The translations under genes were made by a program, and so were the position numbers. Shown piece after piece: positions 1-64,000 of a stretch of 64,000 nt of DNA. The first letter of the stretch is position 1, and each line of letters opens with the position of its first letter. This DNA comes from a bacterium. GTDB taxonomy: Bacteria > Bacillota > Clostridia > Oscillospirales > CAG-272. The stretch covers positions 2,836-66,835 of the forward strand of contig SFZB01000002.1 of NCBI GenBank assembly GCA_004558975.1. Reading direction: 5' to 3'. Below the pieces are notes generated by a model. The model was not told the origin of the DNA. It was given only the letters and a program-made list of their open reading frames with translations, and did no database searches.

Positions 1-1491
1 GCCGGGCTCTCCGGACTGCTGGAGGGGGTGCCGACCACCGGCGACTACGATATTGCGCTCTACCTGCACGACCGCATCATTGGAAAAGCCGATTACGCCT
101 ATGTTGCGGGTACGACCGACGCGGAGGACACGCTCGACGCCCATTCCGTCGCCGGGTGCTTTTTCGACGGGCGGGTCGTCTGCGAGGGGTACGCGAAACT
201 GTTTGAGGCATGCCTGAATGCCCGCGGCGTGGAGAACCGCTTCGTCACCGGCACGGCAAACGGCGGCGGGCACGCGTGGAATCTCGTACGCATCGGTGAC
301 GCCGGCTGGTACTGGTGCGACCTGACATGGGACGACGCCCCCGAGAAGACCTCCGGGCGTCTCTACAACTATTTTCTGAAAACCGACGGGGAGAACACCG
401 GCGGCAGTGCGGACGGCGGCTATACCTACGGGGACAGCACCTTTGCCGGCACCCACACGCCGGGGGATGCGACCCTCGGGATTGCGTACCAGTATCCGCT
501 CCCCGCACGCGCCGAAACGCCCGTCGGGGAGAGTGACCAAGTCGAGGGCGTGCTGCTCCTGCGCGGCACCGTCAATGTCGAGGGGGCAATTTACGCCCGC
601 GTCGGTGCGGAAGAAGTACAGCTCACGGCACTCGCATCGGACGCGGCGGGCGAGGTGACGATCCCTGCCGGCATCAGCCTTGACGGCATGAAGTATCGGG
701 TGGTCGCCATCGGCGCGCAGAACGAAAAGGGGCTCTTCGGCTCCGGCGCCATCGCGGAGATGGCGCAGAGCATTACCTCGGTTACGCTGCCGTCGACTCT
801 GCGCACCGTCTGGTACGGAGCGCTCGCCCTGCCGACGCTCACCGAGATTAAGGTCAACGGCGGCACATCTTTCAAGAGTATTGGCGGCGTCTTGTACAGC
901 GGCGACGGAAAGGTGCTGGTGCAGTATCCGTTCGGTATGGATGCGAGCGGGCGGTTCGATATGCCGGGTCATGTGCAGACCGTCGCCTCGGGTGCTTTCG
1001 GGTACGTCGGCGCCGACGGGACGGTGAAAGCGGCGCATCTTTCCGTCATTTCGCTCGGGGGGGCGTTGGAATATTTCGGCGTCCGCGAACGCGGCTACGG
1101 TTATTCTCACAATGCCGAGACGCGGGAAAATACGGCGCAGGAGTTGGGACTGCTCGTCCTTCTTCAGAGCGGCGTGCTGACGTTCTCGGTGCCGAGCGGT
1201 GTGCAGAAGTTTGTTTTGGCAGGCGACGGAGAAGTGCTGTCCAAAGACGAGACGGTGCTGTATCTCGTGAGGAATCGTCTGCAGACGGACGTGACGGAAT
1301 ACACGATCGGCGCGGACGTGACCGCGATCGCAGACTATGCTTTCGTCACCGCCCCGAATCTGACGTCGCTTTCCTTTGCGGGGACGGTCGAGGCGTTCGA
1401 GGCGCTGGTGGAGAACAGCGGCAGTCTTTGGGCAAGCGGACTGAAGGTCACGAGCGTCACTTGCCTGGACGGCACCTATACCGTCCGATAA
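1..1491 (+). CDS. Transglutaminase-like cysteine protease domain fused to BspA-type leucine-rich repeats (surface protein), 5' partial
   Basis: Frame is open from base 1. Cys/His/Asp triad context (VCEGYAKLF, GGGHAWNLV, CDLTWDD). C-terminal half has repeated 'I..I...AF..C..L..V.LP' LRR units. Confidence 0.75.
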   Translation, partial: AGLSGLLEGVPTTGDYDIALYLHDRIIGKADYAYVAGTTDAEDTLDAHSVAGCFFDGRVVCEGYAKLFEACLNARGVENRFVTGTANGGGHAWNLVRIGDAGWYWCDLTWDDAPEKTSGRLYNYFLKTDGENTGGSADGGYTYGDSTFAGTHTPGDATLGIAYQYPLPARAETPVGESDQVEGVLLLRGTVNVEGAIYARVGAEEVQLTALASDAAGEVTIPAGISLDGMKYRVVAIGAQNEKGLFGSGAIAEMAQSITSVTLPSTLRTVWYGALALPTLTEIKVNGGTSFKSIGGVLYSGDGKVLVQYPFGMDASGRFDMPGHVQTVASGAFGYVGADGTVKAAHLSVISLGGALEYFGVRERGYGYSHNAETRENTAQELGLLVLLQSGVLTFSVPSGVQKFVLAGDGEVLSKDETVLYLVRNRLQTDVTEYTIGADVTAIADYAFVTAPNLTSLSFAGTVEAFEALVENSGSLWASGLKVTSVTCLDGTYTVR

Positions 1492-1536
1492 GGAACCGAG
1501 CCGGTGCCTGACGGCATCGGGAAATGGCAATACTGA

Positions 1537-1576
1537 CAGAGAGGAACCGGGTCTTTCGGCTCCTCTCTGCTTTTTT
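1537..1576 (+). terminator. Rho-independent terminator after the LRR/transglutaminase gene
   Basis: Stem cagagagga/tcctctctg with an inner ccg/cgg pairing, followed by cTTTTTT. Confidence 0.6.
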
Positions 1577-1669
1577 GTCGCTTTCGTTTTTTCGGGCTTT
1601 TGCGTCGGGACGTGTTTTTTTCGCCTCTTTTGTGCATATCATAGACAAAGACAAAAAGGGGGCATCGCC

Positions 1670-2395
1670 ATGGGGAAAAGAGCGATTGCGAAAGCGGCAG
1701 GGCGTCGGCGAGGCGGCAAAGGCGCGCCGTGGGACGAACACCGGGAGGCACCGACGCGGGGACAACGGGAGATCTTCCGCGAGGGGGAAGTACCCGTACT
1801 CGATATCAGCGTGGAATTGCCGTCCGGTGACGCTTTTCCCGATGCCGTAGTCAATTACTACGGGGCGCTCGAGGACGCTTACCGGGAGGCTTGCCGCGAA
1901 CGGCTCCTGCCTGCCGCGCGGGCGGCGCTCCTCTCCCTGCCGGAGGAGACGCGGCGCTTCGGGTTCCGCCGCTTTCGTTTCTCCGTGCGCTTCCAAAGTG
2001 CGGTGCGCGGGGCTTATCTGCTCGTGACGCGCGTCGCCACGCTGAACTTCCCCGGCGGAACACAGCGTCGGGAGGTGTGCGAGGTGTTCACGCTCCCGGA
2101 CGGGCGGCTCACACCCCCGCTCTTATTCCTGCGGGGGGCGGTCGGTAGGCTCCCGCGCGGAGCGCGCCGGTTCCGGCGGGCGACGCTGACCCTGTCCGGG
2201 GACGACGCAGTGCTGGCTGCGCGCGGCGGGCGTACCCTGCGCGTGCCGCTTGCCGATCCGGTGGCAGAAGATGCCGAAACGGGGGAAGCCGTAGCCGCGA
2301 CTTCCGCGACGCCGCAGGAAAATGCGGCAAAGGCGACGATGCCGGAAGAGAGCGGCGGCAAAGGCTTTCGGAAGCGCAAAAAGCATGCAGGCTGA
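1670..2395 (+). CDS. Hypothetical protein with very basic N- and C-termini
   Basis: 241-aa ORF with SD aaggggg 7 nt before the ATG. Non-repetitive middle (DISVELPSGDAFPDAVVNYYGALEDAYREACR...). I recognise no family. Confidence 0.45.
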   Translation: MGKRAIAKAAGRRRGGKGAPWDEHREAPTRGQREIFREGEVPVLDISVELPSGDAFPDAVVNYYGALEDAYREACRERLLPAARAALLSLPEETRRFGFRRFRFSVRFQSAVRGAYLLVTRVATLNFPGGTQRREVCEVFTLPDGRLTPPLLFLRGAVGRLPRGARRFRRATLTLSGDDAVLAARGGRTLRVPLADPVAEDAETGEAVAATSATPQENAAKATMPEESGGKGFRKRKKHAG

Positions 2396-2442
2396 CGAGG
2401 AGCGAGACGGAGGAGACGGCGACAAATGTTAACGGTTTGTCC

Positions 2443-2471
2443 TTGATTTTCCAAATGAAAAAAGTTATAAT
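2443..2471 (+). promoter_or_regulatory. Sigma-70-type promoter of the atp operon
   Basis: TTGATT (2443-2448), 17-nt spacer, TATAAT (2466-2471), in an AT-rich patch about 55 nt upstream of atpZ. Confidence 0.5.
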
Positions 2472-2525
2472 ATTTATAACTGCTTTTGATCATCTTCCGC
2501 ACAGCACGGAGAAAGGAGCCACGCC

Positions 2526-2948
2526 ATGGCACAGCCGTCGTCACGTTTCCGTGCGCTGTCCGGGATCCTCGCCGTGGGGCAACTGGGCATCAGCCTGATC
2601 GTACCCATTCTTCTGTTCACGGCGCTCGGGGTATGGCTCTCTGACCGCTTCGGTCTCGGCGTGTGGCTGACCGTCCTCTGTATCGTCGTCGGGGTCATCA
2701 CGGCGGGCTGTACCTTTTACCGTACCGCACGGGAGTTCCTCGCGCGACAGCGCGCAGAGGACAAGCCGCGGGGGAGCGGCGAACCGCCGACCGGGGCGGG
2801 AGAGACAACGCCCACTGCTTTGCCCGGGATCGGAGAGGTTCCCTCTGCCGACACGTCACAGGTCAAGAAAAATACCAAGATTACCGGCGGCGGGTGCCCG
2901 GACGGCGCCCGTTCCGACCGTTATCATCAAGGAGGAGACAACACATGA
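2526..2948 (+). CDS. atpZ: AtpZ/AtpI-family small membrane protein preceding the ATP synthase genes, with a low-complexity C-terminal tail
   Basis: Two predicted TM helices (LGISLIVPILLFTALGVWL, WLTVLCIVVGVITAG). SD ggagaaaggag. Stop overlaps the next start (ATGA). Position is first in the atp operon. Confidence 0.65.
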   Translation: MAQPSSRFRALSGILAVGQLGISLIVPILLFTALGVWLSDRFGLGVWLTVLCIVVGVITAGCTFYRTAREFLARQRAEDKPRGSGEPPTGAGETTPTALPGIGEVPSADTSQVKKNTKITGGGCPDGARSDRYHQGGDNT

Positions 2949-3589
2949 AAACCATGACCCCCCTGCAACGCTCGACTGTTCAGATGTCCGTCGGGGTGGC
3001 GATCCTGACCGCGATCACCGAGGTGATCTATGTCATCCTTTGCCTTGCTCTGCCGTCTCTTTCCTACACATGGAAATTCACCGTCGGCAACATCTTCATG
3101 GCGGGCATTATGTGTGTGAATTTCTATCTCATGGCACGCGGGATTTACCATGCGGTCGACATGGGAGACGAGGAATACGCAAGGCGTCAGATCCGCCTGA
3201 GCCACACCGTGCGCTCCATTGTGTTCGTCCTCGCGCTCGTCTCCTGCTTCCTGCTCGGATACGGGTTCGGACCGCACAGCGAATTCCGGTATGAATCCGG
3301 CATCGCCGCCTGCATCTCGGTGCTGTACCCGCAGCTGACGATCTTCGCCCTCCGTATGTCCGGCAAGATCGGTACGGACGAGCCCGGCGCGGTTGCCGCG
3401 GACGCAGCGGCGCCGACCGAAGCCGCGGACGCCCCGACCCTCTCCGATGCGGCGACGCACGAGGCGGTATCGGCGCCGGCGGACACGCACCGGGCGGGTG
3501 ACGCCGGGGTGAACGGTGAGACAAGCCCGACCGCCGGAACCGACGGGTCGACGCAGCCGCCGACGACAGACGGCAGGGAGGAACCATGA
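2945..3589 (+). CDS. atpI: ATP synthase protein I (AtpI-like) with an Ala/Thr/Pro-rich tail
   Basis: Start re-picked at ATG 2945 (MKTMTPLQRS...). Four hydrophobic segments. ATGA overlap with atpB. Sits between atpZ and atpB. Confidence 0.65.
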   Translation: MKTMTPLQRSTVQMSVGVAILTAITEVIYVILCLALPSLSYTWKFTVGNIFMAGIMCVNFYLMARGIYHAVDMGDEEYARRQIRLSHTVRSIVFVLALVSCFLLGYGFGPHSEFRYESGIAACISVLYPQLTIFALRMSGKIGTDEPGAVAADAAAPTEAADAPTLSDAATHEAVSAPADTHRAGDAGVNGETSPTAGTDGSTQPPTTDGREEP

Positions 3590-4590
3590 CGAAAACCATC
3601 CGATTCCGCCTGATAGACGCGCTGCTCATCGCCATGATGATCCTGCCGTTTATCGGCTGTATCGTGCTCAAAGTGCTGTTCACGCCCCCGTCGGAGGGTG
3701 TCTCCGTCACGGGACCGCTCGTGTACCTGCAACTGGGCATCAAGCCGCAACCGCTCTACATCACCGAGGCGACCATGGTGTCCCTCGCGGTCATCATCGC
3801 CGTCTTTGCCCTGTGCCTCTACCTGACGCACGGGCTCTCCGTCGAGTGCCGCACCAAGCGGCAGCTCATCGCCGAGATGATCGTCGAGAAGGTCACCGAC
3901 TTCGTGACCGGGAACATGGGGATGCGCTTCGTCGGTTTCGCGCCCTTCGTCGCGGCGATCCTCGCGCTCTCCGCCCTCTCGAGCCTGTCCTCGCTCCTCG
4001 GGCTTTTCCCGCCGACGTCGGACATCAATATCGTCGCCGGGTGGGCGATCCTCGTCTTTATCCTGATGACGCATTACAAACTGAGGGGCGGCGTCGGGCA
4101 TTATCTCAAGAGCTTCGGCGATCCGATCCCGATTTTCTACCCGTTCAACGTGTTCTCCGAGGTGGCGACGCCGGTCTCCATGACCTTCCGTCATTACGGG
4201 AACATTCTGTCGGGCGGCGTCATCACGGCGCTGATCGCGACGGCGCTCGCGGGGCTGTCCTCAAAGATTCTGGGGCTGTTCTCGGGTGCCGGATGGTACA
4301 CGACCTATATCGCGACGATCCCCTTCCTGCGCGTCGGGCTCCCGGCGGTGCTGTCGATCTATTTCGACGTGTTCAGCGGGTGCCTGCAGGCGTTCATCTT
4401 CGCGATGCTGACGATGCTGAACATCTCGGGCGGGTATCCCGAGGAGGAAGCCGCTGCGCGGGCGGCGAAGCGCGAGGCGCGGCGCACGAAACGTCTGGCG
4501 AAAAAGACGGAGAAACGGGTCGCAAAAGGCGCGGGGGCGGCGACCATCGGGGTGCTTACCTCGCCGGATACCCCGGACGAAGAAAAGTGA
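3586..4590 (+). CDS. atpB: F0F1 ATP synthase subunit a
   Basis: Polytopic membrane protein with the conserved a-subunit Arg region (MTFRHYGNILSGGVI). Operon context. Basic C-terminal extension of about 60 aa. Confidence 0.9.
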   Translation: MTKTIRFRLIDALLIAMMILPFIGCIVLKVLFTPPSEGVSVTGPLVYLQLGIKPQPLYITEATMVSLAVIIAVFALCLYLTHGLSVECRTKRQLIAEMIVEKVTDFVTGNMGMRFVGFAPFVAAILALSALSSLSSLLGLFPPTSDINIVAGWAILVFILMTHYKLRGGVGHYLKSFGDPIPIFYPFNVFSEVATPVSMTFRHYGNILSGGVITALIATALAGLSSKILGLFSGAGWYTTYIATIPFLRVGLPAVLSIYFDVFSGCLQAFIFAMLTMLNISGGYPEEEAAARAAKREARRTKRLAKKTEKRVAKGAGAATIGVLTSPDTPDEEK

Positions 4591-4660
4591 TGCCCCGCCT
4601 CACCCGGTGACGCCGCAAGGGCGCGCGGTATCGGGAACCCCGAAAACAGAAGATCGATAA

Positions 4661-4990
<330 letters not shown>

Positions 4991-5011
4991 GCCGGGAGAC
5001 AGGGGAAGCAC

Positions 5012-5545
5012 ATGATGACTTTCATGCTCGCGAAAGAGTCGTTGGACGTCATTTATATCAACATCTGGGCGATCGTCATTTCGCTTGTCAATCTCCTGAT
5101 TCTGTTCCTGCTCTTAAAAAAGTTCCTCTTTAAGCCCGTGACCCGCATCATGGCGGAGCGGCGCGCCAAAGTGGATGCCATCGTCTCGGACGCGGAAGCG
5201 GCACGGGCGGCGGCGGAGGCGGACAAAGCCGCCTATGCCGAACGTATGGCGGCGGCAGACGCAGACGCTGCGGAGGTCATCCGCCGCGCGACGGCGACCG
5301 CTACGCGGGAGTCGGAGGCGATCGTCGCCACGGCGCGTGAGCGCGCCGCCGCCGTCAAGAAGCAGGCGGAGAGCGACATCGCGCAGGAGAAGAAAAAAGC
5401 GGTCAACGAACTCAAAGGCGAAATTTCCGATATTTCCATGACGATTGCCGAGCAGGTGGTCGGGCGGGAAGTGACGCCCGCGGATCATCACGCGATGATT
5501 GACGCGTTCATCGCCGGCATGGACAGCGGTGACAGCCATGCATAA
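5012..5545 (+). CDS. atpF: F0F1 ATP synthase subunit b
   Basis: N-terminal TM helix followed by a long Ala/Glu/Lys/Arg-rich helix. Operon position. Confidence 0.9.
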   Translation: MMTFMLAKESLDVIYINIWAIVISLVNLLILFLLLKKFLFKPVTRIMAERRAKVDAIVSDAEAARAAAEADKAAYAERMAAADADAAEVIRRATATATRESEAIVATARERAAAVKKQAESDIAQEKKKAVNELKGEISDISMTIAEQVVGREVTPADHHAMIDAFIAGMDSGDSHA

Positions 5546-6071
5546 CGCGGCAGAAGAATACGGCAGGGCGCTCTTCGACCTCGCGGCGGAGGGTGACGGA
5601 GACGTCATCGAGCGCGATGCCAAGGCGGTGCTCGCCGCCTTCACGGCGGCGCCGGAATATATCCGCCTGCTCGAAAATCCGGGGATCCCGGAAGAGAAGC
5701 GCCGCGCCGCGCTGACTCGCGCCGTCGCGGGCGCACACCCGTACCTTGCAAATACGCTTTGTCTGCTCCTTGACCGCTCGCGCGCCGGACAGATTCCGGC
5801 GGTGCTCGAGGCGTTCCTCGCCGAGCGGCGGGCGGCACGCGGAGAGGTCACGGCAAAGGTGGAGACGGCGATGCCGCTCACCGACGGGGAAAAAGCGGCG
5901 CTCGCCGACGCGCTCTCACACAAATACGGAAAGACCGTCACCCTGCGGGAGACGGTAGACCCCCGCCTCATCGGCGGCATCCGCGTCTATATCGAGGGGG
6001 AACTCCTCGACGATACCCTCCGGCACCGGCTCGACGACATCGGCGGGCGGCTCTCGGAGACGGTACTGTAA
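5538..6071 (+). CDS. atpH: F0F1 ATP synthase subunit delta (OSCP)
   Basis: Start re-picked at ATG 5538 ([16 protein letters not shown]...). C-terminal ...[24 protein letters not shown] is typical of delta. Confidence 0.85.
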
Positions 6072-6090
6072 ACGAGAAAGGATTCGTCCC

Positions 6091-7613
6091 ATGAATCTTC
6101 GTCCGGAAGAAATCAGTAAGATTATCAAAGAACAGATTCGCTCCTACCGCGCCGAGACCGATCAGGCGGAGGTGGGCACCGTCGTCCTCGTCGGCGACGG
6201 CATCGCGCGCGTTTTCGGTCTCGACAACTGTATGGCGAACGAGCTTGTCGCCTTTGACGGCGGTGCGCTCGGCATGGCGCTCAACCTCGAGGAGAGCGCC
6301 GTCTCCGTCGTCCTGCTCTCCGGGGGGGATACCCTGAAGGAAGGCACCGTCGCGCGCCGCACCGGTAAGGTCGTCAGCGTCCCCGTCGGGGAGAAACTGC
6401 TCGGGCGCGTCGTGGACGCGCTGGGACAGCCCATTGACGGGCGGGGTCCCATCGACTATGAGACGACGCGCCCCATCGAGAGCGACGCGCCGGGCATCAT
6501 CAAGCGCAAGAGCGTCAGCGTACCGCTCCAGACAGGCATCAAGGCAATCGACTCCATGGTGCCGATCGGGCGCGGTCAGCGTGAGCTCATCATCGGCGAC
6601 CGCGGCACCGGTAAGACGACCGTCGCCGTCGATACCATCCTCAATCAGCGCGACACCGGCGTGCTCTGCGTCTATGTCGCGATCGGACAGAAGGAATCGA
6701 CCGTCGCGGGGCTCGTCGAGACGCTGACGGCGGGGGGCGCCATGGCGTACACGACCGTCGTCTCCGCCTCCGCCTCCGACCCCGCCGCGCTCCAGTACAT
6801 CGCGCCCTATGCGGGGTGTGCCATGGCGGAGCATCTGATGGCGAAGGGGCGCGACGTGCTGATCGTCTATGACGATCTGTCCAAGCACGCGGTCGCGTAC
6901 CGCGCACTCTCCTTGCTCATTCGCCGTCCGCCGGGACGTGAGGCATACCCCGGCGACGTCTTCTACCTGCATTCCCGTCTCCTCGAGCGCGCGGCGCGCG
7001 TCGGTGAGAAATGGGGCGGCGGGAGCCTGACCGCCCTGCCGATCATCGAGACGCAGGCGGGCGACGTCTCGGCGTATATCCCGACCAACGTCATTTCCAT
7101 CACGGACGGGCAGATCTTCCTCGAGACCGAACTCTTCCACTCGGGCGTCATGCCGGCGGTCAACCCCGGTATCTCCGTCTCCCGTGTCGGCGGCAGTGCG
7201 CAGATCAAGGCGATGAAAAAGGTCGCCGGGTCGCTCAAGCTCCTGTATTCCCAGTACCGCGAACTCGAGGCGTTCGCCCAGTTCGGCTCCGACCTCGACG
7301 CGGACACCAAGCGGCGTCTCGCACAGGGCGCGCGCATCGTCGAAGTGCTGAAACAGGATAAATCCTCGCCCGTGCCGGTGGAATATCAGGTGGCGATCCT
7401 CTTCGCCGCCGTGCATGAGTTGCTCGGCGATATTCCGCTCGATATGCTCCGTTCCTACGAAAAGGGGCTGTACCTCTATCTCGACGTGCACGCGACCGAC
7501 GTCCTGTACCGCATCCGCACGACGGGGGCGCTCTCCGACGAGGATGCCGAGGGACTCCGTGCGGCGATCGAAGCGTATAACGTCGCCTTCCTCAGCGGGG
7601 AGATGGAAACGGT

Positions 7614-7617
<4 letters not shown>
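6091..7617 (+). CDS. atpA: F0F1 ATP synthase subunit alpha
   Basis: [16 protein letters not shown] start and Walker A GDRGTGKT. Alpha-subunit similarity throughout. Confidence 0.98.
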
Positions 7618-9868
<2,251 letters not shown>

Positions 9869-9877
9869 GGTGGTGCC

Positions 9878-10159
9878 ATGAGCGTATTTCATCTGGAGAT
9901 TGCCGCGCCGGACGGGAAAATGTACGACGGAGACGCCTATATGCTTTCGCTCCGCGGGATCGAGGGCGAACTCGCCATTCTGCCGGGGCATATCCCGTTC
10001 GTGACCGCGCTCGCCCCCGGGGCGGTGCGCGTCTACCCCGCGAAGGATGCCGCGCCCCGCGTGGGGTATGCATCCGGCGGGTGTCTGACCGTCTCGCCGA
10101 ACGGTACGCGTCTGCTCGCTGCCGACTTCTCATGGGACGGGGAGCCGCCGCGAAAATGA
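9878..10159 (+). CDS. atpC: F0F1 ATP synthase subunit epsilon, short form (N-terminal beta-sandwich only)
   Basis: LEIAAPDGKMYDGDAYMLSLRGIEGELAILPGHIPFVTAL is the epsilon N-domain. The ORF stops after 93 aa. Confidence 0.85.
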   Translation: MSVFHLEIAAPDGKMYDGDAYMLSLRGIEGELAILPGHIPFVTALAPGAVRVYPAKDAAPRVGYASGGCLTVSPNGTRLLAADFSWDGEPPRK

Positions 10160-10277
10160 CGGGCGTCCCGGTCGCACGGGACGCGGGAACGGAGCGCGAC
10201 AGCGACGGTAACAGTGACAGCGACAGCGACGGTAAAACGCCGCCTGCACGCAAAACGAATCAACGCCCCGACAAAAA

Positions 10278-10306
10278 GGCTGTTCCGTGAGCGGAACAGC
10301 CTTTTT
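10278..10306 (+). terminator. Rho-independent terminator of the atp operon
   Basis: ggctgttccg / cggaacagcc stem, 4-nt loop, then TTTTT. Confidence 0.75.
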
Positions 10307-10432
10307 GCGTTTCGGGGTGCGCGCCGTACACGGAGCAAGCGTGCTTGATTGAATGCGTGCCGCTTTGTTCGGGAAAGTGCCGCTTTTTGGGGAGGTATCG
10401 CTCCGCCATAGGCGGCGGGCGCGGAAATCAGA

Positions 10433-10480
10433 CAGGGAGATGCCCGTTTTTTCGGGCATCTCCCTGTGCTTTTGGTTTTC
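10433..10480. terminator. Strong hairpin (14-bp stem), terminator-like on both strands
   Basis: cagggagatgcccg-tttttt-cgggcatctccctg, then tgcttttggtttt on the + strand. Lies between the convergent atpC and pepF. Confidence 0.5.
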
Positions 10481-10527
10481 GGAATTGTTCCCGCATGACC
10501 GGGAGCGGACGTCGGGGTCTCCCCGTC

Positions 10528-10615
10528 GGGCGGTCACGCGCAGAGCGGGCGGTCACGCGCAGAGCGGGCGGTCACGCGCAGAGCGGGCGATTACGCGCAG
10601 AGCGGGGGCGGTCAG
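10528..10615. repeat. Tandem 19-bp direct repeat, 4 full copies plus a partial fifth
   Basis: Unit gggcggtcacgcgcagagc at 10528, 10547 and 10566 (all identical) and at 10585 (2 mismatches). A degenerate partial copy follows. The region is intergenic. Confidence 0.9.
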
Positions 10616-10641
10616 GGTGCCGGGGGCACGGGGGGGCGGAA

Positions 10642-12342
10642 TCAGACGATGCCGGTGAGGTCAAAGTGCTTCAGCCAGTTGTCCGCGACCCTCGCGACGC
10701 CGGAGAGACACTTCTCGTCGAACGGGCTGTCCAGCCCCGCCTCGCGGAGCAGGTCGGTAAAGACGCGGCTGCCGCCCTGTCTCGTGTACGCCATGTAGGC
10801 GTCCCATGCCTCGGGCAGGCTCTTCTGCATCTTCGCCCAGATTTCGAGGGCGACGGTCTGCGCCAGGCAGTAGTCGATGTAGTAGAACGGGCTCGAATAG
10901 ATATGATGCTGTCTCTGCCAGCCCTCGCCGTCCCCGTAGAACGGGATATCGCCGAGTTTCACCCACGGCATATACTCGCCGAGCAGTTGCTTCCAGACGG
11001 CGTGCCGCTCCGCGGGCGTGAGGTTCGGCTGTTCGTAGACGATGTGCTGGAAGTGGTCGACCATCGTGCCGTAAGGAATGAAGGTCAGAGCGCCGGAGAG
11101 GTGACTGTAATAGAATTTACGCGTATCGGCGCCGAAGAATCCCTCCGCCCAGTTCCACGCGAGAAATTCCATGGACATGGAGTGCACCTCGCACCCCTCG
11201 AGCGTCGGGAGGGCGGTAGAGGCGGGGACGCGGTCACGGTTGAGGTAAGCGGCGAAGGCGTGACCTGCCTCATGCGTGACCGTCTCAACGTCGTCACGCG
11301 TGCCGTTGAAGTTGGCGAAAATAAAGGGAACGCCGTATTCGCGGATCTCCTCGCAGTAGCCGCCACCCGCTTTTCCCTCGGTCGAGAGGACGTCGAGCAG
11401 CTGATTCTCCAGCATCATGCGGAAAAAGGCGCCCGTCTCGGGCGAGAGCGCATCGTAGAACTCGCGCGCGTGGGCAAGAATGCCGTCGGCGTCGAGGACG
11501 GGGTTCGGGTTGCCGGAGCGGAAGGCGAGGGCGTTGTCCGCGAAGTTCATGGGGTAGGTCTTGCCGAGGCGCTTCGCCTGCTCCCGGTAAATGCCGTCTG
11601 CAAGCGGAACGACGTATTTCCGTACCGCGGCGCGGAACTTCTCCACATCCTCCTTGGTATAGCAGTTGCGCCCCATGCGGTCGTAGCCGAGCGGGATATA
11701 GTTCTCATATCCGAGTTTGCGCCCCATGGCGTCGCGCAGGTGGACGAGGCGGTCATAGATACCGTCGAGCGCCTCGCGGTGCTCGCGGTACCACGTCCCC
11801 TCTGCCTGCCATGCGGCAAGGCGGCGGGCATCGTCCGGGTCGTTCTTGAGCGGGAAGAGCTGGGCGATCGTGTAGGTCTTGCCTTCAAAAGGGATCTGCG
11901 CCGAGGCGAGCAGTTTCTCGTACTCCTGCGTCAGGTCGTTCTCCTCCTGGAGTTCGGGTACGATCGCGGGGGAGAAAGAGCGGAACTCGATCTCGGCGTT
12001 CTTAAACATAACGTCGCCGTATTCACGGGCGAAGTCGGGGCGGAAAGCGCTGTCGAGCATGGCTTTCGTCCACGCCTGTGAGGTCTCGCCAAGGGCGGGC
12101 ATCGCGGCGTTCCAGAACTTCATCTCGCCGTCATAGAAAGCGTCGCGCGTGTCAATCGAGTGACGGATGTAGGCGAGCGCAAAGAGCGTCTGGATATGGG
12201 AGGACAGCTTTTCCTCTTCGAGGAATACCTGTTTGGCTTCGTCATAGGTCTTTGCCGCACGCAGGGCGGCGGTGAGGGACTCGAGGTGCTGTTTCACCTC
12301 GTCCATATCGGGTCTTTCATAGGGCATTTCGGGGAATTTCAT
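10642..12342 (-). CDS. pepF: Oligoendopeptidase F (M3B family)
   Basis: HEAGHAF zinc motif and M3B-like sequence throughout. Start re-picked at ATG 12342 (MKFPEMPYERPD) with SD ggaggt 5-6 nt upstream. Confidence 0.92.
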   Translation of the reverse strand: MKFPEMPYERPDMDEVKQHLESLTAALRAAKTYDEAKQVFLEEEKLSSHIQTLFALAYIRHSIDTRDAFYDGEMKFWNAAMPALGETSQAWTKAMLDSAFRPDFAREYGDVMFKNAEIEFRSFSPAIVPELQEENDLTQEYEKLLASAQIPFEGKTYTIAQLFPLKNDPDDARRLAAWQAEGTWYREHREALDGIYDRLVHLRDAMGRKLGYENYIPLGYDRMGRNCYTKEDVEKFRAAVRKYVVPLADGIYREQAKRLGKTYPMNFADNALAFRSGNPNPVLDADGILAHAREFYDALSPETGAFFRMMLENQLLDVLSTEGKAGGGYCEEIREYGVPFIFANFNGTRDDVETVTHEAGHAFAAYLNRDRVPASTALPTLEGCEVHSMSMEFLAWNWAEGFFGADTRKFYYSHLSGALTFIPYGTMVDHFQHIVYEQPNLTPAERHAVWKQLLGEYMPWVKLGDIPFYGDGEGWQRQHHIYSSPFYYIDYCLAQTVALEIWAKMQKSLPEAWDAYMAYTRQGGSRVFTDLLREAGLDSPFDEKCLSGVARVADNWLKHFDLTGIV

Positions 12343-12381
12343 AACTACCTCCAAAGGAATTGATAGACAGGAATGGTGCCG

Positions 12382-12963
12382 TCAGATGTGCGGGTACACC
12401 AGCATACCGAGCACGGCGGAGAGAAGAATCAGAAGAATCGGCGCGATGGCGCGCCCGCGCCAGGTACGCGAGGCGGCGTCCAGCGCGAGGAGACAAAAGA
12501 GGATCAGGAAGGCACCTGCGTCGTGGGTGACGCCCGAGGTATCGCGGAGCGACCCGAGGGAGAAGAGGGTGGCAAGCCCCAGCACCACGGCGGTTCCGAG
12601 AATCAGCCCGACGACGGTCGGACGGACGCCCGAGAGGAATGCCTCGACGCCACGGTAGCGGAGCAGGTTTTTAAGGACGGCTGCGATGAGCAGAATGATG
12701 AGAAAGGCGGGGAGCACGACGCCGAGCGTCGCGACAAGCGCGCCGGGGAAACCCGCCTGCGACGAGCCGATAAAGGTCGCCATGTTGACGGCGAGCGGCC
12801 CCGGGGTGGATTCCGACACGGCAATCATATCGAGAAATTCCGATTCCGTCAGCCACCCGTGGGCGAGCACCTGCTCCCGCACGAGAGAGATCATGCCATA
12901 ACCGCCGCCGAACGAGACGGCGCCGATGAGGAGAAAGGTCAGAAACAGGTCGAGGAGGATCAT
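12382..12963 (-). CDS. Chromate transporter (CHR) family protein, short-chain, C-terminal partner
   Basis: LLIGAVSFGGGYGMISLVREQVL..GWLTESEFLDMIAVSESTPGPLAVNMATFIG is the CHR signature. ATGA overlap with the upstream partner. Confidence 0.85.
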   Translation of the reverse strand: MILLDLFLTFLLIGAVSFGGGYGMISLVREQVLAHGWLTESEFLDMIAVSESTPGPLAVNMATFIGSSQAGFPGALVATLGVVLPAFLIILLIAAVLKNLLRYRGVEAFLSGVRPTVVGLILGTAVVLGLATLFSLGSLRDTSGVTHDAGAFLILFCLLALDAASRTWRGRAIAPILLILLSAVLGMLVYPHI

Positions 12964-13784
12964 TTCGCGTCACCTCCCCGCCGCGCTTTGCGAATCAGGT
13001 AAACGGCAACCCCGAGGACCCCTCCGATCAGGATAAAGAAGACGGAGGAGAAGTTCACGGAGAAGAGCGAGAGCGCGATGAGCGCCAGTGCCGAGACGAC
13101 CGCAAGGGTGCGCCCGAGGGGGTCACGCCCGAGCCCGCGGAAGAGCCGCACGCCCGCCGTGGCAATCAGGTATACGACGGCGACCTGCACGCCGCGAAAG
13201 GCATAAGTAATGTAGGTGAGCGAGAGAAAGCGGTCGAAGATCAGCGAGATCAGGTAAATGATGACGAACGCAGGCAGACACACGGCAAGGGTGGCGAGGG
13301 CGGCGCCTCCGACACCGGCGAGCCGATAGCCGACGTAAGTCGCGCTGTTGACGGCGAGGGGACCCGGGGTGGATTCGGCAATCGCCGTCATGTCGAGAAA
13401 CTCGTCCTGTCTCAGCCACCCGCGCTTGGTGACGAGTTCGGTCTCGAGCAGGGCGGTCATGGCGTAGCCGCCGCCGAAGGCGAACAGCCCGATCTTCAGC
13501 ATGGTCAGAAACAGGCGGGGGAGCAGGTAGCGCTTTTCGCGTGGGAGCGGTTCCTTGGGGTTCTCCGCCTCGGCGAGGGCTTCCGTTTTTGTGGCGCCCA
13601 CCGTGAAAGAGTGGGTCTTTGCCTCTGCCGGTCCCGTCGACGTCGAGGACGGGGGAGTTGCATGCTTCGGGTCGGGCGTCATGTCCGCGGGGGAACGGTC
13701 GGGGGTATCGGATGTATCCGGGGCGGCAGGATTCCGCGCCGAGGGGTCACTTTGGTGTTTCATGTCGGGAGGGCAAAACCTCAC
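12960..13784 (-). CDS. Chromate transporter (CHR) family protein, short-chain, with an N-terminal Pro/Thr/Ser/Asp-rich tail of about 85 aa
   Basis: MLKIGLFAFGGGYAMTALLETELVTKRGWLRQDEFLDMTAIAESTPGPLAVNSATYVG. Start is uncertain: GTG 13784 (GTGA overlap with the darA stop) or ATG 13763. Confidence 0.8.
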   Translation of the reverse strand: MRFCPPDMKHQSDPSARNPAAPDTSDTPDRSPADMTPDPKHATPPSSTSTGPAEAKTHSFTVGATKTEALAEAENPKEPLPREKRYLLPRLFLTMLKIGLFAFGGGYAMTALLETELVTKRGWLRQDEFLDMTAIAESTPGPLAVNSATYVGYRLAGVGGAALATLAVCLPAFVIIYLISLIFDRFLSLTYITYAFRGVQVAVVYLIATAGVRLFRGLGRDPLGRTLAVVSALALIALSLFSVNFSSVFFILIGGVLGVAVYLIRKARRGGDAK

Positions 13785-14107
13785 ATTTTCTCAAAATGGG
13801 TAATGTCGGTGACGAACACGGTGGCGCCGCCGACGGGGACAGTCGCCGTCACGGTGATTGGGGCACGACCCGTGCCGGTGACACCGGGGATCGGAGCCGG
13901 CTCCATGCGCTGGGCACAATGAGTGCGAATGATACCGAGCGCCTCGTCGACGCGGGCATCGTCAATGCCGATGAGGAGCGTCGCGTTCCCGGAGCGGAGG
14001 AAGCCGCCGGTACTCGCCATTTTGGTGAAGGCAATCCCGGCGTCACGCAGGGCGTCGCAGACGAAAGAGGAGTCCTTTTTGTTGACGATTGCGGTAATCA
14101 TTTTCAT
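13781..14107 (-). CDS. darA: PII-like cyclic-di-AMP receptor (DarA/PstA, YaaQ/DUF970 family)
   Basis: MKMITAIVNKKDS...TKMASTGGFLRSGNATLLIGIDDARVDEAL...VGGATVFV aligns by eye to B. subtilis YaaQ/DarA. SD aagga about 10 nt upstream of ATG 14107. Confidence 0.85.
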   Translation of the reverse strand: MKMITAIVNKKDSSFVCDALRDAGIAFTKMASTGGFLRSGNATLLIGIDDARVDEALGIIRTHCAQRMEPAPIPGVTGTGRAPITVTATVPVGGATVFVTDITHFEKM

Positions 14108-14158
14108 GGTACGTTTTCCTTTCACATAAAAAACAAAGTTGTAGCTTTGGTGAGGAGG

Positions 14159-14941
14159 TTATGCGTTTGTCGCCGGGGGCTCTTCCGCCGATTGGGCTCC
14201 ACGGGTGAGCAGGTAGCGATGCAGGAAGAACCAGCCAATCCCGAGGAGCAGGTAGACGATCGAGCCGACCTGCGAGGGGGAGAGGGCGCCGCCGAAGATC
14301 TGCCCGCGGTCGTCACCGCGGAAGAACTCGATGATGAAGCGGAAGATGCCGTAGGCGACGAGGTAAACGGATAGGGTGTAGGGGCATTTCCATTTCAAAA
14401 CGAGCAGTGTCAGCACGGCGAAGAGCAGGAAGAGGAACGCCGCCTCAAACAGCTGCGTCGGCAGGCGGTTGCCGGAGACGTATTTGAAATGTACGCCGAG
14501 GGCGGAATCCGTCTCGCGCCCGTAGCAGCAGCCGGCGAAGAAACAGCCGATGCGCCCGAAGGCGTGGGCGATCGTGATACAGCACGGCACGACGGGGAGG
14601 ATCCGGAGCAGGTGAAGATCCATGCGTTTCCGCAGGAGGAAATAGACGATGAGGAAGAAGCCGGCGCCGCCGATGAGCCCGGGGACGACGGTAATACCGC
14701 TACCGATGCGAAAACCAGCCGCGGGGTTCTCGATGTAGTTCAGCGTCGCCTGCACGAGTGCGGCGGCACCGAAGCCGACGATGATCGAGAAAACGCCGTC
14801 ATAGAAGGCGAAGTCGACCAGTTTCGTCTCGACGCCGAGACGTTTCGAGTACAGGTACAGCACAAGAAAGCAGGCGAGAATACCGAGGGCAATCATGATG
14901 CCGTACATATGGACATTCCAGAACAGTGCGTCCGGTAACAT
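14159..14941 (-). CDS. lgt: Prolipoprotein diacylglyceryl transferase
   Basis: GRIGCFFAGCCYGRET, RLPTQLFEA and YGIFRFIIEFFRGDDRG motifs. SD aaggag. Confidence 0.93.
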   Translation of the reverse strand: MLPDALFWNVHMYGIMIALGILACFLVLYLYSKRLGVETKLVDFAFYDGVFSIIVGFGAAALVQATLNYIENPAAGFRIGSGITVVPGLIGGAGFFLIVYFLLRKRMDLHLLRILPVVPCCITIAHAFGRIGCFFAGCCYGRETDSALGVHFKYVSGNRLPTQLFEAAFLFLLFAVLTLLVLKWKCPYTLSVYLVAYGIFRFIIEFFRGDDRGQIFGGALSPSQVGSIVYLLLGIGWFFLHRYLLTRGAQSAEEPPATNA

Positions 14942-15087
14942 GGGAATACTCCTTTCGGTGAGGGGGTTATTCGCCGCGCGGCGTCCGGAGAGGGAGCGGC
15001 GGAGATGAATGTGAGGGGGAGGGGATAAGGTCGCCGCAGGCAGGCGCAGTCAACGGCGCCAATCACCGTCGGTCGACGATCAGCCGA

Positions 15088-15139
15088 TAGGCAAACGCCG
15101 TCAGTCGGCGGTCAAACGGTAGGCAAACGCCGTCAGTCG
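15088..15139. repeat. Perfect 20-bp direct repeat (period 32 bp) spanning the patB stop codon
   Basis: taggcaaacgccgtcagtcg at 15088-15107 and 15120-15139. The second copy contains the patB stop (tca at 15133-15135). Confidence 0.85.
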
Positions 15140-16308
15140 CCGCTGTCTCTGAAAGAGGCGAGCCCGCGGGTGAGCCGACGGAGCCCCTCTTCGACCGTCG
15201 CGCGTGGGGCGGCGACGTTCATGCGGAGGAAGGCGCGGCCGCTCTCGCCGTATTCGCTCCCCGCCGTGAGGTAGAGCCCTGCCGCCCGCCGCAGATGATC
15301 GGCGAGGCGATCGGCATCGGGGACGATGCGGGAGACGTCGAGCCACAGCAGGTAGGTCGCGTCACTCGGGGTGACGCGGAGGTCGGGGCACTCGCGCGCG
15401 AGCGTCTCGCGCACAAGGCACTTGTTCTCATACAGGTAGGTGCGGAGGGCATCGAGCCACAGCGCCCCTTTGGTAAACGCCGCGACGGCGGCGGTGACGG
15501 CGAAAGCGTTCGGCTCCGCGACCTCATCGGTGTTGAGCCCGCGCGAGACGCGGTGACGAAGCGTCGGGTCGGGGGTGACGGTGCAGGCGGTCTGTAGCCC
15601 CGCGAGGTTGAATGCCTTGGTGGGGGCGATGAGCGTCACGCTGTTCTCCCGGCAGTCGTCCGAGACGGAGGCGAAAGGCGTATAGGCACAGCCGGGGTCG
15701 GTGAGATCACAATGGATCTCGTCCGAGACAACGAGGACATGATGCTTTTTCGCGAGGGCACCGATCCTCGCGAGGGTCTCGCGACTCCAGATTTTGCCCA
15801 CCGGGTTGTGCGGGTTGCAGAGGATCAGCATGGAAGTTTCGGGGTCGGCGAGTTTGCGTTCCAGATCCGCAAAGTCGATGTCATAGACACCCCCCTCATA
15901 GCGGAGGGGTGATTCAAGGACGTGTCTGCCGTTATTGACAATCGAATTGAAAAAGATGTTATAGACCGGGGTCATGATGAGGACGTTCTCCCCGACGGTC
16001 GTGAGCTTCCGTACAATCGAGGAGAGGGCAGGGACGACGCCGGTCGTAAAGGTCAGCCACGCGGGGTCGAACGTGACGCCGTGGCGCTCCCGCCACCAGT
16101 CGCAGTAGGCGCTGTACCACTCATCCGGCACGACGGAGTAGCCGAACACGCCGTGTGCGAGCCGCTCGGCGAGCGCGTCTCTGACCGCCGGGGCAGTCTT
16201 GAAATCCATGTCCGCGACCCACATGGGGAGTTCTCCCGCGGGGACGTCCCACTTGAGCGAGCCGCTCCCGCGGCGGTCGACGGGGGTATCGAAATCGAAA
16301 GCGGTCAT
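15133..16308 (-). CDS. patB: MalY/PatB-family PLP-dependent C-S lyase (cystathionine beta-lyase-like aminotransferase class I/II)
   Basis: N-terminal FDFDTPVDRRGSGSLKWD and ...LIAPTKAFNLAGLQ (PLP lysine context). Confidence 0.87.
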   Translation of the reverse strand: MTAFDFDTPVDRRGSGSLKWDVPAGELPMWVADMDFKTAPAVRDALAERLAHGVFGYSVVPDEWYSAYCDWWRERHGVTFDPAWLTFTTGVVPALSSIVRKLTTVGENVLIMTPVYNIFFNSIVNNGRHVLESPLRYEGGVYDIDFADLERKLADPETSMLILCNPHNPVGKIWSRETLARIGALAKKHHVLVVSDEIHCDLTDPGCAYTPFASVSDDCRENSVTLIAPTKAFNLAGLQTACTVTPDPTLRHRVSRGLNTDEVAEPNAFAVTAAVAAFTKGALWLDALRTYLYENKCLVRETLARECPDLRVTPSDATYLLWLDVSRIVPDADRLADHLRRAAGLYLTAGSEYGESGRAFLRMNVAAPRATVEEGLRRLTRGLASFRDSGD

Positions 16309-16309
16309 G

Positions 16310-17155
16310 TCAGGCGTCCTCCCGGACGATCACGGTGGTTTTGGTGGGGTCGACGCGGTCGCGGTCAATCGTGAGCTGTCCGATATGATCGGCACGAATG
16401 GTGCCGCCCGCGGGGTTGAGGACGCTGTCCACGGCGCCCGTGATATCGGCGTCGACGGTCGAATACTCGAACGCGAGGGTGGTATTGATGAGTTTACAGT
16501 TCTGCAGCGTCAGGTGGTCGATATAGCAGAAGCCTTGCAGGCTCTCGACCGTGCAGTTGACGAGCGTCAGATGCTTCGCGTTCCACCCGAGGTACTCCCC
16601 GGTGATATAGGAGTCGTACACCGTGACGTTTTCGCTGTTCCAGAACGCGTCCTTGGTGAAGAGTTTTGAGGAGCGGAGGGTCACGTTCTTCGCGCCGTCA
16701 AAGGCGTAGTTGCCGTTCAGGAGCAGGTGGTCGGCGGTGACGTCCTCGGCGTTCATCAGGAGGTAATCCCCTTTGGCGCTGACGTTTTGCAGGGTGATGT
16801 CGCGGCACGCCCACAGCGTCTCGGCGGCATTCGTCATCGTGACGTTCGTGAGGTTGATGCCCCTCGCGCGGCGGAAGGTCTTGGGCGCCTCAATCACCGT
16901 GTCGGTAAGAGAGATGCTTTCGGTGTACCAAATGCCCGCGCGGGCGGCGTCGGTGAGGACGCAGTCGCGGAGCGAGATGTCGCGTCCGTACCAGAGCGGA
17001 TACTTCCAGCGGAAGGAACAGCCCCGGAGCGTGAGCCCGGCGCTCTCTTTGAGCGGCGACTCGCCGTCCTCGAAGATACAGTCGGTCAGGGTCAGGTCAC
17101 GCGCGCCGAAGAGCGCCCGCTCCCCCGTAAAAATCTTTCTTTCAAACGTTTCCAT
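16310..17155 (-). CDS. DUF3737-family protein (predicted right-handed beta-helix)
   Basis: ERKIFTGERALFGARDLTLTDCIFEDGESPLKE and repetitive L.L.NC/ V.. turns. Ends 1 nt from the patB start. Confidence 0.7.
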   Translation of the reverse strand: METFERKIFTGERALFGARDLTLTDCIFEDGESPLKESAGLTLRGCSFRWKYPLWYGRDISLRDCVLTDAARAGIWYTESISLTDTVIEAPKTFRRARGINLTNVTMTNAAETLWACRDITLQNVSAKGDYLLMNAEDVTADHLLLNGNYAFDGAKNVTLRSSKLFTKDAFWNSENVTVYDSYITGEYLGWNAKHLTLVNCTVESLQGFCYIDHLTLQNCKLINTTLAFEYSTVDADITGAVDSVLNPAGGTIRADHIGQLTIDRDRVDPTKTTVIVREDA

Positions 17156-17184
17156 ATTTCGGCTCCCGAGTTTTGCTTGTCTCT

Positions 17185-17213
17185 ATTGTATCACCGCGCG
17201 CGCAAAATAGCAA
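17185..17213 (-). promoter_or_regulatory. Candidate promoter for the DUF3737-patB operon
   Basis: Minus strand reads TTGCTA, 17 nt, TACAAT (plus coordinates: tagcaa 17208-17213, attgta 17185-17190). Confidence 0.45.
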
Positions 17214-17353
17214 TGTGCACTTTTTTAATTTCTTGTTACGCGCGCGAGGCGGGGACGGCGGCGTCTGCGCACGCCGGGGCGGAAGAGAAGCACGGAGGGA
17301 CGAACGGCGAGGGAAAACAAGACACCCGAGAAAGAAAAACGAAATAGAAAAGC

Positions 17354-17393
17354 AAAAAAACGGCGTTGCGCCCGGTTTTTCGGGCACAACGCC
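17354..17393 (-). terminator. Rho-independent terminator of the hydrogenase operon
   Basis: 13-bp stem with one mismatch (ggcgttgcgcccg/cgggcacaacgcc). On the minus strand it is followed by TTTTTTT. Confidence 0.7.
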
Positions 17394-17416
17394 GCTCTGA
17401 CGGACGAGAGAGCAAT

Positions 17417-17452
17417 CCCCCGCAGAGCCGTTCGCTCTGCGGGGGACTTTTT
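17417..17452. terminator. 12-bp perfect hairpin immediately after the hydrogenase stop codon
   Basis: cccccgcagagc / gctctgcggggg. The T-run (actttttcg) is on the + strand only, so its orientation and role are ambiguous. Confidence 0.45.
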
Positions 17453-17463
17453 CGTGAGTCGGA

Positions 17464-18888
17464 TTATTTCAACTGGGAAACAGCGTCCGCGATGGTCTTT
17501 TCGAGTGCTTCTTTGCCGTAGCGGTCGACATCGTCGCGACTGCGGGGCTCATGCGTGAGGCACCCGGCGCCGCCGATACAGCCGCCGACGCACGCCATGC
17601 CTTCGATGAAGTTGGCGTCGAGGAGGTTCTTCGACTTCTTGAGCAGCGCCACGCGGCAGGCTTCGATCCCGTCGCAGGCACAGGCCTTCAGGGCAAAATC
17701 GGTGAACCCCTGTTCCTTGAGCCCCTCCGCCACGGCGTCGGAAAGACCGCCGCATCGGGCGAAGATACGCCCGAAGTAGGAGGCGTTGTCAAGAACCCCT
17801 TCGGGGAGCGTGGTGATGTCGAGGTCGCGGCTGTCAAAGAGCGCCTGCAGTTCCTCAAACGTCATCGCGACGTCGACATAGGGCTTTACGTCCTCTTTCT
17901 GCACTTCGGCTTTCTTCGCCGTGCAGGGACCGATGAACACGACCTTTGCGCCGGGGGTAGTCTCCTTGATGTACTTGGAGATCATCGCCATCGGCGAGAG
18001 GTTATGCGAGACGAACGGCGCGAGGTCGGGGAAGTTCTTGTGAATGTAATCGACGAACGCCGGACAGCAGGAACTGGTGAGGAAGCCTTTTTCCGCGAGT
18101 TCACGCGATTCCGCCTGCGCCACCATGTCGGCGCCGAGCGCCGCCTCGATGACGGTGTGGAACCCGAGTTCCTTCAGTCCGGTGATGACCTGCCCGAGTT
18201 TCGCATAGGTAAACTGGCTGGAGATCGACGGGGCGACGACGGCGTAGGTCTTATACTTTTGGTTGCCCTCGCTCTTTTTCAGAATGTCGATGACATTCAG
18301 AATAAAGGATTTGTCCGTAATGGCGCCGAACGGGCACTGATAGACGCAGGCACCGCAGGCGATGCACTTCGAGCCGTCGATCGTCGCGGCTTTCTCCTCG
18401 TTCATGGAGATCGCCTTGACCTTGCAGGCGTTCTGGCACGGGCGCTTGCGCCCGACAATCGCCGTGAAGGGGCAGACCTTCGAGCACGCGCCGCACTCCT
18501 TGCACTTCGACTTGTCGATGTGCGCGACGTGGTTCTGGTCAAAGGAAATAGCGCCGAAGCGGCAGACGTCCTCACAGCGGTGGGCGAGGCAACCGCGGCA
18601 GGCGTTCGTGACCTCGTAGCCGCCGACGGGGCACTCGTCGCACGCGATCTCGATGACCTCGATCACGTTCGGGTTGCTCTTGTCACCGCCCATGGCAATC
18701 TTGACACGCTCCGCGAGGATGGCGCGCTCCTTGTAGACGCAGCAACGCATGGTCGGCACTTTCCCGGGGACGATCGTCATCGGGATATCGACCGCACTCT
18801 CGGGCAGGCGATCTGCCCATGCCTCGCGCGCGACTTCACGCAGGACTTTGTATTTCAGGTGCTGGACCTTGGTATCAAATTTTTTCAT
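17464..18888 (-). CDS. [FeFe] hydrogenase, multi-ferredoxin-domain type (group B-like)
   Basis: Canonical H-cluster motifs TSSCCPAF, GPCTAKKAE and GMACVGGCIGGAGC. Several CxxCxxCxxxCP clusters. N-terminal ...TMRCCVYKERAILAERVKIAMGG. Confidence 0.85.
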   Translation of the reverse strand: MKKFDTKVQHLKYKVLREVAREAWADRLPESAVDIPMTIVPGKVPTMRCCVYKERAILAERVKIAMGGDKSNPNVIEVIEIACDECPVGGYEVTNACRGCLAHRCEDVCRFGAISFDQNHVAHIDKSKCKECGACSKVCPFTAIVGRKRPCQNACKVKAISMNEEKAATIDGSKCIACGACVYQCPFGAITDKSFILNVIDILKKSEGNQKYKTYAVVAPSISSQFTYAKLGQVITGLKELGFHTVIEAALGADMVAQAESRELAEKGFLTSSCCPAFVDYIHKNFPDLAPFVSHNLSPMAMISKYIKETTPGAKVVFIGPCTAKKAEVQKEDVKPYVDVAMTFEELQALFDSRDLDITTLPEGVLDNASYFGRIFARCGGLSDAVAEGLKEQGFTDFALKACACDGIEACRVALLKKSKNLLDANFIEGMACVGGCIGGAGCLTHEPRSRDDVDRYGKEALEKTIADAVSQLK

Positions 18889-18903
18889 CTTGGGTGTCCT
18901 CGA

Positions 18904-20076
18904 TCAGAAATAACTGACTTTGATCCGCTTGCCCATTTTGACAAGGCACTCGGACAGTTCTTTGACCAGATTCATTTTGATATTGAAGTTAATCGGCAGG
19001 TCGGGGTTCTGGTGCGCCGGGTTGACGGCTCTGCCGACGAAGAAGTTGATGTCCGTCGCCTCTTCGAACAACATCCGCGCAATCAGTGACGCGCCGTCAT
19101 GGCGGAAACTCCACTGCTCGTAACTCTTGTTATCACGCAGGTAGTCTTTCGCGTACTCCACGACGCGGTTGACCGTGATGACGCCCTCGGTCACGAGGTC
19201 GACGCCCTCGATCTCCGCGATCGGCGGAATGTCGCTCTGCTCGAACGTGAGCCCCACGCGCACGGGCTTCCCGAGGTATTTGGCGGCGATGGACGACGTG
19301 GTGCCGCCGCAGACGATGTGCTTGCCCTCCTTCGAGAAGAAGAGCGCCATCATGCGGTTGCAGTCGTCGCGGTTGGAGGGGGGACCGAACAGCAGATTCA
19401 TCGGTACGCGCCGACGAATCTTGACGACACAGGCGGTGGCGTCATCACCCGGCTTACCGCCGTAGAGGCGATTGCACTCGTCAATCAGCATGGTGGAGAG
19501 GGTCTTGGCGGTATAACCGCCCGCGGCGCTCGCCTCCATGAAGCCGATGATGTCTTCGCGTTTCCAGCCGAAGTTGTAGGTCAACCCGAGCCCGGCATGA
19601 GGGCAGCCGTCACTCATCAGAATGAACGTATCCTCTTCCTCAAGCCGAATGACGGACTTGAAAATCTTCTTGCCGCCGATAGACATTTCGGTCTTCGGGT
19701 AATCGTAGTTCTTACCCTCGCGGAGCAGAATCACCAGCGGGTTATCGAACTGAATAATCTCTGCTTCGGTGTTGTTCACGAGGTGCAGAATGGTAAAGGT
19801 CGAATAGGCGACTCCGCGCACCGAACAGACCGGCAGGGTGGCGGCGATCGTCTCGACGCAGTCCTCGAGCGTCAGCCCCTCCGCCATCATGGTGGAGATA
19901 ATCTTGGAAGTCAGGGTAGAGAGAATACTCGCCTTGACCCCCGAGCCGAGCCCGTCCGCGAGGACGACGACGGTCGAGTCCTCGCTCTGCTCCACGACGT
20001 CCACATGGTCGCCGCAGAGCTGCTCGCCGACGTGGTTCACACTTTTGTAGCCGATATCGGCACAGAGTTCATTCAT
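18904..20076 (-). CDS. SpoIIE/PP2C-family serine phosphatase with an uncharacterised C-terminal domain of about 190 aa
   Basis: GEQLCGDHVDVVE...VVVLADGLGSGVKASILS is the PP2C/SpoIIE metal-binding context. The start overlaps the hydS stop by 8 nt. Confidence 0.85.
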   Translation of the reverse strand: MNELCADIGYKSVNHVGEQLCGDHVDVVEQSEDSTVVVLADGLGSGVKASILSTLTSKIISTMMAEGLTLEDCVETIAATLPVCSVRGVAYSTFTILHLVNNTEAEIIQFDNPLVILLREGKNYDYPKTEMSIGGKKIFKSVIRLEEEDTFILMSDGCPHAGLGLTYNFGWKREDIIGFMEASAAGGYTAKTLSTMLIDECNRLYGGKPGDDATACVVKIRRRVPMNLLFGPPSNRDDCNRMMALFFSKEGKHIVCGGTTSSIAAKYLGKPVRVGLTFEQSDIPPIAEIEGVDLVTEGVITVNRVVEYAKDYLRDNKSYEQWSFRHDGASLIARMLFEEATDINFFVGRAVNPAHQNPDLPINFNIKMNLVKELSECLVKMGKRIKVSYF

Positions 20077-21745
20077 CGGCGATGGATTCCTTCAGTTTTG
20101 TCAGGGCGATCTTGGTCTCTGCCGCGGTCTCACCGAGCAGAGAGGCGATCTCCTGCACGATCCGCATCTGCTTATCGACGACCTTATCGGCGATATCGAC
20201 CGTCTGCTCGCGAATCGTTTCTTTCTTCTTGCGCTCGTCCTCCTCGCTCGTCACATCACGCATGATGCAGATGAGCAGGTGGTAGTCGCGGTCATAGATG
20301 ACCGTCTCCTCGACGAACTTGCCGTATTCGGCAAGATAGACGCGGCGGTCACGCACCTCTTCCTTGGATTCCAGCACTTCGAGGAATACCTTGGGGTCGA
20401 GGATACGGACGACCAGGTCGCCGAGAATATCGGACGCCGAGCGTATGTTCATGATCTTGCGCGCCGCCGTGTTGATCTGTTGCACCTCGAGTTTCTCGTT
20501 GAGGACAATCAGCCCGTTCGGCGTATTGTTGACGATACTGTCGGAGAAGCTCTCGGCTTTCTCCTTGAGGTAGGGCAGACACATGGAGACTTCCGCCTTG
20601 CCCTGATAAATGGCAATCGCCTTTTCCCGGCAGGTGTTGTACCCGCAGGAGCCGCAGTTGAGTTCATCCTCCTGTCGGGTCTTGCCCATCTGGCGGAGAA
20701 TTTCGGCAATCTCGTAATCGGACGGCATCTGCGCGCGGCGCTCGATCGGGGCGAACTGCTTCTGCATCTCGGTGAAATCCGGCTGTGCGACAGGGAAGTC
20801 TTTTTCACCCGCCGCCTCCGTGATTGCAAGATAATCCTTGACGGGGGAGCGGTGGTATTTCTCCATGACAGGACCGCCGATGCAACTGCCGGCGCAGGCG
20901 GACATTTCGATGAAGCAGTGATGAATCTTACCGCTCTCGATGTCGCGGAGTGCGGCAATACAGTTATCGACCCCGTCAATCGCGAGGTAGGTGTAGCCCG
21001 GGGCGGTCTTGGTCATGCTCTTGAGCACGCCACCCGTCGTCGGGAAGAAGCGCGCCCGGCTCTCGGGGCTCGTATCCGTCTCTTTTTCGAGCGGAATCCC
21101 TGCGGCGGCGAGCCACTCCGTCAGCTCCTCAAACGTCAGCACCGCGTCGACAATCCCCTCGTAATACTCTGCTTCGTCTTTCTTGGCGACGCAGGGACCG
21201 ATGAACACCGTCTTGGCATTCGGGTGACGGCGCTTGATGTCTGTGCAGTGTGCCTGCATCGGGGACAGCACTTTCGCGAGGTACTGCAGTTCCGTCGGGA
21301 AATACTTCTGGATCAGGAGATTGACCGAATGACAGCAGGAGGTGATAATGATATCATGCTCCTCTTCCGCGAGCATCCGCTCATACTCTCGCTTGACCAT
21401 CGTGGCGCCGACGGCGGTCTCCTCCGCGTCGGTAAAGCCAAGCTTCTGCAGGGCACGGCGCATCGCACCGATGCCCACGCCGTCGTAGTTGGCGACGAAG
21501 GAGGGCGCGAGACTCACATAAACGGGGTCGCCGGAGGCAAGGAGCACCTTGACCTTTTCGACCTCGCTTGTGATTTCTTTGGCATTCTGCGGGCAGACGA
21601 CGAAGCACTGACCGCAGAGGATGCACTCGTTCCCGATAATATGTGCCTGATTGCCCGAGAAGCGGATCGACTTCACCGGACAATGACGGATACATTTATA
21701 ACAGTTCTTACAGTTGGATTTTTTCAGCGTCAGACAGGTAGACAC
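20069..21745 (-). CDS. hydS: Putative sensory [FeFe] hydrogenase (HydS-like) with a C-terminal PAS domain
   Basis: Two CxxCxxCxxxCP motifs. H-domain with TSCCHS, GPCVAKKDE and EMSACAGSCIGGP. Then CGSCGYNTC-x16-C, a PAS-like segment (NTPNGLIVLNEKLEVQQINTAARKIM) and a coiled coil. GTG start at 21745 with SD agaggag. Confidence 0.82.
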   Translation of the reverse strand: MSTCLTLKKSNCKNCYKCIRHCPVKSIRFSGNQAHIIGNECILCGQCFVVCPQNAKEITSEVEKVKVLLASGDPVYVSLAPSFVANYDGVGIGAMRRALQKLGFTDAEETAVGATMVKREYERMLAEEEHDIIITSCCHSVNLLIQKYFPTELQYLAKVLSPMQAHCTDIKRRHPNAKTVFIGPCVAKKDEAEYYEGIVDAVLTFEELTEWLAAAGIPLEKETDTSPESRARFFPTTGGVLKSMTKTAPGYTYLAIDGVDNCIAALRDIESGKIHHCFIEMSACAGSCIGGPVMEKYHRSPVKDYLAITEAAGEKDFPVAQPDFTEMQKQFAPIERRAQMPSDYEIAEILRQMGKTRQEDELNCGSCGYNTCREKAIAIYQGKAEVSMCLPYLKEKAESFSDSIVNNTPNGLIVLNEKLEVQQINTAARKIMNIRSASDILGDLVVRILDPKVFLEVLESKEEVRDRRVYLAEYGKFVEETVIYDRDYHLLICIMRDVTSEEDERKKKETIREQTVDIADKVVDKQMRIVQEIASLLGETAAETKIALTKLKESIADE

Positions 21746-21749
21746 GGGT

Positions 21750-22013
21750 CTAACTCCTCTCCTTTTCGACTGCCGGCAGAATGGTATCACGGAAGAAGTC
21801 GCCGAAGGTCTCGGGGGTGATGCCGGTATAGATCACGTCATTGACCGTAATCGTGACCCCGATCCGATTGCACTTCCCGGCGCAGAAACTGCCGGAGAGG
21901 ACGATCTCGTCCTCGAGGTGGTTTTTCTGGACTGCCGCTTCCAGAAGGGAAACGATCTCGGGGGCACCTTTGAGGTGGCAGGAGCTCCCGACGCAGACTT
22001 GTATGAACACCAT
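21750..22013 (-). CDS. Thioredoxin-like [2Fe-2S] ferredoxin-domain protein
   Basis: VCVGSSCHLKGA...FCAGKCN four-Cys pattern (Cx4C...Cx3C), 87 aa. Confidence 0.8.
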   Translation of the reverse strand: MVFIQVCVGSSCHLKGAPEIVSLLEAAVQKNHLEDEIVLSGSFCAGKCNRIGVTITVNDVIYTGITPETFGDFFRDTILPAVEKERS

Positions 22014-22019
22014 GGCGCT

Positions 22020-22259
22020 TTACGCTTTCGCGAGGATTTCTTTCACAAAGAAGTCCCTCACGGTCTCGGGGGAGACGGAGAAGAACGCGTCGTCCACGGT
22101 CACGCAGACACCCTCCTGGCATCTGCCCATGCAGAACGTGCCGCCGAGCTCGACCTTGTCCTTGAGTCCGTTCTCCGAGATGAGATACTGGAGGGTCTCA
22201 ACGACCTGACGTGCGCCTTTGAGGTGGCAGGAACTGCCGATACAAACCGTAACTTTCAT
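22020..22259 (-). CDS. Thioredoxin-like [2Fe-2S] ferredoxin-domain protein (tandem paralog)
   Basis: VCIGSSCHLKGA...FCMGRCQ, 79 aa. SD aaagga. Confidence 0.8.
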   Translation of the reverse strand: MKVTVCIGSSCHLKGARQVVETLQYLISENGLKDKVELGGTFCMGRCQEGVCVTVDDAFFSVSPETVRDFFVKEILAKA

Positions 22260-22284
22260 GATACATTCCTTTCGTATAAAGAAT

Positions 22285-22317
22285 CATAAAAATGCGCCGG
22301 GCGTTGCCGCCCGGCGC
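22285..22317 (-). terminator. Intrinsic terminator/attenuator between the kinase gene and the [2Fe-2S]-hydS operon
   Basis: gcgccgggcg / cgcccggcgc 10-bp stem with a 4-nt loop. On the minus strand it is followed by aTTTTTa, only about 25 nt before the next ATG. Confidence 0.6.
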
Positions 22318-22330
22318 GGCAGACAGGCTG

Positions 22331-23080
22331 TTAGTCGTAGTCGACGACGTTCACCCAGGAGAGCAGGAACTGGCGCTCTTTCTCGTTGCCCTTCACAGAC
22401 TGGGAAGCGGCGACGATCGGCATCCATTTCTGCACGTACTGCTTCGCGGTATCGCTCTTCTTGCAGAAGAGATCCAGATAGGCGTTCGCCCCCTCGATGT
22501 CTCCGGCGAGCCAGAAGAGCAGGTAAGTGCGGGCGACGTCCGCAGAGGCGTTGCCCTGCGTGACGTGCGACCAGTCGAGAATGTACGGCGTGCCGTCCTC
22601 GGCGATGATGATGTTCGAGGGGTTGAAGTCACCATGGCAGACCTTGTTGTGCTTCGGCATACTCTCGAGGCGGGTATGCAGGTCGTAGCGCGTGGTGGCG
22701 TCCAGATCGGCGGCGCTGATCTTGCGGTTCATCTTATCTTTCAGCTTGGTGAGCAGGGGGCAGGTGTGGCTGTGCACATCCATCTGGAGGTCAACGAGCA
22801 GTTCAAGGTACTCATGCTTTTTCTCCGGGTGCTCCTCCATGAGCTGCGCCAGGGTCTTCCCCTTGATGTACTCGGAGACGATTGCCCACTTGCCGTCGAC
22901 GGTGAGAACCTCTTTGATCTTCGGGATCCGAATGCCGGTCTCCTCGATCCGCGCCTGGTTCAGCGCCTCGTTCAGAATATCCGCTTTGGAATAATCGCTG
23001 TCAAACACTTTGATACAGTCGGCACCGTCGCGGTACACGGTCTTGTTGTTTCTGACCGCAATAACTCTGTCCAGTTTCAT
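22331..23080 (-). CDS. APH/choline-kinase-fold protein kinase-like protein (copy 1)
   Basis: Brenner motif CHGDFNPSNIII and ILDWSHV (metal-binding Asp). Start re-picked at ATG 23080 (MKLDRVIAV). Lies 18 nt after the adhE stop. Confidence 0.75.
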   Translation of the reverse strand: MKLDRVIAVRNNKTVYRDGADCIKVFDSDYSKADILNEALNQARIEETGIRIPKIKEVLTVDGKWAIVSEYIKGKTLAQLMEEHPEKKHEYLELLVDLQMDVHSHTCPLLTKLKDKMNRKISAADLDATTRYDLHTRLESMPKHNKVCHGDFNPSNIIIAEDGTPYILDWSHVTQGNASADVARTYLLFWLAGDIEGANAYLDLFCKKSDTAKQYVQKWMPIVAASQSVKGNEKERQFLLSWVNVVDYD

Positions 23081-23098
23081 CGTATCCTTTGACACTCC

Positions 23099-25810
23099 TT
23101 ACTGTTTCTTTTTCGCGGTGTTTTTACGGTAAACACGCTTGAAATCTTCTGCGTCCGGGGTCTCGATGACCTGGGATTCGTCGGGTTTCTTCACTTCGGT
23201 GAAGGTCTTGCCGTAGTAAGCGTCGAGGTACATCTGCTTGATCTCGCTCATCAGCGGGTATCTCGGGTTCGCACCCGTGCACTGGTCGTCGAATGCCTGC
23301 TCGGTCATCGCGTCGAGGCGGGCGAGGAAGTCCGCTTCGTCCGGCACGTAGTCACGGATCGTGGGCTTGATGCCGACGCGCGCCTTGAGGGCGTCGATCG
23401 CGGCGATGAGGTTCTCCAGCTTCTCCTCGTTGTTCTTACCGGTGATGCCGAGGTAGTCGGCGACTTCGGCGTAACGGGCGAGGGTGTGCGGGTAAGCATA
23501 CTGCGAGAAGGTGCCCATCTTGCTCGGGACTTCCGCGGCGTTGAAACGCAGCACTTCGTCGATCATCAGCGCGTTGGCAATGCCGTGCGCGATGTGGTGG
23601 AAGGCGCCGAGCTTGTGTGCCATGGAGTGGCAGACACCGAGGAAGGCGTTCGCGAATGCCATACCTGCCATGGTCGCGGCGTTCGCCATCTTCTCTCTCG
23701 CCTCGATATCGGTCTGACCGTTATCGTAAGCACGGGGCAGGTAGGTGAAGATCGTCTTGAGGGCGCGGAGCGCCAGACCGTCGGTGTAGTCGGTCGCCAT
23801 GAGGGACGCATACGCTTCGAGCGCGTGGGTCACGGCGTCGATACCGGAGGCGGCGGTCAGACCGCGGGGCGCGGACATATGGAAGTCGGTGTCGATGATT
23901 GCCATCTTCGGCAGGAGTTCATAATCGGCGAGCGGGTACTTGACACCCGTCGTCTCATCGGTGATGACGGCGAACGGCGTCACTTCGGAACCGGTACCGG
24001 CAGAGGTCGGGATTGCGATGAAGTATGCCTTTTCGCCCATCTTCGGGAAGGTGTAGACACGCTTTCTGATATCCATGAAGCGCATTGCCATGTCGAGGAA
24101 GTCGACTTCCGGGTGCTCATACATGACCCACATGATCTTGCCGGCGTCCATCGCGGAACCGCCGCCGAGGGCGATGATGACATCGGGGGCGAAGGCGGTC
24201 ATCTGCTTCGCGCCTTCCTTCGCGCAGGCGAGGGTCGGGTCGGGGGCGACGTCGAAGAAGGTCGCGTGCTGGATCCCGAGTTCATCGAGCTTATCGGTAA
24301 TCGGCTTGGTGTAGCCGTTGTGATAGAGGAAGCTGTCGGTGACGATGAATGCCTTCTTCTTGCCCATGACCTGTTTCAGTTCGTTCAGGGCAACGGGCAG
24401 GCAACCCCGTTTCAGATACACCTTCTCGGGTGCGCGGAACCAAAGCATATTCTCTCTCCTCTCGGCGACGGTCTTGATGTTGATGAGGTGTTTGACCCCG
24501 ACGTTCTCGGAGACGCTGTTCCCGCCCCACGAGCCACAGCCCAGCGTGAGCGAGGGCGTGAGTTTGAAGTTGTAGAGGTCGCCGATACCGCCCTGGGAGG
24601 ACGGGGTGTTCACGAGGATACGGCAGGTCTTCATGCGTTCCTGGAATTCCGCGAGTTTCGCCTTTTCGGTCACGGCGTTGAGGTAGATCGAGGAGGTGTG
24701 ACCGTAGCCGCCGTCCGCAATCAGGCGCTCTGCCTTGGAGAAGGCGTCCTCAATGTCCTTCGCACGGTACATGGCAAGGACAGGGGAGAGTTTCTCGTGC
24801 GCGAACTCTTCGGAGAGTTCAACGCTCTCGACTTCGCCGATGAGGATCTTCGTCCCTTCGGGGACTTCAATGCCGGCGAGGGCGGCAATCTTCTGCGGGC
24901 GCTGACCGACGATCTTGGCGTTCAGAGCGCCGTTGATGATAATGGTCTTTCTGACCTTCTCGGTCTCTTCGGGGTTCAGGAAGTAGCATCCGCGCGCCGC
25001 GAATTCCGTCTTGACGGCATCATAGACGTCGTTCAGGACGATGACGGACTGCTCGGAGGCGCAGATCATACCGTTATCGAACGTCTTGGAGTGAATGATC
25101 GAGTTGACGGCGAGCGTGATGTCTGCCGTGTCGTCGATGATGGCGGGCGTGTTGCCGGCGCCGACGCCGAGGGCGGGCTTACCGGAGGAATACGCCGCTT
25201 TGACCATGCCGGGGCCGCCGGTCGCGAGAATGATGTCGGCTTCCTTCATAATCAGGTTGGTCATTTCGAGCGAGGGAGAATCAATCCAGCCGATGATGCC
25301 CTCCGGCGCGCCTGCCTTGACAGCCGCTTCCAGAACGACCTTCGCCGCGGCGATCGTCGACTTCTTGGCTCTCGGGTGCGGGCTGATGATGATGCCGTTA
25401 CGGGTCTTGAGGCAGATCAGCGTCTTGAAGATGGCGGTGGACGTCGGGTTGGTCGTCGGAATGACGGCGGCGACAAGACCGATCGGCTCCGCAATCTTGC
25501 GGGTGCCGTAGGCGGTGTCCTCTTCAATCACGCCGCAGGTCTTGGTGTTCTTATAGGCGTTGTAAATGTATTCGGCGGCGTAGTGGTTCTTGATGACCTT
25601 ATCCTCGACGACGCCCATGCCGGTCTCTTCGACCGCGAGTTTGGCGAGGGGGATACGCGCCTGGTTGGCGGCGATGGCGGCGGCGAGGAAAATCGCGTCC
25701 ACCTGCTCCTGGGTGTAGGTGGCAAACTTCCGCTGTGCCTCGCGGACACGGGCGATTGCCGCTTCGAGCGACTCCACACTGTCAACTGTCGGATAGATTT
25801 TTTCTTCCAT
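23099..25810 (-). CDS. adhE: Bifunctional acetaldehyde-CoA/alcohol dehydrogenase
   Basis: About 900 aa with an N-terminal ALDH domain (..MICASEQS..) and a C-terminal iron-ADH domain (GGGSAMDAGK, HSMAHKLG). Start at ATG 25810 with SD gaggag. Confidence 0.97.
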   Translation of the reverse strand: MEEKIYPTVDSVESLEAAIARVREAQRKFATYTQEQVDAIFLAAAIAANQARIPLAKLAVEETGMGVVEDKVIKNHYAAEYIYNAYKNTKTCGVIEEDTAYGTRKIAEPIGLVAAVIPTTNPTSTAIFKTLICLKTRNGIIISPHPRAKKSTIAAAKVVLEAAVKAGAPEGIIGWIDSPSLEMTNLIMKEADIILATGGPGMVKAAYSSGKPALGVGAGNTPAIIDDTADITLAVNSIIHSKTFDNGMICASEQSVIVLNDVYDAVKTEFAARGCYFLNPEETEKVRKTIIINGALNAKIVGQRPQKIAALAGIEVPEGTKILIGEVESVELSEEFAHEKLSPVLAMYRAKDIEDAFSKAERLIADGGYGHTSSIYLNAVTEKAKLAEFQERMKTCRILVNTPSSQGGIGDLYNFKLTPSLTLGCGSWGGNSVSENVGVKHLINIKTVAERRENMLWFRAPEKVYLKRGCLPVALNELKQVMGKKKAFIVTDSFLYHNGYTKPITDKLDELGIQHATFFDVAPDPTLACAKEGAKQMTAFAPDVIIALGGGSAMDAGKIMWVMYEHPEVDFLDMAMRFMDIRKRVYTFPKMGEKAYFIAIPTSAGTGSEVTPFAVITDETTGVKYPLADYELLPKMAIIDTDFHMSAPRGLTAASGIDAVTHALEAYASLMATDYTDGLALRALKTIFTYLPRAYDNGQTDIEAREKMANAATMAGMAFANAFLGVCHSMAHKLGAFHHIAHGIANALMIDEVLRFNAAEVPSKMGTFSQYAYPHTLARYAEVADYLGITGKNNEEKLENLIAAIDALKARVGIKPTIRDYVPDEADFLARLDAMTEQAFDDQCTGANPRYPLMSEIKQMYLDAYYGKTFTEVKKPDESQVIETPDAEDFKRVYRKNTAKKKQ

Positions 25811-25848
25811 AATGCACTCCTCTGATTTATATCTGTTCATCATTGTGA

Positions 25849-26463
25849 TTAACCGATTTGATTGAGCTGCCCGGACAGGGCGGCAAGAGACGACGCGAGG
25901 TCCTCGTTACGGACCAGCACGCCCTCCGGCGGACGCAGGCGCCGCCGCGAGAAGTTCCAGACCGCGCGGATCCCGTTCTCCGTCATAAGACGCAGCACGT
26001 CGTCCGCAGACGATTCCGGCACCGTGATGATGCCGATCGCGGGATGCTCTCTTTCACAGAAAGCGGCGAAGTCCGAAAGCGGCAGGACGTTGCCGCCGAT
26101 CTTCGCAGGGTCGGTATCGAACGCCGCACGGATGGTCAACGCGTACTCGGCGAAGCCGCCGTACCCGAGCAATGCCTGCCCGAGCCGACCCGCACCGACG
26201 AGAACCGCCGTGTTTTCCGTGTGAGCGCTGAGGTAAGTAGAGAGGTGTTCGATCAATTCTTCGGTGACGTACCCCACCTTCGGTTTCCCGGCGCCGCTCA
26301 CGATGCCGAGATCCTTCCGTACCTGCACGTCGCCCAGCCCCAGCGCATTCGCGATGACGGTCGCCGAAACCGTCCGCCCGACGCCCGATGCAGGGTCACG
26401 CAGATACCCGAGGTAGAGGGGGATACGTTCCATCACCGGTTTGGTGATGCCCATTCTATTCAT
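25849..26463 (-). CDS. rex: Redox-sensing transcriptional repressor Rex
   Basis: ERIPLYLGYLR...ISATVIANALGL..VQVRKDL (winged helix) followed by VLVGAGRLGQALLGY (Rossmann). Start at ATG 26463 with SD aaggagg. Confidence 0.93.
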   Translation of the reverse strand: MNRMGITKPVMERIPLYLGYLRDPASGVGRTVSATVIANALGLGDVQVRKDLGIVSGAGKPKVGYVTEELIEHLSTYLSAHTENTAVLVGAGRLGQALLGYGGFAEYALTIRAAFDTDPAKIGGNVLPLSDFAAFCEREHPAIGIITVPESSADDVLRLMTENGIRAVWNFSRRRLRPPEGVLVRNEDLASSLAALSGQLNQIG

Positions 26464-26495
26464 GAGATCCTCCTTTGCTCCGCTCTTACAAGTAT

Positions 26496-26524
26496 ATTCT
26501 ATCGGAGACGGGGGGATTTTGGAA
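26496..26524 (-). promoter_or_regulatory. Candidate rex-adhE promoter
   Basis: Minus strand reads TTCCAA, 17 nt, TAGAAT. The -35 is weak. Confidence 0.35.
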
Positions 26525-26536
26525 TAACGATTTTCG

Positions 26537-26562
26537 TATATCGATATATCAATGTCGATATA
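26537..26562. promoter_or_regulatory. AT-rich inverted repeat just upstream of the candidate rex promoter
   Basis: TATATCGA-n10-TCGATATA (perfect 8-bp arms), containing the palindrome ATATCGATAT. Confidence 0.35.
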
Positions 26563-26565
26563 GCG

Positions 26566-26601
26566 AAAAATCGGTCGTGTGAGGGCGCCCGCACGACCGA
26601 T
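26566..26601 (-). terminator. Rho-independent terminator of the LysR gene
   Basis: atcggtcgtg / cacgaccgat stem. On the minus strand it is followed by TTTTT. Confidence 0.7.
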
Positions 26602-26605
26602 CCGG

Positions 26606-27532
26606 TCAGGAGAGATATTTGCGTTTGGAGAGACAGAGCTCCGTGATAAAAAGGTTGTCGAGGGTCGTGAGGCGATAATCCTTCGGATGGATGAGGACGT
26701 CGCGGTAGAGCTTGGTGTTGCAGGGGCAGCGCTTCTGCACGAGGCGGTAGCGCGAGAGCAGCTCGTCGGGGACGGGGGCGACCCACATGAAGGTCTCCGG
26801 GTTGCAGGACAGGAGCTCAAACTGGCTGGCGCGCTCAAAGACGAAGATGCGGCGCTTGACGTTGTCCGGGATCTCCTCTTTCCGCACTTCGGAGAGGGAA
26901 AGAGTCGGGACGAAGGGGTCGGCGTGCGTCAGTTCGATATACGGCGAGAGGTCGTCGAAATCGATCGTCTCGCGCTCCGCGAGCGGGTGGTTCTCGCTCA
27001 TCACGAGGACATAGGAAAATTCGGCGACGAGCTCGCTCTCGAGGCTCTTTTCCTCAAGCAGTTCACGGAAATAGCGGTCGTGATGGGAGGCGTAGCGAAT
27101 AATGCCGAGTTTGTAATCGGCATTCACGATATTGTTGATGGCGCGCAGGGCGTTCGTTTCCTTATAGAAGATATCAACGGGTTCGTTTTGGGGGAGCTTC
27201 TTCGTGAACTCTTCAAACGCGCTCGCGATATAGCTCGAGCGCGGCACCGAGACGGAGAATTTCTTCTTGCGGCTCTCGCCGTGGCGGAAGATGTCCTCGA
27301 CCTCGTCGACCTGTGCGAGGATATTGCGCGCGTATTGCATGAAGCGTTCGCCGTCCGGCGTGAGACGCATCCCCTTGGACGTGCGCTCGAAAAGGACGAT
27401 GCCGAGCGAGAACTCCAGTTCCTTGATGGCGCGGCTGACATTCGGCTGCGCCACATACAGCGCTTCCGCCGCCCGGTTGATGGAGCCGGTGCGCGCGACC
27501 TCGACCGCGTACTTCAGGTATTGCAGATTCAC
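26606..27532 (-). CDS. LysR-family transcriptional regulator
   Basis: NLQYLKYAVEVARTGSINRAAEALYVAQPNVSRAIKELE is an HTH. Start re-picked at GTG 27532 (SD aggggg 7 nt upstream) rather than the ORF-track start. Confidence 0.88.
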   Translation of the reverse strand: MNLQYLKYAVEVARTGSINRAAEALYVAQPNVSRAIKELEFSLGIVLFERTSKGMRLTPDGERFMQYARNILAQVDEVEDIFRHGESRKKKFSVSVPRSSYIASAFEEFTKKLPQNEPVDIFYKETNALRAINNIVNADYKLGIIRYASHHDRYFRELLEEKSLESELVAEFSYVLVMSENHPLAERETIDFDDLSPYIELTHADPFVPTLSLSEVRKEEIPDNVKRRIFVFERASQFELLSCNPETFMWVAPVPDELLSRYRLVQKRCPCNTKLYRDVLIHPKDYRLTTLDNLFITELCLSKRKYLS

Positions 27533-27615
27533 GTGTTGTCCCCCTTTTTCGACTGCTTTCACGTTCCTGATATGATTTTAGCACATTTTTGTCCCGGTTA
27601 CAACGCACAATTTTT

Positions 27616-27648
27616 CCAAGTTTCACGAAAATCGGGAAACCGGCTTGG
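27616..27648. promoter_or_regulatory. Candidate LysR-type binding site in the divergent lysR/kinase intergenic region
   Basis: CCAAGTTTC-acgaaaatcgg-GAAAC-cgg-CTTGG, an interrupted dyad with an 11-nt core spacer (T-N11-A style). Confidence 0.3.
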
Positions 27649-27699
27649 TTGTTTTTTCCCGAGGGGGGCAAAAGTCGGCGGCGACACGCGAAAAAAGCA

Positions 27700-27728
27700 T
27701 TGATTTCGGGCGCCGTATCCTTTATACT
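27700..27728 (+). promoter_or_regulatory. Promoter of the second kinase gene
   Basis: TTGATT, 17 nt, TATACT. Confidence 0.5.
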
Positions 27729-27782
27729 GAAAATGTAAAAAACGCGCCGGACGGCGCGGAACGAATCTTTGGGAGGTACCCG

Positions 27783-28538
27783 ATGGGAAACGAACAGATG
27801 ATTGCAAAACGCCCGAACAAAGTCATCTACCGTGACGGTGACACGACGGTCAAACTCTTTGACCCCACCTATGCCGCGGCGGATGTGCTGAACGAGGCGC
27901 TCAACCTCGCCCGCGTGGGTGACGCCGACACGCCCCTGCATATCCCGCGCCTGAAAGAAGTGACCAAGATTGACGGTCAGTGGGCGATCCTCTATGAGTA
28001 TGTGGAGGGGGAATCGCTCGCGAACCTGATGATGGCACACCCCGAGAAATACGACGAATACCTGAATCTGTTCGTGGATCTGCAGATGCTCGTTCATAAA
28101 CAGTGCGTACCCCTGCTCTCCAAGCTGCGGGATAAGATGCAGGGCAAGATCAGCGCGAGCGGTCTCGACGCGACCCTGCGGTACGAACTGCATACCCGGC
28201 TCGAGGGGATGCCGCGGCACAATAAACTCTGTCACGGGGATTTCAACGCCGCGAACATCATCATCACGGCATCGGGTGATCCCTACATTCTCGACTGGTC
28301 GCACGTCACGCAGGGTAATGCCTCGGCGGACGTCGCGCGCACCTACCTCCTCTACTGCCTGAAAGGGCTGAACGAGGAGGCGGAGCGGTATCTCTCCCTC
28401 TACTGCCGGAAGAGCGATACGGCGCGGCAGTATATCCAGAAGTGGATGCCCATTGTCGCGGCGTCGCAACTGGTCAAGCGCAAGCCCGAGGAGCGCGAGT
28501 TCCTGACTTCCTGGGCGAGCGTGGTGGAATACGAATAA
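27783..28538 (+). CDS. APH/choline-kinase-fold protein kinase-like protein (copy 2, paralog of 22331-23080)
   Basis: CHGDFNAANIII, and blocks shared with copy 1: PYILDWSHVTQGNASADVARTYLL and QKWMPIVAASQ. ATG 27783 with SD gggagg. Confidence 0.75.
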   Translation: MGNEQMIAKRPNKVIYRDGDTTVKLFDPTYAAADVLNEALNLARVGDADTPLHIPRLKEVTKIDGQWAILYEYVEGESLANLMMAHPEKYDEYLNLFVDLQMLVHKQCVPLLSKLRDKMQGKISASGLDATLRYELHTRLEGMPRHNKLCHGDFNAANIIITASGDPYILDWSHVTQGNASADVARTYLLYCLKGLNEEAERYLSLYCRKSDTARQYIQKWMPIVAASQLVKRKPEEREFLTSWASVVEYE

Positions 28539-28627
28539 TCCGCGATCGCGGCGCACCTGAAGTGCGCGCCGCCCCGGGCGAGTCTCCGGGCGACAGCCTC
28601 TCGAAGAACGCACAAAAACGCAAAGAA

Positions 28628-28660
28628 ACAAGGGGCGCCCGCCGGGCGCCCCTTGTTTGT
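28628..28660 (+). terminator. Rho-independent terminator after kinase copy 2
   Basis: acaaggggcgccc / gggcgccccttgt 13-bp stem with a 3-nt loop, then ttgt. Confidence 0.65.
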
Positions 28661-28839
28661 CCGGGGGTATTTTTGTCTGCAGGGCGCAGGCCTTTCCGGC
28701 GGGCGGGGCAGGGGGTGCCCGCCGGGTGCCGGCGACCGCCGCGGGGGAAAAGGATCGGGAGCAAATCTCCGCGGTATGATTATAATTATAATTTATAATG
28801 AAGAAGTAAAACTTCATAAAAAAGTTACCCCGCGCGTGA

Positions 28840-28868
28840 TTGACATTAAAAATACAATATGTTAGAAT
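28840..28868 (+). promoter_or_regulatory. Consensus-like promoter of the SGNH hydrolase gene
   Basis: TTGACA, 17 nt, TAGAAT, inside an AT-rich island of about 140 bp. Confidence 0.55.
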
Positions 28869-28916
28869 ACGATTTACGATTGCCGTGACGGCAGATATCC
28901 CGACGGAGGTGACAAT

Positions 28917-29897
28917 ATGAAAACAGTTCGGTTCGATGACGCCGCGGTACGGTACACGGGGCGTTGGTTCTTCGGCGATGCCGCCGAGACGACCTGTGCC
29001 GGCGCGTATTTTGAGGTCGGTTTCACGGGGGCGGAACTGCTCCTTTCGTTCGATATGCGGGGCGTTTCCAAAACACCGCCGCACCTCTTTCTGCAACTCG
29101 ACGGCGGCGCGAAGTTCGAAGCGCCGACCGACGCCTATTTGCGCGTCGAAGCGCCTGACGGGGGCGCGCATGCGCTCCGCGTCATCGTCAAGAGCATTGA
29201 CGAATGCGAATCCCGCTGGGAAAACCCGAACTGCCGCGTGTCGTTCCTCGGTTGCGAGGCGGAGGGATTCCGGCATCTGCCGACCGACACACGCCCCGTC
29301 ATCGAATTCATCGGTGACTCGATTACCGAGGGGATCCTGGTCGACCCGGAGCGTCGCTCGCCCTGCTACACGGACGACCGCTACAACCGCGTCTATCAGG
29401 ACGATGCCACGACCGGCTGGGCATGGCGCACCGCCGAGGCGCTCGGCATGGCGGCGCGTATCATGGGGTACGGTGCCGTCGGGCTGACCCGGGGCGGGAG
29501 CGGCGGGGTGCCGCGTGCGGCGCTCGCCTATCCGTATGCCTATGCCGGTGCGGTACTGCCGCCGGCGCGGGTCGATTATATCGTCATCAACCACGGAGCG
29601 AATGACAGCGGCGCGTCCGACGAAGAATATCTGAAACGGTATGAGGAACTTCTCGACGAGGTGCGGGCGGCGCACCCCGAAGCGCACGTGCTGGTTCTGC
29701 CCTCCTTCTGGGGGTTCCATGCGGCAGTTCTCCCGGACTTCGTCGCCGGGTATAACGCGTCCCGCGGGGCACGGGTCGATTTCGTCCCGACAGACGGGTG
29801 GTTTACGAATTTTCCCGAGCATCCGCTCCGCGCGGAGGACTGCGCAATCGGCGAAAAACTGACAGAGGCGCTTCGGGGGCTGTGGGGGCTTGCGTAA
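28917..29897 (+). CDS. SGNH/GDSL-family hydrolase with an N-terminal beta-sandwich (carbohydrate esterase-like)
   Basis: Block I FIGDSITEG, a later NHGAND motif, and an N-terminal FEVGFTGAELLLSF jelly-roll-like segment. Confidence 0.78.
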   Translation: MKTVRFDDAAVRYTGRWFFGDAAETTCAGAYFEVGFTGAELLLSFDMRGVSKTPPHLFLQLDGGAKFEAPTDAYLRVEAPDGGAHALRVIVKSIDECESRWENPNCRVSFLGCEAEGFRHLPTDTRPVIEFIGDSITEGILVDPERRSPCYTDDRYNRVYQDDATTGWAWRTAEALGMAARIMGYGAVGLTRGGSGGVPRAALAYPYAYAGAVLPPARVDYIVINHGANDSGASDEEYLKRYEELLDEVRAAHPEAHVLVLPSFWGFHAAVLPDFVAGYNASRGARVDFVPTDGWFTNFPEHPLRAEDCAIGEKLTEALRGLWGLA

Positions 29898-29950
29898 AGA
29901 CCACTGCCGCATGACAAATGATTGTTACGACTGAATAAAGGAAACACACT

Positions 29951-31720
29951 ATGGTTCGGAAAATACTGAAAAGCGTGGGGGAATACAAGAAGGCGACCAT
30001 CATGACGATGCTGCTCGTCGTCTTTGAGGTCGCGATCGACTGTGTCATCCCGTTTATTATTGCCACGCTCATTAACCAGATCGAGGCGGGCTGTGGGCTC
30101 GATGTCATTGTAAAATGGGGCATCGTGCTGGTCGTGCTTGCCTTCTTTTCGCTCCTGTTCGGTGCGTGGGCGGGCTCGACCTGCGCCACGGCGTCTGCCG
30201 GGTTCGCGCGGAATCTGCGGCGCAATCTCTTCCGCCGCGTGCAGGACTTCTCGTTCGAGAACATTGACAAATTTTCGTCCGCGTCGCTCGTCACGCGTAT
30301 GACGACCGACGTCAGCAACGTACAGATGGCGTTCATGATGATTATCCGTACCGCGATCCGCTCGCCCCTGATGATCATTTTTTCGTTCATCATGGCGTTT
30401 GCCCTCGGCGGGAGCATGGCGATCATCTATGCGGTGCTGATTCCGTTCCTCGGGTTCTTCCTGTTCCTGATCATCCGGAAGGTGATGCCGCTTTTTACCC
30501 GCGTGTTCCGCAAATACGACCGACTCAATGAGTCGATCGAGGAGGACGTGCGCGGAATGCGCGTCGTCAAGAGTTTCGTCCGGGAGGATCACGAGCGCGA
30601 GAAGTTCGGGCGGGCGTCCGACGACGTGTGCCGCGACTTTACCCGCGCCGAGAAGATCCTCGCACTCAACAACCCGCTGATGCAGTTCTGCCTCTATGCC
30701 CTCATGGTCGTCGTCATTTTCTTCGGCTCGCGCAAGATCGTGAGCGTCGGCGGCACGAGCATGAATGTCGGGCATCTCTCCGGGCTCCTGACCTACGGCA
30801 CGCAGATCCTCTTCAATCTGATGATGGTCTCATTTATCTTCGTCATGGTGACGATGTCGCTCGAGTCCATGAAGCGTATCACCGAAGTGCTGGACACCGA
30901 GAGCACGCTGACGAGCCCCGAGGGGGCACTGACCGAAGTGGCGGACGGCTCCGTCGACTTCGACCATGTGGATTTCAAGTATGCGGCGACGGCGGAGAAA
31001 CTTTCGCTCTCGGATATCGACCTGCACATCGCGAGCGGGGAGACCATCGGCATCATCGGCGGCACCGGCTCCGGCAAGACGACGCTGATCCAGTTGATCT
31101 CGCGCCTTTACGACGTGACCTCCGGCGCCGTGCGCGTCGGCGGGGAGGACGTGCGGAAATACGACCTCGAGGTGCTCCGCAACCAGGTGGCGGTCGTTTT
31201 GCAGAAGAACGTGCTGTTCTCCGGCACGATCAAGGAAAACCTGCGCTGGGGCAACCCGGACGCGACCGACGCAGAGCTCGAGGAGGCATGCCGCCTCGCA
31301 CAGGCGGACGAATTCATCACGCAGTTCCCCGACGGGTATGACACGCACATCGAGCAGGGCGGTACGAACGTCTCCGGCGGGCAGAAGCAGCGTCTCTGCA
31401 TCGCACGGGCACTGCTCAAGAAACCGAAAATTCTGATTCTCGACGATTCGACCAGCGCCGTCGACACCAAGACGGATGCGCTGATTCGCATGGGATTCAA
31501 AAAGTTCATTCCCACAACGACGAAGATCATTATTGCACAGCGGCTGTCCTCCGTGCAGGACGCCGACCGCATCCTGATCCTCGACGGCGGGCGGATCGCC
31601 GCCGTGGGTTCTCACGAGGAATTGCTTGCCAACAATGAACTGTACCGCGAGATCTGGCACTCGCAGAACCGCGGGAGCGGTAAATCCGAGGAGGGAGGTG
31701 ACGGAGATGCAAACGCGTAA
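29951..31720 (+). CDS. ABC transporter permease/ATP-binding protein (type I exporter half)
   Basis: Six-TM domain followed by Walker A GGTGSGKTT, signature VSGGQKQR and Walker B ILILDD. Confidence 0.92.
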   Translation: MVRKILKSVGEYKKATIMTMLLVVFEVAIDCVIPFIIATLINQIEAGCGLDVIVKWGIVLVVLAFFSLLFGAWAGSTCATASAGFARNLRRNLFRRVQDFSFENIDKFSSASLVTRMTTDVSNVQMAFMMIIRTAIRSPLMIIFSFIMAFALGGSMAIIYAVLIPFLGFFLFLIIRKVMPLFTRVFRKYDRLNESIEEDVRGMRVVKSFVREDHEREKFGRASDDVCRDFTRAEKILALNNPLMQFCLYALMVVVIFFGSRKIVSVGGTSMNVGHLSGLLTYGTQILFNLMMVSFIFVMVTMSLESMKRITEVLDTESTLTSPEGALTEVADGSVDFDHVDFKYAATAEKLSLSDIDLHIASGETIGIIGGTGSGKTTLIQLISRLYDVTSGAVRVGGEDVRKYDLEVLRNQVAVVLQKNVLFSGTIKENLRWGNPDATDAELEEACRLAQADEFITQFPDGYDTHIEQGGTNVSGGQKQRLCIARALLKKPKILILDDSTSAVDTKTDALIRMGFKKFIPTTTKIIIAQRLSSVQDADRILILDGGRIAAVGSHEELLANNELYREIWHSQNRGSGKSEEGGDGDANA

Positions 31721-33644
31721 ACCGCAGGCAAAGCGCGGGGTGTTCCGCCGGATCCTCCGCGACCTGTTCCGCTACTATCCCGTGATGCTCCCCCTGACGA
31801 TCGTCCTGATCCTGTTCAGTGCCGTCAGCGCGGCGATCCCCGCCGTGTTCATGGAGCGGGTCGTCACGATTCTCTCCGAGAGCCTCGCCGCAGGCGATGC
31901 CTCGTGGGCGACCGTGCGGCCGAAGATTCTATCGCTGCTCGCCGTACTGGTCTCCATCTATATCGTTTCGCTGATTGCGAACTATGTGTACCACCGGTTC
32001 CTTGCCGTGATGACGCAGGGGGCGCTCAACAAATTCCGCCGCCGTATGTTCGACCATATGCAGTCGCTCCCGATCCGGTATTTCGACACGCATACGCACG
32101 GCGACATTATGAGTATCTATACGAACGATACCGACACGCTCCGCCAGATGATCGGCGAGAGCCTGCCGCAGATGCTGAGCTCCGCCGTCATTATCCTCTC
32201 GGTGCTGTTCATCATGATCTGGTACAGCCTCTGGCTGACGCTCCTGGTGCTGATCGGCGTGGCGGCGATGTTCTTCGTGACGAAGCGCGTCGGCGGCAAG
32301 AGCGCGAAGTACTTCCTCCTCCAGCAGCAGAAGATCGGGCAGACCGAGGGCTATATTCAGGAGATGATGAACGGGCAGAAGGTCGTCAAGGTGTTCTGCC
32401 ATGAAGAGGCGAGTAAAGCCGACTTCGACAGAATCAACGACGCGTTCTGCGACGCATCCACCCGCGCGAACCGCTATGCCAATATGCTCATGCCGATTAT
32501 GTTCAATATCGGGAACATCATGTATGTGCTGGTGGCAATCGTCGGCGGGGCGCTCCTGACGACGGGGGTGTTCAACCCGTCGCTCTCCTACGCGATCGCG
32601 GGGCTCCGCGGTACCGCCGGTGCGGCGGCGCTCGCCATCGGCGCGCTCGTCACGTATCTCAACATGACCAAGCAGTTCGCCGGGAACATCGGGCAGGTGT
32701 CCGGGCAGGTGAACTCGATCGTCATGGGGCTTGCCGGCGCGACACGGATTTATGACCTCATCGACGAACCGAGTGAGGTGGACGAAGGGTATGTGACGCT
32801 CGTCAACGCAAGGGAAGTGAACGGCGAGATCGTCGAGTGCCCCGAGCACACCGGCATGTGGGCATGGAAACATCCGCACGCCGCAGACGGCAGTGTGACC
32901 TATACGCGCCTCACCGGCGACGTCCGCATGGTGGACGTGGACTTCGGGTATGTGCCGGAGAAGATCGTGCTCCACGACGTGACGCTGTATGCGGAACCGG
33001 GGCAGAAGGTGGCGTTCGTCGGCGCGACCGGCGCCGGTAAGACGACCATCACCAACCTCATCAACCGCTTTTACGACATCGCGGACGGCAAGATTCGCTA
33101 TGACGGCATCAACATCAATAAAATCAGGAAATCGGCACTTCGCCAGTCGCTCGGTATCGTCCTGCAGGACACCAACCTGTTCTCGGGGACGGTCATGGAC
33201 AATATCCGGTACGGGAAACTGGACGCGACGGATGAGGAATGTATCGCCGCGGCGAAACTCGTCAGCGCGGACGACTTCATTACCCGTCTGCCGGAGGGGT
33301 ATCAGACCGAACTCGTCGCCAACGGCGCCAACCTCTCGCAGGGACAGCGGCAGCTGCTCGCGATCGCCCGTGCGGCGGTTGCCGACCCGCCGGTTATGAT
33401 TCTCGACGAGGCGACGTCCTCGATTGATACGCGCACCGAGGAAATCGTACAGCGCGGGATGGACGCGCTGATGCACGGGCGCACCGTGTTCGTCATCGCG
33501 CACCGTCTCTCGACGGTCAAGAACGCCGATGTCATCATGGTACTCGACCACGGCCGCATCATCGAGCGCGGCACGCATGACGACCTCATCGCGAAACGCG
33601 GCAGGTACTATCAGCTGTACACCGGTGCGTTCGAGCTGGAATAA
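31707..33644 (+). CDS. ABC transporter permease/ATP-binding protein (heterodimer partner)
   Basis: GATGAGKTT, LSQGQRQL and VMILDEAT. Start at ATG 31707 (SD ggagg) overlaps the upstream gene by 14 nt. Confidence 0.92.
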   Translation: MQTRKPQAKRGVFRRILRDLFRYYPVMLPLTIVLILFSAVSAAIPAVFMERVVTILSESLAAGDASWATVRPKILSLLAVLVSIYIVSLIANYVYHRFLAVMTQGALNKFRRRMFDHMQSLPIRYFDTHTHGDIMSIYTNDTDTLRQMIGESLPQMLSSAVIILSVLFIMIWYSLWLTLLVLIGVAAMFFVTKRVGGKSAKYFLLQQQKIGQTEGYIQEMMNGQKVVKVFCHEEASKADFDRINDAFCDASTRANRYANMLMPIMFNIGNIMYVLVAIVGGALLTTGVFNPSLSYAIAGLRGTAGAAALAIGALVTYLNMTKQFAGNIGQVSGQVNSIVMGLAGATRIYDLIDEPSEVDEGYVTLVNAREVNGEIVECPEHTGMWAWKHPHAADGSVTYTRLTGDVRMVDVDFGYVPEKIVLHDVTLYAEPGQKVAFVGATGAGKTTITNLINRFYDIADGKIRYDGININKIRKSALRQSLGIVLQDTNLFSGTVMDNIRYGKLDATDEECIAAAKLVSADDFITRLPEGYQTELVANGANLSQGQRQLLAIARAAVADPPVMILDEATSSIDTRTEEIVQRGMDALMHGRTVFVIAHRLSTVKNADVIMVLDHGRIIERGTHDDLIAKRGRYYQLYTGAFELE

Positions 33645-33678
33645 TACTTCGACACGAAAAAGTCTTATGCTTTCTCCG

Positions 33679-33715
33679 GGAGGAGCCGCAATTCTGCGGC
33701 TCCTCCTTGTATTTT
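33679..33715 (+). terminator. Rho-independent terminator after the ABC pair
   Basis: ggaggagccgca / tgcggctcctcc 12-bp stem, then ttgtatttt. Confidence 0.75.
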
Positions 33716-33776
33716 GCCGTGGAGTCTGTCCTTTTCGGTGCGGGCGAGGACACGCAAAGCTCGCGCAAAGTGCATC

Positions 33777-33805
33777 TTTACAGGGCGGGGGGATTGTGTT
33801 ACAAT
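33777..33805 (+). promoter_or_regulatory. Promoter of uppP
   Basis: TTTACA, 17 nt, TACAAT, with TGn extended -10 (tgtTACAAT). Confidence 0.5.
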
Positions 33806-33860
33806 AACAGGCGGAAACGGGGTTGCCCCCCATTCGAGACTAAGACGAGGAGTATGCTGT

Positions 33861-34709
33861 ATGATTTGGCTGATTGTGATTCTGCTCGGTGTGATTCAGG
33901 GGATCACCGAATGGCTGCCCGTGTCCAGTACCGGGCATATGTTGCTATTCGAAGACTGGCTCCCGATGAACGTGACGCCGGAGTTCCGTAGCCTCTTCAT
34001 GGTGGTGATCCAGTTCGGGTCGATCATCGCCGTGCTGGTACTGTTCTGGCGGCGCCTGTGGCCCTTCGGCAAGACAAAGGCACCCGAAGAAAAGAAAGCC
34101 ATCTGGACGCTGTGGGGGAAGGTGCTGATCGCGGCTGTCCCCGCCGCCATTATCGGGCTTCTGCTCGACAATCTCATTGAGGACTACATTTACGCGAAGC
34201 CGATCGTCAAGTGTTCGGTCATTGCCGGGACGCTCATCGTGTACGGCGTCGCCTTTATCGTGATTGAGCGCTGCCTCGCGGGACGGGAAAACCGCGTCGA
34301 GACCGTCGACCAGTTGAGTTGCCGCGATGCGCTGGTCATCGGGTGCTTCCAGGCGCTGGCGCTCATTCCCGGTACTTCGCGCTCCGGCGCGACCATTGTC
34401 GGCGCCCGCCTTTGTCGGATCTCGCGCACTGCGGCGGCGGAGTTCTCGTTCTTCCTCGCGATTCCCGTCATGCTCGGTGCGTCCGCTCTGAAGATCGGGA
34501 AGTACTTTCTGATCGACAAACTGACGATGAGCGGTGCCGAGGTCGGGCTCCTGCTCGTCGGCGGCGCGGTGGCGTTCCTTGTCTCCCTTGTGGTGATACG
34601 GTTCCTCATGGACTTCGTCAGACGCCACAGCTTCGAGCCGTTCGGCTGGTACCGTATCGGACTCGGCGCCGCGGTACTGCTGTATATGTTCCTCCGCTAC
34701 GTCCGCTGA
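33861..34709 (+). CDS. uppP: Undecaprenyl-diphosphate phosphatase
   Basis: GVIQGITEWLPVSSTGHM and PGTSRSGATI motifs. Start at ATG 33861 (SD gaggag 8 nt upstream). Confidence 0.93.
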   Translation: MIWLIVILLGVIQGITEWLPVSSTGHMLLFEDWLPMNVTPEFRSLFMVVIQFGSIIAVLVLFWRRLWPFGKTKAPEEKKAIWTLWGKVLIAAVPAAIIGLLLDNLIEDYIYAKPIVKCSVIAGTLIVYGVAFIVIERCLAGRENRVETVDQLSCRDALVIGCFQALALIPGTSRSGATIVGARLCRISRTAAAEFSFFLAIPVMLGASALKIGKYFLIDKLTMSGAEVGLLLVGGAVAFLVSLVVIRFLMDFVRRHSFEPFGWYRIGLGAAVLLYMFLRYVR

Positions 34710-34845
34710 CGTCCGGCGGTCGTTTCTCTCCCGTAGGGAGAATGCCGCATTTTGCAAAATCCGCTATTACTTTGGCAGAAAACGCCATAGTATTGCCATT
34801 TTCGCCGTGTTACAATGATGTGAATACTAAATGGGGGTGTTCCAA

Positions 34846-35445
34846 ATGACAAGTGAACAGTTACTCGCAAACAACCGTGTCGTTCCCGTCGTGGTCATCC
34901 GCGACATCGTCGACACTTGCCCGACGCTCGAGGCGCTCTGTGACGGGGGAATCCCGGTCGCGGAGATCACCTTCCGCACCGCTTGCGCCGCCGAGGCGAT
35001 CCGCATCGGGTGTGAAAAGTTCCCCGAAATGATGATTGGTGCCGGCACCGTTATCAACGCGGAGCAGGCAAAGACAGCGATCGGGGCGGGCGCCCGCTTT
35101 ATCGTGTCGCCCGGGCTCTCTGCCGATGTGGCGGCGGTCTGCCGCGAGGCGGATGTGCCGTATCTGCCCGGCTGTGTGACGCCGACCGAGATCATGGCGG
35201 CGCTCGAAATGGGGCTGACGACGCTGAAATTCTTCCCGGCAAACGTGTACGGCGGGCTCACCGCCCTGAAGGCGCTGTCCGCGCCGTTCCCGCAGGTGCG
35301 TTTCCTGCCGACCGGCGGGGTCGACCTGAAGAACATCAAGGAATATCTTTCTTTCGATAAAATTGCCGCTGTGGGCGGGAGTTTTATGATGAAAGGCGAT
35401 ATCCGTGCGAACTGCAAACAACTGATGGAGGTACTGAACGCATGA
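34846..35445 (+). CDS. eda: KDPG / 4-hydroxy-2-oxoglutarate aldolase
   Basis: VVPVVVIRD, GIPVAEITFRT, GAGTV and LKFFPA (Schiff-base Lys context). Confidence 0.9.
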   Translation: MTSEQLLANNRVVPVVVIRDIVDTCPTLEALCDGGIPVAEITFRTACAAEAIRIGCEKFPEMMIGAGTVINAEQAKTAIGAGARFIVSPGLSADVAAVCREADVPYLPGCVTPTEIMAALEMGLTTLKFFPANVYGGLTALKALSAPFPQVRFLPTGGVDLKNIKEYLSFDKIAAVGGSFMMKGDIRANCKQLMEVLNA

Positions 35446-36461
35446 AAGTCATTACATTCGGTGAACTGATGCTGCGCCTTGCGCCGGAGGGATACTACCG
35501 GTTCGTGCAGGCGGATACATACGGCGCGACGTTCGGCGGCGGGGAAGCCAATGTCGCCGTCTCGCTCGCCAACTACGGGGTACCGGTCGATTTCGTGACC
35601 AAACTCCCGAAGCATGAGATCGGTCAGGCGGCGGTGAACAGCCTGCGCCGTTTCGGCGTCGGTACGGACAAGATTGTCCGCGGCGGCGACCGTGTCGGGA
35701 TCTATTATCTTGAAAAAGGCGCCTCTCAGCGTCCGAGCAAGGTCATTTATGACCGCGCGGGTTCTGCGATCGCGAAAGCATCGCCCGAGGATTTTGACTG
35801 GGCGAAGATCTTTGAGGGAGCCGACTGGTTCCATTTCACGGGCATCACGCCCGCGCTCTCTCCCGAGATCGCGAAGATCTGCCTGACCGCCGCGAAAGAG
35901 GCGAAGAAACTCGGTCTGACCGTTTCCTGCGACCTCAACTACCGTAAGAAACTGTGGACGCGCGACGAGGCAAGAGCGGCGATGACCGAGATTTGCCGCT
36001 ATGTCGACGTGTGCATCTCCAACGAGGAGGACGCCGCGGACGTGTTCGGCATCCGTGCCGAGGGGACCGACGTGGACAGCGGGAAGATCAATCAGGACGG
36101 CTACCGCAGTGTGGCGAAGCAGCTCACCGATATGTTCGGTTTCCGTGCCGTTGCCATCACGCTCCGCGAGAGCATTTCGGCGAACGACAATAACTGGGCG
36201 GCGATGCTCTACACCGGCGGCGAGTGCTACTTCTCCCGTAAGTATGCCATCCGCATTGTGGATCGTGTCGGCGGCGGCGACAGTTTCGGCGCCGGGCTGA
36301 TCTACGGCATGATCTCCGGGTATGATCCGCAGAAGACCATTGAGTTCGCTGTGGCGGCAAGTTGCCTGAAACACACGATCGAGGGCGACTACAACATGGT
36401 GAGCGTCGCCGAAGTGGAGGCACTGGCGGGGGGAAGCGGATCCGGCCGCGTACAACGCTGA
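35442..36461 (+). CDS. kdgK: 2-dehydro-3-deoxygluconokinase (PfkB-family sugar kinase)
   Basis: FGELMLRL, GGGEANVAVSLA and the C-terminal DRVGGGDSFGAG. ATGA overlap with eda. Confidence 0.87.
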   Translation: MKVITFGELMLRLAPEGYYRFVQADTYGATFGGGEANVAVSLANYGVPVDFVTKLPKHEIGQAAVNSLRRFGVGTDKIVRGGDRVGIYYLEKGASQRPSKVIYDRAGSAIAKASPEDFDWAKIFEGADWFHFTGITPALSPEIAKICLTAAKEAKKLGLTVSCDLNYRKKLWTRDEARAAMTEICRYVDVCISNEEDAADVFGIRAEGTDVDSGKINQDGYRSVAKQLTDMFGFRAVAITLRESISANDNNWAAMLYTGGECYFSRKYAIRIVDRVGGGDSFGAGLIYGMISGYDPQKTIEFAVAASCLKHTIEGDYNMVSVAEVEALAGGSGSGRVQR

Positions 36462-36502
36462 CGAGGCAAGCGCGGAGCGCGGAGAACGCGGGTGTAAATA
36501 GG

Positions 36503-36537
36503 AAAATGGGGGCACGAAGTAGTTGCCCCCATTTTTT
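36503..36537 (+). terminator. Rho-independent terminator after kdgK
   Basis: atgggggca / tgcccccat stem, then TTTTTT. Confidence 0.8.
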
Positions 36538-36862
36538 CATAAAGGGAACAAAATCTTCGTATTGCGCCCAAAATGGGGGAAACGGATGCACCCGCTAACG
36601 CCGAAACCAGTCTCTGCCGTACAAACTAAAGTTTCTTTTTATCCAAGGTAAATGCATTCCCGCGCCTACGGGAATGCATCAGGCAAACCAACGGCTTCTC
36701 CGACCAATCACAAAGTTTGCCGGGACGGACGACGAGCCCTGTTTTCGGGGCTTCTCCATCGCTCCACGCTTGTCTCGGTTACACAAGTTGAGCAACAGAT
36801 GGCACAAAGGTCGGAGACCGCAGGTGGCGGGCTTACGCTTCGCGGTGGGGTGTAATCAACCA

Positions 36863-36891
36863 TTGACATTGCGGGTGATCTATAGTAAAAT
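36863..36891 (+). promoter_or_regulatory. Promoter of the LRR lipoprotein gene
   Basis: TTGACA, 17 nt, TAAAAT, about 70 nt upstream of ATG 36960. Confidence 0.5.
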
Positions 36892-36959
36892 GGCAATGGA
36901 AAAACGCGGCGCCGGGGCGGGGACGCCATCGGCTCAGTGCGCGACAAGCGGAGGATGGT

Positions 36960-38436
36960 ATGAAACGGTTTCGGTTTTGGTTGATGGCGGCTCTGGTCAT
37001 GATTTTTGCGGTATTCGCCGCATCGTGTGACGGGGCTTCCGGAGGGACGGCGGGGGAGACGGAGCACCAGCACAACCTATGAATTGCGCGGGGGCGGCTC
37101 CGGCTGCGCTGTACTCGCTGTACCGAAGACCTATCAGGGGTACCCGGTGGTCAGCATCGGGGAGAAGGCTTTCTATGAGCGGAATATCCGGGAAGTCATT
37201 CTGCACGAAGGGATCCAGACGATCGGCGGTGCCGCATTTGCACGCTGCGAGGCACTCGAAAAGGTCACGATCCCGGAGGGGGTGACTTCGATCGGCGGAA
37301 ATGCTTTTAACCGATGCCGCCGATTGCAGGAGATTACGATCCCGGGGAGCGTCCGCACGATCGTCGCCGCGGCTTTCTCGTCCTGTGACCGACTCGTCAC
37401 GATTACGATCGGCGACGGCGTGCAGGAGATCGGGGAATCCGCTTTTTCCGGTTGCGGTACTCTCGGAGCGATTGAAGATCTGACACTGCCCGCAAGCACG
37501 ACCGTGATCGGCGAAGGCTCTTTTGCAGGGGCGAACATTGTGAGCCTGACCGTAAACGGCAGCGCGGGATGCTCCATCAGCGAGCAGGCTTTCAGTGGGT
37601 GTGCATTACTGAAAACCGTGGTCATCGGCGATGGTATTGCAAGCATCGGGGAGTCTGCATTCGACTTTTGCTCCGCGCTGGAAACGGTCGTCATCGGGAA
37701 CGGTGTGGAGAACATAGGAAAATGGGCATTTGCAAAGTCCGGGGTACAAACCGTTGCGTTCAGTGACACGGTGCAGATCATTGAAGCAAATGCCTTTTCG
37801 GGGTGCAGCCGTCTGCAATCCGTTACATTGCCAGATGGCCTCCGGACGATCGGGGAAGATGCGTTCAACGGCTGCGTGCATCTGAACTCCGTCACGCTTG
37901 GGCGTAATTTGCAGGTGATCGGCGCGTACGCATTCTCCATCGAATCGACGCTCCTGGAGATCGTGAATCGCTCGGCACTGCCGCTGGCAGCGGGAAGTAA
38001 AGACTACGGCGGAATCGCGAAGAATGCCCGCACGATACGCACCGAGGCGGGCGAGAGACAGTATTTTGCGACCACGGAGGACGGGTATCGCTTCTATGAA
38101 GATGATGAAGTCTCCTATCTGCTGCAATACGTGGGCGACGAGACGGAACTCATCCTGCCGGAGTCTTCACCAAGCGGCAGAGCGTACAGTATATACAGGT
38201 GTGCATTCTATGAGGATGACCGGATCACAGCGGTCACGATCCCCGCGTGTGTGCGCCGGATTGATCCGCTTGTGTTCACGAGATGCACCTCTCTCACCTC
38301 GCTGGCATTTGCCTGCACGGACGGTTGGTATGAGGTCTATCGGGGGGAGCACAGCGCGATAGATGCCTCCGATCCTGCAAAGAACGCAAGCCGGGTCGAA
38401 CTGGAATACTATCTGAAAGCATGGGTCCGCGAGTAA
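36960..38436 (+). pseudogene. BspA-type leucine-rich-repeat lipoprotein, interrupted by a +1 frameshift between the signal peptide and the body
   Basis: ATG 36960 (SD ggagga) encodes MKRFRFWLMAALVMIFAVFAASCDG... (lipobox) and stops at 37080. The LRR body (TSTTYELRGGG..PVVSIGEKAF...) runs in the +1 frame to 38436 with no credible start of its own. Confidence 0.7.
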
Positions 38437-38442
38437 CGGACA

Positions 38443-38484
38443 GAACACGGAGAGGAGCCGGCAGCACGGCTCCTCTCCGTGTTC
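38443..38484. other. Perfect 18-bp-stem hairpin right after the LRR gene stop
   Basis: gaacacggagaggagccg-gcagca-cggctcctctccgtgttc. No adjacent T-run. Confidence 0.6.
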
Positions 38485-38520
38485 AAATAACGGTGATCGT
38501 AATAACACGGATCACGAACA

Positions 38521-38553
38521 GGGGCACAAAAGTGTTGCCCCCGTTTTTCTTTT
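38521..38553 (+). terminator. Rho-independent terminator after the LRR gene
   Basis: ggggcac...gttgccccc stem followed by gTTTTTcTTTT. The sequence closely resembles the kdgK terminator. Confidence 0.65.
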
Positions 38554-38595
38554 GCGTGCGCTGTAAATGCCCCAAAAGTTTTTGAAAGAGGGGTG

Positions 38596-38631
38596 CGGGG
38601 AGGAAACCTTTTGCAAAAAGTTTCCTCCCCG
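38596..38631 (-). terminator. Hairpin downstream of the dut-fusion gene
   Basis: cggggaggaaac / gtttcctccccg 12-bp stem. The minus-strand tail is only weakly U-rich. Confidence 0.4.
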
Positions 38632-38684
38632 CTTAGTGCGCGCGCGTATTTTAGGTACTGAGAGCGCGTATTTATATGTACTTA

Positions 38685-40160
38685 TCAGGACAGTTTGCCG
38701 TAGAGGTCGCGATAGAGGAGGACTGCCTCTTTGAGGCCGCCGCGGGCGGCGGCGGCGAGCATGGCTTTCGCCGCGTCGGGTTCCTTCGGGACACCGCCGC
38801 GCCCGGAGGCGAGGTAGGTGGCGTACTGCTTCATGCCGTAGAGGTCACCGCGCTTCGCGGCGGTCTCGTACCACTTCGCGGCGAGAATGTCGCCGCCGTT
38901 GGTACCTGCGTTATGATACAGGTCGGCGAGGTAGGTCATCGCGCGCACGAGCCCCTGCTCGGCGGCGCGGGTGAGCCACATAATGCCCTTTTCGAGGTCG
39001 TTCTCCACGCCGTTCATGATCTGGGAATAGTGGCGTCCGAGCGTGAACTGCGCCGGGGCATAGCCCTGTTCCGCGGCGGCGGCATACCATTTCGCCGCCT
39101 CCGGCTTATCGGGGCGGATCCCGTTCCCGTCAAAATAGCACACGCCGAGGTGGAACTGCGCCGGGGCGAAGCCCGCCTCTGCGGCGCGGCGGTAGCAACC
39201 GACGGCACGCACGGCGTCCAACTGGACGCCGACCGCGAAACTGAAGCATTGACCGAGGGCGTTCGCCGCCGGGGCAAAGCCGAGTTCGGAGGCACGGTAG
39301 TAGAGTTCCACCGCGCGGTGGTCGTCTTTCTCCACGCCGAGCCCGTCGACGAGCAGATTGCCGAGCAACAGCATCGCGTCCGGCTCCTCGCGTCCGACCT
39401 CTACCTGCAGTCCCTCCAACACCTCGGAAAGCGCGGCAAGTCCGGCTTCACGATCCTGCGGGATTCCCGCAATCTCGTCACCGATGCAGGAGAGATACGC
39501 CAGTCTCGCGCGGCAGAGAACGTCGCCCGCGTCCGCCGCCGCGAGGAGTTTCGCGACCGCCTCCCGACGGTCGAAAGGCGCGCCCATGCCATGGTAGTAG
39601 GCGAGCGCGTCCGCGCGCAACGCCGCAACGTCCGGCGCCGCCTGTGCGGCAGTTGCCGCCGCGTCAGAGGGGGCGTCTGTCATCGCGGCGGCACCTGTAG
39701 GCGCCGCGCCCGTGAGCGTCTCCGTCGTCCCGGTGGAGCCGAATCCGCCGGCACCGCGCTGGGTATCGGAGAGTTCATCTGTCTCGCAGAATTCGACATG
39801 GAGGAACGGCGCCACGACCAGTTGGGCGATACGCTCACCCACGTCAACGGTCGCCGGGGCTGTGCCGTGGTTATGGAGCGCGACCATGACCTCGCCGCGG
39901 TAGTCGGGGTCGATAACGCCGACTTTGTTCGCCGGGGCGAGCCCGCGCTTACAGGAAAGCCCGCTCCGCGGGTAGACCAGTCCTGCGTATCCCTCCGGCA
40001 GTTCCAGAGAAAGCCCGGTGTGTACGAACACCGTCTCTCCCGGGGCAATCGTCAGCGGCGCGTCCAAAAGCGCATAAAGGTCGGCGCCCGCGGCACCCGG
40101 GGTGCCGTAAGTGGGCAGGACAGCGTGCGGATCCAGTTTCTTGATATTTACCTGTACCAT
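38685..40160 (-). CDS. dut: dUTP diphosphatase fused to a C-terminal array of Sel1-like (SLR/TPR-family) repeats
   Basis: The first ~145 aa (N-terminal) carry the trimeric Dut motifs (AGADLY, PRSGL, GVIDPDYRGEV, RGAGGFGSTG). An Ala-rich linker follows. Then repeated A..G...A...LG.CY..G.G...D...A..WY units (e.g. AAEAGFAPAQFHLGVCYFDGNGI). Confidence 0.85.
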   Translation of the reverse strand: MVQVNIKKLDPHAVLPTYGTPGAAGADLYALLDAPLTIAPGETVFVHTGLSLELPEGYAGLVYPRSGLSCKRGLAPANKVGVIDPDYRGEVMVALHNHGTAPATVDVGERIAQLVVAPFLHVEFCETDELSDTQRGAGGFGSTGTTETLTGAAPTGAAAMTDAPSDAAATAAQAAPDVAALRADALAYYHGMGAPFDRREAVAKLLAAADAGDVLCRARLAYLSCIGDEIAGIPQDREAGLAALSEVLEGLQVEVGREEPDAMLLLGNLLVDGLGVEKDDHRAVELYYRASELGFAPAANALGQCFSFAVGVQLDAVRAVGCYRRAAEAGFAPAQFHLGVCYFDGNGIRPDKPEAAKWYAAAAEQGYAPAQFTLGRHYSQIMNGVENDLEKGIMWLTRAAEQGLVRAMTYLADLYHNAGTNGGDILAAKWYETAAKRGDLYGMKQYATYLASGRGGVPKEPDAAKAMLAAAARGGLKEAVLLYRDLYGKLS

Positions 40161-40196
40161 GTTGTGCTCCTCGTTTTGATTCGTCCTTGGGAGGGC

Positions 40197-43037
40197 TCAC
40201 GCGAGCCCGAGTTTCTGCCGTAAATACTGCCCGGTGAAGGAGGCGGGCACCTCCGCGACTTCCTCCGGTGTGCCGCATGCCACCAGCGTGCCGCCGCCGT
40301 CGCCCCCCTCAGGGCCAAGGTCAATGAGATAGTCCGCCGTCTTGATGAGGTCGAGATTGTGCTCGATGACGATCACCGTATTGCCGCTGTCCACCAGGCG
40401 GTTCAGGATATCGATGAGGTGCGCGACGTCCGCCGTGTGCAGACCCGTCGTCGGCTCGTCGAGAATATACACCGTTTTGCCGGTGGGGCGGCGGGACAGT
40501 TCCGTCGCCAGTTTGACGCGCTGTGCTTCGCCGCCGGAGAGCGTAGTGGAGGACTGTCCCAGTTTGACGTAGCCGAGACCCACGTCAAAGAGCGTCTGCA
40601 CCTTGCGCTTGATCTGCGGGATCCCGTCAAAGAAGGTCAGCGCCTCCTCGACGGTCATTTCCAACACCTCGTAGATGTTCTTGCCCTTGTAATGCACGTC
40701 GAGGGTATCGCGGTTATAGCGCATGCCGTTACAGACGTCGCACTTGACGTACACGTCGGGGAGGAAGTGCATTTCGATACACTTCACGCCGTCGCCCTGG
40801 CACGCTTCGCATCGTCCGCCGCGGATATTGAAGGAGAATCTCCCCGCGCCGTAGGCACGCGCTTTCGCGTCCGGGGTCTTGGCGAACAGCTCGCGGATGT
40901 CGTTGAACAGCCCGGTGTAGGTCGCCGGATTCGAGCGCGGGGTGCGTCCGATCGGGCTCTGGTCGATATGAATGACTTTATCGAGGTACTCGAGCCCCTC
41001 CACGCCGTCGCACTTGCCGGGGTAGGTGATCGCGCCGTTGAGGTCGCGGGCGAGCGTGCGTTCCAGACAGGTATTGATGAGCGAGGATTTCCCCGACCCG
41101 GAGACGCCCGTCACGCAGACGAGCCGCCCGAGCGGGATCTCGACCGAAAGGTTCTTGAGGTTGTTCTCCCGTGCGCCGCGAATCCACAGCGATTTGCCGT
41201 TCCCCGGGCGGCGGGTCTTCGGAACTGCGATACTTTTGCGCCCCGAGAGGTAGTCGCCCGTGAGCGACTTCCTGCAGGCGGCGACCTCTTTCGGCGTCCC
41301 CGCAACGACGACCTCGCCGCCGTGAATCCCGGCGCCGGGTCCGATATCGACGATATAGTCCGCCGCCATCATGGTTTCTTCGTCATGTTCGACGACGATG
41401 ACGGTGTTCCCGAGGTCGCGCAGACTGCACAGCGTGCGGATCAGCTTTCCGTTATCGCGCTGGTGCAGACCGATGCTCGGTTCGTCGAGGATATACAGCA
41501 CGCCGACAAGCGCCGAGCCGATCTGCGTCGCGAGGCGGATGCGCTGTGCTTCGCCGCCCGAGAGCGTCCCCGCCTTACGCGACAGGGTCAGGTAGTCGAG
41601 CCCGACCGAGGATAGGAACTTCAGGCGCTTGCGAATCTCGACGATGATGTCGTGCGCAATCTTCTCGCGCGAGTCGTCGAAATGCAGATTGTCGAAAAAG
41701 GGCACGAGTTCCCCGACCGACAGGCGGCAGAGGCGGTCGATATTCAGCCCGCCGACCGTGACGGCGAGGACGGTATCGTTCAGCCGCGCGCCGTGACAGA
41801 CGGGGCAGGGCGCGTCCTCGATGAACTGCTGATAGTAGTCGCCGAAGGCGCCCGCCTGCGCCATACGGCGTTCGATCATGGGGATAATGCCCTCAAAGCG
41901 AGTGACCGAGTGCTTCGGCGTGTTCCCGAAATAGCGGATACATTCATACGTTTCGTCGCCGGTACCGTAAAGGAGCGCCTGCCGTTGTTCCTGCGTCAGG
42001 TCGCGGATCGGCGTATCGATCGAGAACCCGTGCCGCGCGCCGACCTCGATAACGAGCGGCCCCGTGTAGGAGTGTTCGTCCATGGTCTTGAACCCGTTCG
42101 CGGCGAGACCTCCCTGTCTTAGCGACAGTTCCGGGTGGGGAATGAGTTTCTCTTCCGAAATCACCTGCATCTCGCCGAGCCCCGCACAGCGCGGGCAGGC
42201 GCAGAGCGGGTTGTTGAACGAGAACATGGCGGGTTCCAGCGCGCCGAAGGAAATCTGATGCTCTTCACACGCGTATTTCTGCGAGAACTCGAGTTCTTCC
42301 GTCACCTCGCCCTCCCGCGAGAGCAGGGCGATATGCACGCGCCCGTCCGCGAGGGACAGCGCGTTCTCCACCGATTCTCCGAGGCGGGGGCGCAGGTCGG
42401 GACGGAGAATCAGACGGTCGATGACGATGTCAATGGAGTGCTTTTTGTTCTTGTCGAGCGTGATCTCTTCGGAGAGGTCGTAGAGGCTCCCGTCCACGCG
42501 TGCGCGGACGTAACCCGCGCGCTTGGCGTCGGCAAAAACCTTTTCGTGCATACCCTTTTGTGCGCGCACCACGGGGGCGAGTACCATGAAGCGGCTGCCC
42601 TCCGGGAGCGCGAGAATGCGGTCGAGGATCTGGTCGAGCGTCTGCTGGGTGATCTCCCGCCCGCAGACCGGGCAGTGGGGCGTCCCGACGCGCGCGTAGA
42701 GCAGACGCAGATAGTCGTAGATTTCCGTGACCGTCCCGACTGTGGAGCGCGGGTTCTTGGAGGTCGTTTTCTGCTCAATGGAAATCGCTGGAGAAAGCCC
42801 CTCGATGAGATCCACGTCCGGCTTGTCCATCTGTCCGAGGAACTGGCGGGCGTAGGACGAGAGCGACTCGACGAAGCGGCGATGCCCCTCGGCGTAGATT
42901 GTCTCGAATGCGAGCGTCGATTTCCCGGAGCCCGAAAGTCCCGTGAATACGACCAGTTTGTCGCGCGGGATATCGAGATTGATATTTTTCAGGTTGTTGG
43001 TGCGCGCGCCGCGCACGATCAGAAGATTTTTTGACAT
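40197..43037 (-). CDS. uvrA: Excinuclease ABC subunit A
   Basis: 946 aa with two ABC modules ([18 protein letters not shown]), zinc fingers CPVCGREI and CEACQGDG. Confidence 0.98.
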
Positions 43038-43039
43038 AC

Positions 43040-45028
43040 TTATTTTGCGTCCCGTATGGTTTTGATCTGGTCACGCAGGTACGCCGCGCGCTCGAAGTCG
43101 AGCCGCTTTGCCGCGTCCTGCATTTCTTTGGTGAGCCGCCGCACGAGTGCCTCGCGCTCGGTCGCCGAGAGTTTCTTCTTGCGCTTGCCGCTCTCGAGCA
43201 GCGCTTCGTCTGCTTCGGCGTGCTTCTTGCCGATTTCGATGACGTCGCGCACCGCCTTGGAGACGGATTTCGGTGTGATGCCGTGCGCCTCGTTGTACGC
43301 CTGCTGGATCCCGCGGCGGCGGTTGGTCTCGTCGATGGCGGCGCGCATCGAGCGCGTGACCGTATCGGCGTACATGATGACGCGCCCGTTGACATTCCGC
43401 GCCGCGCGCCCGATGGTCTGAATCAGCGATGTCTCGGTACGGAGGAACCCCTCCTTGTCCGCGTCGAGAATGGCGACGAGCGAGACCTCGGGGATGTCCA
43501 GCCCCTCGCGGAGCAGGTTGATCCCGACGAGGACGTCGAAGCGGTCGAGCCGCAGGTCGCGGATGATCTCCATGCGTTCAATGGTCTCGACGTTGTGGTG
43601 GATATACTTGACCTTGATGCCCTGCGTCGCGAGGTAGTCGGTCAAATCCTCCGCCATCTTGGTCGTCAGCGTGGTGACAAGCACTTTTTCGCCCCGGGCG
43701 GTCACTTCCCGGATCTCGCCGATGAGGTCATCGACCTGTCCCGCGATCGGGCGGACGAAGATCTCGGGGTCGACAAGCCCGGTCGGGCGGATGATCTGCT
43801 CGACGGTGCGTTCGCTGTGTTCTTTTTCGTAGGCGGCGGGCGTCGCGGAGACGAACACCGTCTGTCCGAGTTTTTTCTCGAACTCTTCAAAGTAGAGCGG
43901 GCGGTTGTCATACGCGGAGGGCAGGCGGAACCCGTAGTCGACGAGGTTCTTCTTCCGGGCGGTATCGCCGCCGGACATGCCGCGCACCTGCGGGATCATA
44001 ACGTGCGACTCGTCGATGAAGGTCAGAAAGTCGCGCGGGAAGTAGTCGAGCAGGGTATAGGGGGTGGAGCCGGCAGTGCGCCCCGAGAGGACGCGCGAAT
44101 AGTTCTCGACGCCGGAGCAGAAGCCCACCTCCCGGAGCATCTCGAGGTCGTATTTGGTGCGCTCTTCAATGCGCTGGGCTTCGAGGAGCATATTCTTGCT
44201 CTTGAAGTAGGCGACACGCTCGTGCATCTCGCGCTCGATCTCTTCGAGTGCCCCCTCGCGTTTCTCCTCCGAGACGGCGTAGTGCGTCGCCGGGAAGATC
44301 GCAGAGAAGGAGAGCACCTGGAGGAGCTCCCCTGTGACGGTGTTCACCTCGGTCAGTCGGTCGATCTCGTCTCCGAAAAATTCGACGCGGATCGCGCGGT
44401 CGGTCGAAGCGGCGGGGAAGATCTCCACCGTGTCGCCGCGCACGCGGAATTTCCCGCGGCGGAAGTCGATGTCGTTACGCTCATATCCGATGGCGACGAG
44501 ACGCCGCACCAGCCGCTCCCGCGTGAGGGTCATGCCGGGGCGCAGGGAAATGAGCAGATCCTGATACTCGGTCGGGTCGCCGAGCGAATAGATGCAGGAG
44601 ACGGAGGCGACAATGATGACGTCCCGCCGCTCAAAGAGCGCGGAGGTCGCGCTGTGACGCAGCTTGTCGATCTCGTCGTTGATCATCGCGTCCTTCTCAA
44701 TGTACATATCCTTGCCCGGAATGTACGCCTCGGGCTGATAATAGTCGTAGTAGGACACGAAGTAGTCGACCGAGTTCTCGGGGAAGAAGGCGCGGAGCTC
44801 GGAGCAGATCTGCGCGGCAAGCGTCTTGTTCGGCTCGAGAATCAGCGCAGGGCGACCGCAGGCGGCGATGACGTTCGCCATCGTGAAGGTCTTGCCCGAC
44901 CCGGTGACGCCGAGCAGGGTCTGGAACGGGAGCCCCTGTTTAATACCGTCGACCAGTCCCGCGATCGCTTCCGGCTGATCGCCGGTCGGCGCGAACGGAC
45001 TGACCAGATGAAACGCGGCTTCTTTCAT
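43040..45028 (-). CDS. uvrB: Excinuclease ABC subunit B
   Basis: [12 protein letters not shown] helicase motif I and a C-terminal UVR domain ([13 protein letters not shown]). Start re-picked at ATG 45028 (SD aaaggag). Confidence 0.98.
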
Positions 45029-45346
45029 AGCGGCTCCTTTCCCCCGCGGGCGTGCCCGCGAACATTTGACAATCGATAGATAATATACAATAGTATAACA
45101 CAAAAAATATGAAATGAAAAGTGGCGGGGGAAAAGTATTCGCGCGTTTTTCATGCGCCGCCCATATCGGAGTCCAAGGCGCGGCGCGCGCATCGCGGCTT
45201 TTTCGGTCGGACGGGGAGATGCCCGGTTCTCTCGGCACCGCGCCGACGAAAAACGACAAAAAACGGGCTGTGATTTTTTACGCGGACTGTATAAAATCGC
45301 CCGGAGGGGAAAAAATAGGCTTACATTACCGAAAGGAACTTGAGAA

Positions 45347-46027
45347 ATGGAAAACAAAAACCAGCAGCAAAGCAAGAAAAATCGCTCGAAAGCCAACCGT
45401 TACCTCTACATCGCGGCGGCGGCGGTCCTGTGCCTCGGCGCGATCCTGACCGGCGTACTCCTCTCCGTGCGGAACCGTGAGACGCCGGTCAACCCCGACA
45501 ATGTCCCTGCCGTGACGACGCCGGACGACGATCCGAAGGAACCCGATATCGACGTCACCAAGATCCTGCCCGAGTTCGTCGCGCCTGCGGTCGGTCTCGT
45601 CACCCAGTCGCATGACCTCGACGTGCTCGTGTTCTCCAAGACGGAGAATCTGTGGCGCGTACACCGCGGCATCGACATCTCCTGCAAGGCGGGTGCGGCG
45701 GTCATGGCGGCGGCAGACGGGAAGGTCTCCGAGATCCTCGACGATCCCTTCTTCGGCAAGACGGTCAAGATCACCCATAACGGCGAGGGCGTGACCATCT
45801 ACTCCAACCTCGCGGCGGAACTCGCCGAAGGACTGGAGGTCGGCAAAGAAGTCAAGTGCGGACAGGTCATCGGCTGTGTCGGTGAGACGGCGTCCCGCGA
45901 GATCGCGGAAGAGCCGCATCTGCACTTCGAGATGACGGTCGCCGGGAAGAGCGTCGACCCCATGACCTATATCAGCGCGGAATCCCGCGCGGCAAGCCTT
46001 ACGAAGGACACGGCTTACGAGGGCTGA
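45347..46027 (+). CDS. M23-family metallopeptidase (membrane-anchored)
   Basis: N-terminal TM anchor, HRGIDIS and HLHFEM zinc-ligand motifs. Confidence 0.85.
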   Translation: MENKNQQQSKKNRSKANRYLYIAAAAVLCLGAILTGVLLSVRNRETPVNPDNVPAVTTPDDDPKEPDIDVTKILPEFVAPAVGLVTQSHDLDVLVFSKTENLWRVHRGIDISCKAGAAVMAAADGKVSEILDDPFFGKTVKITHNGEGVTIYSNLAAELAEGLEVGKEVKCGQVIGCVGETASREIAEEPHLHFEMTVAGKSVDPMTYISAESRAASLTKDTAYEG

Positions 46028-46051
46028 TACGGGAACGGTTTTCCCACCTGT

Positions 46052-46086
46052 GGCGCGGTGACGGCTCGTCACCGCGCCCTTTCTCC
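46052..46086 (+). terminator. Terminator after the M23 peptidase gene
   Basis: ggcgcggtgac / gtcaccgcgcc 11-bp stem, then ctttctcc (weak U tract). Confidence 0.55.
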
Positions 46087-46231
46087 GTCGTGAAGGTTCT
46101 CCTCCGTCACCGTGATCTTTCACCGGCGTTCGCCCTCCACCCGATGCTGCCGCCGTCAGGTCGCGGGCGGTATCGGCGGTGTCACGGGACGCCGGACATC
46201 CGCATCGGGCGCCGACGGCGCCCGGACGGGC

Positions 46232-46260
46232 TTGCTTTTTGGGACGGGATATGCTAAAAT
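46232..46260 (+). promoter_or_regulatory. Promoter of hom
   Basis: TTGCTT, 17 nt, TAAAAT. Confidence 0.5.
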
Positions 46261-46325
46261 GACATAAAATTGCCATTCGGTACGAAATAAAACCAAAAAC
46301 GCCCCACCGGGGCGGGGAGTCCCAT

Positions 46326-47537
46326 ATGAAACAGATTGCTATTTTAGGGCTCGGTGTCGTCGGGCGGGGGACCGCCGACCTGTTCGCCGAGAACGCCGCG
46401 GGCATCGCGAAACGGATCGGGGAGGACGTGCGCGTCAAATACGCGCTTGACATCCGGGAGATGCCGGATTCTCCTTACGCTTCACTGATCGTCCACTCCA
46501 TCGACGTCATTCTCGGCGATCCGGAGGTGACGGTCGTCGCGGAGGTCATGGGCGGACTGCACCCCGCGTATGAGTACACGAAGGCTTGTCTCACAGCCGG
46601 GAAGAGCGTCGTGAGTTCCAACAAGGAGCTGGTCGCGACCTACGGCGCGGAGCTGCTCGCGCTCGCGGCGGAGCGGGGCGTGTATTACCTTTTTGAAGCG
46701 TCGACCGGCGGGGCAATCCCCGTCATCTCGCCGCTCGTGACCGACCTCGCGGCGAACGAAGTGACCGGCATCGCCGGAATCTTAAACGGCACGACCAACT
46801 ATATTCTCACGCGGATGTTCCGCGCCGGGGCGACCTTCGAGGGGGCGCTCACCGAGGCACAGCAGAAGGGGTACGCCGAGCGAAATCCCGCGGCGGATAT
46901 TGAGGGGATCGACGCCTGCCGGAAGATCTGTATTCTCGCCGCCGGGGCGACCGGGATCCTGCCGGACGCCGCCCGCGTGCATACCGAGGGAATCACCGCC
47001 ATCCGTCAGCGCGACGTGCAGACGGCGGAGGCGAACGGCTATACCGTCAAACTGCTCGGGCGTCTCGATATCCGCCCGTGGGGCACGTTCGTCCTTGTGG
47101 CGCCCTTCCTCGTGCCCGTGACCTCGCCGCTCAGCGGCGTGGAGGACGTGTTCAACGCCGTCCTCGTGCGGTGCAACTATGCGGGGGATATCATGTTCTA
47201 CGGTCGCGGCGCGGGGTCGCACCCGACCGCCTCCGCCGTCGCGGCGGATATTCTGTCCGTTTTGCGCGGTGACGCCAAACGGCAGACGTGGACCGTGGGC
47301 GGCGCCGATTACCCGACCGACTTCCGCCTGTTCCGCGCGCGCCACTATCTCGCGCTCACCGGGATCGACCGCAACGCCGCGCGCGTGGTGTGGTCGGACG
47401 CCGAAATCCTCGAGGCGGCAGGGGACGAGCTGACGCTCCTGACGCCGGAGATTTCCGAGCAGGAACTCACGGACGATATTGCGCGGCTGACTCCGCTCGG
47501 GGCGCACGTGCAGGCGCATCTGCGCGTCTGCGACTGA
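46326..47537 (+). CDS. hom: Homoserine dehydrogenase
   Basis: ILGLGVVGRG Rossmann motif, NKELVA, GILNGTTNYIL, and a C-terminal ACT-like region. Confidence 0.93.
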   Translation: MKQIAILGLGVVGRGTADLFAENAAGIAKRIGEDVRVKYALDIREMPDSPYASLIVHSIDVILGDPEVTVVAEVMGGLHPAYEYTKACLTAGKSVVSSNKELVATYGAELLALAAERGVYYLFEASTGGAIPVISPLVTDLAANEVTGIAGILNGTTNYILTRMFRAGATFEGALTEAQQKGYAERNPAADIEGIDACRKICILAAGATGILPDAARVHTEGITAIRQRDVQTAEANGYTVKLLGRLDIRPWGTFVLVAPFLVPVTSPLSGVEDVFNAVLVRCNYAGDIMFYGRGAGSHPTASAVAADILSVLRGDAKRQTWTVGGADYPTDFRLFRARHYLALTGIDRNAARVVWSDAEILEAAGDELTLLTPEISEQELTDDIARLTPLGAHVQAHLRVCD

Positions 47538-48834
47538 CAAGCAAGCCTTCTTCTGCAGACAGAGTGACCACTCTGTCTGCTTTTTTGATAAGTGCGGCAA
47601 GGTTGATGAGCGTCATGACAGCGAGCAGAATGTCGATCGCGCGGAACACGCTCTTCGGTGCCGAGACGCACCCGACGATGAGCCCGCCGCAGTACAGCAC
47701 CAGATAGGCGACACGCACAGGGGCAGAGCGTGTCAGAGTGTCGAGGCAGGACAGCCCGTAGAATGCCCAGGACAGCACCGTCGCGAAGGCAAAGCCCGTG
47801 ACGGCGACGGTCACGAGCGGCATTGCCGCCCTGCCGAAAACCGTCCCCACCGCGTCGGCAACATAGGAAAAGGGGGCGTCGGGCGACCCCCGGACGCCGG
47901 AGGTAAGGCACGCGAGCGCCGTCAGCGTACAGACCACGGCCGTGTCGAGAAAGACCTCGAAAACACCGCAGAGCCCTTGCCCCGCGGGGGTAGACCCTTC
48001 TGCCGTGATATGCGCGAGGGGCGCGGTGCCGCATCCCGCCTCGTTCGAGAGCAGACCCCGCGCACAGCCGACCCGGAGCGCCTCGGACGTGAAGAAACCG
48101 AGGAATCCCCCCGCGCCCGCCGCCGGTGTGAGGGAGCCGTGCAGAATGGCAAGGCATGCCCCCCCGAGGGCGCCGCGATGCACGATGAGGACGGCAAGAC
48201 AGAGAAAGAGGTAGAGGACGGTCGCGAGCGGCACCAAGAGGGCACACACCCGCCCGAGGAGCGGGCGGCAGAAGAGGAGCAGGGCAAGGGCGGCGATGCT
48301 CAGCGCGACGCCCGGTATTCCTGGCTCCGCGCCGAATGTCACATGGACGGCTTCGCCGACGGCGTTCCCTTGCAGGATGCTGCCCTGAAACACGGAGCAG
48401 ACAATGCAGAGCAGGGAAAACAGGAGTGAGAGAAACCCGTGCCGCCGACCGCCGGGACGCATATAGTAGGGAGCGCCGCCCCGGAAAGTGCCGTCGGCTC
48501 TGCGCTCGCGCGTGTCCATGGCGAGGACGACCTCGGCGTACTTGACTGCCATGGCGAAAAAGGCGGCGACCAGCATCCAGAAGACCGCTCCCGCCCCGCC
48601 GACGAGGAGCGCGAGGGCGACGCCCGTAATGTTCCCGACCCCCATCGTGCCGCCGAGAGCGAGGCACACGGCGGTGAACGCCTGCCGCGGCTGTTTTCCC
48701 CCGTACATTTTACGGAGCGCGCGGCGCGGGTGCAGACAGAAAAAGAAACGCAGTCGGATGAGAAAATACCCGCCGACGGCGAAGAGCGCCGCCGGTACGG
48801 CGGGCGCGAGAAAACGGGTGTACAGTGCGTCCAT
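47467..48834 (-). CDS. agcS: Alanine/glycine:cation (Na+) symporter, AGCS family
   Basis: GGTMGVGNITGVALAL, and SNEAGCGTAPLAH-like motifs. Start at ATG 48834 (MDALYTRFL...). Confidence 0.9.
   Translation of the reverse strand: MDALYTRFLAPAVPAALFAVGGYFLIRLRFFFCLHPRRALRKMYGGKQPRQAFTAVCLALGGTMGVGNITGVALALLVGGAGAVFWMLVAAFFAMAVKYAEVVLAMDTRERRADGTFRGGAPYYMRPGGRRHGFLSLLFSLLCIVCSVFQGSILQGNAVGEAVHVTFGAEPGIPGVALSIAALALLLFCRPLLGRVCALLVPLATVLYLFLCLAVLIVHRGALGGACLAILHGSLTPAAGAGGFLGFFTSEALRVGCARGLLSNEAGCGTAPLAHITAEGSTPAGQGLCGVFEVFLDTAVVCTLTALACLTSGVRGSPDAPFSYVADAVGTVFGRAAMPLVTVAVTGFAFATVLSWAFYGLSCLDTLTRSAPVRVAYLVLYCGGLIVGCVSAPKSVFRAIDILLAVMTLINLAALIKKADRVVTLSAEEGLLVSRRRADAPARAPRAESAAQYRP
47555..47586 (+). 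terminator. Rho-independent terminator of hom
   Basis: gcagacagagt / actctgtctgc 11-bp stem, then TTTTTT. It lies inside the 3' end of the convergent agcS ORF. Confidence 0.8.
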
Positions 48835-48841
48835 GACAAAA

Positions 48842-48871
48842 CCCCCTCTTACCCAAAGGTATGAGAGGGGG
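48842..48871 (-). promoter_or_regulatory. Hairpin that pairs the agcS Shine-Dalgarno (terminator-like)
   Basis: mRNA sense reads CCCCCUCU-14 nt-AGAGGGGG-UUUUGUC-AUG. Confidence 0.4.
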
Positions 48872-49075
48872 CTTTTTTCTATGAAGAGGACGGGCGCCCG
48901 CATGGCGGACGCCCGTGTTTTGCGACGCTTTCGGCGGCGTCGTTTTTGTTTGTGTCGGTTTTGCCGACATCGTTTGGTTCTGCACGGTCGTCCGCGTCAC
49001 AGCGCCATTCCGCGACGCTTGTTAGCGGTGCGATTCCGCGGCGCGGTGCCGTGCGGACTGCCCGTGCCTGGCGGT

Positions 49076-50905
49076 TTATGCCTGCGTTTTCTTTGCCGCC
49101 TGCGCTTTCAGACGGAGGGGCGTCGAGAGAATGCGTTTCCGCAGGCGGATGGACTTCGGCGTGACTTCGATCAGCTCGTCGTCCGCAATCATTTCAATGG
49201 CTTCCTCGAGCGAGGGCTGGTGCGGAGTGATGAGCGTCAGCGCCTCGTCTGCGCCCGTCGAACGGACGGCGGTCAGGTGCTTCTTCTTACAGACGTTGAC
49301 GGCGATGTCGCCCGGCTTCGGGTTCTGCCCGACGATCATGCCCTCGTATACGGGTGTGGCGGGGCCGATGAAGAGCGGGCCTCTGTCCTGCGAATAGTAG
49401 AGACCGTAGGAGGTCGTCTCGCCCGTTTCGCTCGCGACGAGCGATCCGGTGAAGCGCATGGTGATGTTTCCACGGTAGGGGGCGTAGCCGTCGAACACGG
49501 AGTTGAGAATCCCCTCGCCGCGCGTCGCGGTCATAAATTCACTGCGGTAGCCGAAGAGGCAACGGGTCGGAATGCGGTAAATCAGGCGCTGACGCGAGCC
49601 GCGGAGCTGCATATCCTGCAGTTCGCCTTTGCGGGAGCCGAGTTTCTCCATGACTGTCCCCATGTATTCCTCGGGGACGTCGATGGTGACAAGCTCCATC
49701 GGTTCGCACTTCTCGCCGTTGATCTCCGAATACAGCACGGTCGGGTTGGAACAGGTCAATTCGTACCCCTCGCGGCGCATACTCTCGATGAGGACGGAAA
49801 GGTGCATTTCACCGCGCCCGGCGACGCGGAAAGAGTCGGTCGTATCGCCGTCCGTGACGCGCAGAGACACGTCGCGGAGCAGTTCGCGATACAGGCGCTC
49901 ACGCAGATGGCGGGAGGTGACGAATTTGCCTTCTTTCCCGGCAAAGGGAGAATCGTTGACCGAGAAGGTCATTTCCATTGTCGGTTCGGAAACCTTGACG
50001 AATTCCAGCGGCTCGACGGCGGTCGGTGCACAGACGGTGTCGCCGATGTTGATGTCCTCGGCGCCGGAGAAAGCTACGATGTCGCCCATTTTCGCCTCGG
50101 GCACCTGCACGCGGTTCAGTCCGTCGAACTGGTAGATGGTGATGATCTTGGCACGGCGGGGTGCCTCGGTCGAGTGGAAGTTGGTAATCATGATGTCTTG
50201 GTTCTGCTTCATGGTGCCGCGTTCGATGCGCCCGATGCCGATCCGTCCGACGAAGCTGTTATAGTCGATGCAGGAGACGAGCGCCTGCATGGGTCCGTCC
50301 ACATCGCCCTCGGGGGCGGGGATATAATCGAGAATCGTCTCGAAGAGCGGCACGAGGTCGGTACCCGGCACCCGGTAGTCGCGGGAGGCGGTGCCGTCTC
50401 TGCCGGAGCAGTAGAGAATCGGGGAATCCAGCTGTTCGTCCGAGGCGTTTAGTTCCATCAGCAGTTCCAGCACCTCGTCCTCGATCTCGGAGAGACGGGC
50501 GTCGGGGCGGTCGATCTTGTTCACGACGACGATGACGCGGTGGTTCAGCGCCAGCGCGTGTTCCAGGACGAAGCGCGTCTGCGGCATCGGACCCTCCGCC
50601 GCGTCGACGAGCAGAATGACCCCGTTGACCATTTTGAGGACACGCTCCACCTCGCCGCCGAAGTCGGCGTGACCGGGGGTGTCGACGATATTGATCTTGA
50701 CGCCTTTATAGTGGACGGCGGTGTTCTTGGCGAGGATCGTGATACCGCGCTCGCGCTCCTGGTCGTTCGAGTCCATGACGCAGGTCGTGACTTCCTGATT
50801 CTCGCGGTAGACGCCCCCCTGCTTGAGCAGAGCGTCGACGAGCGTCGTTTTACCGTGGTCGACGTGGGCGATAATGGCGATGTTACGCAAATCCTCTCTT
50901 TTCAC
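49076..50905 (-). CDS. typA: Translational GTPase TypA/BipA
   Basis: NIAIIAHVDHGKTTLVD and DTPGHADFGGEV. GTG start at 50905 with SD aaagagg. The ORF-track N-terminal extension is discounted. Confidence 0.96.
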   Translation of the reverse strand: MKREDLRNIAIIAHVDHGKTTLVDALLKQGGVYRENQEVTTCVMDSNDQERERGITILAKNTAVHYKGVKINIVDTPGHADFGGEVERVLKMVNGVILLVDAAEGPMPQTRFVLEHALALNHRVIVVVNKIDRPDARLSEIEDEVLELLMELNASDEQLDSPILYCSGRDGTASRDYRVPGTDLVPLFETILDYIPAPEGDVDGPMQALVSCIDYNSFVGRIGIGRIERGTMKQNQDIMITNFHSTEAPRRAKIITIYQFDGLNRVQVPEAKMGDIVAFSGAEDINIGDTVCAPTAVEPLEFVKVSEPTMEMTFSVNDSPFAGKEGKFVTSRHLRERLYRELLRDVSLRVTDGDTTDSFRVAGRGEMHLSVLIESMRREGYELTCSNPTVLYSEINGEKCEPMELVTIDVPEEYMGTVMEKLGSRKGELQDMQLRGSRQRLIYRIPTRCLFGYRSEFMTATRGEGILNSVFDGYAPYRGNITMRFTGSLVASETGETTSYGLYYSQDRGPLFIGPATPVYEGMIVGQNPKPGDIAVNVCKKKHLTAVRSTGADEALTLITPHQPSLEEAIEMIADDELIEVTPKSIRLRKRILSTPLRLKAQAAKKTQA

Positions 50906-50959
50906 CGTAATACCTCTTTCGTTTACGAAAATTCTTCTCGAAAAGTTTTCAACTTTACC

Positions 50960-50987
50960 AGTATAGCATATTTCACAAGAAAAGCAA
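50960..50987 (-). promoter_or_regulatory. Promoter of typA
   Basis: Minus strand reads TTGCTT, 16 nt, TGcTATACT (extended -10). Confidence 0.5.
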
Positions 50988-51061
50988 GAATTTTTTGTCG
51001 GGCAACGTAAAAAAACGGCGTGCGGGGATGCGGGGCGCGGACGTGCCGTTTCCGATGCCGC

Positions 51062-51090
51062 TTGACGGTGGTGCCGCGGCGTGCTAAGAT
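51062..51090 (+). promoter_or_regulatory. Promoter of the thiamine diphosphokinase gene
   Basis: TTGACG, 17 nt, TAAGAT. Confidence 0.45.
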
Positions 51091-51112
51091 GAGGAAAAAG
51101 GAGACGGCTCTT

Positions 51113-51748
51113 ATGATTTGTTATCTGATCGGCGCGGGGGAAGCCCCCGGATGCCCGCCCCGCCCCGCGGCGGGGGATCTGGTGATCGCGGCGGACGCGG
51201 GGCTGACACTCGCACACACGCTCGGGCTCACCCCGGCGCTCACAGTCGGCGACTTCGACTCGCTCGGGCACCTGCCGACGGGGGGCGACGTCCTGCGTCT
51301 GCCGGTGGAAAAAGACGATACGGACATGGAAGCGGCGCTGAAAATCGGGCGGGAGCGTGGCTACCATACATTCTATCTCTTCGGCGGCACGGGCGGCAGA
51401 CCCGATCACACCTATGCGAACTACCAACTGCTCGCCGACTGCGCCGCGCGAAGGGAGCAGGCGATCCTCTTCGGGGCGGAGTTCTGCGCGACCGCAATCG
51501 CGGACGGGGCGCGTCTGACGTTTCCCCCGGAGGCGCGGGGGACGCTCTCGGTCTTTTCCGCGCTCGGCACGGCGGATGGCGTCTCGGAGCGGGGCGTCTA
51601 TTATCCGCTCTCGGGTGCGACGCTGACCGGCACGTTCCCTCTCGGGGTGTCGAACCGTTTCCTCCCGGGTGAGTCGGCGGAGATCTCGGTCGGGCGCGGG
51701 ACGCTCCTCGTGTTCTTCGAGGGGAACATTTTGCCTCGTTTCTCTTGA
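51113..51748 (+). CDS. thiN: Thiamine diphosphokinase
   Basis: VIAADAGL, VGDFDS, KDDTDME and GGTGGRPDH motifs. ATG 51113 with SD aaggag. Confidence 0.85.
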   Translation: MICYLIGAGEAPGCPPRPAAGDLVIAADAGLTLAHTLGLTPALTVGDFDSLGHLPTGGDVLRLPVEKDDTDMEAALKIGRERGYHTFYLFGGTGGRPDHTYANYQLLADCAARREQAILFGAEFCATAIADGARLTFPPEARGTLSVFSALGTADGVSERGVYYPLSGATLTGTFPLGVSNRFLPGESAEISVGRGTLLVFFEGNILPRFS

Positions 51749-51772
51749 CAAGCGACAAAAAACTGCTACAAT
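51745..51772 (+). promoter_or_regulatory. Promoter driving the TPP riboswitch-thiT unit
   Basis: TTGACA (overlaps the thiN stop), 16 nt, TACAAT. Confidence 0.5.
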
Positions 51773-51789
51773 AGTCCTAGCCAAACAGA

Positions 51790-51885
51790 ATTGAATATGG
51801 AACAGGGGTGCCGCAAGGCTGAGACGGATGCAAATCCGAACTCTCGTACCTGATACGGGTCATACCGTCGTAGGAAGTTGCATTT
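51790..51885 (+). promoter_or_regulatory. TPP (THI-box) riboswitch aptamer
   Basis: GGGGTGCc..CTGAGA...ACCTGATacGGGTcATACCGTCGTAGGAA matches the THI-element core. It sits upstream of a thiamine transporter. Boundaries are approximate. Confidence 0.85.
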
Positions 51886-51902
51886 CACTTGATATGAAAT
51901 TG

Positions 51903-51939
51903 ATTGCCCCACGAGGTTCTGTGGGGCAATTTTATTTTT
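51903..51939 (+). terminator. Riboswitch expression-platform terminator
   Basis: attgccccac / gtggggcaat 10-bp stem, then TTTaTTTTT, 12 nt before the thiT ATG. Confidence 0.8.
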
Positions 51940-51950
51940 GGAGGTGTGTC

Positions 51951-52805
51951 ATGGAACACACGAAAACCCGCAAACTGGTCGAGAGCGCCATTATGATTGC
52001 GCTCGCCACCGTCCTCAGTCTTCTGAAACTCGCGGATCTGCCTTACGGCGGGTCGGTCACGCTCGCGTCCATGCTCCCGATTGCGCTCATTGCGTACCGG
52101 AACGGTCTCGGCTGGGGACTGGGCAGCGGTCTTGCCTACGGCGTTTTGCAGCAGCTGCTCGGGCTGAAAACGCTGACGTACGTGACGGGTGCAGGCTCTG
52201 TCATCGCCGTCATTCTCCTCGACTATATCATCGCGTTCACCGTCATGGGGCTCGCCGGGATCTTCCGCCGCACACCGATGCCGCAGGCGGCGTCGCTCAC
52301 CGTCGGCGTGGTCTTTTCCTGCGCCCTCCGCTACATCTGCCACGTCATTTCCGGCGCCACCGTTTGGGCAGGGCTCTCGATCCCGACGACGGCGGTACTC
52401 GCCTATTCGCTGGCGTACAACGCAACCTACATGATCCCCGAAACGATCGTGACCGCGCTTGCCGCGTTCTACATCGCGTCGCTCATCGACTTCCGTGAAG
52501 TGCGGATCCGCCGCATGACCCGTGAGAAGTTCGGCGTCGGCGGGTATCTGCTCCTCGCCGGTTCGCTCCTCATGCTTGCCGGTGCCATCTATGATATCGT
52601 GGCGCTGTTCTCGCATATGCAGGATCCCGACAGCGGTACGTTCAATATCACGCTGATCGGTACGAGCGGCATCTGGCTCCCCGTCGTCATTGTGACCGCC
52701 GCCGTCGTTCTGGTGTTTGCGGTTCTCCTTATCGTCGGTCTGCGTCTGCAGGCGAAGGAGCGGGCGGGTGCCGGCGATGCCGATACCCTTGACAAGCAGG
52801 CATAA
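51951..52805 (+). CDS. thiT: Thiamine transporter ThiT (ECF S-component-like) with a C-terminal two-TM extension of about 100 aa
   Basis: KLVESAIMIALATVLSLLKLADLPYGGSVTLASMLPI... resembles ThiT. Riboswitch context. 284 aa. Confidence 0.82.
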   Translation: MEHTKTRKLVESAIMIALATVLSLLKLADLPYGGSVTLASMLPIALIAYRNGLGWGLGSGLAYGVLQQLLGLKTLTYVTGAGSVIAVILLDYIIAFTVMGLAGIFRRTPMPQAASLTVGVVFSCALRYICHVISGATVWAGLSIPTTAVLAYSLAYNATYMIPETIVTALAAFYIASLIDFREVRIRRMTREKFGVGGYLLLAGSLLMLAGAIYDIVALFSHMQDPDSGTFNITLIGTSGIWLPVVIVTAAVVLVFAVLLIVGLRLQAKERAGAGDADTLDKQA

Positions 52806-52817
52806 AACGGATATAAT

Positions 52818-53203
52818 CACAGGCGGAACCAGACGGTGCAGTCGCGCGGTATCATGCCGAAAGGTCGTACCGTGAGGAAAGTCCGGGCTTCATAGGGAAG
52901 GATAACGGATAACGTCCGCCGAGGGCAACCTCCGGGAGAGTGCAACAGAGATATACCGCCGCGCAAGCGGTAAGGGTGGAAAGGCGAGGTAAGAGCTCAC
53001 CACGCTCTGTGGTAACACAGAGGGTCTGTAAACCCTATCCGAAGCAACGCCTACGGGAGAGCGGAAACGCTACGGTGCCCGCCGGAATCCTGTTGGCGGC
53101 AGGGGCGCTATGCGCCCTGAACATATCGGTAACGGTATGTGAAGATAGATGACTGCGGTTCGCGCAAGCGTTCACAGAACCCGGCTTACAAGTCTGATTC
53201 CTC
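52818..53203 (+). ncRNA. rnpB: RNase P RNA, bacterial type A
   Basis: GAGGAAAGTCCGGGC (P4 5' strand, 52874-52888), GGTAAGGGTGGAAAGGCGAGGTAAGAGCTCACC, and ACAGAACCCGGCTTAC (P4 3' strand, 53174-53189). The ends are approximate. Confidence 0.9.
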
Positions 53204-53233
53204 TTTTGCTTTTTCGCGGCGTCTGCCGCCGTG

Positions 53234-53275
53234 ACCCGCCGCAGGGGGCGTCCCTCCTGCGGCGGGTTTTGTTTT
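53234..53275 (+). terminator. Terminator downstream of rnpB
   Basis: acccgccgcagg / cctgcggcgggt stem, then TTTTgTTTTg. Confidence 0.6.
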
Positions 53276-53331
53276 GTATCAAACGTGAAAAACGGGGAGA
53301 AATCCTCGGTGAATTTCGGAGAAAACGGCAG

Positions 53332-53361
53332 TTGACAGAGGGTGCCCGAATCCGCTATAAT
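53332..53361 (+). promoter_or_regulatory. Consensus promoter upstream of the ade leader
   Basis: TTGACA, 18 nt, TATAAT. It would give a 5' leader of about 270 nt. Confidence 0.55.
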
Positions 53362-53504
53362 AACGCTATCAAAGCGGGGAGGGATTCTTAGATGAAACTG
53401 TCTTTTCCGATGTGCCGCGCGCGGCATCTTGACCGTACCTCCCGCCCGCTCTGCGTGTCCGCGCGCCCCGACTGCGCCCGCCTCACGCCCCGAACCGATT
53501 TTTG

Positions 53505-53538
53505 AAGTGCCGCCGAACGAGCGGCATTTTCTCTTTTT
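53505..53538 (+). terminator. Intrinsic terminator (attenuator) inside the ade leader
   Basis: aaGTGCCGC-cgaacga-GCGGCAtt followed by TTctcTTTTT, about 100 nt before the ade ATG. Confidence 0.5.
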
Positions 53539-53637
53539 GTATCGCAGCCGTCGGCGCTTTGGCGGTGTGGTCGGTTCCGAAATGCCGTTGGAAATTCCGA
53601 AAAACAAATATAGAAGCAGATGTAAGGGGGAAACAAG

Positions 53638-55431
53638 ATGCTAAACAAGTTCTGCCGGGTGCCGCTCACCGCATGTACCCGCACACTCGCCGATGTCGCG
53701 ATGGGGCGGAAGCCCGCCGATCTCGTCATTCGCGGGGCGAAACTCGTGAATGTCTGTACAAAGGAGTTATTGGACGGGTATGACGTCGCCGTCTCCTGTG
53801 GGCGAATCGCCGCCGTCGGAGACGTGTCCGCTTCGGTAGGAGAGGGAACCACCGTCATTGACGCCACGGGCAAATATCTTGCCCCCGCGTTCCTCGACGG
53901 GCATATCCATATCGAATCCTCGATGCTGACGGCGCGCGAATACGCGCGGGCGGTGATTCCGCACGGTACGGCGGGCATCTACTATGACCCGCATGAGATC
54001 TGTAACGTCCTCGGGCTCGACGGGGTGCGGTACATGATGGAGGACGCCGCGAAAACGCCGCTGAAAGCCATGATGACGACGCCCTCCTGCGTCCCCGCCG
54101 TCCCCGGTTTTGAGGACACGGGCGCGAAGATCGACGCCGCCGACGTCGCCGAGACCATGACATGGGACGGGTGCGTCGGGCTCGGGGAGATGATGAATTT
54201 CCCGGGGATCCTCGCATCGGCAGAGCCCACGCACGAGATTGTGGCGGCGACCCTCGCCGCGGGCAAGACCGTCACCGGGCATTTTTCGATCCCCGACACG
54301 GGGGCGGCGCTGAATGCCTATATTGCCGCCGGGGTGCGGTGCTGCCACGAATCCACGACCGAGATGTCGGCGCTCGAGAAAATGCGCCGCGGTATGTACG
54401 CCATGCTCCGCGAGGGCTCGGCGTGGCACGATCTCGCCGAGGTGGCGAAAGCCATCACACGTCACACGGTCGACAGCCGCTATGCCTGCCTGATCTCGGA
54501 CGATACCCACCCGCATACGCTCATCGGTGCGGGGCACCTTGACCATATCGTCCGCCGTGCCGTCGAAGAGGGGATCGACCCCGTGACCGCCATTCAGATG
54601 GTGACCATCAACGTGGCGCAGTGCTTCGGCATGGACGCGGAACTCGGCTCCGTTGCTCCCTCGAAGTGCGCCGACATGGTTCTGCTCACCGACCTCGAAA
54701 CGTGTAAGGTGGACGAAGTGTTCATCGACGGGGAACTCGTCGCACGGGGCGGGAAAATGCTCGTGACGCCCGCGCCCTATCGCTATCCCGATGCCGCGCG
54801 GAACACGATCCATCTCTCGCCCGTGACGGAAAAGGATCTGCGGATCCCCGCGGCGGGGACGGTGCATGTCCATGTCCTCGAGGTCATACCGGGGCGGGTC
54901 GGCTCCTACGACCGTCTCACCGAGATGACCGCCGAGGGGGGAGAACTCAGAGCAGACGGGGAGCACGATATTCTCAAAGCCTGCGTCTTTGAACGTCACC
55001 ACGGCACCGGCACGGTCGGCCGCGGCTTCGTCAAAGGTTTCGGCATCCGGCACGGTGCGCTCGCCCAGACGGTCGCCCACGATGCGCATAACCTGCTCGT
55101 CATCGGGTCGAACGACGCGGATATGGTCCTCGCCGTCAATACGCTCATCGAATGCGGCGGCGGGCTCGTCGCCGTGCGCGACGGGAAGGTACTCGGGCTC
55201 GTGCCGCTCCCGATCGCGGGGCTGATGAACGACATTTCCGCCGAGGAGATGGACGCCCGCGTTTCCGCCCTCGAGGACGCATGGAAAGACCTCGGGTGTA
55301 CGCTCCCCTCGCCGTTCATGACCATGGCGCTGATCCCGCTCGCCTGCCTGCCGGAGATCCGCCTGACCAACCGCGGGCTCGTCGACTGCCGCACGTTCCG
55401 GTTCCTGCCGCTCATCGAGGAGAAGCCCTAA
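53638..55431 (+). CDS. ade: Adenine deaminase
   Basis: LVIRGAKLVNV...VIDATGKYLAPAFLDGHIHIESSML (amidohydrolase HxH), 597 aa. SD aaggggg. Confidence 0.92.
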   Translation: MLNKFCRVPLTACTRTLADVAMGRKPADLVIRGAKLVNVCTKELLDGYDVAVSCGRIAAVGDVSASVGEGTTVIDATGKYLAPAFLDGHIHIESSMLTAREYARAVIPHGTAGIYYDPHEICNVLGLDGVRYMMEDAAKTPLKAMMTTPSCVPAVPGFEDTGAKIDAADVAETMTWDGCVGLGEMMNFPGILASAEPTHEIVAATLAAGKTVTGHFSIPDTGAALNAYIAAGVRCCHESTTEMSALEKMRRGMYAMLREGSAWHDLAEVAKAITRHTVDSRYACLISDDTHPHTLIGAGHLDHIVRRAVEEGIDPVTAIQMVTINVAQCFGMDAELGSVAPSKCADMVLLTDLETCKVDEVFIDGELVARGGKMLVTPAPYRYPDAARNTIHLSPVTEKDLRIPAAGTVHVHVLEVIPGRVGSYDRLTEMTAEGGELRADGEHDILKACVFERHHGTGTVGRGFVKGFGIRHGALAQTVAHDAHNLLVIGSNDADMVLAVNTLIECGGGLVAVRDGKVLGLVPLPIAGLMNDISAEEMDARVSALEDAWKDLGCTLPSPFMTMALIPLACLPEIRLTNRGLVDCRTFRFLPLIEEKP

Positions 55432-55505
55432 AAAACGGCTCCTCTTTGACCGTCATTCGACAGGGAGCCGTGCGAAAGCACGCTTTCCTGGATTGCCTTT
55501 CACAA

Positions 55506-55540
55506 AGCCCCCGTACGGCAAACCGTGCGGGGGCTTTTAT
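55506..55540 (+). terminator. Terminator after ade
   Basis: agcccccg.acgg / ccgt.cgggggct stem, then TTTTaTT. Confidence 0.7.
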
Positions 55541-55587
55541 TGCGTCATGCGGGGACTTTTGAACGCGCCACGGGTTTTATCATCGCG

Positions 55588-56520
55588 TCAGGAAAAAATC
55601 TTCTCCAGTTTGTTCATCATGCGGACTTTGGTCTCCGTCAGGCTGTGGCAATAGCGGTTGAGCGTGATGCTTGCGTTCGTATGCCCCATGAGTTCGGAGA
55701 GCGTCTTGACATCCATGCCGCATTCGAGCGCCCGGGTCGCGAAGGTGTGGCGCAGGGCGTGGAAGTTCAGGCGCCGCACCCCTGCCGCCTCGGTCAGGCG
55801 CGTGAAGAGGTACTGGTAGGAACGCGTGGACATACGGGAGCCGTCGGCGTTCTCGACGACGTAAGGCCCGACCCTGCCGCGGCGATAGGTGCGCAGGCGC
55901 GCCATGAGGAAACCGGGCAGAGGGATCACGCGCTCGGACGAGCGCGTCTTGGGGCGGTCGACATACAGCCGCCAGACGCCGCTCTCGTCCTGCTCCCGGT
56001 AGACCGTCTTGGTGACGCGCAGCACGCGGGCGGTGAAATCTACATCCTCCCATTCGAGCCCGATCAACTCCCCGATGCGGAGCCCGGAATACAGGCAAAG
56101 ATAGACGCCGAAAAGGCGCCTGTCCTCCGAGGCGAGAATGGCACTCTCGAGCAGGCGCTGTTCCTCCTTGGAAAACGCCGCCGTGCCGCCCCGCGGCTCC
56201 TGCGCGCGGCGAATCCGTTCACAGGGGTTGTGCGTGAGCAGCTCCATATCGCAGGCGTAGGCGAACGCGCCGTGCAGGACGCTCCGCAGCAGGTTCACGC
56301 TGGACGCCGAAAGGACGGGTGTGCCCTCCCGGGTACCCCGCGCCGCGTCGAGCAGGAAATCGGCGATCTGCCGTCTGCCGACCTCTCCGATCTCCCGCGC
56401 GCCGAGTACGGGGTGAATGTGGTGATCGATGAGCCCGCGGTAGCGGCTGAGGGTGCGCGGCTTGACTCTGCCACGCGCCGTTTTATCGATCCATTCTGTC
56501 ATAAGTTCATCCGTTGTCAT
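55588..56520 (-). CDS. Tyrosine-type site-specific integrase/recombinase (phage integrase family)
   Basis: N-terminal SAM-like domain. C-terminal HALRHTFATRALECGMDVKTLSELMGHTNASITLNRYCHS carries the R..H-x-x-R..Y catalytic context. Confidence 0.9.
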   Translation of the reverse strand: MTTDELMTEWIDKTARGRVKPRTLSRYRGLIDHHIHPVLGAREIGEVGRRQIADFLLDAARGTREGTPVLSASSVNLLRSVLHGAFAYACDMELLTHNPCERIRRAQEPRGGTAAFSKEEQRLLESAILASEDRRLFGVYLCLYSGLRIGELIGLEWEDVDFTARVLRVTKTVYREQDESGVWRLYVDRPKTRSSERVIPLPGFLMARLRTYRRGRVGPYVVENADGSRMSTRSYQYLFTRLTEAAGVRRLNFHALRHTFATRALECGMDVKTLSELMGHTNASITLNRYCHSLTETKVRMMNKLEKIFS

Positions 56521-56618
56521 CTTTTTCTCCTTCCAATACCGGATAGTATGCCCATTTTACCGCAGTTTCATAGGCGGCGTACCGCCGCCCCCCCGTAAAT
56601 GTAAATTTTCCGACGGGG

Positions 56619-56647
56619 TTGCTTTTTCGGCGGTTATCTCATATAAT
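56619..56647 (+). promoter_or_regulatory. Promoter of murD
   Basis: TTGCTT, 17 nt, TATAAT. Leaves a leader of about 180 nt. Confidence 0.45.
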
Positions 56648-56828
56648 AATCTATACAGATATTCGCGCGGGGCGCGTGTACGCTCCCGTGTGCCGACGAA
56701 TCGGCAGGACAACAACAGACAGGCGCGCGGCGGGGCACGGAAAACGCGGCGTGGCAGAGAACCGTAAGAGCGGAGACGACGGCAAGGCAAAAGACGTTTT
56801 CGATCATCTCTTTTCGGAGGTCATCGCT

Positions 56829-58130
56829 ATGCCGTCTTACGCGATTCTCGGGTGCGGGCTGTCCGCACAGGCTGTCATCTCGGATCTGTTTGCCCGCGGG
56901 GAGACCGATTTCATGGTCTATGTCCGGGCGGGCGAAACCGACACCGTGCGGGAGCGGTTCCCGGGGGTACGCGTCACGGATGCGTGGGATCCGATCCGGG
57001 AAGAGATTCTCGTGCGCTCCCCCGGGGTGCGCCCGGATCTCCCGCCGATCGCCCGTGCCGTCGCGGGCGGGGCAAAACTGACCGGGGAGATCGAGTGGGT
57101 ATGCGCCCGCTCGCGGGCGCCGGTGTACGGCGTGACCGGGAGCGACGGCAAGACGACGACGGCGACGCTCGCGGCGCAGCTGTTCCGCGCCATGGGCTAC
57201 CGCGTCTGGCTCGGGGGAAATATCGGGACGTCGCTCCTGCCGCGCCTTTCCGAGATACTGCCCACCGACCGGGTGGTGCTGGAGCTCTCGAGTTTTCAAC
57301 TCATGACATTCTCGCCGCACCTCGCGGGCGCGGCGGTGACGAACCTCACGGAGAACCACCTCGACTGGCACCGCGACATGGCGGAGTACCGCGCGGCGAA
57401 GCGGCATATTCTCGAAAACGCCGCCCGTCGGGTCGAGAACGCACGCGGGCGCATCGCGCCGGAACTGCCCTCCCTCTCCTTTTCCGCGACGGTGGAGAGT
57501 GCCAACTGGCACGTCGGGGGCGGGTATCTCATGCGGGGGGACGAACGGCTTGCGCCGCGCTCGTCGCTCTACACGGGCGCGGATTACCTCGCGGAGAATC
57601 TGCTCTGTGCCGCCGCCCTGACCGGGGCGGGTCCTGCCGAAGTCTCGGCGGTCGCCGCCGCTTTCCGCGGGGTGGAACACCGATGCGAGTACCTCGGCGA
57701 ATTCCGCTCGGTGCATTGTTACGATTCTTCCATTGACACGACCCCGGCGCGCACGGCGGCGACGCTCTCGGCGTTCCCCGCACCCGTGACCGTCCTCGCC
57801 GGCGGCAGAAACAAAAATCTCCCGCTCGCCCCCCTCGCCGACGCGCTCCGGCGGCACGCCGCCGCGGTGGTGTTCTTCGGTGAGGCGGGGGAAGAGATGC
57901 GCGCGGCGCTCCTCGGCGCGGGGGCAGACGGCGGGACAACGCCGCCGAGCCGCTACATCGCCGATTTCTCCGAGGCGGTTTCGGCGGCGCTCGACGCGAC
58001 CCCGGCGGGCGGGACGCTCGTCCTCACCCCTGCCGCCGCCTCCCTCGACGCATTCCGCTCCTATCGGGAGCGGGCGGAGACCTATAAACGACTGCTTTAC
58101 CGGCTCGCCGGAAAGACATATACAGAATGA
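56829..58130 (+). CDS. murD: UDP-N-acetylmuramoyl-L-alanine--D-glutamate ligase
   Basis: GVTGSDGKTTT P-loop. Mur ligase middle and C-terminal domains. ATG 56829 with SD ggaggt. Confidence 0.92.
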   Translation: MPSYAILGCGLSAQAVISDLFARGETDFMVYVRAGETDTVRERFPGVRVTDAWDPIREEILVRSPGVRPDLPPIARAVAGGAKLTGEIEWVCARSRAPVYGVTGSDGKTTTATLAAQLFRAMGYRVWLGGNIGTSLLPRLSEILPTDRVVLELSSFQLMTFSPHLAGAAVTNLTENHLDWHRDMAEYRAAKRHILENAARRVENARGRIAPELPSLSFSATVESANWHVGGGYLMRGDERLAPRSSLYTGADYLAENLLCAAALTGAGPAEVSAVAAAFRGVEHRCEYLGEFRSVHCYDSSIDTTPARTAATLSAFPAPVTVLAGGRNKNLPLAPLADALRRHAAAVVFFGEAGEEMRAALLGAGADGGTTPPSRYIADFSEAVSAALDATPAGGTLVLTPAAASLDAFRSYRERAETYKRLLYRLAGKTYTE

Positions 58131-58151
58131 AAAAAGCAAAGGATATATGAG

Positions 58152-59405
58152 ATGACCGATCTTGACAGACTGACAGAGCAAGCGGAGCGCGATCTCGCGC
58201 CCCTCTTCGCGCACGTTGACCGTGTGGCGCAGAAAAATACCGAGCGGGTGCTCGACGCTTTCCGCGAGGAGCGCGTATCGGACGCGATGTTCGGCGCTTC
58301 CTCCGGGTACGGCTACGACGACCGCGGGCGCGATGCGCTCGAACGCATTTACGCGCGTGTATTCGGGGCGGAGGCGGCGCTCGTCCGCCACTCGATCGCC
58401 TGCGGGACGCACGCCCTGACGATCGGGCTGTTCGCCCTTCTGCGTCCGGGCGATCTCCTGCTCTCCGTGGCGGGAAAGCCGTATGACACGCTCGACGAGG
58501 TCATCGGCATCACGGGCAAGCCCGGTTGCGGGAGCCTGCGCGACTTTGGCGTCGACTATGACAAGGTGGATCTGCTCCCCGACGGCACGCCCGACTATGC
58601 GGGGATCGAAGCGGCGCTGAAACAGCACGGCGACCGCGTCAAAGTGGTGTTTATCCAGCGCTCCAAGGGATACCTCGACCGCCCGACGCTGACCGTCGGG
58701 GAGATCGGGGAACTGACGGCATTCGTCAAGGCGCGCTCCGGCGCCGTCGTCATGGTGGACAACTGTTACGGGGAGTTCGTCGAGGAGCGGGAACCGACCG
58801 CGGTCGGCGCCGACCTCATCGTCGGCTCGCTCATCAAGAACCCGGGCGGCGGGATCGCCGAATGCGGCGGGTACCTCGCCGGTCGGCGCGACCTCGTGGA
58901 ACTCTGCAGTTACCGTCTGACTTCCCCCGGCGAGGGCGGGGAGATCGGCGCGACGCTCGGACAGAACAAGCCGATGTACAAGGGCTTCTTCTTCGCTCCG
59001 CACATTGTGGCGCAGGCGCTGAAGACCGCGCACTTCGCCGCCTATATCTTCTCGCATCTCGGCTTTGAGACCGAGCCCGCATGGGACAAGCCGCACGCCG
59101 ATATCATTCAGGTCGTGCGCTGCGGGAGCCCCGAGATCATGGTGGCGTTCTGCCGCGGACTCCAGATGGGGTCGCCCGTCGATTCCTTCGTCTCCTGCGA
59201 GCCCTGCCAGACGCCCGGGTACAGCGACCCCGTCGTCATGGCGGCGGGTGCGTTCACGCAAGGGTCGTCGCTTGAACTCTCGGCGGACGGACCCATCCGC
59301 GCGCCGTACCTCATCTATTTCCAGGGTGGTCTGACCTATGAGAGCGGCAAGGTGGGGATTCTTTCCGCCGCGCGCGCCGTCCTCCGGGCGAGGGGAGAGG
59401 CATGA
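58152..59405 (+). CDS. Methionine gamma-lyase-family PLP protein (YnbB / aluminium-resistance-protein family)
   Basis: FGASSGYGYDDRGRDALERIYARVFGAEAALVR and IQRSKGY; the family resemblance is by eye. Confidence 0.82.
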   Translation: MTDLDRLTEQAERDLAPLFAHVDRVAQKNTERVLDAFREERVSDAMFGASSGYGYDDRGRDALERIYARVFGAEAALVRHSIACGTHALTIGLFALLRPGDLLLSVAGKPYDTLDEVIGITGKPGCGSLRDFGVDYDKVDLLPDGTPDYAGIEAALKQHGDRVKVVFIQRSKGYLDRPTLTVGEIGELTAFVKARSGAVVMVDNCYGEFVEEREPTAVGADLIVGSLIKNPGGGIAECGGYLAGRRDLVELCSYRLTSPGEGGEIGATLGQNKPMYKGFFFAPHIVAQALKTAHFAAYIFSHLGFETEPAWDKPHADIIQVVRCGSPEIMVAFCRGLQMGSPVDSFVSCEPCQTPGYSDPVVMAAGAFTQGSSLELSADGPIRAPYLIYFQGGLTYESGKVGILSAARAVLRARGEA

Positions 59406-60547
59406 TGCGGAAACTTCGCTTTTGCCTGTGCGTTCTCACCCTCGTACTCGCGTGCGTCCTGCTCGCGTCCTGCGGGTCGGATGACGGGGCGCCGAAGGGA
59501 TTCTATCTCGCGTCCGAGCCGGAAACGGACGGGTTCTACCTGTACGTGCCGGACGAATGGTCGAAACAGCGCGCCTCCGGTGTCGTGACCGCTTATCTCT
59601 CCGACCTCTCGACCGCGAACATCAGCGCGTCGTATGTCACCACGGACAAGACCGACATGGGCGCCTATTGGGCGGCGTCGGAGGAGGAACTGCGGCGCGA
59701 CTTCACGGACTATACCCTTGACGAAACCTGCCCCGAGGAGACGGTCGTCGCCGACCGCCCGGCGTACCTCTATCGGTACGACGGTACCTATGCGGGCGTG
59801 AAATACGGTTTTCATCAGTATTTTATTCTGGTCGGGGACGACCCGTCGGCGGGCATGTACGTCATCACGTACACCGCGTCGAAGGACAGGAATACACGCA
59901 CCGGTACCATTGACTATGATAAGACAGTGGCGAACGCTGCCGCGATCGCCAAGAACTTTAAGATCTACAGCGAACAGCCGGGCGCGCGGCAGGATCTCGC
60001 CGATACGACCGCGCCGGCGCCCGATGGCATGAAGAAAGCCAACCGTTTCGACCGCTTCGGGCTCGACTTTTATGTGCCGGACACGTGGCGCGTGGATCTC
60101 TCCGACGGCTTCATCGGTGCCGTCGCCGGGGACGGCGCCTCTGTCGGTCTGAATAAGATTTCCTATGAAAGCGCCGTGAAGAAACTCGATCACTACGGCA
60201 CCGGCGTGAGCGAGAGCGGCTTTACGCAGAGCGACTACTGGAAACTGCTGCAGGCGGAGTACCGGGATTATTTCGACGACGAGACGTTTGAGGTGACCGC
60301 GGAGCCCGACTGGGAGGACGAAGAGGGGAAAGCCGGGGCGGTGACGCCCGAGGGCGGGGAATGCTCCTACCGTTCGTTCACCTTTGAGGGCAAGCGCGAC
60401 GGCAAGACGTACCGGGTGACGCTGTACCTGCTCTGGGAAACGGGCAAGGGGCGTAACATGTACCTGCTGACCTATACGGCGACCCCCGAGACGCATGATG
60501 CGCATATCGGTGAAGTGGAGCGGATGCTCCGGGAGATGCGGTTTTGA
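59402..60547 (+). CDS. Lipoprotein of unknown function with two similar halves
   Basis: Signal peptide plus lipobox (VLLASCGS). Motifs GFYLYVPDEW and LDFYVPDTW open two similar domains of about 170 aa each. Confidence 0.7.
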   Translation: MMRKLRFCLCVLTLVLACVLLASCGSDDGAPKGFYLASEPETDGFYLYVPDEWSKQRASGVVTAYLSDLSTANISASYVTTDKTDMGAYWAASEEELRRDFTDYTLDETCPEETVVADRPAYLYRYDGTYAGVKYGFHQYFILVGDDPSAGMYVITYTASKDRNTRTGTIDYDKTVANAAAIAKNFKIYSEQPGARQDLADTTAPAPDGMKKANRFDRFGLDFYVPDTWRVDLSDGFIGAVAGDGASVGLNKISYESAVKKLDHYGTGVSESGFTQSDYWKLLQAEYRDYFDDETFEVTAEPDWEDEEGKAGAVTPEGGECSYRSFTFEGKRDGKTYRVTLYLLWETGKGRNMYLLTYTATPETHDAHIGEVERMLREMRF

Positions 60548-61713
60548 CGGAAATTTATTTTGACAACAGCGCGACGACGCGCATTTCCCCCGAGGCGCTC
60601 CGCGTTTTCTGCGAAGTGTCCGAGGAGCATTACGGCAATCCCTCCTCCCGGCACAGTCGCGGGGCGGACGCGGAGCGCCTGCTCGACGACGCGCGGGGCG
60701 CCGTGCGCGGGGCGCTCGGCGCCACGGGCGGGGAGGTCGTCTTTACCGCCGGGGGGACGGAGGCGAACAACCTCGCAATTCTCGGGCGGCTCCGGGCGAA
60801 ACCCCGTTTCATGCGGGGCGGGAAGATTCTGACGACGGCGGGGGAACACGCCTCTGTCTCGCACCCGGTCGAATCCCTGCGGAGCGCGGGGCTGACCGTC
60901 GCCGCCATACCGACCGCGGGCGGGGTGCTCGACCTCGACACGCTCCGCCGCGAGGCGACGCCGGACGTCTGCCTCGTCTCCATGATGCTCGTCAATAACG
61001 AGAGCGGAGCACTTTACGATCTCGCCGCGGTGGCGAAGATCGTCCATGCCGCCTGTCCCGACGCCGTGTTCCATGTGGACGCGACGCAGGCATTTCTGAA
61101 AATTCCGTTCACGGTGAAGAGCCTCGGCTGTGACCTCGTGACGGTTTCTTCCCATAAAATCCGTGGCCCCAAGGGCGTCGGCGCACTCTGGATTTCTCCC
61201 GCCGTCATCAAGAACCGCGGGATTGCCCCCGTCACGCTCGGCGGCGGGCAGGAGGGGGATCTCCGCTCGGGAACCGAGAATGTGCCGGGAATTGCCGCAT
61301 TCGCCGCGGCGGTGCGTGACGGGCTTGCCGCTCGCGAGGAGACAATCGCGCACCTCGCCGACCTGCGCGCGTATCTTATCGACCGGGTACAGCACACCCC
61401 GGCGCTCGCCGAAGTGCGCGTCAACCTGCCGCCCGTGGCGGCGCCGCACATCGTCAGTCTGACGATGCCCCGCATCAAGAGCGAGACGATGCTGCATTAC
61501 CTTTCGTCCAAAGGAATCTATGTATCGAGTGGCTCCGCCTGCTCCTCGCATGACGCACATCTCTCGTCCGCCATGCTCGCTTTCGGGCTGACCGAGCGCG
61601 AGGCGGACACGACCGTGCGCGTGAGTTTCGGCGTCACGAACACGCGCGAGGAGGTCGACACGTTTCTCGCGGCACTCGCCGACGGGGTCGCGCATCTGAT
61701 CCGCACGCGATAA
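60544..61713 (+). CDS. Cysteine desulfurase (NifS/IscS class)
   Basis: YFDNSATT, the SSHKIRGPKG PLP lysine, and the SSGSACSS active-site loop. TTG start overlaps the upstream stop. Confidence 0.92.
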   Translation: MTEIYFDNSATTRISPEALRVFCEVSEEHYGNPSSRHSRGADAERLLDDARGAVRGALGATGGEVVFTAGGTEANNLAILGRLRAKPRFMRGGKILTTAGEHASVSHPVESLRSAGLTVAAIPTAGGVLDLDTLRREATPDVCLVSMMLVNNESGALYDLAAVAKIVHAACPDAVFHVDATQAFLKIPFTVKSLGCDLVTVSSHKIRGPKGVGALWISPAVIKNRGIAPVTLGGGQEGDLRSGTENVPGIAAFAAAVRDGLAAREETIAHLADLRAYLIDRVQHTPALAEVRVNLPPVAAPHIVSLTMPRIKSETMLHYLSSKGIYVSSGSACSSHDAHLSSAMLAFGLTEREADTTVRVSFGVTNTREEVDTFLAALADGVAHLIRTR

Positions 61714-61841
61714 AGCCCCCGCGCGGCGGAGGTTCGCATGCAAAGCCGGGTCTTTCGGCATACGGCGTGGTGTGCGCCGCTACGGAGTGATTTCCCGCCG
61801 CGCCGGTGACGGCACTGCGGTCAGCTTCGGGCGCCTGACCG

Positions 61842-62033
61842 TTATCTGTCCTCGCGGGCATCTTCCCGCGCGTCGAGCGCGAGAACGTAGAGACGCATCT
61901 CATCGTCGTCGTGCGCCCGCATGGCGCGCGTGACGAGCGCGCTCCTGCCCTCGGGGGAAAGGCGGCGGTAAGCGTCCGTCGCCCGCCGGTTATGTGCGAG
62001 CGCGTCATAGAATGTAAGCGGCTTTACGTTCAT
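61842..62033 (-). CDS. Small hypothetical protein (63 aa)
   Basis: ATG 62033 with SD gggagg 7 nt upstream. MNVKPLTFYDALAHNRRATDAYRRLSPEGRSALV... vaguely resembles YdeI-type C-terminal domains. Confidence 0.4.
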   Translation of the reverse strand: MNVKPLTFYDALAHNRRATDAYRRLSPEGRSALVTRAMRAHDDDEMRLYVLALDAREDAREDR

Positions 62034-62164
62034 TCGGTACCTCCCGCCGGCGTCGTCCGCCGGACTTTCGTCTTTCACCTGATGTCATCAGTTTGTACCT
62101 GCGTCATCGGCGCTACCCCCGGAAAAGGGTGGAAATGCGGCGGGGTACACGGAGAAAAACGCTC

Positions 62165-62641
62165 ATGCAACTGACATTACTCACCGTCGGCACGGTCAAG
62201 GAGCCGTATCTGCGCGAGGCGCTCGCGGAGTATGTGAAGCGCATCGGCGCGCTCGCGGATTTCCGCGAGGTGACGATCCCCGAGACGCGTATCACCGACG
62301 AGGATGACCCGAGAAAAGTAGGCGCCGCGCTGACAAGCGAAGGGGAGAAACTCCTCGCCGCCGCGCCGCGCGATGCCTATAAGATTGCCCTTTGCGTCGA
62401 GGGACGGGAAATGACGAGCGAGGAACTCGCCGCCTGCCTGCGCACCGCCGGCGATGCCCGCGGCAAGATCGCTCTCTTCATCGGCTCCTCGCACGGACTC
62501 GCGCCCGCCGTCAAGGCGGCGTGCGACCTGCGGCTGTCGTTCTCACGTCTGACCTTCCCGCACCAACTCATGCGGGTCATGGTCGCCGAGAGCCTGTACC
62601 GCAGTCTGACGATTATTGCCGGGAAAAAGTATCATAAATAA
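62165..62641 (+). CDS. rlmH: 23S rRNA (pseudouridine1915-N3)-methyltransferase
   Basis: LLTVGTVKEPYLREALAEYVKRI and the C-terminal LSFSRLTFPHQLMRVMVAESLYRS (SPOUT knot). Confidence 0.93.
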   Translation: MQLTLLTVGTVKEPYLREALAEYVKRIGALADFREVTIPETRITDEDDPRKVGAALTSEGEKLLAAAPRDAYKIALCVEGREMTSEELAACLRTAGDARGKIALFIGSSHGLAPAVKAACDLRLSFSRLTFPHQLMRVMVAESLYRSLTIIAGKKYHK

Positions 62642-62717
62642 CCGTGACCCTGATAGAATCGTTTTTGACGTACAAGTCTGTTCGTCTTTATTAAATCACT
62701 TTGATCAGGAGGAAACC

Positions 62718-63671
62718 ATGATGAAAAAACGGATTTTGTCGTTTGTCCTTGCCCTCGCAACCGTCGCGGCGCTTGCCGCGCTTTGCACGGCGTGCAGTTT
62801 CAATACCCGCCCGACGACGTGGCGCGGGAAATACAAGTACGATGACGCCAAGAAATACACCGCCGGAGTGAAGAACTTTGCCGCAGAGGCAGTGACCGAC
62901 CTCGACATTGACTGGGGCGCCGGAACGGTGCTCGTCGAGGAGGACGAGACGGTCACCGAGATCACGCTCCGCGAGACGGTCTACACCGGCAAGTCGGACG
63001 ATACCCCCGCCGTCAGCGAGGACGAAGTGCTGTATCACCGACTCGACGGAGGGACGCTCCGTGTGAAGTTCTTAAAATCCAAATGGGGAAAACAGGAGGT
63101 CAACGCGAAGATCCTGCACGTCCTGCTCCCGACAGGGAAAGCGCTCGGCACGGTGAGGATTCATTCCGACACCGCCCACGCCGAGGTCAGCGGCATCACG
63201 GCACAGCGGGTGGAACTCACCAGCGCGTCGGGACCTCTCGCCGCGACTTACGCCACGGTCACCGAACTCGACTGTGAGAGCGTGTCGGGAAACGTCTCCG
63301 CTTACGGCACGTTCGGTACAGCCCGGCTCAAGACCACGAGCGGCGAGGCATACGCCTGCACCTCTGCGGAATTCTCCGCGAAGCGTCTCGAGATCACAAC
63401 GGTGTCTGGCAAAGTCCTCTTGGGCGCGCGCGACGACCTGCTGGCAGAGGAGACCGTCGTCGAGTCCGTGAGCGGGAGCGTCAAGTTCCAGTTCTCGCAC
63501 GACACCGCGTATACGATCGATTTCACGACGACGAGCGGCACTTATTCCTCGCAGTTCGGCACCGATGAGACGCACACGGGGCACCGCTATACGGCAGGCA
63601 CGGACGGAAGACACATTTCCGTCACTACCACGTCCGGGAACGTCACCGTCACGCGTCTTGTCAAGTCCTGA
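62718..63671 (+). CDS. DUF4097-family lipoprotein (beta-strand repeat, putative adhesin-like)
   Basis: Lipobox LCTACS. Repeated ..SG.V.. strands and TTTSGNVTV at the C-terminus. SD aggagg. Confidence 0.75.
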   Translation: MMKKRILSFVLALATVAALAALCTACSFNTRPTTWRGKYKYDDAKKYTAGVKNFAAEAVTDLDIDWGAGTVLVEEDETVTEITLRETVYTGKSDDTPAVSEDEVLYHRLDGGTLRVKFLKSKWGKQEVNAKILHVLLPTGKALGTVRIHSDTAHAEVSGITAQRVELTSASGPLAATYATVTELDCESVSGNVSAYGTFGTARLKTTSGEAYACTSAEFSAKRLEITTVSGKVLLGARDDLLAEETVVESVSGSVKFQFSHDTAYTIDFTTTSGTYSSQFGTDETHTGHRYTAGTDGRHISVTTTSGNVTVTRLVKS

Positions 63672-63770
63672 CCCCCGGCGGCAGGCGGATCGACAACGAT
63701 TCGGCTGTGAGAGGGGGAATCCCGCTTTGGGGGACGGACTCTCACCCGAAATGACGGATTGAACAACACA

Positions 63771-63803
63771 AAGAAAACCCCCGGCGGTCACCCGCCGGGG
63801 GTT
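63771..63803 (-). terminator. Terminator of tpiA (hairpin shared with the convergent gene)
   Basis: aacccccggcgg / ccgccgggggtt 12-bp stem. On the minus strand it is followed by TTTTcTTTg. Confidence 0.7.
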
Positions 63804-63859
63804 CTTGCTTGATGACTTGTGCGTCCGACCTTGTGGGTCGGGGTGCGCCGCTTGGACGC

Positions 63860-64000
<141 letters not shown>

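Follow-up and report, generated by a model that had tools for sequence, protein, structure and literature searches.

A chromosomal orthologue of the Ruminococcus albus HydS/HydA2 cluster with a putative sensory [FeFe] hydrogenase in an uncultured gut Oscillospirales bacterium

Described systems and extent of the cluster

The closest described system is the gene cluster of plasmid pRUMAL01 in Ruminococcus albus 7 (Zheng et al. 2014; Greening et al. 2019). In co-culture with an H2 consumer the eight-gene cluster was 111-fold down-regulated (PMC6776011; PMC10838669), the whole cluster is strongly induced when H2 accumulates, and its regulation follows H2 levels and not the syntrophic partner (PMC6776011). 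The sensory hydrogenase of this cluster was assigned to group C (PMC6776011). A second system is hfsABCD of Thermoanaerobacterium saccharolyticum, whose published descriptions identify HfsB as the PAS-containing hydrogenase (HydS), HfsC as a Ser phosphatase and HfsD as HydA2. When hfsB is deleted, adhE rises 2-3 fold and ethanol increases as well, but both effects require intact hfsC and hfsD (PMC5707799). Among group C enzymes, TmHydS from Thermotoga maritima is the one characterised biochemically, and none has a solved structure. The logic considered here is also that of Cupriavidus necator HoxBC-HoxJ-HoxA, in which a low-activity H2-sensing hydrogenase directs the phosphorylation-dependent expression of metabolic hydrogenases. 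However, HoxBC is an unrelated protein ([NiFe] instead of [FeFe]) that signals through a histidine kinase and a response regulator and not through a PP2C, and the Hox system controls H2 uptake, whereas a system of the present type would be a fermentative H2/ethanol switch.

We analysed a 64-kb stretch of DNA (the window, approximately 60% G+C), whose host is an uncultured gut Oscillospirales bacterium. Five ORFs occupy positions 17464-22259, all on the minus strand:

22259-22020, minus strand: fdxA, 79 aa, thioredoxin-like [2Fe-2S] protein
22013-21750, minus strand: fdxB, 87 aa, second thioredoxin-like [2Fe-2S] protein
21745-20069, minus strand: hydS, 558 aa, putative sensory [FeFe] hydrogenase
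20076-18904, minus strand: pp2c, 390 aa, SpoIIE-type PP2C phosphatase
18888-17464, minus strand: hydB, 474 aa, group B [FeFe] hydrogenase, HydA2/HfsD orthologue

The intergenic gaps are 6 nt (fdxA/fdxB), 4 nt (fdxB/hydS) and 15 nt (pp2c/hydB). The start of pp2c lies inside the end of hydS, with an overlap of 8 nt (ATGAATGA); hydS itself starts with GTG, preceded by AAGGAGAGGAG. The tight co-directional packing claimed by the earlier sequence-only reading was thus recovered in full. That reading had also delimited a five-gene operon; the genes and their order are real, but the unit runs further upstream, to rex and lysR, and the five genes make up the 3' portion of the longer conserved cluster lysR-rex-adhE-aph-fdx-fdx-hydS-pp2c-hydB. 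The remaining elements are:

26606..27562, minus strand: lysR, LysR-type transcriptional regulator, first gene of the cluster (PF00126 HTH_1, 9e-22)
26524..26561, minus strand: AT-rich palindromic operator-like element in the lysR-rex spacer, three half-sites ATATCGAC..ATATCGATAT..AATCGTTAT
25849..26463, minus strand: rex, redox-sensing repressor, 204 aa (PF06971 and PF02629)
23099..25810, minus strand: adhE, bifunctional acetaldehyde-CoA/alcohol dehydrogenase, 903 aa from an ATG after GAGGAG
22331..23080, minus strand: aph, APH/choline-kinase-fold phosphotransferase, 249 aa (PF01636 APH, 1.9e-14)
22294..22317, minus strand: terminator- or attenuator-like hairpin between aph and fdxA, all-GC 10-bp stem followed by a T-run
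17357..17398, minus strand: strong intrinsic terminator past hydB, 18-bp stem followed by a T-run

The R. albus 7 cluster consists of the same nine genes in the same order, with identities of 44-77%, a HydS that is also 558 aa long and a SpoIIE-type PP2C gene with the same 8-nt overlap. The resemblance to the R. albus and T. maritima HydS proteins that had been noted holds, and it is closer than was said, since the locus is a gene-for-gene orthologue of the R. albus cluster. The R. albus copy is carried by a plasmid, whereas that of the window lies on a chromosome (the window also contains RNase P RNA, the F-ATPase genes and uvrAB). Two features were found in the window and not in R. albus: the GC hairpin, in place of which R. 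albus has a gap of 17 nt between aph and fdxA, and a second aph paralogue encoded divergently from lysR. The hairpin is kept in close relatives, and the related locus L006 has a different hairpin at the same spot. As this terminator-like structure separates aph from fdxA, the cluster may be transcribed as two units in this lineage. By the papers' descriptions of the Hfs proteins, the cluster also corresponds to Thermoanaerobacterium hfsABCD, with the difference that adhE and rex adjoin the hydrogenase genes in the window and do not adjoin hfs in Thermoanaerobacterium.

Gene order is kept in dozens of species of three families. The adjacency of hydS and pp2c was found in all 76 related species genomes, hydB lies downstream in 68 of 70 related loci and two fdx genes are present in 68 of 74. 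The upstream part is more variable: aph precedes fdxA in 51/69 loci and is absent in the other 18/69, adhE was found in 32/52, and a LysR gene lies upstream in 36 of the 50 loci having enough flank. Monoglobus retains the core fdx-hydS-pp2c-hydB with the same overlap and without aph. Because this order recurs in related species genomes, the fdx-fdx-hydS-pp2c-hydB arrangement is not due to chance. The hairpin between aph and fdxA might be taken to mean that the genes are independent and merely juxtaposed, not co-regulated; this is very improbable in view of the 8-nt overlap, the 4-15-nt gaps and the co-regulation of the orthologous R. albus cluster (PMC6776011), and the synteny effectively refutes it.

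The two hydrogenases and the [2Fe-2S] proteins

HydB scored 555.7 bits against the NCBIfam group B model (TIGR04105 FeFe_hydrog_B1, cut-off 450) and 158 bits against the group A model (cut-off 406). Its H-cluster ligands are intact (motifs TSCCP, PC and MAC-x3-C), and it shares 75% identity with R. albus HydA2 (577 bits on TIGR04105). By these sequence comparisons HydB is a group B [FeFe] hydrogenase of the HydA2/HfsD/CpIII type, as had been expected for 17464-18888. The two small proteins, already read as [2Fe-2S] proteins, exceed the PF01257 cut-off of 24.8 bits (30.7 for fdxA, 29.6 for fdxB), both with C-x4-C...C-x3-C ligands. They are paralogues (approximately 45% identity) that match the HydA C-terminal domain and HydC (NuoE/HydC type); among solved structures, fdxA comes closest to the T. 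maritima HydA C-terminal [2Fe-2S] domain (1e-8).

HydS is built differently. Profile searches detected Fer4 at the N-terminus, which corresponds to 2x[4Fe-4S], Fe_hyd_lg_C (PF02906, 3e-49), an FeS domain (PF04060, 3e-10) and PAS:

20870-21526, minus strand: H-domain of HydS (Fe_hyd_lg_C match)
20573-20662, minus strand: C-x2-C-x4-C-x16-C cluster motif of HydS (PF04060)
about 20336-20542, minus strand: PAS domain of HydS (profile match)
20072-20233, minus strand: near-invariant C-terminal helix of HydS (conservation among orthologues)

The PAS domain, whose presence the sequence-only reading had set as a test, scored 21.2 bits in the full ORF, just below the gathering score of 22.6, and 23.1 bits when the C-terminal part was scanned alone. 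It was detected in 11/11 HydS orthologues, and its best solved match is the cytoplasmic PAS domain of CitA. Domain and motif searches thus bore out the proposed sensor architecture of ferredoxin clusters, H-domain, four-Cys motif and PAS, and the quoted motifs (TSCCH, EMSACAGSCIGGP and CGSC-x4-C-x16-C) are all in the protein. At the C-terminus, where a coiled coil had been proposed, the comparison of orthologues shows a highly conserved segment. The last approximately 50 residues are almost invariant out to Monoglobus, whose HydS is 57% identical to the window protein over the aligned C-terminal 229 residues.

The four H-cluster Cys ligands are present (TSCC, GPC, SAC-x3-C) and conserved in the orthologues inspected. 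HydS has the M2f layout (2x[4Fe-4S], H-domain, C-terminal [4Fe-4S], PAS) defined in PMC13104023 and shared by TmHydS, a four-Cys H-domain, and small or polar residues in place of M497 (Ser, in EMSAC) and M353 (Gly, in GPC), which correspond to S267/G177 of TmHydS. It differs from TmHydS in being phosphatase-linked and in the C299 position of CpI, which is Ala in TmHydS and a proton-relay Cys in the window protein (TSCCH). The loss of C299 that marks TmHydS and TamHydS is therefore not seen here; such loss is not a strict requirement, although only 17% of sensory sequences keep the Cys. As the C299-type Cys is kept, HydS may be more catalytic than TmHydS. The neighbourhood is that of the phosphatase-linked 'C3' type, with a Ser/Thr phosphatase gene and a fermentative hydrogenase gene beside hydS; the C3-X-B arrangement has also been reported for Vallitalea. 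HydS falls short of the NCBIfam cut-offs for group A (82 vs 406 bits) and B1 (206 vs 450 bits) and shares 68% identity over its full length with R. albus 7 HydS. By these proxies, which agree with the group C placement expected for 20069-21745, the assignment of HydS as a group C ('C3') putative sensory [FeFe] hydrogenase is supported.

The same residues bear on another reading, in which HydS, the two [2Fe-2S] proteins and HydB form one heteromeric catalytic 'Hfs' hydrogenase, HydS being a second catalytic or electron-input subunit and no sensor, and the PP2C adjusting activity post-translationally. The full set of Cys ligands, the C299-type Cys and the resemblance of fdxA to the [2Fe-2S] modules built into bifurcating HydABC would fit such a complex. 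Deletion of hfsABCD lowers hydrogenase activity and transcript levels do not fully explain the changes in ADH activity (PMC5707799), and according to a proposal of 2026, HfsABC could be a functional hydrogenase even when HfsD is absent (PMC13277313). However, deleting hfsB alone raises hydrogenase activity and alters adhE transcription (PMC5707799). In the alignment, the group A proton-pathway residues E279 and R286 are replaced in HydS, the exchanges of M497 to Ser and M353 to Gly are typical of the low-activity TmHydS, and the PAS domain and the conserved C-terminal helix have no obvious catalytic role. We consider this reading unlikely.

Upstream genes and the operator-like element

The LysR protein is 57% identical to the LysR encoded at the same position on pRUMAL01. 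A 204-aa gene occupies the rex position in the related loci L001-L004, and the pRUMAL01 counterpart is annotated as Rex. AdhE scored 1392 bits against NF010378 (cut-off 951) and is 76% identical to R. albus AdhE. The operator-like element between lysR and rex gave four matches vs 0.02 expected, and TATCGATA is unique in the window. In relatives, R. albus included, rex is preceded by a related palindrome, ATATCGATA-N7-TAYCGATAT. In the related locus L044, this operator additionally lies ahead of an Fe-ADH/NfnAB-like redox operon.

Aph is 77% identical to an R. albus 'phosphotransferase', and its best solved relative is choline kinase (1.7e-5). The catalytic loop HGDxxxxN (HGDFNPSN) and the D of ILDWS are intact, and Aph is probably an active kinase. 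A Hanks-type Ser/Thr protein kinase was considered and rejected (Pkinase 20.2 bits vs a cut-off of 31.7; APH is the best family and choline kinase the nearest relative). Because of the APH/choline-kinase fold and of its absence in 18/69 loci and in Monoglobus, Aph is doubtful as the kinase partner of the PP2C.

With rex, which encodes an NADH/NAD+ sensor, in the cluster head and two dedicated electron carriers encoded directly upstream of hydS, HydS might respond to the redox state inside the cell, be it reduced ferredoxin or NADH, with the two [2Fe-2S] proteins and its own FeS chain as the input path and with only an indirect effect of H2. One review terms the HydS C-terminal cluster a putative redox-sensing [4Fe-4S], and the redox operon behind the operator in L044 would be in line with this. 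We regard it as improbable: all orthologues inspected keep a complete H-cluster site, which a pure redox sensor would not need, and the R. albus regulation tracks H2 levels and not the syntrophic partner (PMC6776011).

The phosphatase and the proposed signalling route

The PP2C comprises two domains:

19414..20076, minus strand: N-terminal SpoIIE/RsbU-type domain, residues 1-221
18907..19413, minus strand: C-terminal alpha/beta domain, residues 222-390, of a family not in Pfam

The SpoIIE/PP2C identity given earlier is confirmed by PF07228 (57.9 bits). The metal site is intact, its Asp/Gly columns (D23, D41, D156, D211-D212) being invariant, and Foldseek placed the domain nearest to SpoIIE (7e-14), RsbU-like and RsbX (2e-10) phosphatases. 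Judged by its modelled structure, the PP2C belongs to the SpoIIE/RsbU/RsbX class, whose members are regulated in trans. It begins directly with the catalytic fold, with no regulatory domain N-terminal to it. In Bacillus RsbP, a PAS domain and a coiled coil come before the PP2C domain, whereas in the window the corresponding module of PAS domain and helix belongs to the product of the preceding gene, HydS, and would act in trans. Of a partner-switching context, neither a STAS substrate nor an anti-sigma kinase was found nearby in a low-sensitivity search of the window; for STAS-like substrates this covered the six-frame ORFs of at least 70 aa (phmmer, with SpoIIAA and RsbV queries).

Overall, we consider a route from H2 sensing by HydS through the PP2C to control of AdhE and HydB the best explanation of the locus, and a reasonably probable one. 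HydS would bind or oxidise H2 at an H-cluster tuned by the Ser and Gly at the M497 and M353 positions, and the two small [2Fe-2S] proteins would serve it as dedicated redox partners. Its state, redox or conformational, would be relayed through the C-terminal [4Fe-4S]/PAS module to the near-invariant C-terminal helix, which may contact the PP2C, the 8-nt overlap coupling production of the two proteins 1:1. At low H2, HydS would keep the PP2C inactive; once H2 is high, or in a hydS deletion, the phosphatase would dephosphorylate some phosphoprotein, and AdhE and the ferredoxin-dependent group B hydrogenase would be more strongly expressed or more active. Ethanol would then receive reducing equivalents at the expense of H2 plus acetate. 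On the transcriptional side, the probable site of action is the conserved palindrome ahead of rex, with the neighbouring LysR-type regulator and/or Rex as mediator. The direction of control, with HydS inhibiting the PP2C, we infer solely from the Thermoanaerobacterium genetics.

H2-dependent signalling by group C enzymes was still called 'putative' in 2026, and the C-terminal cluster of TamHydS, a related enzyme of group D, gives no response to H2 (PMC13104023). Papers of 2024-2026 call the signal-transduction mechanism unknown (PMC11376134, PMC13104023, PMC13277313), in agreement with the sequence-only reading, which had listed the HydS-to-phosphatase route as unresolved. The cluster is already known and studied, so that our interpretation is supported but not new, and the window copy does not make the signal route easier to solve. 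Newly added are the PP2C C-terminal domain without a Pfam or PDB relative, the C299-type Cys and near-invariant C-terminal helix of HydS, the APH-like nature and frequent absence of the neighbouring kinase, and the conserved palindromic operator ahead of rex.

The C-terminal domain also distinguishes this PP2C from the Bacillus phosphatases. An unannotated extra domain had been noticed before and is indeed present, but it spans approximately 170 aa and not 190. It gave no Pfam match at E<=10 and no PDB match below 1e-3 by Foldseek. A speculative extension, to which we attach little probability, is that this domain is a second, metabolite-sensing input, so that HydS-PP2C would integrate H2 (via the HydS C-terminal helix) with carbon/energy status and act on the LysR-type regulator or Rex at the ATATCGATA-N7-TAYCGATAT operator. 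If true, gut and rumen Clostridia would have a complete route from H2 to transcription that had not been described before. The domain is predicted with an AF2 pLDDT of 91.9 and carries the motifs GPP, CGGTT, IPP, DLVTEG, DGAS and NPAH, the Gly-rich CGGTT loop being weakly suggestive of phospho-ligand-binding folds. Matches to the domain fall in 1072 clusters (50% identity), in which it nearly always forms part of a PP2C fusion of approximately 390 aa.

Gene layout and conservation of the cluster

The five open reading frames proposed by the sequence-only reading were found at exactly the positions it gave, all on the minus strand. Four more genes of the same strand, which also belong to the wider cluster of relatives, lie upstream. 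Human gut metagenome contigs carrying a 95%-identical PP2C showed this wider order as LysR, Rex, AdhE, APH-family phosphotransferase, two fdx genes, HydS, PP2C and group B hydrogenase. A tblastn search of a plasmid collection matched pRUMAL01 of Ruminococcus albus 7, in which the annotated genes have the same order as in the window.

Genes of the cluster, with identity of each product to its R. albus 7 counterpart
lysR, 27562-26606, minus strand, wider cluster; 57%
rex, 26463-25849, minus strand, wider cluster; 44%
adhE, 25810-23099, minus strand, wider cluster; 76%
aph (APH-family phosphotransferase), 23080-22331, minus strand, wider cluster; 77%
fdxA, 22259-22020, minus strand, 79 aa; 77%
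fdxB, 22013-21750, minus strand, 87 aa; 54%
hydS (putative sensory hydrogenase), 21745-20069, minus strand, 558 aa; 68%
pp2c (phosphatase), 20076-18904, minus strand, 390 aa; 77%
hydB (group B hydrogenase; HydA2 in R. albus), 18888-17464, minus strand, 474 aa; 75%

The tight packing described earlier was also borne out, with intergenic gaps of 6, 4 and 15 nt and an 8-nt overlap of hydS and pp2c (ATGAATGA) that has the same length in R. albus. The hydS gene starts with a GTG that AAGGAGAGGAG precedes, and a strong intrinsic terminator (17398-17357) follows hydB. An all-GC 10-bp hairpin with a T-run is located at 22294-22317 (minus strand). A mere 35 nt or so separate it from the fdxA start codon, too few for a promoter of its own to fit in between, and it might act as an attenuator within the cluster or as a 3'-end stabiliser. 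This hairpin is kept in close relatives; in one other relative (L006) its place is taken by a different hairpin, and R. albus lacks one.

Conservation was analysed using one genome per species, and at least 596 loci encoded PP2C relatives. Synteny was counted in the best 80 of these loci (77-87% PP2C identity; uncultured gut Clostridia, Oscillospiraceae or Acutalibacteraceae), considering only loci with enough flank. The hydS gene abutted pp2c in all 76 loci, and hydB followed pp2c in 68 of 70. Two fdx genes preceded hydS in 68 of 74 loci, the remaining 6 having one, while aph preceded fdxA in 51 of 69 and adhE was found upstream in 32 of 52. Monoglobus pectinilyticus harbours only the fdx-hydS-pp2c-hydB core, plus a small 4Fe-4S ferredoxin. 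The core fdx-hydS-pp2c-hydB is thus the invariant unit; rex, adhE, aph and lysR often accompany it but can be absent. Uncultured Oscillospirales of human and animal guts commonly carry the whole R. albus-type cluster. These data establish the anatomy, orthology and conservation of the cluster.

HydS, HydB and the [2Fe-2S] proteins

The domain order read from the sequence of HydS (ferredoxin clusters, H-domain, four-cysteine motif, PAS) was recovered by profile searches. HydS has two C-x2-C-x2-C-x3-CP ferredoxin motifs, an Fe_hyd_lg_C H-domain (3e-49) and a PF04060 C-x2-C-x4-C-x16-C cluster (3e-10) followed by a PAS fold. With the long ORF as query, the PAS match stayed just short of the gathering score (21.2 versus 22.6 bits), and rose above this score when the C-terminal 229 residues were scanned alone (23.1 bits); PAS was detected in 11/11 HydS orthologues (best 8.8e-7). 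The best genuine solved match of the C-terminal profile was the cytoplasmic PAS domain of CitA, and its Cys motif matched the [4Fe-4S] sites of RnfB and CoFeSP.

HydB was expected to belong to group B, and scored 556 bits with the NCBIfam model TIGR04105 'FeFe_hydrog_B1' (cut-off 450), and did not pass the group A model. The R. albus HydA2 (L085 10187-11620) likewise scored 577 bits with the group B1 model and 158 bits with the group A model (cut-off 406); this disagrees with the label in the text of Greening et al. 2019, which names it group A1. Both fdx products scored over the PF01257 threshold (thioredoxin-like [2Fe-2S] family), and among solved structures they are nearest to the [2Fe-2S] modules of bifurcating HydABC.

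In TmHydS, a characterised group C sensory enzyme, the positions of C299, M497 and M353 of CpI are occupied by Ala, Ser and Gly (PMC10055695). The window HydS shares the Ser (EMSAC) and the Gly (GPC) at the M497 and M353 positions. By contrast, Cys is kept at the C299 position, as in catalytic enzymes, whereas TmHydS and the group D enzyme TamHydS have Ala. The TSCCH motif noted earlier is indeed present (TSCC, residues 133-136, 21340-21351), and both cysteines are kept in 22/22 orthologues inspected (TSCCH in 21, TSCCQ in one); Cys at this position is kept in only 17% of sensory sequences. Of the proton pathway of a group A enzyme, the alignment showed E282 and S319 kept and E279 and R286 replaced. 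As the C299-type Cys is kept and E279 and R286 are replaced, the phosphatase-linked HydS may differ in H2 turnover from the two sensory enzymes studied so far. The PDB holds no group C structure.

Some 50 residues at the C-terminus of HydS (about 505-558; 20072-20233) are almost invariant among the window organism, R. albus and Monoglobus. Conservation of this C-terminal helix segment is far above that of the rest of HydS, suggesting a protein-protein contact.

The PP2C phosphatase and the candidate kinase

The phosphatase matched SpoIIE (57.9 bits) and has no N-terminal regulatory domain. With 42 diverse homologues as input, AlphaFold gave a confident model (pLDDT 88.8, pTM 0.88). Residues 1-221 are modelled as a PP2C fold, nearest to SpoIIE, an RsbU-like domain and RsbX, and the metal-site columns are invariant. 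Residues 222-390 are predicted to form a separate alpha/beta domain (pLDDT 91.9) with conserved GPP, CGGTT, IPP, DLVTEG, DGAS and NPAH motifs. This domain had been called unannotated, and residues 222-390 gave no Pfam match, nor did a scan of the 42 members reveal a shared family. Foldseek returned no PDB neighbour below E=1e-3; its best-probability matches were methylglyoxal-synthase-like folds (TM 0.4-0.5), and a profile search of the PDB returned nothing beyond a borderline match to a SIS domain (phosphoheptose isomerase; E=0.03). These hints of phospho-ligand binding (MGS-like, SIS, NBD_C) are weak and mutually inconsistent.

The C-terminal domain matched 1072 clusters at 50% identity, nearly all of them proteins of about 390 aa in which it occupies the same place. 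Two short matches were followed as possible stand-alone copies and neither was an intact stand-alone gene: one lies after a fragmented pp2c (L089), the other at a contig end (L090). At L089 (5317-6489) hydS is intact, but the pp2c frame downstream of it is split into ORFs of 105, 92 and 162 aa, which points to a pseudogene or to faulty assembly. An obligatory link of this PP2C type to HydS was ruled out by Acetoanaerobium noterae (L087 7992-9173), which encodes a full-length homologue (39% identity, orphan domain included) next to CoA-transferase, DUF445 and ThrRS genes. As this copy lies outside a hydrogenase context, the PP2C type is not exclusive to HydS clusters. A weak search of the window for a STAS partner-switching substrate found none.

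The aph product is the 'Ser/Thr kinase' that later papers cite from Zheng et al. Its fold is that of APH/choline kinases and not of the Hanks type, and its catalytic loop is intact. Its role as obligatory cognate kinase of PP2C is unproven, given this fold and the absence of the gene from 18/69 loci and from Monoglobus.

Proposed control and the upstream palindrome

Group C 'sensory' [FeFe] hydrogenases occur widely among gut and rumen fermenters, where they are presumed to set the form, H2 or ethanol, in which the cell releases reducing power. This choice is relevant to methane emission, intestinal gas and biofuel strains. The route from HydS to the phosphatase, described as open by the sequence-only reading, has been so since 2014 and is still so in papers of 2024-2026. 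HydS would react with H2, with the [2Fe-2S] proteins as redox partners, and its PAS domain and C-terminal helix would control the co-translated PP2C in trans. RsbP is a PAS-coiled-coil-PP2C phosphatase in a single chain, whereas HydS and PP2C resemble a split version of it. Active PP2C would dephosphorylate a target phosphoprotein, and the outcome would be more AdhE and more group B hydrogenase.

The matching R. albus cluster is the 'eight-gene cluster' that was 111-fold down in cultures grown with an H2 consumer (PMC6776011; PMC10838669), and published work treats hfsABCD of Thermoanaerobacterium as its equivalent. Deletion of hfsB, the HydS counterpart, increased adhE expression and ethanol yield if hfsC and hfsD were intact (PMC5707799; PMC11837493). 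What the orthologue literature contributes is the induction of the R. albus cluster by H2 and, for hfsB, epistasis over hfsC and hfsD. In the main rival explanation, HydS belongs to a catalytic Hfs complex as one of its subunits. Under the sensory reading, PP2C would be restrained by HydS at low H2, because the hfsB deletion mimics high H2 and its effect needs hfsC.

A palindromic AT-rich element, unique in the window, was found upstream of rex at the cluster head (26524-26561, minus strand). It is a three-half-site variant of a palindrome, ATATCGATA-N7-TAYCGATAT, conserved in relatives including R. albus 7 (L085 2618-2642). In another relative (L044) the palindrome is present at 1193-1217 and 6114-6138, and also precedes an Fe-ADH/SDR/NfnAB-like operon. 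Searches for published Rex boxes (TTGTGAA-N4-TTCACAA or TTGTTAA-N4-TTAACAA, allowing up to 3 mismatches) found nothing in the vicinity of the cluster, indicating that the conserved palindrome is not a canonical Rex box. LysR and Rex are the candidate binders of this putative operator.

The system was already known and its orthologue already studied, and the window locus adds no new principle. Cultured R. albus 7 is the better experimental system, the uncultured copy bringing no gain in tractability. The hypotheses offered for R. albus 7 concern the orphan domain at the C-terminus of PP2C, the invariant helix that ends HydS, the proton-relay Cys that HydS retains, the doubtful 'kinase' and the conserved operator in front of rex.

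The larger window ORFs that were scanned included no hydEFG or further hydrogenase genes. Beyond the hydB terminator, on the same strand, lie genes for a DUF3737 protein (16310-17155, minus strand) and a PatB-type C-S lyase (15133-16308, minus strand), a pair kept in the four closest relatives and outside the R. albus cluster. A second APH-family phosphotransferase gene, aph2 (27645-28538, plus strand), is divergent from lysR and shares about 61% identity (tblastn) with the aph locus of close relatives; aph2 is also present in the four closest relatives, and none is annotated beside the R. albus cluster. A TPP riboswitch (51794-51893) is followed by a YuaJ-type thiamine transporter gene (51828-52805) and then by a class A bacterial RNase P RNA (52826-53204). 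These features, along with uvrAB and the genes for an F-type ATP synthase, indicate that the window is chromosomal.

Follow-up and report, generated by a model that had tools for sequence, protein, structure and literature searches.

The gene studied here, dut::SLR, occupies positions 38685..40160 on the minus strand of a 64-kb stretch of DNA (the window) and encodes a protein of 491 aa, as read from the open reading frame list and its translation, with an ATG at 40160 and a TGA stop at 38687..38685. An earlier note on this DNA had given exactly these limits and had described the gene as the third of a uvrB-uvrA operon, starting 36 nt after uvrA behind its own Shine-Dalgarno sequence with no terminator in between, a layout that our analysis bears out. 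The uvrA gene (40197..43037, minus strand) ends with its stop at 40197 and codes for 946 aa that score 1474 bits with NF001503 against a cut-off of 1147. The gap between uvrA and dut (40161..40196, minus strand), whose sequence was read directly, carries a GAGGAG Shine-Dalgarno sequence (40172..40167, minus strand) 6 nt before the ATG of dut::SLR, and a terminator scan found no terminator-like site within these 36 nt. Further upstream, uvrB spans 43040..45028 on the minus strand, with a likely ATG start at 45028, and its product scores 1055 bits with the NCBIfam equivalog NF003673. The mechanically called uvrB reading frame extends to a TTG at 45259; NF003673 aligns only from residue 83 of that frame onwards, the ATG at 45028 has a ribosome-binding site and the UvrB proteins of relatives are 659-660 aa long. 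Both UvrA and UvrB are ordinary in length and domain content.

Upstream of the corrected uvrB start, a consensus scan yielded a candidate promoter for the operon (TTTTCA-17-TATACT, its -10 extended by TG; 45092..45120, minus strand). At the other end of the locus, 3' of the dut::SLR stop codon, a GC-rich hairpin of 17 bp (38595..38632, minus strand) is a candidate terminator for a uvrB-uvrA-dut::SLR transcript. The predicted RNA fold of this hairpin has an energy of -50.8 kcal/mol (z = -5.8 compared with shuffled sequences), its U-tract is imperfect and it is absent from the list returned by a simple terminator scan. No Cheo/LexA box (GAAC-N4-GTTC, at most one mismatch) was found in the promoter region upstream of uvrB, and this pattern gave 16 matches compared with about 33 expected by chance; SOS control of uvrB thus receives no support from the box scan.

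The first 144 aa of the protein (39729..40160, minus strand) constitute a dUTPase domain. Pfam dUTPase (PF00692) matches aa 13-144 with an E-value of 5.8e-32, the NCBIfam dut equivalog NF001862 reaches 169.4 bits (cut-off 103) and aligns end to end (aa 2-145 on model positions 6-149 of 150), and TIGR00576 gives 166.7 bits against a cut-off of 102.55. By contrast, the dCTP deaminase model TIGR02274 reaches only 35.6 bits, below its cut-off of 92.8. All five dUTPase motifs can be read in the translation, AAGADL, PRSG, GVIDPDYRGE, RIAQL and RGAGGFGSTG, the last being the motif V arm (aa 135-144; 39729..39758, minus strand), and nearly all motif residues are invariant in an alignment of 26 family members (alignment A1). 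The best sequence match of the domain in the PDB is 8y1q (E = 1.4e-41, 51% identity), AlphaFold2 modelled the monomer with a β-barrel over aa 1-126, and in Foldseek this monomer model matched trimeric dUTPases, with the target TM-score near 0.8. The claim that the N-terminal ~145 aa form a complete dUTPase of the trimeric type is therefore upheld by the motifs and the equivalog score. By homology, the dut::SLR protein is predicted to form a homotrimer and to have dUTPase activity. A tblastn search found no second dut within the 64-kb window. In the genome as a whole, dut::SLR may be the sole dut.

Directly past the motif V arm comes a low-complexity linker (aa 145-177; 39630..39728, minus strand), disordered, rich in Ala, Thr and Pro and acidic (net charge -4), followed by a solenoid of Sel1-like repeats (SLR) that runs to the end of the protein (aa 178-491; 38688..39629, minus strand). 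This is the order that the earlier note had proposed, an Ala-rich linker and then about 300 aa of repeats, and the repeats were recognised by the profile search: Pfam Sel1 (PF08238) matches in four stretches (E = 4.1e-33) and totals 113.1 bits, which exceeds its cut-off of 30.7. AlphaFold2 predicted 17 helices, that is about eight α/α repeats, over aa 178-487 with pLDDT values above 90, whereas pLDDT fell below 50 across aa 134-173, which includes the arm and the linker. The best Foldseek matches of the solenoid are 6ok3, 4bwr, 8sxq, 6deh and 1ouv, all of them SLR structures. The SLR domain has a pI of 5.4 and a net charge of -7, and SLR and linker are both acidic (pI 4.5-6.5), which counts against direct DNA binding. 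The translation and the AlphaFold2 model revealed no signal peptide, the N-terminus being the first β-strand of the dUTPase. These observations confirm that the 491-aa gene is a real fusion of a complete trimeric-type dUTPase, a linker and an eight-repeat SLR solenoid. The NCBI annotation of the fusion reads only "dUTP diphosphatase", a label that conceals two-thirds of the protein. The combination had been noted earlier as unfamiliar, and our literature searches gave no paper describing a dUTPase-Sel1 fusion; within the literature searched, the fusion as such is previously undescribed.

The same architecture was found in about 115 protein clusters (90% identity) drawn from independent NCBI, ENA, JGI and Logan assemblies. 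They fall into a long family of about 33 clusters (456-526 aa), which includes the window gene, and a short family of about 85 clusters (about 366-419 aa). This recurrence bears on the possibility, raised in the earlier note, that a frameshift arising in sequencing or assembly had merged adjacent dut and SLR genes. One relative is indeed annotated by NCBI as a 228-aa "tetratricopeptide repeat protein" that covers the C-terminal part only. However, more than 110 clusters, drawn from independent assemblies, have an uninterrupted reading frame, all nine loci fetched from relatives encode the intact fusion, and no stand-alone orthologue of the window SLR was found, the subfamily being seen solely fused to dUTPase. 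Because the fusion recurs, we consider an artefact refuted and practically inconceivable as an explanation.

The order uvrB-uvrA-dut::SLR is kept in the window and in 9/9 loci of long-family relatives, down to 56% identity, with uvrA-dut gaps of 14-76 nt. By contrast, short-family fusions adjoin LCP, GGDEF, EcsC or PfkB genes and have no uvr genes nearby. The proposal that this dUTPase belongs to an excision-repair operon thus stands for the long family and fails for the short one, and since the position is found in the long family only, the association with nucleotide excision repair reflects synteny within one lineage and is not a property of the fusion. An ancestral synteny through a nearby PfkB gene was considered and rejected, the window and short-family PfkB proteins not being orthologous (23% identity over 48 aa). 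A tree built from 129 dUTPase domains recovered each family as a monophyletic group, with bootstrap support of 88% for the long and 100% for the short one, whereas their union received only 3% (neighbour joining only, 144 columns). Moreover, the SLR arrays of one family resemble those of the other no more than they resemble generic SLRs. On these two grounds we lean, with caution, towards two independent fusion events.

Both domains of the fusion are under strong purifying selection. The dN/dS ratio is 0.05-0.13 for the dUTPase domain and 0.00-0.16 for the SLR core (aa 261-420), where conservation of the solenoid peaks, whereas the linker evolves under relaxed constraint (0.3-0.6). Compared with the window SLR, the SLRs of the long family reach 377 bits or more and the best SLR protein outside the fusions scores 179 bits, which argues that the SLR is a dedicated conserved domain rather than a generic appendage. 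Within the long family the length of the linker ranges from 4 to 67 aa, and in 9 of the 26 members the SLR begins 4-9 aa after motif V. A linker of such variable length next to a conserved SLR is more readily explained by a tethered module than by a rigid interface. It should be noted that dS seemed low in the last 71 codons of the gene; synonymous codon identity among nine sequences was 0.59 versus about 0.50, a mild rise accompanied by high GC3, and the low dS was attributed to codon bias, so that a hidden element in this segment was rejected.

Comparison with characterised systems places the two halves of the protein in separate traditions. Canonical bacterial Duts terminate a few residues past motif V. 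The window protein resembles the canonical homotrimeric enzymes of E. coli (1dud/1euw) and Aquifex aeolicus (8y1q) over aa 1-144 and the five motifs, but adds a C-terminal extension of 347 aa, linker and SLR, past motif V. The trimeric Duts of staphylococcal phages derepress SaPI by binding Stl, with involvement of the motif V region, and phage Duts carry an internal variable insertion known as motif VI. The analogy with Dut-Stl signalling drawn in the earlier note is a loose one: it holds in that both are trimeric-type Duts with a proposed second, protein-binding role, but the NF001862 alignment showed no motif VI-type insertion in the window dUTPase domain, which has a C-terminal solenoid instead and is encoded by a chromosomal core gene. 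Closer in logic is the Dut of mycobacteria, which binds AdnAB, an effect that needs its specific loop (PMC13309787); this addition by the C-terminal arm acts through interaction with the repair machinery, independently of catalysis (PMC13309787; reviewed in PMC12524310). Like dut::SLR, it is a chromosomal bacterial Dut to which one lineage has added an element beside the C-terminal arm; the additions themselves, a 5-residue genus-specific loop and a 300-aa repeat domain, are not homologous.

The window SLR shares the α/α solenoid fold and the repeat consensus of the SLR adaptors 6ok3 (O. formigenes), 4bwr (E. coli EsiB/c5321), 6deh (Legionella LpnE), 8sxq (Legionella LceB) and 1ouv (H. pylori HcpC), with 24-32% identity and a Foldseek probability of 1.0. 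These adaptors are, as far as is known, stand-alone proteins, and characterised bacterial SLR proteins are mostly secreted or periplasmic; the window SLR, by contrast, forms the C-terminal domain of a cytoplasmic enzyme, so that to regard it as an adaptor in the cytoplasm is to extrapolate. That dUTPases tolerate N- or C-terminal partners is known from retroviral protease/RT-dUTPase polyproteins, and among the other fusions seen here were dUTPase-Maf, dUTPase-GNAT and RNase H-dUTPase. The partners in those proteins are enzymes of nucleic acid or nucleotide metabolism; the partner in the window protein is a non-catalytic interaction scaffold.

On balance, we think it somewhat probable that dut::SLR is the housekeeping homotrimeric dUTPase of this organism, permanently tethered to a protein-binding module. 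Residues 1-144 would convert dUTP to dUMP and PPi in the usual manner, at active sites formed at the subunit interfaces, with the motif V arm closing on the substrate. Since a flexible linker directly past the arm leads into the SLR, the trimer would display three mobile, acidic SLR arms. That the SLR serves as a protein- or peptide-binding module is suggested, indirectly, by strong purifying selection on its core and by its acidic surface. The three arms may bind a protein or peptide partner with avidity, and this binding would either localise dUTPase activity at the partner or draw the partner towards Dut. In the long lineage, co-transcription with uvrB-uvrA would allow enzyme and scaffold to be made alongside the damage sensors of excision repair. 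A repair or replication factor as the SLR partner is a speculative proposal; neighbourhoods differ between the long and short families, so that genomic context yields no consistent partner. If the genome has another dut, dut::SLR may be a specialised copy instead of the housekeeping enzyme.

An alternative, which we consider unlikely, is that the SLR acts in cis, docking either onto the Dut trimer or onto the motif V arm of its own chain. Catalysis might then be gated by autoinhibition or activation, or the SLR groove might be exposed or hidden by the dUTP-closed arm, which would make the protein a switch for dUTP levels with a logic like that proposed for phage Dut signalling. An SLR placed on the catalytic arm through linkers of 4-9 aa, as in the nine long-family members mentioned above, could interfere with or regulate catalysis, and the closing arm must drag such an SLR along; furthermore, the SLR core matches the dUTPase in conservation, and the nucleotide-bound state and arm conformation are known to modulate the interactions of Dut with its partners in mycobacteria and in Stl binding (PMC13309787). 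However, a precise allosteric geometry is hard to reconcile with a linker that varies from a few to several tens of residues in one family and evolves almost freely. The structural models also speak against it: pTM was 0.64 both for the window protein and for P0023, a member with a 4-aa linker, with arm and linker below 50 in pLDDT and the arm of P0023 disordered too. A fixed Dut-SLR docking was accordingly rejected, no set packing being predicted in these monomer models, in which contacts within a trimer are invisible.

The operon position could itself reflect a functional complex, along the lines suggested in the earlier note, in which the SLR specifically binds UvrA, UvrB or another repair or replication protein and dUTP is removed locally at sites of repair synthesis. 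The gene order conserved in every long-family locus fetched, with short gaps and without terminators, argues for this reading, as does the precedent of a Dut that binds a repair enzyme (PMC13309787). Nevertheless, short-family fusions lie away from uvr genes, no LexA-type box precedes uvrB in its promoter region, UvrA and UvrB show nothing unusual in length or domains, and the synteny may be mere inherited gene order in one clade; we thus regard such a complex as rather improbable. Still less credit, and really very little, can be given to an accessory role, in which the protein would be an anti-phage or anti-mobile-element factor that senses through its SLR, or an SLR protein released to interact with the host. 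In many systems SLR/TPR arrays do act as sensors or bind partners, SLRs fused to TIR, trypsin-like and ADP-ribosyltransferase domains occurred among the matches, and the gut bacterial SLR proteins 6ok3, 4bwr and 1ouv interact with the host. Yet PADLOC matched the window protein to none of its families, so that membership in a defence system was dismissed, the locus, free of mobile-element genes, is stable and resembles a core region, the catalytic motifs are strictly conserved and a signal peptide is lacking.

The housekeeping dUTPase with a tethered binding module, which we prefer, could belong to a broader picture that we put forward as a doubtful possibility: a hitherto unrecognised class of "scaffolded" bacterial dUTPases, twice arisen in gut Clostridia, whose SLR arms would couple dUTP sanitation or the state of the arm to a molecular machine, here UvrAB. 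A double origin is suggested because the two families form no common group in the dUTPase tree and their SLR arrays are not mutually closer. Such a class, if real, would be a hard-wired form of the moonlighting through partners that is debated for phage and mycobacterial Duts. Indeed, dUTPases are increasingly suspected of non-catalytic roles in protein interaction, as exemplified by phage Dut-Stl, the essential mycobacterial loop and Dut-AdnAB, and these interactions are weak and debated. The immediate impact of our results is modest, as they concern uncultured gut Clostridia and an SLR whose function is only predicted. A conserved and selected Dut-solenoid fusion nevertheless offers a tractable handle, the ligand of the SLR being a candidate physiological partner of Dut, and the spread of linker lengths provides a natural test of the importance of coupling to the catalytic arm.

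Two further observations concern related dUTPases. The proteins P0114 and P0117, considered as cases of other C-terminal extensions, proved to be tandem multi-dUTPase proteins. The closest stand-alone dut is P0240, which lies on contigs of 1-2 kb.

The dut::SLR gene is a minus-strand ORF of 491 aa (38685..40160; ATG at 40160, stop at 38687..38685), exactly at the coordinates proposed in the earlier note. A complete dUTPase with five motifs followed by Sel1-like repeats (SLR), as claimed there, was borne out by Pfam, NCBIfam, AlphaFold2 and PDB matches. PF00692 (dUTPase) covers aa 13-144, and the protein scores 169 bits (cut-off 103) against the NCBIfam dut equivalog NF001862; as this model matches end to end, the dUTPase domain has no internal insertion. 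The motifs AAGADL, PRSG, GVIDPDYRGE, RIAQL and RGAGGFGSTG are all legible in the translation. Past G144 begins an Ala/Thr/Pro-rich acidic stretch, followed by repeats reaching 113 bits on Pfam Sel1 (cut-off 30.7). AlphaFold2, run on a 26-sequence family alignment, predicted a beta-barrel (aa 1-126), disorder over the catalytic arm and linker (aa 134-173) and, with pLDDT > 90, a solenoid of 17 helices in about eight alpha/alpha repeats (aa 178-487). When PDB was searched with Foldseek and phmmer, the matches separated by half: the enzyme half matched trimeric dUTPases (8y1q at 51% identity, then those of E. coli, human and M. tuberculosis) and the SLR half matched SLR adaptor proteins (6ok3, 4bwr, 8sxq, 6deh and 1ouv), no solved chain covering both. 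A 515-aa plus-strand ORF (38676..40223), antisense over the whole of dut::SLR, was rejected as a high-GC shadow ORF; the G+C content of the window is about 60-64%.

The gene follows uvrB and uvrA on the same strand, the identity of both being backed by equivalog models. The ORF called mechanically for uvrB (43040..45259, minus strand, TTG at 45259) is over-extended, its family match beginning at residue 83; the true start is likely the ATG at 45028, which has a ribosome-binding site and would give 662 aa, as is typical in relatives. With this start, a candidate sigma-70-like promoter detected by consensus scan (TTTTCA-17-TATACT with an extended -10, 45092..45120) lies upstream of the gene and not inside it. 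No LexA/Cheo box was found upstream of uvrB. The stop of uvrA (40197..43037, minus strand) is separated from dut::SLR by 36 nt, with GAGGAG 6 nt ahead of the ATG and no terminator-like site detected by scan, so that the third gene with its own Shine-Dalgarno sequence described in the earlier note stands. A 17-bp hairpin (z = -5.8) lies 3' of the dut::SLR stop, ahead of a convergent gene for a BspA-type leucine-rich-repeat protein (37006..38436, plus strand; LRR_5, 242 bits). The latter is present in one relative's locus (L006) and absent at that position in others (L001, L012 and L013), indicating that gene content 3' of the operon varies. Divergent from uvrB is a real Peptidase_M23 gene (45347..46027, plus strand, 226 aa); a 375-aa ORF opposite it (45326..46453, minus strand) has no Pfam match and was rejected, its apparent conservation in relatives being a shadow of the peptidase gene. 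Elsewhere, the window carries a class A bacterial RNase P RNA (52826..53204, plus strand, 247 bits) and a TPP riboswitch (51794..51893, plus strand, 64.7 bits); a listed ORF (51828..52805) begins inside the riboswitch, and its true start must therefore be further downstream.

A search of 5.8 billion proteins recovered over 110 clusters at 90% identity whose precomputed domains include both dUTPase and Sel1. These were drawn from NCBI, ENA, JGI and Logan assemblies; that the fusion is an artefact is excluded. These clusters form a long family, to which the window protein belongs (about 33 clusters, 456-526 aa, 54-97% identity to it), and a short family (about 85 clusters, about 366-419 aa, 35-41% identity overall and 56-62% in the dUTPase domain). 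The reciprocal search from a short-family member yielded these two groups again and no additional one. Named records come from gut MAGs bearing the labels Eubacteriales, Clostridia or Oscillospiraceae, in which the protein is called only "dUTP diphosphatase", and as far as seen the fusion is confined to uncultured gut Clostridia. One locus (L011, contig CAVDSZ010000001.1, 317 kb), whose uvrA and dut::SLR are 99% and 95% identical to those of the window, a Clostridia-like stretch at 62% G+C, is titled 'Akkermansia muciniphila isolate ... cleanbin'; this bin is probably mislabelled or contaminated. In another (L008, JAQYLJ010000067.1), two NCBI records describe the same locus, a 479-aa 'dUTP diphosphatase' (MDY6185150.1) and a 228-aa 'tetratricopeptide repeat protein' (MDD6981661.1) that spans the C-terminal part only, an annotation inconsistency that conceals the fusion. 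Full-text literature searches returned no description of a dUTPase-Sel1/TPR fusion, nor is one mentioned in a 2025 review on dUTPase forms and non-catalytic roles (PMC12524310). The fusion is thus visible in databases yet undescribed, a variant of an enzyme that is itself very well known.

The order uvrB-uvrA-dut::SLR was found in all nine long-family loci examined, with gaps of 14-76 nt and including the deepest branches (56-58% identity), whereas no uvr genes were found near the short-family fusions at the loci examined. The latter lie 3' of an LCP-family or GGDEF gene and 5' of EcsC or PfkB. Proximity to nucleotide-excision-repair genes is therefore stable within one clade and is not a trait of the architecture. 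As to individual short-family loci, in L002 28 nt separate dut::SLR from the end of an LCP (LytR_cpsA_psr) gene 5' of it, and an EcsC-family gene lies 3' of dut::SLR in L014 (region 7001..9011; 4 nt apart) and L015 (region 7001..9178); these EcsC and LCP neighbours are envelope-related, not DNA-related.

Against eight relatives, Nei-Gojobori dN/dS of the window gene was 0.05-0.13 in the dUTPase domain, 0.03-0.18 over the SLR as a whole and 0.3-0.6 in the linker. SLR residues 261-420 gave 0.00-0.16 and, in the closest comparisons, are as constrained as the enzyme. The accessory SLR domain is thus strongly selected. In the family alignment its middle repeats carry invariant non-consensus residues (GQC, APAQFHLGVCYF, AAEQGYAPAQFTLGxHYxQxMNGVEN and LADxYH), the pattern expected of a conserved surface for binding. 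Both the SLR and the linker have an acidic composition (pI about 5; net charge between -7 and -23 over both families), which favours a protein ligand rather than DNA. Searched alone, the SLR scored at least 377 bits against fusion-family members and at most 179 bits (identity at most 41%) against the best non-fusion SLR proteins; no stand-alone orthologue was detected. In the last 71 codons (38685..38897, minus strand) pairwise dS is 2-3 fold below the rest of the gene; in a nine-sequence check identical synonymous codons were only mildly over-represented and GC3 was 0.83-0.93. Codon bias is the probable cause.

The evidence best fits a Dut trimer that is catalytically normal and probably housekeeping and that displays three flexibly tethered SLR arms. 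These would bind a conserved protein partner, and in the long-family clade the gene would be co-expressed with UvrB and UvrA. That the protein trimerises, hydrolyses dUTP and binds a ligand through its SLR is expected here from homology. Conceptually, mycobacterial Dut comes closest as a precedent: it requires a genus-specific loop beside the C-terminal arm for a non-catalytic role, and it binds the AdnAB helicase-nuclease in a manner dependent on arm conformation (PMC13309787). Alternatively, the SLR could regulate the enzyme or sense dUTP in cis through the catalytic arm. This is plausible for short-linker members: with a 4-residue linker the arm itself is the only flexible connection. Even in a model of such a member the arm is disordered, with pTM unchanged at 0.64. 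The variability of the linker, from 4 to 67 residues, weakens it.

A second rival is a dedicated link to UvrAB, for which the one line of support is the clade-specific synteny; any specific identity for the partner is speculative. The observation in the earlier note is confirmed and its interpretation supported in part, recruitment to a repair or replication complex being speculative. A specialised or conflict-related Dut copy would be a further explanation, but PADLOC gave no match and the synteny is core-like. No second dut was found in the 64-kb window. Were the partner to prove part of repair or replication, or a convergent origin to be confirmed, the fusion would gain in significance.

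Regarding this origin, an exhaustive phmmer search of the dUTPase domain against 1.84 billion cluster representatives found stand-alone Duts at 60-64% identity to that of the window, equalling the closeness of the short-family fusions. A bootstrapped NJ tree built from 129 dUTPase domains showed the long and short families each as monophyletic (88% and 100%), with their union in only 3% of replicates. The SLR arrays of one family resemble those of the other no more closely than they resemble generic SLR proteins. These comparisons lean towards independent fusions, or one very old fusion with repeat turnover. The same search found dUTPase-Maf, dUTPase-GNAT and RNase H-dUTPase fusions, so a C-terminal extension is compatible with the fold. 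Close matches with other architectures (proteins P0333, P0371, P0359, P0114, P0117 and P0234-P0239) include single-chain tandem double and triple dUTPases.
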